Shown one piece after another: positions 1 to 17,359 of a DNA stretch of 17,359 nt; the stretch's first letter is position 1; each line of letters begins with the position of its first letter. The stretch lies in the NCBI GenBank assembly GCA_001794905.1, contig MGLW01000041.1:1-17359 (forward strand), read 5' to 3'. The notes under the pieces are model-generated. The model was not told where the DNA came from. It worked only from the letters and a program-made list of their open reading frames with translations, and searched no databases. Both the position numbers and the translations under genes were made by a program. This stretch comes from Chlamydiae bacterium RIFCSPHIGHO2_12_FULL_49_11 (GTDB lineage: Bacteria > Chlamydiota > Chlamydiia > Chlamydiales > 2-12-FULL-49-11).

Positions 1-158
1 AAGAAGCATGCCCTTTTGCCCACTGCTATCATGAAGTCGTAGGGCTGCCGCACGGCCAAACATGCCGTTTATTGGATAAATACCCCACACCTCCCTGTTG
101 TACTCATACAACCGAGGAGGTGTTACAACGATTTGAGTTACTAAAATGTCTTTTGTAA
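1..158 (+). CDS. 3' end of a partial GT9-family glycosyltransferase, a paralog of the next gene (not in the ORF track)
   Basis: The frame from nt 3 reads EACPFAHCYHEVVGLPHGQTCRLLDKYPTPPCCTHTTEEVLQRFELLKCLL*. This aligns with the C-terminus of 146..1048 (SDCKFAHCYNE...PHCRLV...NPPCC). Its TAA at 156-158 overlaps the next gene by 13 nt. Confidence 0.8.
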   Translation, partial: EACPFAHCYHEVVGLPHGQTCRLLDKYPTPPCCTHTTEEVLQRFELLKCLL

Positions 159-1048
159 AGAAACCGGTGAATCCTACGATGCTAAAAAATCCGGAATCGA
201 TTGTTCATATTCAACGAACCTGTGCGGGACTCGGTGATGTCATCGGGGTAGAACCGGTGGTGCGATATTATATTGAGCGAGGAAAAACAGTGAACCTACT
301 CAGCTATTTTCATGAAGTGTTTTGTAACTACCCCTCAGAACAACTCATCTGCGATTTTGCATTTCACTATTCTTTGAATCAAAGTGGATTAGCTTTCTTT
401 ACTCATTTCCGGCAGAATTTCATCAATTTGGATATTGCACCCTTTAAATTTTCAAAAATGCATCTATTAGACGCTTACAGCAAGGAAGCAAACATTTTTG
501 ATTTAAAACCTTCGACACCTCGATTGTTTCTTTCCGACGAAGAAAAAAGACCTCTATTTACTCACGATTATGCTTTATTGCACATAGAGAAAAACCACTT
601 TCATAAATCCAGAAATATTTTTGGTGTTAACTGGAAAATTATTATTGACTATTTAGAATCAAAAAATATTAAGCTATATCAAATTTCTCAAACAGGGAAA
701 GACTTGGTCGCTCCCTGGGTGAAGACAAGCTCTCTTCGAGATCTCATGTCGTTGATTTATAATAGCAAGTTGTATATCGGTAGAGATTCGGGCCCGGGAC
801 ACATTGCTACAGTGTTCAATATTCCTTCCCTTCTTTTCTTTGGCAGTGTGAATCCTAAGTGGATTTATCTAAATTCGGAAAATAAAGTGTTCTTGCAATC
901 GGATTGCAAGTTTGCGCATTGTTATAATGAAAATTATAATCATCCAAGATTGCCTCATTGCCGTCTTGTAGGCGCCAGAAAGAATCCTCCCTGCTGTGTT
1001 GTCCCCGTGAGTGACATCATAAATGCCATCGACTCTTTCATCGGATAG
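146..1048 (+). CDS. Glycosyltransferase family 9 (ADP-heptose:LPS heptosyltransferase-like)
   Basis: N-terminal GLGDVI motif, SLRDLMSLI..SKLYIGRDSGPGHIA..FNIPSLLFFG (GT9 DSGxxHxA signature) and a Cys-rich C-terminus. Confidence 0.85.
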   Translation: MSFVKKPVNPTMLKNPESIVHIQRTCAGLGDVIGVEPVVRYYIERGKTVNLLSYFHEVFCNYPSEQLICDFAFHYSLNQSGLAFFTHFRQNFINLDIAPFKFSKMHLLDAYSKEANIFDLKPSTPRLFLSDEEKRPLFTHDYALLHIEKNHFHKSRNIFGVNWKIIIDYLESKNIKLYQISQTGKDLVAPWVKTSSLRDLMSLIYNSKLYIGRDSGPGHIATVFNIPSLLFFGSVNPKWIYLNSENKVFLQSDCKFAHCYNENYNHPRLPHCRLVGARKNPPCCVVPVSDIINAIDSFIG

Positions 1049-1057
1049 CAATCCTAA

Positions 1058-1091
1058 TTGTCTAGACAAATTGCGCTATCCCCCTTATTAT
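1058..1091 (+). promoter_or_regulatory. Putative sigma70/sigma66-type promoter with an overlapping 12-bp palindrome
   Basis: TAGACA (1063-1068), a 17-bp spacer and TATTAT (1086-1091), 8 nt before ATG 1100. The perfect palindrome TTGTCTAGACAA at 1058-1069 covers the -35 box. Confidence 0.35.
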
Positions 1092-1099
1092 AAAATTGT

Positions 1100-1933
1100 A
1101 TGTTTAGAAAACTGCTAGGCAGATTATCTGCAGACCCTTGGTATCCTTTATCCAGAGTAGCGCAAACAATTTCCATTAGAGACGTTGATTATATCCCAAA
1201 AGTAGCACAAGCGGGGCAATGTTTTGAAGAAGACGGCCTATGTTACCAATTGATGCACAATGGACTTAAAGTTCTGCAAGACTCTTATTACGGAAAATGG
1301 GGAACCGATATCATTGAAGGGCTGCAAGGGCATCATGAGCCACAGCAAGAAAAAGTTTTTTACGAAGTGCTTAAATACATTGCACCCGGAGCTGTGATGA
1401 TTGAACTCGGCTGTTATTGGGCATATTATTCTATGTGGTTTGCAAAAGAAGTCGTGAATGCAAGAAACTGTCTTATAGAGCCTGATCCAATAAGAATGAA
1501 AATGGGTAAAGCGCATTTTGCTTTGAATAATCTGAAGGGGCAATTTCATGAAAGCTATATTTCTAACGAAACCGATTCTCATTTTGATACGCATGCAACA
1601 AGGATCCGGTTGGATGATTTTTTCAAGGATAATAAATTGGACCGCGTTGCTATTTTGCATGCTGATATTGAAGGTGCAGAGTTTGCTATGCTACAAACCT
1701 GCAAAAATGCAATGTTAAATAAAGACGTCGATTATTTTTTTATTTCTACACATAGTCTGCAGCTTCATAGTGATTGTATGAATTTCTTAAAGGAATATTC
1801 GTACCAAATCATTGCAGAACATTCTAATGAAGAAAGTTGCTCAGGAGACGGTCTAATTGTAGCAAAATCAAGTACAGTGTCCAATCCAACAACGGTTAGT
1901 ATTAATAAATACCGCTCTGTTTTTGCAGTTTAG
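1100..1933 (+). CDS. FkbM-family SAM-dependent methyltransferase
   Basis: Motif I MIELGCYWAYYS, IEPDP after the second strand, RLDDF and ILHADIEGAEFAML (FkbM DIEGxE motif). Confidence 0.85.
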   Translation: MFRKLLGRLSADPWYPLSRVAQTISIRDVDYIPKVAQAGQCFEEDGLCYQLMHNGLKVLQDSYYGKWGTDIIEGLQGHHEPQQEKVFYEVLKYIAPGAVMIELGCYWAYYSMWFAKEVVNARNCLIEPDPIRMKMGKAHFALNNLKGQFHESYISNETDSHFDTHATRIRLDDFFKDNKLDRVAILHADIEGAEFAMLQTCKNAMLNKDVDYFFISTHSLQLHSDCMNFLKEYSYQIIAEHSNEESCSGDGLIVAKSSTVSNPTTVSINKYRSVFAV

Positions 1934-2855
1934 CTGATTTTTCTCTATCGTACTCCTTGCAGTTTTTTACCAGATGTCGGTAAAGTTTATAGCCTTGCCA
2001 GGAGGCTTTGAATCCGGCACGCCATAGAATGCGAAGAAAGTAGAGCCCCGCTCCCATGGCGCTCCAGAGGAGGTGGGTGGGGGCAAACCATTTATTGACA
2101 TAGGTGAGAATGCCTCGGATGTTACAGAGACATGGCATCATGGAAGGGCACCGGCTCATACTGCGGTTGTTAAAATCGATGCATGTGGTCTTTGGAGAAT
2201 GAATAATTTTATAACCACGCCCGGTCACCTCGCGGCTTAAATCAACATCTTCCTGCAGAAGAACATATCTAGGGTCAAAGGCATGCCCGATTTCTGAAAG
2301 AAGAAAGCGGGGCATCATCATGAAAGCCCCCTTCACATGCCCCACCTCTTGCTCGCATTCAATGTCAAATTCGATATAACTAGACTTCTTTAGTAACGTT
2401 TTGCTTTTTGCAAACCAATGGAAAAGGGAGATAAAGTAAATAAGCTTTCCGGTTGTTTTGACGGGATACGTGTAACTTCCGTCTAAGAGCATTAACTTAC
2501 AAGAGAGGATGCCGATATGTGGATCGGAATCAAGCGTTTGGACAAGATCGTCCAAAAATCCCTGTTTCATCTCCATATCAGGATTAAGAAAGAGGATTAC
2601 GCGTCCCTTAGATGCATCAAATCCGATCTGGTTTGCCCTCGCAAAACCAATGTTGCGGCCGGTCTGAATCAGCTTGATGTGCGGCAGAAATGCAAGCGCT
2701 TCCACTTTCGGGACCGTTGCATCGGTCGAGTCGTTATCAATTACGATATGCTCATAACTGAGATCTTTAATGTGCTTCATCACCGAAACAAGACAGTTTT
2801 GGATATAGTCTTCCGACTGATAGGTTACGGTAATTATACTCAAATCACATGTCAT
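1902..2855 (-). CDS. Glycosyltransferase family 2 (GT-A fold)
   Basis: SIITVTYQ, VIDNDSTDAT, NIGFARANQIG, LFLNPD, VKGAFMM, FDPRY..QEDVDLS. Start is either ATG 2855 or TTG 2861, overlapping the AGCS stop. The 3' end overlaps the FkbM gene convergently by 32 nt. Confidence 0.88.
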   Translation of the reverse strand: MTCDLSIITVTYQSEDYIQNCLVSVMKHIKDLSYEHIVIDNDSTDATVPKVEALAFLPHIKLIQTGRNIGFARANQIGFDASKGRVILFLNPDMEMKQGFLDDLVQTLDSDPHIGILSCKLMLLDGSYTYPVKTTGKLIYFISLFHWFAKSKTLLKKSSYIEFDIECEQEVGHVKGAFMMMPRFLLSEIGHAFDPRYVLLQEDVDLSREVTGRGYKIIHSPKTTCIDFNNRSMSRCPSMMPCLCNIRGILTYVNKWFAPTHLLWSAMGAGLYFLRILWRAGFKASWQGYKLYRHLVKNCKEYDREKSAKLQKQSGIY

Positions 2856-4167
2856 AGACAAACGAAGGAGATTTTACCTCATCCCTCAGACGGAAGATAC
2901 CCAATAAGTTGATTATGAGCAAGAGCGCTCCGGCAATTGACATAACAAGAAGCGGTACGGACGGGTCAAAATAACTGAAATAGATGAAAGCAAAAATCCC
3001 GTAAAGCACATAGATTCTTTCCCCGTACTTGGGCGACAGGAAGCGGGCGCATTTAAGCCCTACGCACATGTAAGCGATTATCGTTGTGAACCCCGTTACG
3101 AGGAGAAACAAAGGTAAAAAGACCTTCATGTACGGAAAATAAAGAGACAGGGTATTTTGTACAAGATCAGAGGTAGCAAGTTGCGGGCTGGCGGTCCAAA
3201 GGCCCGAAATAAGGACCATTAAAATACTCATCGTACAGATGAAGCTGTCGATAAATACTCCTATGACGGAGATGCTCGCTTGCTTTTCCGAATGGGTTAC
3301 CGACGACTCGCTCTGGATAATCGAATCATACCCGATGCCTATGTCGGCCGAATAGGCGGCCCGCGCCATCCCGTGCTGGATGGCAAGGAAAATGCTGCTT
3401 CCGACAAAGCCACCCACGGCGCTATGTCCCGTAAAGGCCGTCTTGAATACCGAAAGGAAAATCGCAGGTAAAAGAGCGGCATTACTGATAATCACATAGA
3501 GGCTCATCACGATATAGATTATGACAAAAACCGGCATGACGTACACGCCGATCCGTCCGATTCGTTTAACTCCCCCCACGCTAGCAAAGAGAATCAAAGT
3601 CAGTAGGACCAGCATCACGAGAGGACGGTTCAAACTCCAGTTCGATGAAAGGCAGTCGGTGAGCACGGTAAATTGGTAAATCTCGACCCCGTAAATGCAG
3701 AGCAGCACGGCAACGAGGGTTGGCGCCCACATTCCTTTGAAGGCAGCTTTTAAAAAATAAATCGGCCCGCCGTCATACCCTCCCCGGCTGTTTGGAACGC
3801 GATATTTGATGCCGAGGTAAATTTCGGAATACTTGATGATCGAACCCAAGAAAGCTGTCAGCCAGAGCCAGAAAAGGGCGCCCGGCCCCCCGATCTGGAG
3901 CGCGGTCACTACCCCGACGATATTGCCGATCCCGATCATTCCCCCTACCGAAGCAAAAAATGCTTTTAACGGATGCACCCCTTTTTTCTCTTTGCTGCCG
4001 GAGATAATAAAACTCCAGAAAAGCCTGAGCGCTCCCGGAACCGATGTCAATTGAAAAAATCCCATCCGGACTGTCATAAATACACCCAAACTGACAATCA
4101 GTATGAAGGCGATGTTGGCCCAAAAAAAGGAATCGACCCGTGAAAAAAAATTGAAAAGTGAAAACAT
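2845..4167 (-). CDS. Alanine/glycine:cation symporter (AGCS family, DagA/AlsT-like) amino-acid carrier
   Basis: 440-aa polytopic membrane protein with GGMIGIGNIVGV..A...GGPGALFWLW, KYSE..LG.KYR, GGPIYFL, GGVKRIG and DSFICTMS, all typical AGCS motifs. Confidence 0.92.
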   Translation of the reverse strand: MFSLFNFFSRVDSFFWANIAFILIVSLGVFMTVRMGFFQLTSVPGALRLFWSFIISGSKEKKGVHPLKAFFASVGGMIGIGNIVGVVTALQIGGPGALFWLWLTAFLGSIIKYSEIYLGIKYRVPNSRGGYDGGPIYFLKAAFKGMWAPTLVAVLLCIYGVEIYQFTVLTDCLSSNWSLNRPLVMLVLLTLILFASVGGVKRIGRIGVYVMPVFVIIYIVMSLYVIISNAALLPAIFLSVFKTAFTGHSAVGGFVGSSIFLAIQHGMARAAYSADIGIGYDSIIQSESSVTHSEKQASISVIGVFIDSFICTMSILMVLISGLWTASPQLATSDLVQNTLSLYFPYMKVFLPLFLLVTGFTTIIAYMCVGLKCARFLSPKYGERIYVLYGIFAFIYFSYFDPSVPLLVMSIAGALLLIINLLGIFRLRDEVKSPSFVYDM

Positions 4168-4175
4168 TTCTTTAC

Positions 4176-5024
4176 CTAACTCCGATACAAACTTTCGGGC
4201 AAATATCTCGGTATTTCATTCTTGGCTGCCGTGAGAACCACCACCGCAGAGCCGATAAGAACAGCACGTACGCCGCCGCCTCTGAAAAACGATCTTACCC
4301 CTTCATTTTGCAAGATTCCCCTGATTATCTCAACCATTGATTTTTGCCTGCTCTCCCCTACCGGAGCTTGCATCCTTGTACGGACGAGGTCAAAAGGGGT
4401 GCTCAAATACCCGGCAAGGGCTCCGGTAAAGGCGGAAAGATACACCTCTTTGACAGCATCTTTTTTGACAAGCCGGCCATTGATCTGATCCCGGAGAACC
4501 CTATTCCCGCCGAAAAGTCCCCAATTGAAAACGCCGTCTCTAAAGGCAGTGGGCACACCGCCCCGTAACAACCCAAGGACGGCGCCCCTGTTGTAAATGG
4601 CACGGGTAGCTTGCCATAAAGATTCTCGGGTGATTTGCTGGCGTGTCATAATTCCCTCTGCAACAGTGTTGAAAGGGGAACCGACCATACCTGAAGCCAG
4701 ACTTACAACAACACGTTCGGTATTGCTTTTCTCCTTGAAAAGCTTGGAAAAACTATGTTCGCCGAAGAAAGCCGCCGCTTCCGCCGGCCCGCTCCCCATA
4801 TAATTTACGCCGATCCCTTTGTATCCTAACTGCAAAAGATGAGAAACATTTCCTATCGGAGGAAACCTTGTCCGGGCCATGAGAAACGTTTTTACCGTAT
4901 ACATCGGCTGCGTAGTCAAAAGCATCACAAGACATGCCGATGCTCCATTTGCCACATGGCCGACTTTATTCAACCGGTGGCGTTCCACCATAACGGAAGG
5001 TTCGCTATTGGTAATGCTCGACAT
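4176..5024 (-). CDS. Mitochondrial carrier family (SLC25/MCF) protein
   Basis: Three repeats of about 90 aa: QPMYTVKT..GYKG, PFNTVAEGIMTRQQ..LLRG, and TPFDLVRTRMQ..NEGVRSFFRG (canonical Px[DE]xx[KR]xRxQ and EG....FRG). TAAGGGAAG lies upstream of the ATG. Confidence 0.88.
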   Translation of the reverse strand: MSSITNSEPSVMVERHRLNKVGHVANGASACLVMLLTTQPMYTVKTFLMARTRFPPIGNVSHLLQLGYKGIGVNYMGSGPAEAAAFFGEHSFSKLFKEKSNTERVVVSLASGMVGSPFNTVAEGIMTRQQITRESLWQATRAIYNRGAVLGLLRGGVPTAFRDGVFNWGLFGGNRVLRDQINGRLVKKDAVKEVYLSAFTGALAGYLSTPFDLVRTRMQAPVGESRQKSMVEIIRGILQNEGVRSFFRGGGVRAVLIGSAVVVLTAAKNEIPRYLPESLYRS

Positions 5025-5033
5025 ATTCTTCCC

Positions 5034-6161
5034 TTACTTTGCTCCCGCTTGTGACAGCAAACTCTCAATCTCGGATTGTCCGTGTTTCCTGGCCGCATCG
5101 AGAGCCGTCACTCGGAATTTGCTAGTGGCATTAATGAACTCGAGTCTGTCACTTTCCTCGATTGTGCCGGTCTTTTGCAACTCGTGTAATCGTGCTAGAA
5201 TAAATCGGGTAATGGGAACCGATCTCCCCACCGCAGCATGCATCAACACGGTGTGTCCATTAGCGTCTTTTTTCAGCATGGAAAGCGGGTGTTTGGCCGC
5301 CGCTTCTACGAAGAGACTATATTGTCCTATCGCAGCCAAATGGGTAATATCAAAAGACTCCTTTGAATCCGAAAGCAGCACATCCGGAAGAAGTTCTTCC
5401 GAAACCGCCGCCGCCTTTTTTTGCTCCACTTTTCTGAGTAGGGAGAGATCGACTTCGCATGCAGGACTTTTTTGCGACAGGCACCCGTCTGCGTGTGTAA
5501 CAGCACCGATTCCATTCAGCTGCTCTTTAAAGAGGAGAACGGCGTTTTCCAGAGAAGGCCCTCCCTCCGCCCTATCATCAAGAGAATCTATAAAGAAAAC
5601 TGCCTTACCCGTTCCTTCTGTGATGGCAGTCCTTTCAGCATCTTTCTGATTCCAAGCCCAGCAAATCACCCCTTCTCCATCTTTATATACGACATGTTTC
5701 GGTGCCATTGTTACAGGCTCTTTGCTGCCAATTCCCGTAAAAAGCCCTTCTTTGCCGGCAAGTGTGAGTGAAATATCCCCGGTCAATTTTTCAAGATCGT
5801 ACCCCCCCATCGGAAATTGCACATCGACGGAATAGGCATTATAAAAGTCGATGACTGGCAAGAGTCTTGGAAATTTCCCGTTGAGCGCCCTTCGGGTGAG
5901 TGATTCGATAGAAGAAGGAAATTCGTTCGGATTGCAGCCAAATTGGGAGTATGCATTTCTCCATACGGCAATGCGTGGCCGCGGTTTTACGGATTCTCCG
6001 AGTTTAAAGCCCTTTTCGAGCAGCAATTTCTGCAACTCGGAAATTTTCGAATCAATCGTCTCGGTACGAAGTTGTTGCTGATCAAAAGAAGCTACAACAA
6101 AGCCCATTTTTGTGGTCGGAAATTGATTAAAGACCTGACTGTCAATAGATATTCTCATCAT
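5034..6161 (-). CDS. B3/4 (PheRS beta editing-like) domain protein fused to C-terminal ankyrin repeats
   Basis: N-terminal ~235 aa: WRNAYSQFG.NP..FPSSIESL.RR, VIDFYNAYSV..QFPMGGYDL, VVYKD..GVICWAWN.KD..RTAIT. C-terminus: DANGHTVLMHAAVG and VTALDAARKHGQSEIESLLSQAGA (ankyrin consensus). Strong SD: TAAGGAGG. Confidence 0.85.
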   Translation of the reverse strand: MMRISIDSQVFNQFPTTKMGFVVASFDQQQLRTETIDSKISELQKLLLEKGFKLGESVKPRPRIAVWRNAYSQFGCNPNEFPSSIESLTRRALNGKFPRLLPVIDFYNAYSVDVQFPMGGYDLEKLTGDISLTLAGKEGLFTGIGSKEPVTMAPKHVVYKDGEGVICWAWNQKDAERTAITEGTGKAVFFIDSLDDRAEGGPSLENAVLLFKEQLNGIGAVTHADGCLSQKSPACEVDLSLLRKVEQKKAAAVSEELLPDVLLSDSKESFDITHLAAIGQYSLFVEAAAKHPLSMLKKDANGHTVLMHAAVGRSVPITRFILARLHELQKTGTIEESDRLEFINATSKFRVTALDAARKHGQSEIESLLSQAGAK

Positions 6162-6171
6162 GGGAACCTCC

Positions 6172-6789
6172 TTACTGCTGAGAATGAAAAAAAGCTCGTA
6201 TTAAAACGGCAATGCTTAAGACCATAATTATGGCCGAAACTTTTCCCTGGTATTTTCGAATCAGAAGCGAATTCCCCAGACTGATTCCCAAAAATCCTAA
6301 ACACATAAACCATATCCATGACGCGGTGATGCAGCCGGTCATAAAAAAGACCTTGGGCAAACCTGAAAAAATAGTGGAGGACGAACCGATTGTCAAAAAA
6401 GCATCAATCAATGCGTACGGATTCAGCCACGAAATTGCAAGGGTAGAGCCGACAATGCGGAGAATGGGCAACGTTTTTGGTTCTTCAAAACTTTGCTCAT
6501 TCGGCATTTTGTACCATGATCGGATGGCCAGAAATGACAAAAACAAAATGCCGCCAAGAAAAATCCCCGCTTTTAATAGCGGAATATTGAAGATAACGAG
6601 CGATATCCCCCCCACTGCAAGCGCGATGAGAACTGTATCGGCTAAAGAAGCCACAAGCACAACCGTGATGACGTTGACCATTCGCCCGCGGTTCATCCCT
6701 TGGCTCAAAACGAACAGATTTTGCGGTCCCAAAGGAAGAATGAGTCCCAATCCGAGTAATATACCTTGAAAAAAGTGAGAAAAGTACAC
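6172..6789 (-). CDS. LysE/ArgO-family amino-acid exporter
   Basis: GILLGLGLILPLGPQNLFVLSQG and ISWLNPYALIDAFLTIG are ArgO/LysE motifs. About 6 hydrophobic segments. GTG start with a GGAGG SD. Confidence 0.9.
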   Translation of the reverse strand: MYFSHFFQGILLGLGLILPLGPQNLFVLSQGMNRGRMVNVITVVLVASLADTVLIALAVGGISLVIFNIPLLKAGIFLGGILFLSFLAIRSWYKMPNEQSFEEPKTLPILRIVGSTLAISWLNPYALIDAFLTIGSSSTIFSGLPKVFFMTGCITASWIWFMCLGFLGISLGNSLLIRKYQGKVSAIIMVLSIAVLIRAFFHSQQ

Positions 6790-6800
6790 AATATTCCTCC

Positions 6801-7772
6801 CTATCCGCCTGTCACTTCTTGTTGCCGACCTTCAAACACCATCTCATCAAAACTCACGGGAAGGCCCGTAAGTCCCGCTTTGAAATATCCGTAGCAATGG
6901 TGTGCTTTTGCGTACGGGTCCCAGTTCATCAAAATCTGATGCGCACGGGATAAATGGTAGTGCGGCACTGCCGGAAGCAAGTGGTGAGTTAAATGATACG
7001 CGTCGCCGTGGGGGTATATAAAAAATCGTGCCACAGGATTTATGAGATTATTACGGGTCATCATGATCTCATCACGCTCGCGATAAAGGCCGCCATGCTC
7101 GGAAATTTCGGAAAAAAAACGAATCACTTGCAAAGGCGCAAGAAAAGGAATCACCCAGTATAAGACAAAATACACACCCCATCCCTGAAAAAGAATAACG
7201 GCACTCGCAATGAAAAAGAAACAAAGACGCATCCCCAGCTCTTTCATGGGTGTCCCTTTGACATATACAAAAGAAGAAAATGTGTTTTTCAAGTACATCA
7301 AAGAATCCCGCAGAAATATCACTCTGAGAAAACGGGCAATCAGCCGATTTTTTTCAAAAGGAAGAGCATCAACACCGATTTTGGTATATCGGATCAGGTC
7401 AGGGTCTTTTTCTTTGTTTCCCAAATAAGTGTGGTGTGCCATATGAGATTTGCGATACGCGTGCAAAGAACTTCCGATAGGAAAGGCACACAAAAAAAGG
7501 CCCAGCGTGTTGTTCAGGAAACGGCTTTTAAAGAGAGCACCGTGAGACGTTTCGTGCAACAAATTTTCCAGGGCGCGCATCCTGCTTCCGATGACAAGCA
7601 CAGATATAAAATAAATAAAGGGATTATGGAACCCGATGCTTGCTGCTATAGATAGAAAAATAAGCCCGTAATCCATGAAAAGAAACACGAAATTGTACCA
7701 ATGACTTTTCTTATTTAGTTTATCTAGTATCCGGAAAAGATCGGGACGGGACTTTTTTAGATCAGCAATCAT
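6801..7772 (-). CDS. Fatty-acid-desaturase-family membrane di-iron oxidase, possibly an amino-acid hydroxylase/desaturase (GntB/RtxC-like)
   Basis: Three His boxes (HETSH, HMAHH, HLTHH) plus SEH and hydrophobic segments. Substrate is inferred only from gene context. Confidence 0.85.
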   Translation of the reverse strand: MIADLKKSRPDLFRILDKLNKKSHWYNFVFLFMDYGLIFLSIAASIGFHNPFIYFISVLVIGSRMRALENLLHETSHGALFKSRFLNNTLGLFLCAFPIGSSLHAYRKSHMAHHTYLGNKEKDPDLIRYTKIGVDALPFEKNRLIARFLRVIFLRDSLMYLKNTFSSFVYVKGTPMKELGMRLCFFFIASAVILFQGWGVYFVLYWVIPFLAPLQVIRFFSEISEHGGLYRERDEIMMTRNNLINPVARFFIYPHGDAYHLTHHLLPAVPHYHLSRAHQILMNWDPYAKAHHCYGYFKAGLTGLPVSFDEMVFEGRQQEVTGG

Positions 7773-7797
7773 TAACGGCTCTCAACAATAAAGTAGG

Positions 7798-7826
7798 ATT
7801 CTAACAAAAAACGAGAATAACATCCA
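7798..7826 (-). promoter_or_regulatory. Putative extended -10 promoter for the leftward operon
   Basis: On the minus strand: TGGATG, 17 bp, then TAGAAT preceded by TGn (TGTTAGAAT), within the 85-bp divergent intergenic region 7773-7857. Confidence 0.3.
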
Positions 7827-7857
7827 CAAAAATATTGGTTTTTTGTAAACTTTTTTC

Positions 7858-8649
7858 ATGGACTTGTCGGAAACTTCATCAACACGGCAAAAAACTCCTT
7901 GGGGTGCCAGTTTATTTTCCGGTTTTACTATCGGAGTTACCGAAGCCCTGGTCAATCACCCCTTATGGGTATTGAAAACGAGATTTCAAGCAGGATGGCC
8001 TTTTACACTACGCCCTGCCGTTCTCTATCGCGGAATCATAACTCACATGGTCAGTTCCGTTCCCGTCGATACGATAGCGCTGGGCGCTGCAAGAGCCATC
8101 AATGAACGCGCTTTACCGGAAAATATGTCCCCGACGGCAAAACGAATTATAGCGGGTTTTTTCGGCGGCATATTGGCAGGCTTTGCCGGCTCGACATGTG
8201 AGATGGCAATGACGTGGCAACAAAAAGAAAAGTCATTTTCTAGAGCCGTCCGTATGATTGTACAATCGGGAGGACCGGCTCATCTTATGACGGGATCCAT
8301 CGCTCTTTCTTTACGAGAAGGAGTTTTCTGGGTCGGCACGTATTCGGCAACGAATCTCATTGAACACAACTTAAGAGCACGGGGAAAGGGAAAACTTTTT
8401 TCCACTTTCGTAGCCGGACTATCTTCCGGAGTAGTCTGCTCCTTTATTTCACAGCCTTTTGACAATATCAAATTGGTGATGCAAATTTCTCCGAGGCGGT
8501 GTAGCTTGATAAAGACCATTGGCGAAATGGCAAAAAAAGAGGGCCATGCCGCCTTCTTCCGGGGATATAACCTTCGGGTTTTACGGGTAGCTCTTGCGGT
8601 AATGATTGAAGGGGCCCTTAATAACGAATGCGAAAGGAGATTTTTTTGA
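7858..8649 (+). CDS. Mitochondrial carrier family (SLC25/MCF) protein, second copy
   Basis: NHPLWVLKTRFQ..LYRG, STCEMAMTWQQ..LMTG, and SQPFDNIKLVMQ..KEGHAAFFRG form three carrier repeats in 263 aa. Confidence 0.88.
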   Translation: MDLSETSSTRQKTPWGASLFSGFTIGVTEALVNHPLWVLKTRFQAGWPFTLRPAVLYRGIITHMVSSVPVDTIALGAARAINERALPENMSPTAKRIIAGFFGGILAGFAGSTCEMAMTWQQKEKSFSRAVRMIVQSGGPAHLMTGSIALSLREGVFWVGTYSATNLIEHNLRARGKGKLFSTFVAGLSSGVVCSFISQPFDNIKLVMQISPRRCSLIKTIGEMAKKEGHAAFFRGYNLRVLRVALAVMIEGALNNECERRFF

Positions 8650-9764
8650 ATACGCTCCGCCCTTTTCTTCTCGAAGAATTCATGAAAGAGTATGAATTCA
8701 CCGCACCCTACATGCTCTGTTCTTCGGTTGCAGAAAGTTGGTCTCTCAAGGAAATATTGGAGATGGCCGATCCGGAATTACACGAGAGGTGGCATACACT
8801 TTCTCTGGAATACACTGAACCGGCAGGAATGCCTCTCCTCCGCCATGAAATTTCTTCCCTCTACACCTGCATTGATTCGGACCACATCTCAACTTTTGCC
8901 GGCGCCGAAGAAGGGATTTATTGCACGATGCGAACCCTGATTAAACCAAATGACCATGTGATTGTCGTAACTCCTTGCTACCAATCCCTCTTGACCCTCC
9001 CCCAAGATTTAGGGGCCGACGTGACAAGGCTCCCCCTCTTGCGGGAATTGAACTGGAACATCGATCCTGATATGCTCAAAAAAGCCTTTCGGAGGAATAC
9101 GAAACTCGTTGTCCTAAATATTCCGCACAACCCGACCGGGAGCCTCATTGACAAAGAAGTGTTCGATCTCCTCATTTCACTTGCGAGACACTGTGGCAGC
9201 TATATTTTTTCCGACGAAGTGTACCGCTTTCTTGAAGTGGATGAAACTACGAGAACTCCATCGATAGCAGATGCATATGAACGGGGAATCACCCTCAATG
9301 TGATGTCAAAATCGTTCGGACTTCCCGGTCTTCGGATCGGATGGCTCGCTTCCCAAGACACCGATTTAACCCATGCAGTAGGGTCGTATAAACTCTACAC
9401 ATCGATTTGCAATAGCGCTCCGAGTGAACTGCTTTCCCTTATGGCTCTCGGTAAGAGGGATTATATCCTAAAACGAAATCGAACCGTAATGCTGAATAAC
9501 ATCGCACTTCTGGACAACTTCATGGAGAGAAATGAAAAACATCTTTCCTGGATTCGGCCAAGAAGCGGCTCAATGGCAACAATCGAACTTAAAGGCCGCG
9601 GTCCGGTAGAAAGCTTTGTAAAAGAGCTTGTTACAAAAACCGGAGTGCTATTACTCCCCGCTTCGGTTTTTGGTTTGCAGGGAAATTTTTTCCGCATCGG
9701 TTTCGGCAAAAAGACCATGGCAGAAATCTTGCCGCGACTTGAAGAGTTTTTATGCAAATCCTAG
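8646..9764 (+). CDS. PLP-dependent aminotransferase class I/II-fold enzyme (VioD/GntC-like subgroup possible)
   Basis: NIPHNPTG, FSDEVYR, MSKSFGLPGLRIGW (PLP lysine) and FRIGFG. Likely start is TTG 8646, which has an AAGGAG SD 6 nt upstream and a TTGA overlap with the carrier stop. The ORF track starts at 8628. Confidence 0.9.
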   Translation: MNTLRPFLLEEFMKEYEFTAPYMLCSSVAESWSLKEILEMADPELHERWHTLSLEYTEPAGMPLLRHEISSLYTCIDSDHISTFAGAEEGIYCTMRTLIKPNDHVIVVTPCYQSLLTLPQDLGADVTRLPLLRELNWNIDPDMLKKAFRRNTKLVVLNIPHNPTGSLIDKEVFDLLISLARHCGSYIFSDEVYRFLEVDETTRTPSIADAYERGITLNVMSKSFGLPGLRIGWLASQDTDLTHAVGSYKLYTSICNSAPSELLSLMALGKRDYILKRNRTVMLNNIALLDNFMERNEKHLSWIRPRSGSMATIELKGRGPVESFVKELVTKTGVLLLPASVFGLQGNFFRIGFGKKTMAEILPRLEEFLCKS

Positions 9765-10684
9765 ACCGCAAAGAAATAGAAAACGCCCTATCGATTGAAC
9801 GCGTCTTCCGGCTCATTGAAGAAGGATTCATTGCATATAGCCAAAAGAAGACGGTGATTCCCCCTGTGGCAGCGATGCAGTTTGAAAACCCTCCGGGAGA
9901 CTGCCATATCAAATATGGATATCTCAAAGAGGGGTCCTATTTTGTGGTGAAGATTGCAACGGGCTTTCCTCTAAATACAAAGTCAGGGCTGCCCGCCGGA
10001 AACGGCATGATCGTTCTTTTCTCAAAAAAAACCGGCGCCCCTCTCGTCCTTTTTAACGATGAGGGTTTTTTGACAGATATGAGAACCGCGATTGCAGGAG
10101 CAATTGCGGCTAAAACTCTTGTCCCTTCGCATGTTGAGTGTATCGGATGTGTCGGAACGGGAGCCCAAGCCTATTATCAGTTATCGCTTCTACCTCACGT
10201 TACCCGGTGCCGAAAAGTTCTGATTTGGGGAAGAGATGGAGAAAAAGCGCGCCGATTGGCAAAAGATCCGCGCCTTGGACACTTTTCCATCCAAGTGGCG
10301 CCCACTCTAGATTCCCTTGCCGCCTCTTGCAACCTAATCGTAACCACTACCTCGTCAAAAGCCCCCCTCCTCTTCGCGCACCATATCAAACCGGGAACTC
10401 ATATCACCGCTGTCGGAGCCGATGACATAGGAAAACAGGAGCTGGATCCTTCCCTTTTTCGCAAAGCAGACCTTGTAGTGTGTGATAGCATCGCACAATG
10501 CCTTTCCTTTGGAGACACTTCCCACGCCGTACGGTCGGCAGCGATCAAAAAAGAAGACTTGATGGAACTCGGAGCACTCTTAGCAAACCCCCTCCTTGGC
10601 AGAAAAAATGATACTCAAATCACAATCTGCGACCTGACGGGAATTGCCGCCCAAGACCTCCAGATTGCCATTGCGGCAATGTAA
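9752..10684 (+). CDS. Ornithine cyclodeaminase / mu-crystallin family protein
   Basis: HIKYG, VVKIATGF, LTDMRTAIAGAIAA, Rossmann motif GCVGTGAQA, HITAVGAD..GKQELD and DLTGIAAQD. Overlaps the upstream gene by 13 nt. Confidence 0.92.
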   Translation: MQILDRKEIENALSIERVFRLIEEGFIAYSQKKTVIPPVAAMQFENPPGDCHIKYGYLKEGSYFVVKIATGFPLNTKSGLPAGNGMIVLFSKKTGAPLVLFNDEGFLTDMRTAIAGAIAAKTLVPSHVECIGCVGTGAQAYYQLSLLPHVTRCRKVLIWGRDGEKARRLAKDPRLGHFSIQVAPTLDSLAASCNLIVTTTSSKAPLLFAHHIKPGTHITAVGADDIGKQELDPSLFRKADLVVCDSIAQCLSFGDTSHAVRSAAIKKEDLMELGALLANPLLGRKNDTQITICDLTGIAAQDLQIAIAAM

Positions 10685-10735
10685 TAAAAACTACTTCTTG
10701 ACAAAAAGTTGATAAAAAAAAGAAACTATTTCTTA

Positions 10736-12277
10736 ATGGAAACTGCAAAAAATATAGGAACTTGGATGCTGTCGTGGGTAGGGTATCCGGTTTCACCCAA
10801 GCCAATAGACACGCAAGGGAAAACATCTTCTCCGGAAGAAGTAAGTCTTCGGTGTTTGATATTTGTTAAAGATCATTTGAGTGACAATGGAAAAATTGTC
10901 AATAGACTTGTGCGCCGGCGTGTGCGGGTGCAAAATGATAAAGATGCCGAAGAGCGTTTTTGTAATAATGTGAATGTAATTAGTACTGGTGTTACTGTCG
11001 CAGGATACCTTGCTTTACCTTTACTTCCGGTCGGGGTGGCAGTTACAAGCGGAACGATTATTTATAGGGCTGCACAAAGTAAAACGGTACAAGGAGTGTG
11101 TAGTAAAATTGCATCTGTTTTTGGATATCAGCCAAACCCGTCCGAGATTGATACCGAAGGTACAACTTTTACGCCCTTAGAGACTTCAAAACGAGTTCGT
11201 GAAATACTACGGACACACTCATCCATCAAAGATTCAAAGGAAACTGCAAATACAGAGAGAACTTCGCCTGCCAATGGCGGTAAAACCGATGCTGAAAATA
11301 CCGAGAAAGCTTCTCCTGCAAATAACACTAAAACCGATGATGTAAGCCCGTCAAAGCATCAGGAAGCAAAAGGCAAGCCGAAAAACTTGATGATGGAACT
11401 TCTTAGATATCAAAGAAACAAGCAGCTTGCAAAAGAAGCTGCCAATGTTCAGTTTTATCTTTTCGGGGCCAGGGCCGTAGTTGCCACCGTCATTTCAGGC
11501 CCCGCAGGTCCGATAACCATGATATCAGGTCGATTATTCGATTATTCGATAACAAGTCTGGAAGAATATACCGGAGGGAAGTCTGTAATAGGAACTATTG
11601 CAAAAGAAGCTCTAAATGTATATGGGTTCATTTCCGACCCGGCCGATTTTATTACTCGAAGCACGATGGCTAATATTACTGATCTGGCTTTGAATGGTCT
11701 GGAAGTTCAAGATCCAAGATTACGTGTTGTAGCCCATAGCGTCACTGATCTTGCAGCGCAATCTTTAAAAAAGCAATTTGAAAACGAAACAAATGATTTG
11801 AAAAATGAGCTCGGCAAGTTACCGAGTCGAATTCTAGGACGTCTTCCATCAAATATCGCCTCCGGAATTACGGATGCCTCTCAGGCGATTGTAGATAGCA
11901 AACCGGGGCAAATCGCCTCTAAAGCTCTTTCCGTTATCCCGACAACATTGGTCTCTAATGTAATGAGGAATGTTGCCCTGCGAGACAAAGTGTTTAATGA
12001 CGACCGAGATTCGTTCATACCCGGAAGTGTACGTGTCGGAAATGTGGAGATCCCTTCTTACGTGTGTACGCTTGTTCTCGGTATGGCAGCCGGATTTGTC
12101 CATCGAATCGTTGACGACATTAACAAAGTACGCCTGCGTAAAGATGATTATAATAAATTGAAAAAAGAAAAAGAGAGTTCTTCATCGGAGGATAGGTTGC
12201 CACTTCCGCTTCCTTACGATCCTCCCCGATTCATTGAGGATGGAAATAACCAAAATTCACTCATAAATCCCGCATGA
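10736..12277 (+). CDS. Hypothetical protein with internal repeats and hydrophobic segments (possible effector/inclusion-membrane-type protein)
   Basis: Long ORF (track start TTG 10709; first ATG 10736) with no recognised domain. Contains a duplicated GYxxxPxxIDTxGxTxxPxExSxR motif and a 30-aa hydrophobic stretch. Confidence 0.75.
   Translation: METAKNIGTWMLSWVGYPVSPKPIDTQGKTSSPEEVSLRCLIFVKDHLSDNGKIVNRLVRRRVRVQNDKDAEERFCNNVNVISTGVTVAGYLALPLLPVGVAVTSGTIIYRAAQSKTVQGVCSKIASVFGYQPNPSEIDTEGTTFTPLETSKRVREILRTHSSIKDSKETANTERTSPANGGKTDAENTEKASPANNTKTDDVSPSKHQEAKGKPKNLMMELLRYQRNKQLAKEAANVQFYLFGARAVVATVISGPAGPITMISGRLFDYSITSLEEYTGGKSVIGTIAKEALNVYGFISDPADFITRSTMANITDLALNGLEVQDPRLRVVAHSVTDLAAQSLKKQFENETNDLKNELGKLPSRILGRLPSNIASGITDASQAIVDSKPGQIASKALSVIPTTLVSNVMRNVALRDKVFNDDRDSFIPGSVRVGNVEIPSYVCTLVLGMAAGFVHRIVDDINKVRLRKDDYNKLKKEKESSSSEDRLPLPLPYDPPRFIEDGNNQNSLINPA
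11243..11338 (+). repeat. Two-copy 48-bp in-frame tandem repeat (16 aa)
   Basis: TANTERTSPANGGKTD / AENTEKASPANNTKTD. Both DNA units end in taaaaccgat. Confidence 0.75.
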
Positions 12278-15126
12278 CAAATCCAATTGATACTAGAAGT
12301 CCGGAACATGTGAACCCTCAGGTATTCAGCTTGTTCGAAACAGTCTCAAGTATGGCCACGGTGGATGCTGTCCGTTATCCTATGCCCAATCCTTTCCGAA
12401 CGACCGATACATTGGGGTTTTTCGTACAATCCCGCATCAAGGCAGGAAGGAAGTATTGGAGAGGAAACGTCTCTTCTGACTTCTTACGCGCCCATTTTCA
12501 TGAAAAGTCTATAACAAGCCTTCAAAAAGAACTTCACTCGCAAACATTGGAACAAGCAGCAGAAAGAATCCATTCGCTCGCTTCTACAGCTAAAAAATAT
12601 CGTATCATTACTCAATCTTTAGGTATCCTTTCCACCGGTGTCGATATCATGACGACAATCGGCATATATCGACAAGAAGCAAAAGCTCGAGGAATCGAGA
12701 TGGGAATTACAGATGTTGTAGTTGCCGCTCTGGAGCTTGGATTGAATTGGACCGTACATGGAGTCATTACGACGGCAGTCCTGGGCTCATCCACAGTATG
12801 TCCTTTATCGATCGGCGGTGCTGCAGTGGATTGTTTTGCTTACGATACACTCATTAGTGATTATGTGCATCTCGCAGGCAAAACAATCCTTGATCGGATC
12901 AAAGGTGTCAATCAAGCATTGGAGGAGAGCTCTAAACAAACAAATCCTCTTGTTGAAATAAAAGTAATACCCGCTCGGATTGATCGTAATGGAAACATTC
13001 ATCCGCCTAGGATTGAGACACAATTGCGACCCTTGAAGCCTAACATGAATAATAATTCGAACCCTCCCGACTTCAAGTTTGATACGGAGCTCTTTCAGAA
13101 TGGAATCGACCGTTTATATAGCAAAAAGGTCTTGCCCCCTTATACGGAAAGCAATGAGCCTATTCTGCCTCAAAAACCTGTTCTCGGGAAATTTAATGTT
13201 CAGGATCTTCCTATACGATTTTCCTTTCCGGGGCCCATGCCGATGAAGTCAATCCTGCCCCCGGGGTATGATATACAATTTAGTTTGACCGATAAAGGAA
13301 TTACCTGGAATATTTCCGCTATAACACCACAATCCATTGGCATTCTTGCAACATTTTCCCTTGCGGTGGATATAATGAGAAACCTTGCCTATTATACACA
13401 TGATCCGGATACGCGGAGCTCTGAAAATTTTCAATGGCATTTAGAAAAGTGGTCCAATGCGCATGAATCTTTTTCCCGAAGAGTGTGGGATGGAGATTTA
13501 CTACGCCATCCTATCATGACAATTGCACAACCGAACCAATTGCAAGAATTGAGGACACGGGAACTTGGCCGGGCAGCCCATCAGGAGTCCATCCGTTACC
13601 ACTCTTTGGGAAAACAAGGAAATGAAGTTTCCATGAGGGCCCTTGAACTTGCCTGTGAAAAAAATAATGTTCCTATGAAAGAAAACCGTTCTCAGCCGCA
13701 AATTGATTCGGATAAACTGATGCATGACTACATTCAGCATCGGGATGCTCTCCTTCAGCAGTTTTCCACTTCCGTCGAAAAAAATCCGAAGGAAGCAAAA
13801 GAAATTTTGGCCCAAATGGAACGATTTTATCCGGACGACGTTGCTGTATCCTTGATGGAAGCCGATCTTGCAGAACGTCGAAAAGACTACGACAAGATGC
13901 ATCAAGCAATGAATAAAGCGGCAAGACAAACACGCAGCGAAATAGAGATGCTCGAAAATATCCGTTTTGGCGCCGACGAGGAAAAGGCGGCCTTACGTGA
14001 TCAGGTAACCCAGCAAAAAAGCATGTTGCTTTGTAACATCAACGATCGGCATTTTCAATCGACTTATAATCAGGTTCAAAATGAATCGAAAGATAGGAAG
14101 TTAAAAGCACTCAGCCAGTTGCAGCAACAGATGCAGAAATTTCCGGACGACTTAGGGAAACAAAGGATCTATCGCCAGGCGGCAGAAAATGCAGGCCAAA
14201 TCAATATTGCTATCCAAGAGCAAATGCACATTGCCGCGAAAACGGGAACTAAAGAAGACGAAGGGGAATATTTAATCCTTTGTGAGAAATATGGGCGCAC
14301 TGAGACAGCATTGAAATATTATCAGGAAGGCAAATGCCGCCATGAAGAAAATAAAATGCGTATCTTCCGTAGTGCCATTGACCATGACCAAAAATCATTC
14401 ATAGCAGCACTTGGTTACAAAGAGCGTATGCTTTGTTTAAATACTCTTGTAAAGCAGGGGCGCCTGAATGATGCGATTGATATCCAGGAAAAATTGTGTA
14501 AGGAACACCCTGACGATGCTCGGGAAGCTCTGACCTTGTCGCGATTTTACTTGCAAACTCCCAGCCCTAAATCAGAATTTCGGCGGTTTTGTCAAGACCA
14601 CCCTGAAAACAAAGAGCTGAAAAAGGAATGGTTTCGTAGTCTGCTTGTAAGCCGTGATATGAATGAAGCTAAAATGCTTTGGAAAGAATTGAAGCCCGAC
14701 TTTCAAAGGGAGAGTGATTCCCATTCGCATTCGGTAGCTTCTCAAAAGGATTTAATCCATATCTATAAGTTGATGGGAGAGGATCATGATGCGATTTTGC
14801 ATTGGAATCGCGTGGGGCCGGCAATTGTCTCACACTGTGAAACGCTTGCTCCGGACGATCCGGAGCTAGATTCCTTGGCAGCTATTTACCTTTTATTGGA
14901 AATCAAGAAACCCTTACGTGAGCTGTACGAAAAAAAAGCGGAAAAGGAAAACTTGACCGGTGAAGAAAAAGAGATTTTCCAGGATTTATGTTCTTCTCGA
15001 AATGCAAATGGAATAAAAGACGTTGCAGCACACACGGCTATTTTTGCCGCTTCATATCAAGCCGGTTATTATGCGATGGGCCCTCTTTCAGAAAGGTTTG
15101 CCCGTTGGATTAATGGCGTATCTTGA
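12274..15126 (+). CDS. Large hypothetical protein with an N-terminal hydrophobic region and a C-terminal TPR-like helical region
   Basis: 950-aa ORF with an ATGA overlap with the previous gene. Repeated helix-PDD/PEN-helix units (FYPDD, KFPDD, QGRLNDAI...EHPDD, DHPEN, LAPDD). Confidence 0.8.
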   Translation: MTNPIDTRSPEHVNPQVFSLFETVSSMATVDAVRYPMPNPFRTTDTLGFFVQSRIKAGRKYWRGNVSSDFLRAHFHEKSITSLQKELHSQTLEQAAERIHSLASTAKKYRIITQSLGILSTGVDIMTTIGIYRQEAKARGIEMGITDVVVAALELGLNWTVHGVITTAVLGSSTVCPLSIGGAAVDCFAYDTLISDYVHLAGKTILDRIKGVNQALEESSKQTNPLVEIKVIPARIDRNGNIHPPRIETQLRPLKPNMNNNSNPPDFKFDTELFQNGIDRLYSKKVLPPYTESNEPILPQKPVLGKFNVQDLPIRFSFPGPMPMKSILPPGYDIQFSLTDKGITWNISAITPQSIGILATFSLAVDIMRNLAYYTHDPDTRSSENFQWHLEKWSNAHESFSRRVWDGDLLRHPIMTIAQPNQLQELRTRELGRAAHQESIRYHSLGKQGNEVSMRALELACEKNNVPMKENRSQPQIDSDKLMHDYIQHRDALLQQFSTSVEKNPKEAKEILAQMERFYPDDVAVSLMEADLAERRKDYDKMHQAMNKAARQTRSEIEMLENIRFGADEEKAALRDQVTQQKSMLLCNINDRHFQSTYNQVQNESKDRKLKALSQLQQQMQKFPDDLGKQRIYRQAAENAGQINIAIQEQMHIAAKTGTKEDEGEYLILCEKYGRTETALKYYQEGKCRHEENKMRIFRSAIDHDQKSFIAALGYKERMLCLNTLVKQGRLNDAIDIQEKLCKEHPDDAREALTLSRFYLQTPSPKSEFRRFCQDHPENKELKKEWFRSLLVSRDMNEAKMLWKELKPDFQRESDSHSHSVASQKDLIHIYKLMGEDHDAILHWNRVGPAIVSHCETLAPDDPELDSLAAIYLLLEIKKPLRELYEKKAEKENLTGEEKEIFQDLCSSRNANGIKDVAAHTAIFAASYQAGYYAMGPLSERFARWINGVS

Positions 15127-15239
15127 TTCACTAGGTTTCCTCAGGGTTTGATCGAGGCGATTATTAGAGAATGAGCATGTTTACGTAGTAACCATCATCT
15201 GTACATCAAAAAACGGTATGAAACGTACAGAAATATGAG

Positions 15240-15404
15240 TAATACCAAACGAAAGAAATACTTTCACAAATTCGGAATCATCTAACGGTCACCTTTGAAC
15301 GATCCTTTCTCACTCATATTGAAAAATATGGGTTTCGAAATGATCGTTCAAATCTGCCTCGTTATCTGGCTCGAATTTATGACATTATTTCTTGCGTTCG
15401 GTAT
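15240..15404. mobile_element. 165-bp fold-back MITE-like/palindromic element, copy 1
   Basis: Reverse-complement match to 16245-16409 with 3 mismatches. Ends are ATACC(A/G)AACG(A/C)AAGAAATA ... TATTTCTTGCGTTCGGTAT. No transposase in the window. Confidence 0.75.
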
Positions 15405-15516
15405 AATACCAAACGAACCGCTTCCTGAAGATGCTTTTGGCAACATCAACGCAAAAAGCTAAAAATGTCAAAGATAAGAATGTCAGTCCCAATTGAAAAG
15501 AGTTTAAAGTAAACAT
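15385..15516 (-). CDS. Possible 43-aa small membrane peptide whose stop lies inside the repeat element
   Basis: MFTLNSFQLGLTFLSLTFLAFCVDVAKSIFRKRFVWYYTERKK*, with an AGGGAG SD 8 nt upstream. Confidence 0.3.
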   Translation of the reverse strand: MFTLNSFQLGLTFLSLTFLAFCVDVAKSIFRKRFVWYYTERKK

Positions 15517-15598
15517 ACTCAATACTCCCTTTGACTATCGCAATATAGTTCTGCTCGACAATTCTATACAAAACATTTCTTTATTTTTACGTAGGGAA

Positions 15599-15907
15599 TC
15601 AGGCAACCGTAACCACAACCCATTTCGACAAAGAATTAGAAAGAGCCGTCGTCATACAATAAAGTTGCACCCCCAAAGCCGCAACGCTCGCGCCAAACAT
15701 TTTCTTGCAAATTTCCTGTTCTTGAGGAAACGGCTCCGAGTATAAGACCGTGCGTGCGTATCCATAGTTTAGTTGACAAAAAAGTACCGTGCAGCCAATA
15801 CCATAGACGACACACGTAGCCCGAAATAAAGCTTCTTGAGGATTGTCGACCATAAAAGCTGCAGCCTCCCCTATAATATCGGAAGCAGTGGAAATAATCC
15901 TAAACAT
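15599..15907 (-). CDS. Hypothetical small membrane protein (two hydrophobic segments)
   Basis: 102-aa ORF filling the gap downstream of tRNA-Met, with two TM-like stretches and no recognised domain. Confidence 0.55.
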   Translation of the reverse strand: MFRIISTASDIIGEAAAFMVDNPQEALFRATCVVYGIGCTVLFCQLNYGYARTVLYSEPFPQEQEICKKMFGASVAALGVQLYCMTTALSNSLSKWVVVTVA

Positions 15908-15930
15908 GGCACAATTCTATTAAAAGGGTT

Positions 15931-16003
15931 TAGCGGCTGTCGGATTCGAACCAACGACCTGCGGATTATGATTCCGTTGCTCTGCCGACTGAGCTAAGCC
16001 GCC
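15931..16003 (-). tRNA. tRNA-Met(CAT), elongator
   Basis: GGCGGCTTAGCTCAGTCGGCAGAGCAACGGAATCATAATCCGCAGGTCGTTGGTTCGAATCCGACAGCCGCTA forms a cloverleaf with anticodon CAT and a GGC start. CCA is not encoded. Confidence 0.92.
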
Positions 16004-16004
16004 A

Positions 16005-16042
16005 CAAAAAAGAGGCAAGGAAATAAAATTACCTCCTTGCCT
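16005..16042 (-). terminator. Intrinsic terminator-like hairpin between the two tRNAs
   Basis: On the minus strand, AGGCAAGGAGGTA..TATTTCCTTGCCT forms a stem followed by CTTTTTTG. Confidence 0.5.
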
Positions 16043-16045
16043 ATA

Positions 16046-16118
16046 TAGCGGGGGACGGACTCGAACCGCCGACCTTTGGGTTATGAGCCCAACGAGCTTC
16101 CAACTGCTCCACCCCGCG
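16046..16118 (-). tRNA. Initiator tRNA-fMet(CAT)
   Basis: CGCGGGGTGGAGCAGTTGGAAGCTCGTTGGGCTCATAACCCAAAGGTCGGCGGTTCGAGTCCGTCCCCCGCTA has an unpaired C1:U72 and three G-C pairs in the anticodon stem. CCA is not encoded. Confidence 0.96.
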
Positions 16119-16134
16119 ATCAATAATGGGTCAT

Positions 16135-16164
16135 AGGATATCCCAAATAGAATATTTGTGTAAA
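16135..16164 (-). promoter_or_regulatory. Putative tRNA operon promoter
   Basis: On the minus strand: TTTACA, 18 bp, TATCCT, ending 16 nt before tRNA-fMet. Confidence 0.45.
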
Positions 16165-16244
16165 CACCTTTATCAAATTATTTTGGGATTGTTAGTGCCC
16201 TAAAGGCGGCAGGCATACCAAGGATCACTCACATGTGCCACATC

Positions 16245-16409
16245 ATACCGAACGCAAGAAATAATGTCATAAATTCGAGCCAGATAACGAGGCAGATTTG
16301 AACGATCATTTCGAAACCCATATTTTTAAATATGAGTGAGAAAGGATCGTTCAAAGGTGACCGTTAGATGATTCCGAATTTGTGAAAGTATTTCTTGCGT
16401 TCGGTATTA
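16245..16409. mobile_element. 165-bp fold-back MITE-like/palindromic element, copy 2 (inverted relative to copy 1)
   Basis: Perfect 19-bp terminal inverted repeats: ATACCGAACGCAAGAAATA (16245-16263) and TATTTCTTGCGTTCGGTAT (16389-16407). Confidence 0.8.
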
Positions 16410-16451
16410 AATCCTGATTTTGAACCGCATCCATATTATTCCCTATTCATG

Positions 16452-17327
16452 TTACAACCGTGAGTCCATAAAGTGGCACGCATACAAAGGAGCATTCTCA
16501 TGTGCAGCATCCATACCAATCGGAACTACATTACGGCTAAACCAGTTATAATCCATTGTATATACAATGCGCGGAAGCGTAGGATCGGAAACATCATTCG
16601 GATCAATAAAATAGACAGTCTTTTCCAGGCACCGTATTTTTTGCGCCCCAACCACCACTATGACATGGTTTGGTAGATTACTACTCGCTGCAACCGGTGT
16701 GCATCGATAAAGACTGCACCCTACCTTGTCTTGTAAGTACGATGGCGCCAGTGAAGTAGACAACAAACCTCGTCCTAATTGCCCCCCGAAAAGGTGGGGG
16801 CCAAACCTTTTTATCTCCTCTATTAGATGTTCAATCGGGAAAGACGGCATCCAGTATGACCACTGCAGCCCGAATCTGTTCATGAAGACCTGTAAAATAC
16901 GGAAGGTAGAGGGCCCCTGCATAAAAGCAATATAGCTTTGCAGAGCTCGATCTTCTCGCGTTTCTACTTGCGACAACCACTTTTCTCTATAACGGTTCTC
17001 TTTCTCTTTCGTATATTCTACTAAGAAAGTAGAACCGTTTTTGTCGTTTCCCCTTTCCTCGTACACCCGCCGAAATTTTCTAACATATTGAACCAAAAGA
17101 TCGTCAGTTACGCAGGCAGCAAAAGAATCACTCCCCTCCACGTTGCTCCGTATGTTCTCTCGAAGGCCACTGATGTTTTCGACAAGAGACAAGACATCCT
17201 CTGTAAAGAAAAAAACAGAAAGTTTCAGAGCATTACATAAAAGGAGTCCTTTCGCATGTATCAAAGTAATCTTTTTGCGAAGCTTAGATAGTGTAGTCAC
17301 AAGACCTCTGCCCAGAGAGCAATACAT
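16452..17327 (-). CDS. Hypothetical protein, possible papain-like (C39/AvrRpt2-type) fold
   Basis: IKRFGP, NHVIVVVGA and VYFIDPND resemble the His/Asp half of papain-like peptidases. The start is uncertain: the frame is open to the window edge, and there is an alternative TTG at 17192 after GAGG. Confidence 0.6.
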   Translation of the reverse strand: MYCSLGRGLVTTLSKLRKKITLIHAKGLLLCNALKLSVFFFTEDVLSLVENISGLRENIRSNVEGSDSFAACVTDDLLVQYVRKFRRVYEERGNDKNGSTFLVEYTKEKENRYREKWLSQVETREDRALQSYIAFMQGPSTFRILQVFMNRFGLQWSYWMPSFPIEHLIEEIKRFGPHLFGGQLGRGLLSTSLAPSYLQDKVGCSLYRCTPVAASSNLPNHVIVVVGAQKIRCLEKTVYFIDPNDVSDPTLPRIVYTMDYNWFSRNVVPIGMDAAHENAPLYACHFMDSRL

Positions 17328-17359
17328 CTGATTTGAACGGCTGCTAAAAAAGATTCTAT

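Follow-up and report, generated by a model that had tools for sequence, protein, structure and literature searches.

The gene for LncP of Legionella pneumophila, an intracellular bacterium of protists, encodes a six-helix SLC25 carrier. The protein is described as a nucleotide (ATP) carrier and as a substrate delivered through Dot/Icm, a type IVB system (PMC3252375). For SLC25 carriers, the residues at contact point II are related to the substrate class in the rule given in PMC6769469, with G[IVLM] for nucleotides, R[QHNT] for carboxylates and R[DE] for amino acids. The guanitoxin enzymes GntB and GntC, leading to L-enduracididine in cyanobacteria, and VioC and VioD, leading to capreomycidine, provide routes for comparison; chemistry of the GntB/GntC type is described as building a cyclic analogue from arginine (PMC10367076). 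CtdA, finally, is reported to edit canavanyl-tRNA(Arg) and was discovered in a canavanine-utilising bacterium (PMC10018355).

The window analyzed here, by which we mean the whole stretch of 17,359 nucleotides, comes from the MAG of an uncultured member of the Chlamydiota, which encodes a type III secretion system (T3SS) and TLC nucleotide transporters. It contains two genes for SLC25 carriers, MCF1 and MCF2, one in each of two divergent operons, together with a candidate arginine-analogue module.

The locus and its two carriers

The features of the locus are as follows.

2845..4167, minus strand: AgcS-family Na+/alanine-type amino-acid carrier, final transporter gene of the minus-strand operon (Pfam Na_Ala_symp 2e-76; NCBIfam TIGR00835 agcS 371.5 bits, above the cut-off of 272.65)
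4176..5024, minus strand: MCF1, SLC25/Mito_carr carrier, 282 aa, contact point II R162-D163
5034..6161, minus strand: B3/4 editing-domain protein (CtdA-like) with C-terminal ankyrin repeats (Pfam B3_4 4.4e-18, Ank_2)
6172..6789, minus strand: LysE/ArgO-type basic amino-acid exporter (Pfam LysE 4.1e-23)
6801..7772, minus strand: membrane di-iron hydroxylase, GntB-like (L-arginine gamma-hydroxylase family), first gene of the minus-strand operon (FA_desaturase 5.8e-38)
7773..7857: divergent intergenic region of 85 nt between the two operons, read directly
7858..8649, plus strand: MCF2, SLC25/Mito_carr carrier, 263 aa, contact point II R153-E154, first gene of the plus-strand operon
8628..9764, plus strand: PLP enzyme of the GntC/VioD arginine-cyclase type (NCBIfam and PDB matches)
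9752..10684, plus strand: ornithine cyclodeaminase (OCD)/mu-crystallin family enzyme (Pfam OCD_Mu_crystall 3e-52)
10709..15126, plus strand: two ORFans (522 aa; 950 aa with TPR) downstream of the OCD gene and in the same orientation

The genes are tightly coupled, and the spacing given in the earlier note (gaps of 8-9 nt and a TTGA overlap) proved exact on direct reading. There are 9 nt from the stop of the B3/4 gene to the ATG of MCF1, and 8 nt from the stop of MCF1 to the ATG of the AgcS gene. The MCF2 stop codon TGA (8647-8649) overlaps a TTG at 8646, with GGAG at 8636-8639, and this TTG within the overlap is probably the true start of the GntC-like enzyme. The two ORFans overlap each other by 4 nt; no Pfam or NCBIfam family beyond weak TPR was matched, and homologues were found in 0 of 40 relatives. 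In the 85-nt intergenic region, promoter and terminator scans were no better than background, and an Rfam search gave no match, to a guanidine riboswitch or any other family.

The source genome encodes the T3SS genes sctU-sctV-sctW, with SctV being 71-72% identical to proteins named Chlamydiae bacterium, and at least three strong TLC transporters, in line with a chlamydial origin. Logan metagenome contigs from three runs in two studies covered positions 1-15000 at even word depth (approximately 8, 5 and 6), and the long pieces listed showed no differing letters except a single one in one contig (X2, place 3878). The genes are bridged by contigs X1 (1-4929, 5064-10613 and 10594-15282) and X3 (4922-5637). 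The cluster core (2845-10684) is compositionally native: its GC content is 0.471, and its tetranucleotides correlate with those of the remaining genome at 0.94, as compared to 0.944 +/- 0.036 for 300 random windows, 25% of which fell below the core. The flanks are atypical; the whole contig has the lowest GC content among the large contigs of the bin (0.444) and a tetranucleotide correlation (0.894) in the low tail. A chimeric or eukaryotic contig, which the earlier note had named as a reason to discard its account, is not supported, since independent contigs bridge the genes and the core composition is native.

Both carriers are genuine SLC25/Mito_carr proteins. The Pfam model Mito_carr (PF00153) matched MCF1 with 88.7 bits (E 2.1e-25) and MCF2 with 83.2 bits (E 1.1e-23) over the whole protein, far above the cut-off of 22.3 bits. 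Each protein is made up of three tandem repeats of approximately 100 residues; a six-frame genome search recovered all three for MCF1 and two for MCF2, with weak first and middle repeats. The AlphaFold2 models (pLDDT 87.8 for MCF1 and 88.6 for MCF2, pTM 0.84 for both) contain six long helices and three short matrix helices in a three-fold pseudo-symmetric barrel. In Foldseek searches of PDB, the top matches to both models were all mitochondrial carriers (UCP1, AAC and oxoglutarate-carrier-like; TM 0.65-0.79, probability 1.00), with TM 0.65-0.73 for MCF1 to UCP1/AAC and TM 0.77 for MCF2 to UCP1, whereas the first non-carrier fold appeared at E 0.05-0.08 and TM of about 0.15. Carrier clusters of the ESM Atlas reached TM 0.80-0.87. 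The reading frames are intact, with no internal stops and no introns. Family model, predicted structure and structure search thus agree with the initial description of two intronless three-repeat proteins of 282 and 263 aa.

At contact point II, the binding site is of the amino-acid type. Both carriers have R-[D/E] there, on helix H4, MCF1 R162 being aligned to the H4 Arg of UCP1/UCP2, and this pair is present in 12 of 12 carriers from clades with amino-acid neighbours as compared to 0 of 31 other carriers. Both also have an invariant Arg on H6 (R253 in MCF1, R240 in MCF2); in the HMM alignment to UCP2, R253 lies three residues N-terminal to the canonical Arg of contact point III. The canonical PX[DE]XX[KR] is kept in repeat 3 only (PFDLVR and PFDNIK). 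The acid of H1 is replaced by Y or W and the base of H3 by M throughout both carrier clades, leaving a matrix network with two possible salt bridges and one aromatic/Met pair. The key residues are invariant across the clade alignments. The most plausible cargo, judged from these residues and the gene neighbours, would be arginine or an arginine analogue.

A candidate arginine-analogue module

The hydroxylase scored 210.3 bits against the NCBIfam model GntB_guanitoxin (NF041365), below the equivalog cut-off of 380, and is thus a homologue of GntB rather than an equivalog. The PLP enzyme scored 241.1 bits for GntC (cut-off 415) and 202.7 bits for VioD, and matched the PDB structure of GntC (8fft) with E 6.5e-41; a closer match was PDB 3op7, which does not have the SS pair. 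In GntC numbering, E9, S25-S26, K219 and R346 are conserved, whereas F108 is replaced by Y and T84 by E; T84 and F108 are listed among the substrate contacts in PMC10367076. Because both scores lie under their cut-offs (210 vs 380 and 241 vs 415) and T84 is changed to E, the product of the module can be named only tentatively. The OCD-family enzyme matched alanine dehydrogenase (7.8e-45), iminosuccinate reductase and Pyr2C reductase in PDB. The exporter scored 136.6 bits for the L-lysine exporter and 96.5 bits for ArgO in NCBIfam, both under the cut-off. For the B3/4 protein, which carries this editing domain outside PheRS, the best PDB sequence match was the canavanyl-tRNA deacylase CtdA (9f7e, E 1.8e-17, residues 63-194).

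From these matches, the module seems to produce a compound resembling arginine and to export it. The best reading is an antimetabolite-producing, self-protected module, in which the carriers would move arginine or the analogue. The operon neighbours support the tie between the carriers and amino-acid metabolism drawn in the earlier note; the enzymes, there described simply as amino-acid enzymes, appear to be not a generic selection but an arginine-analogue set (GntB-, GntC- and CtdA-like, OCD and LysE/ArgO-like).

Carriers of this family are widespread in Chlamydiota. Mito_carr genes were found in 106 of 400 sampled genomes and 80 of 212 genera, counts in which related genomes are non-independent samples; single-contig genomes are included and the settings are mostly operon-like. 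The identical six-frame search gave matches in 0 of 14 control genomes. The best explanation is that the carriers are long resident in the chlamydial lineage. MCF1 groups with its three nearest relatives, the carriers of genomes G189, G197 and G240 (SH-aLRT 96), where the gene adjoins, respectively, a GntB-like enzyme (372.5 bits vs the cut-off of 380), a Thr/Ser dehydratase-like enzyme and an arginase.

The pair of one MCF1-type and one MCF2-type carrier is conserved and recurs in two further chlamydial families, beside a free-amino-acid hydroxylase, a LysE exporter and a CtdA-like tRNA-editing protein. The order is MCF-MCF-2OG dioxygenase-LysE-B3_4-ACT with overlapping genes in G209, MCF-MCF-dioxygenase-B3_4-ACT in G128, and MCF...dioxygenase-LysE-B3_4-ACT in G343. 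MCF2 is 39% identical (E 5e-60) to the second carrier of G209 and 31% identical (E 2e-40) to that of G128, MCF1 is 25-30% identical to the first carriers, and the LysE protein of the window is 34-37% identical to those of G209 and G343.

We propose that host-derived L-arginine may be hydroxylated by the GntB-like membrane di-iron enzyme and then converted by the GntC-like PLP enzyme into a cyclic analogue resembling enduracididine or capreomycidine, which the OCD-family enzyme possibly processes further. The analogue would be exported by LysE, while the B3/4 protein would clear tRNA(Arg) mischarged with it. Transport of arginine and/or the analogue across the bacterial inner membrane would fall to MCF1 and MCF2, which would probably work by exchange. 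To this explanation as a whole, a functional carrier pair and an arginine-analogue module at the bacterium's own inner membrane, we assign a probability of about 0.45; in it we infer the substrate, the direction of transport, the product and, above all, the membrane.

Membrane location and alternative readings

Placing the carriers in the bacterial inner membrane is tentative, at slightly under even odds. In polarity, this membrane matches the inner membrane of mitochondria. Translation of the carriers is coupled to that of cytoplasmic enzymes, and in several operons the carriers are the sole transporter besides an exporter (G209, and a TPK-MCF-MCF-transketolase arrangement at four loci). Furthermore, the published T3SS membrane substrates covered in PMC6110835 have one to three transmembrane segments, three being the maximum, which counts against the export of a six-helix carrier.

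The alternative is that the chlamydial T3SS exports the carriers into a host-derived membrane, where they would swap arginine of the host for the analogue made by the bacterium, leaving the bacterial inner membrane to LysE and AgcS. We regard this location, and the reading built on it, as a serious but doubtful possibility. A T3SS is encoded in the genome, and LncP sets a precedent as a Dot/Icm-translocated carrier that reaches mitochondria (PMC3252375). The mean of the six best 19-residue windows on the hydrophobicity scale was 7.5 +/- 1.0 for chlamydial carriers (n=43) and 8.0 for likely eukaryotic carriers (n=6), as compared to 3.1 for co-operonic bacterial transporters (n=9), and 0 of 258 carrier windows scored below 0. 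Since the carriers resemble eukaryotic ones in this respect and differ from bacterial transporters, they show no sign of adaptation to SRP/Sec insertion and lie far from the SRP range; semi-hydrophobic segments are described as a trait of secreted membrane effectors (PMC6110835).

Gene order bears on the same question. Among 42 carrier loci outside the window, 17 carriers lie directly behind an MFS gene, three adjoin AgcS and three are one gene from BrnQ, as expected of two membranes in series, and LysE and AgcS beside the carriers of the window fit such a relay. The Ser/Thr-rich N-termini, candidate secretion signals in the earlier note, show no conservation in the clade alignments and are disordered in the models (residues 1-12 of MCF1 and 1-10 of MCF2, pLDDT <50), which would be compatible with export. 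However, the MFS-paired carriers have only 4-19 residues ahead of the first repeat, six transmembrane segments would be unprecedented for a T3SS, and both the tight coupling to cytoplasmic enzymes and the operons that offer no importer candidate other than the carriers suit a role in the envelope.

The membrane reached by export could be that of the inclusion or, as with LncP, the mitochondrial inner membrane; the suggestion in the earlier note that the carriers tap host mitochondrial amino-acid pools is not supported. The more specific proposal, that the pair is exported into the inclusion (vacuole) membrane and exchanges host arginine for a bacterial antimetabolite, is unlikely. If true, the solute gates that the inclusion membrane has been missing would be the many chlamydial carriers linked to MFS, AgcS, BrnQ or thiamine genes, each carrier gene adjoining that of the inner-membrane transporter or enzyme which the carrier feeds.

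It is quite improbable that the module is instead defensive or catabolic, taking up and modifying or degrading a foreign arginine analogue from the host or competitors, with carriers for import and CtdA-like editing for protection. This reading draws on variants in G189 and G254 in which the GntB-like enzyme occurs together with a PLP enzyme of the Cys/Met family, to which canavanine gamma-lyase belongs, and on a variant in G205 with DDAH-like and arginine deiminase genes. It also agrees with the origin of CtdA in a canavanine utiliser (PMC10018355), whereas GntB/GntC-type chemistry as described builds a cyclic analogue (PMC10367076) and the recurring LysE-type exporter suits product export better than catabolism. 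An artefact, whether through misbinning or chimerism of the contig, through contamination with eukaryotic DNA or in the form of decaying functionless pseudogenes, is hardly credible: the low GC content and tetranucleotide correlation of the contig and the two ORFans without homologues in relatives would favour it, but they are outweighed by the typical core, even depth, independent contigs from two studies at 100% identity, intact frames, invariant key residues, confident models and nearest relatives of both carriers in chlamydial genomes, one of them a single contig (G197).

On the preferred reading, a carrier pair serving an arginine-analogue module at the bacterial inner membrane, MCF1 and MCF2 may be the first SLC25-type carriers that act as ordinary parts of bacterial metabolism.

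Comparison with known systems

As in the guanitoxin route, a transmembrane di-iron hydroxylase and a PLP cyclase-type enzyme are encoded together in the window. However, the cluster has no downstream guanitoxin genes; their place is taken by the two MCF carriers, the OCD enzyme, LysE and an editor of the CtdA type. The B3/4 protein, a putative deacylase, resembles CtdA in having the editing domain outside PheRS and in its apparent arginine-analogue setting. It differs in its fusion to ankyrin repeats and in the Rfam result for a guanidine riboswitch, negative at the window locus; in other chlamydial modules the B3/4 gene is followed by an ACT_7 protein.

MCF1 and MCF2 share the three-repeat fold of eukaryotic SLC25 carriers (TM 0.65-0.79 to solved carriers), although the best sequence identity to solved carriers is 13-19%. 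In common with the eukaryotic amino-acid carriers (ORC1/2, SLC25A29, AGC and GC), they have R-[D/E] at contact point II; an invariant Arg is likewise present on H6, in MCF1 at an offset of three residues in the alignment to UCP2. They differ from eukaryotic carriers in that both clades have an aromatic/Met pair where the matrix network would have an acidic residue on H1 and a basic one on H3, and are, at 263-282 aa, shorter than the eukaryotic amino-acid carriers. With LncP they share a six-helix SLC25 fold encoded by a bacterial gene, a presumed eukaryotic derivation and an origin in an intracellular bacterium of protists. In contrast to LncP, with its Dot/Icm delivery and nucleotide cargo, the carriers of the window belong to a chlamydia with a T3SS, have R-[D/E] and not G[IVLM] of the nucleotide site at contact point II, and form a conserved pair embedded in metabolic operons.

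Carrier genes and the integrity of their contig

The window comprises the entire contig C41 of a 71-contig, 1.26-Mb bin (completeness 82%, contamination 0.06%), and its ORF listing displays two divergent gene strings. The genes of the minus-strand string are spaced by 11, 10, 9 and 8 nt, and most genes of the plus-strand string overlap.

Genes of the two strings, and the tRNA genes of the window
6801–7772, minus strand: membrane di-iron enzyme; best NCBIfam match GntB, 210 bits versus a cut-off of 380
6172–6789, minus strand: LysE/ArgO-type putative exporter (Pfam, NCBIfam)
5034–6161, minus strand: B3/4 domain with ankyrin repeats; top solved relative CtdA, E 1.8e-17
4176–5024, minus strand: carrier MCF1, 282 aa; Pfam Mito_carr 2.1e-25
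2845–4167, minus strand: AgcS
7858–8649, plus strand: carrier MCF2, 263 aa; Pfam Mito_carr 1.1e-23
8628–9764, plus strand: GntC/VioD-type enzyme; GntC 241 bits versus a cut-off of 415, VioD also matched
9752–10684, plus strand: OCD/mu-crystallin family enzyme
10709–12277, plus strand: ORFan, 522 aa
12274–15126, plus strand: ORFan with TPR, 950 aa
15930–16004 and 16045–16119, minus strand: tandem tRNA-Met (CAT) pair

The carrier identity of both ORFs, proposed in the earlier note, was confirmed by the Pfam matches and by the predicted fold. The AlphaFold2 models, made with alignments of relatives as input (pLDDT 87.8 for MCF1 and 88.6 for MCF2, pTM 0.84), each contain six long helices and three short matrix helices. 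The top Foldseek matches of both models were solved mitochondrial carriers only (UCP1, ADP/ATP carriers and an oxoglutarate-carrier-like chain; TM 0.65–0.79), with non-carrier folds starting at E 0.05–0.08, and a comparison with the ESM Atlas agreed with the carrier fold. The tight junctions described in the same note were also borne out, with gaps of 9 nt and 8 nt and, downstream of a GGAG, a stop and a start codon overlapping as TTGA. Promoter and terminator scans gave counts at shuffle level (19 versus 19.6 and 17 versus 15.7, respectively), Rfam matched no riboswitch in the window and only the two tRNA-Met genes, and a positive-inside charge count on MCF1, made by eye, displayed no clear bias.

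The bin contains consecutive sctU, sctV and sctW genes of a T3SS, along with three or more strong TLC nucleotide transporters. Its SctV shares 71–72% identity with proteins named Chlamydiae bacterium and 66–68% with entries from Simkania, Rhabdochlamydiaceae and Neptunichlamydia. The bin yielded no 16S rRNA gene, and searches for DotH and Chlam_OMP6 were uninformative, with no match in any control. Contig C41 has the lowest GC content among the large contigs (0.444) and a tetranucleotide correlation of 0.894. This atypical composition is due to the flanks, since the core at 2845–10684 is typical (GC 0.471; correlation 0.94 versus 0.944 ± 0.036 for 300 random genome windows). In three runs belonging to two studies (groundwater and soil), Logan contigs span positions 1–15000 with even depth, and one of these runs may be the source of the assembly. 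The long Logan pieces listed contain no other letters, except for one contig with a single difference (X2, place 3878), and Logan pieces span the gene junctions. Based on the Logan coverage, the native composition of the core and the chlamydial relatives of the carriers, chimerism, misbinning and eukaryotic contamination were rejected; neither the Logan contigs nor the core composition gave any sign of the chimeric or eukaryotic contig that had been raised as a concern.

Several other features of the contig were recorded. Flank 1–2861 (GC 0.38–0.41) carries heptosyltransferase-like and FkbM methyltransferase genes and a GT2 ORF that shares 17 nt with the AgcS gene. On account of its low tetranucleotide correlation with the genome (0.655), this flank may be a surface-glycan island gained recently. 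In all four runs, contigs pass directly from 1377 to 1730 and so lack 352 bases of the FkbM-like gene; with just 24 letters on its shorter side, the join may stem from a repeat or another organism. Word depth at the tRNA-Met pair rises to 130–470 in all four runs, as expected of sequence common to other organisms. The ORFan pair downstream of the OCD gene (10709–15126; GC 0.433, tetranucleotide correlation 0.823) belongs to no family and had no homologue in 40 relatives, and was therefore of no help for binning. A 96-aa fragment in the representative library (P0129) is 91% identical to the MCF1 N-terminus, which places a close strain in another data set.

Spread, clades and operon contexts of the chlamydial carriers

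Mito_carr genes were found in 13 of 41 relatives and, phylum-wide, in 106 of the 400 genomes sampled, some of them single-contig; the count is 88 of 334 for high-quality genomes and 80 of 212 for genera. None was found in 29 genomes of a family with 1.0–1.2-Mb genomes, nor in 14 control genomes. When 1.84 billion representatives were searched exhaustively with MCF1 (HMMER), 10 proteins reached E ≤ 1e-30 and 195 reached E ≤ 1e-10, with a top full-length identity of 40%. For 150 representatives, the only labels came from BLAST comparison with carriers excised from chlamydial genomes; two of the best matches were identical to such carriers and most others were 30–48% identical to them. A word-index homology search with MCF1 gave six matches, all weak, and a related-locus search of genome contigs with MCF1 found none.

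Contexts of the 42 carrier loci (15 + 27) examined outside the window
Metabolite/H+ symporter-type MFS directly upstream on the same strand, usually overlapping: 17 loci
Carrier between thiamin pyrophosphokinase and/or transketolase: 4 loci
Carrier next to AgcS: 3 loci
BrnQ at one gene's distance: 3 loci
Other enzymes or a binding protein alongside: 5 loci
No evident partner: 10 loci

A quick maximum-likelihood tree of 46 rows, with one truncated row excluded, shows that gene context tracks carrier clade. All 16 MFS-paired carriers in the tree form a single branch (support 100), and the AgcS- and BrnQ-paired carriers form a separate branch (support 100). MCF1 clusters with the carriers of three other chlamydial genomes, G189, G197 and G240 (support 96), and MCF2 is a long branch inside the same 12-row group (support 87). 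Because related genomes are non-independent, the agreement is read as conserved synteny and not as statistics. Four rows are likely eukaryotic, too few to speak on the origin of the carriers.

The groups, set by tree and neighbours and not by motif, differ at contact point II. An R-[D/E] pair is present in 12 of 12 carriers of the group with MCF1 (R-D) and MCF2 (R-E) and is absent from the other 31, among which the pair is R-Q in the thiamine-linked clade and K-L in the MFS-linked clade. Profile alignment to UCP1 and UCP2 places MCF1 R162 at the H4 arginine of this contact point. The matrix gate is unusual in both the MCF1 and MCF2 clades, with an aromatic residue for the H1 acid, Met for the H3 base and a canonical H5, and an invariant H6 Arg lies three residues ahead of the canonical contact-point-III position in the profile alignment.

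The thiamin pyrophosphokinase and transketolase operons (L041, L044, L047 and L048, in genomes G180, G217, G129 and G322) hold one or two Mito_carr genes each. Their R-Q pair and fully canonical signature motifs suggest that these are candidate thiamine or ThDP carriers. In the MFS-carrier pairs (L017–L022, L043, L045, L049, L052, L053, L056, L058, L061, L062, L064 and L066), the MFS gene is highly conserved (67% mean column identity) and usually overlaps the carrier gene behind it, which encodes a short protein of about 250 aa with K-L at contact point II and hardly any N-terminal tail. A complex prediction for one MFS partner (A3) and its carrier (A4) scored 0.00 versus a mark of 0.32 and speaks neither for nor against binding. 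The window's own genome (G000, contig C19) holds a third, very divergent Mito_carr ORF (L031:6224–7147, plus strand, 307 aa, Pfam 4e-8) ahead of a RecD2-type helicase gene; it has a very long tree branch and lacks R-[D/E].

The putative arginine-analogue module

Judged by their sequence relatives, the neighbours of the two carriers form a putative arginine-analogue module. GntB is the guanitoxin L-arginine gamma-hydroxylase (NCBIfam). In the GntC structure alignment, the 8628–9764 product retains E9, S25–S26, K219 and R346 and differs at F108 (Y) and T84 (E); all of these residues are named in PMC10367076. CtdA is a canavanyl-tRNA(Arg) deacylase that acts as a standalone editor and confers protection from an arginine antimetabolite (PMC10018355). 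Arginine enzymes also adjoin two of the three nearest MCF1 relatives: the G189 carrier neighbours a GntB-like enzyme (372.5 bits), a Cys/Met-type PLP enzyme, LysE and a permease, and the G240 carrier neighbours an arginase and an AdoMet decarboxylase. The neighbour of the G197 carrier is a Thr/Ser dehydratase-like enzyme.

The phylum was searched with the B3/4 part of the 5034–6161 protein, and the matches were then annotated.

Gene orders at the B3/4 matches
G209: MCF-MCF-2OG-Fe dioxygenase-LysE-B3_4-ACT_7, genes overlapping
G128: MCF-MCF-dioxygenase-B3_4-ACT_7
G343: MCF...dioxygenase-LysE-B3_4-ACT
G112: dioxygenase-LysE-B3_4-ACT_7; carrier absent within the stretch examined
G287: LysE (divergent), dioxygenase-B3_4; carrier absent within the stretch examined
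G205 (L101, G205:C2), 3186–9563, minus strand: DDAH-like-LysE-B3_4-ACT_7-unknown gene-arginine deiminase; carrier absent within the stretch examined
G276: B3_4 about 2 kb off a carrier

The G205 variant is a further arginine-guanidino setting for the CtdA-like editor. MCF2 matched the second carrier of G209 (39% identity, E 5e-60) and of G128 (31%, E 2e-40), and MCF1 is 25–30% identical to the first carriers. These identities and the recurring gene orders indicate that an MCF1-type and MCF2-type pair travels with a predicted hydroxylase, exporter and editor in three chlamydial families. The association persists where the hydroxylase is of a different protein family; PF10014 enzymes hydroxylate free L-amino acids. 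Thus, the link to amino acids drawn in the earlier note stands and is sharpened by the R-[D/E] pair, the neighbouring enzymes and the recurring module: MCF1 and MCF2 are probably amino-acid carriers with arginine or an arginine analogue as substrate. The conserved pair probably functions inside a self-protected antimetabolite module, which would predict unrecognised antimetabolite chemistry in chlamydiae.

Membrane location and known carriers

Location of the carriers in the bacterial inner membrane is the reading that we tentatively favour, with a probability of roughly 0.45. Translational coupling ties the carriers to cytoplasmic enzymes, several operons hold no other candidate importer, and no more than three TM segments are present in published T3SS membrane substrates (PMC6110835). 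Export to a host membrane is possible and in our view less probable. It has a precedent in LncP (PMC3252375), a T3SS is present in the genome, and the carriers are repeatedly paired with a bacterial inner-membrane transporter. The hydrophobicity of their TM segments is also low, at the level of likely eukaryotic carriers (7.5 and 8.0, respectively, versus 3.1 for the partner transporters), and none of 258 carrier TM windows was below zero. Mitochondrial carriers native to the bacterial inner membrane, if that is their location, would be new. If the carriers are instead exported, the novelty would be a large six-helix transporter family with host membranes as its destination, which would be relevant to the long-standing problem of metabolite passage through the inclusion membrane.

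SLC25 carriers are regarded as a eukaryotic invention, and to our knowledge the sole bacterial SLC25 carrier studied is a Legionella effector. A literature search found nothing on chlamydial carriers within a coverage that excluded most subscription journals, so their absence from the literature is unproven. Prokaryotic SLC25 homologues are said to be unknown in a 2026 preprint (10.64898/2026.03.31.715626). Among environmental Chlamydiota, the family is widespread, occurring in about one quarter of the sampled genomes, and has diversified into clades with their own operon partners; in the window, its members are built into a putative arginine-analogue module that includes an exporter and a tRNA-editing safeguard of its own.
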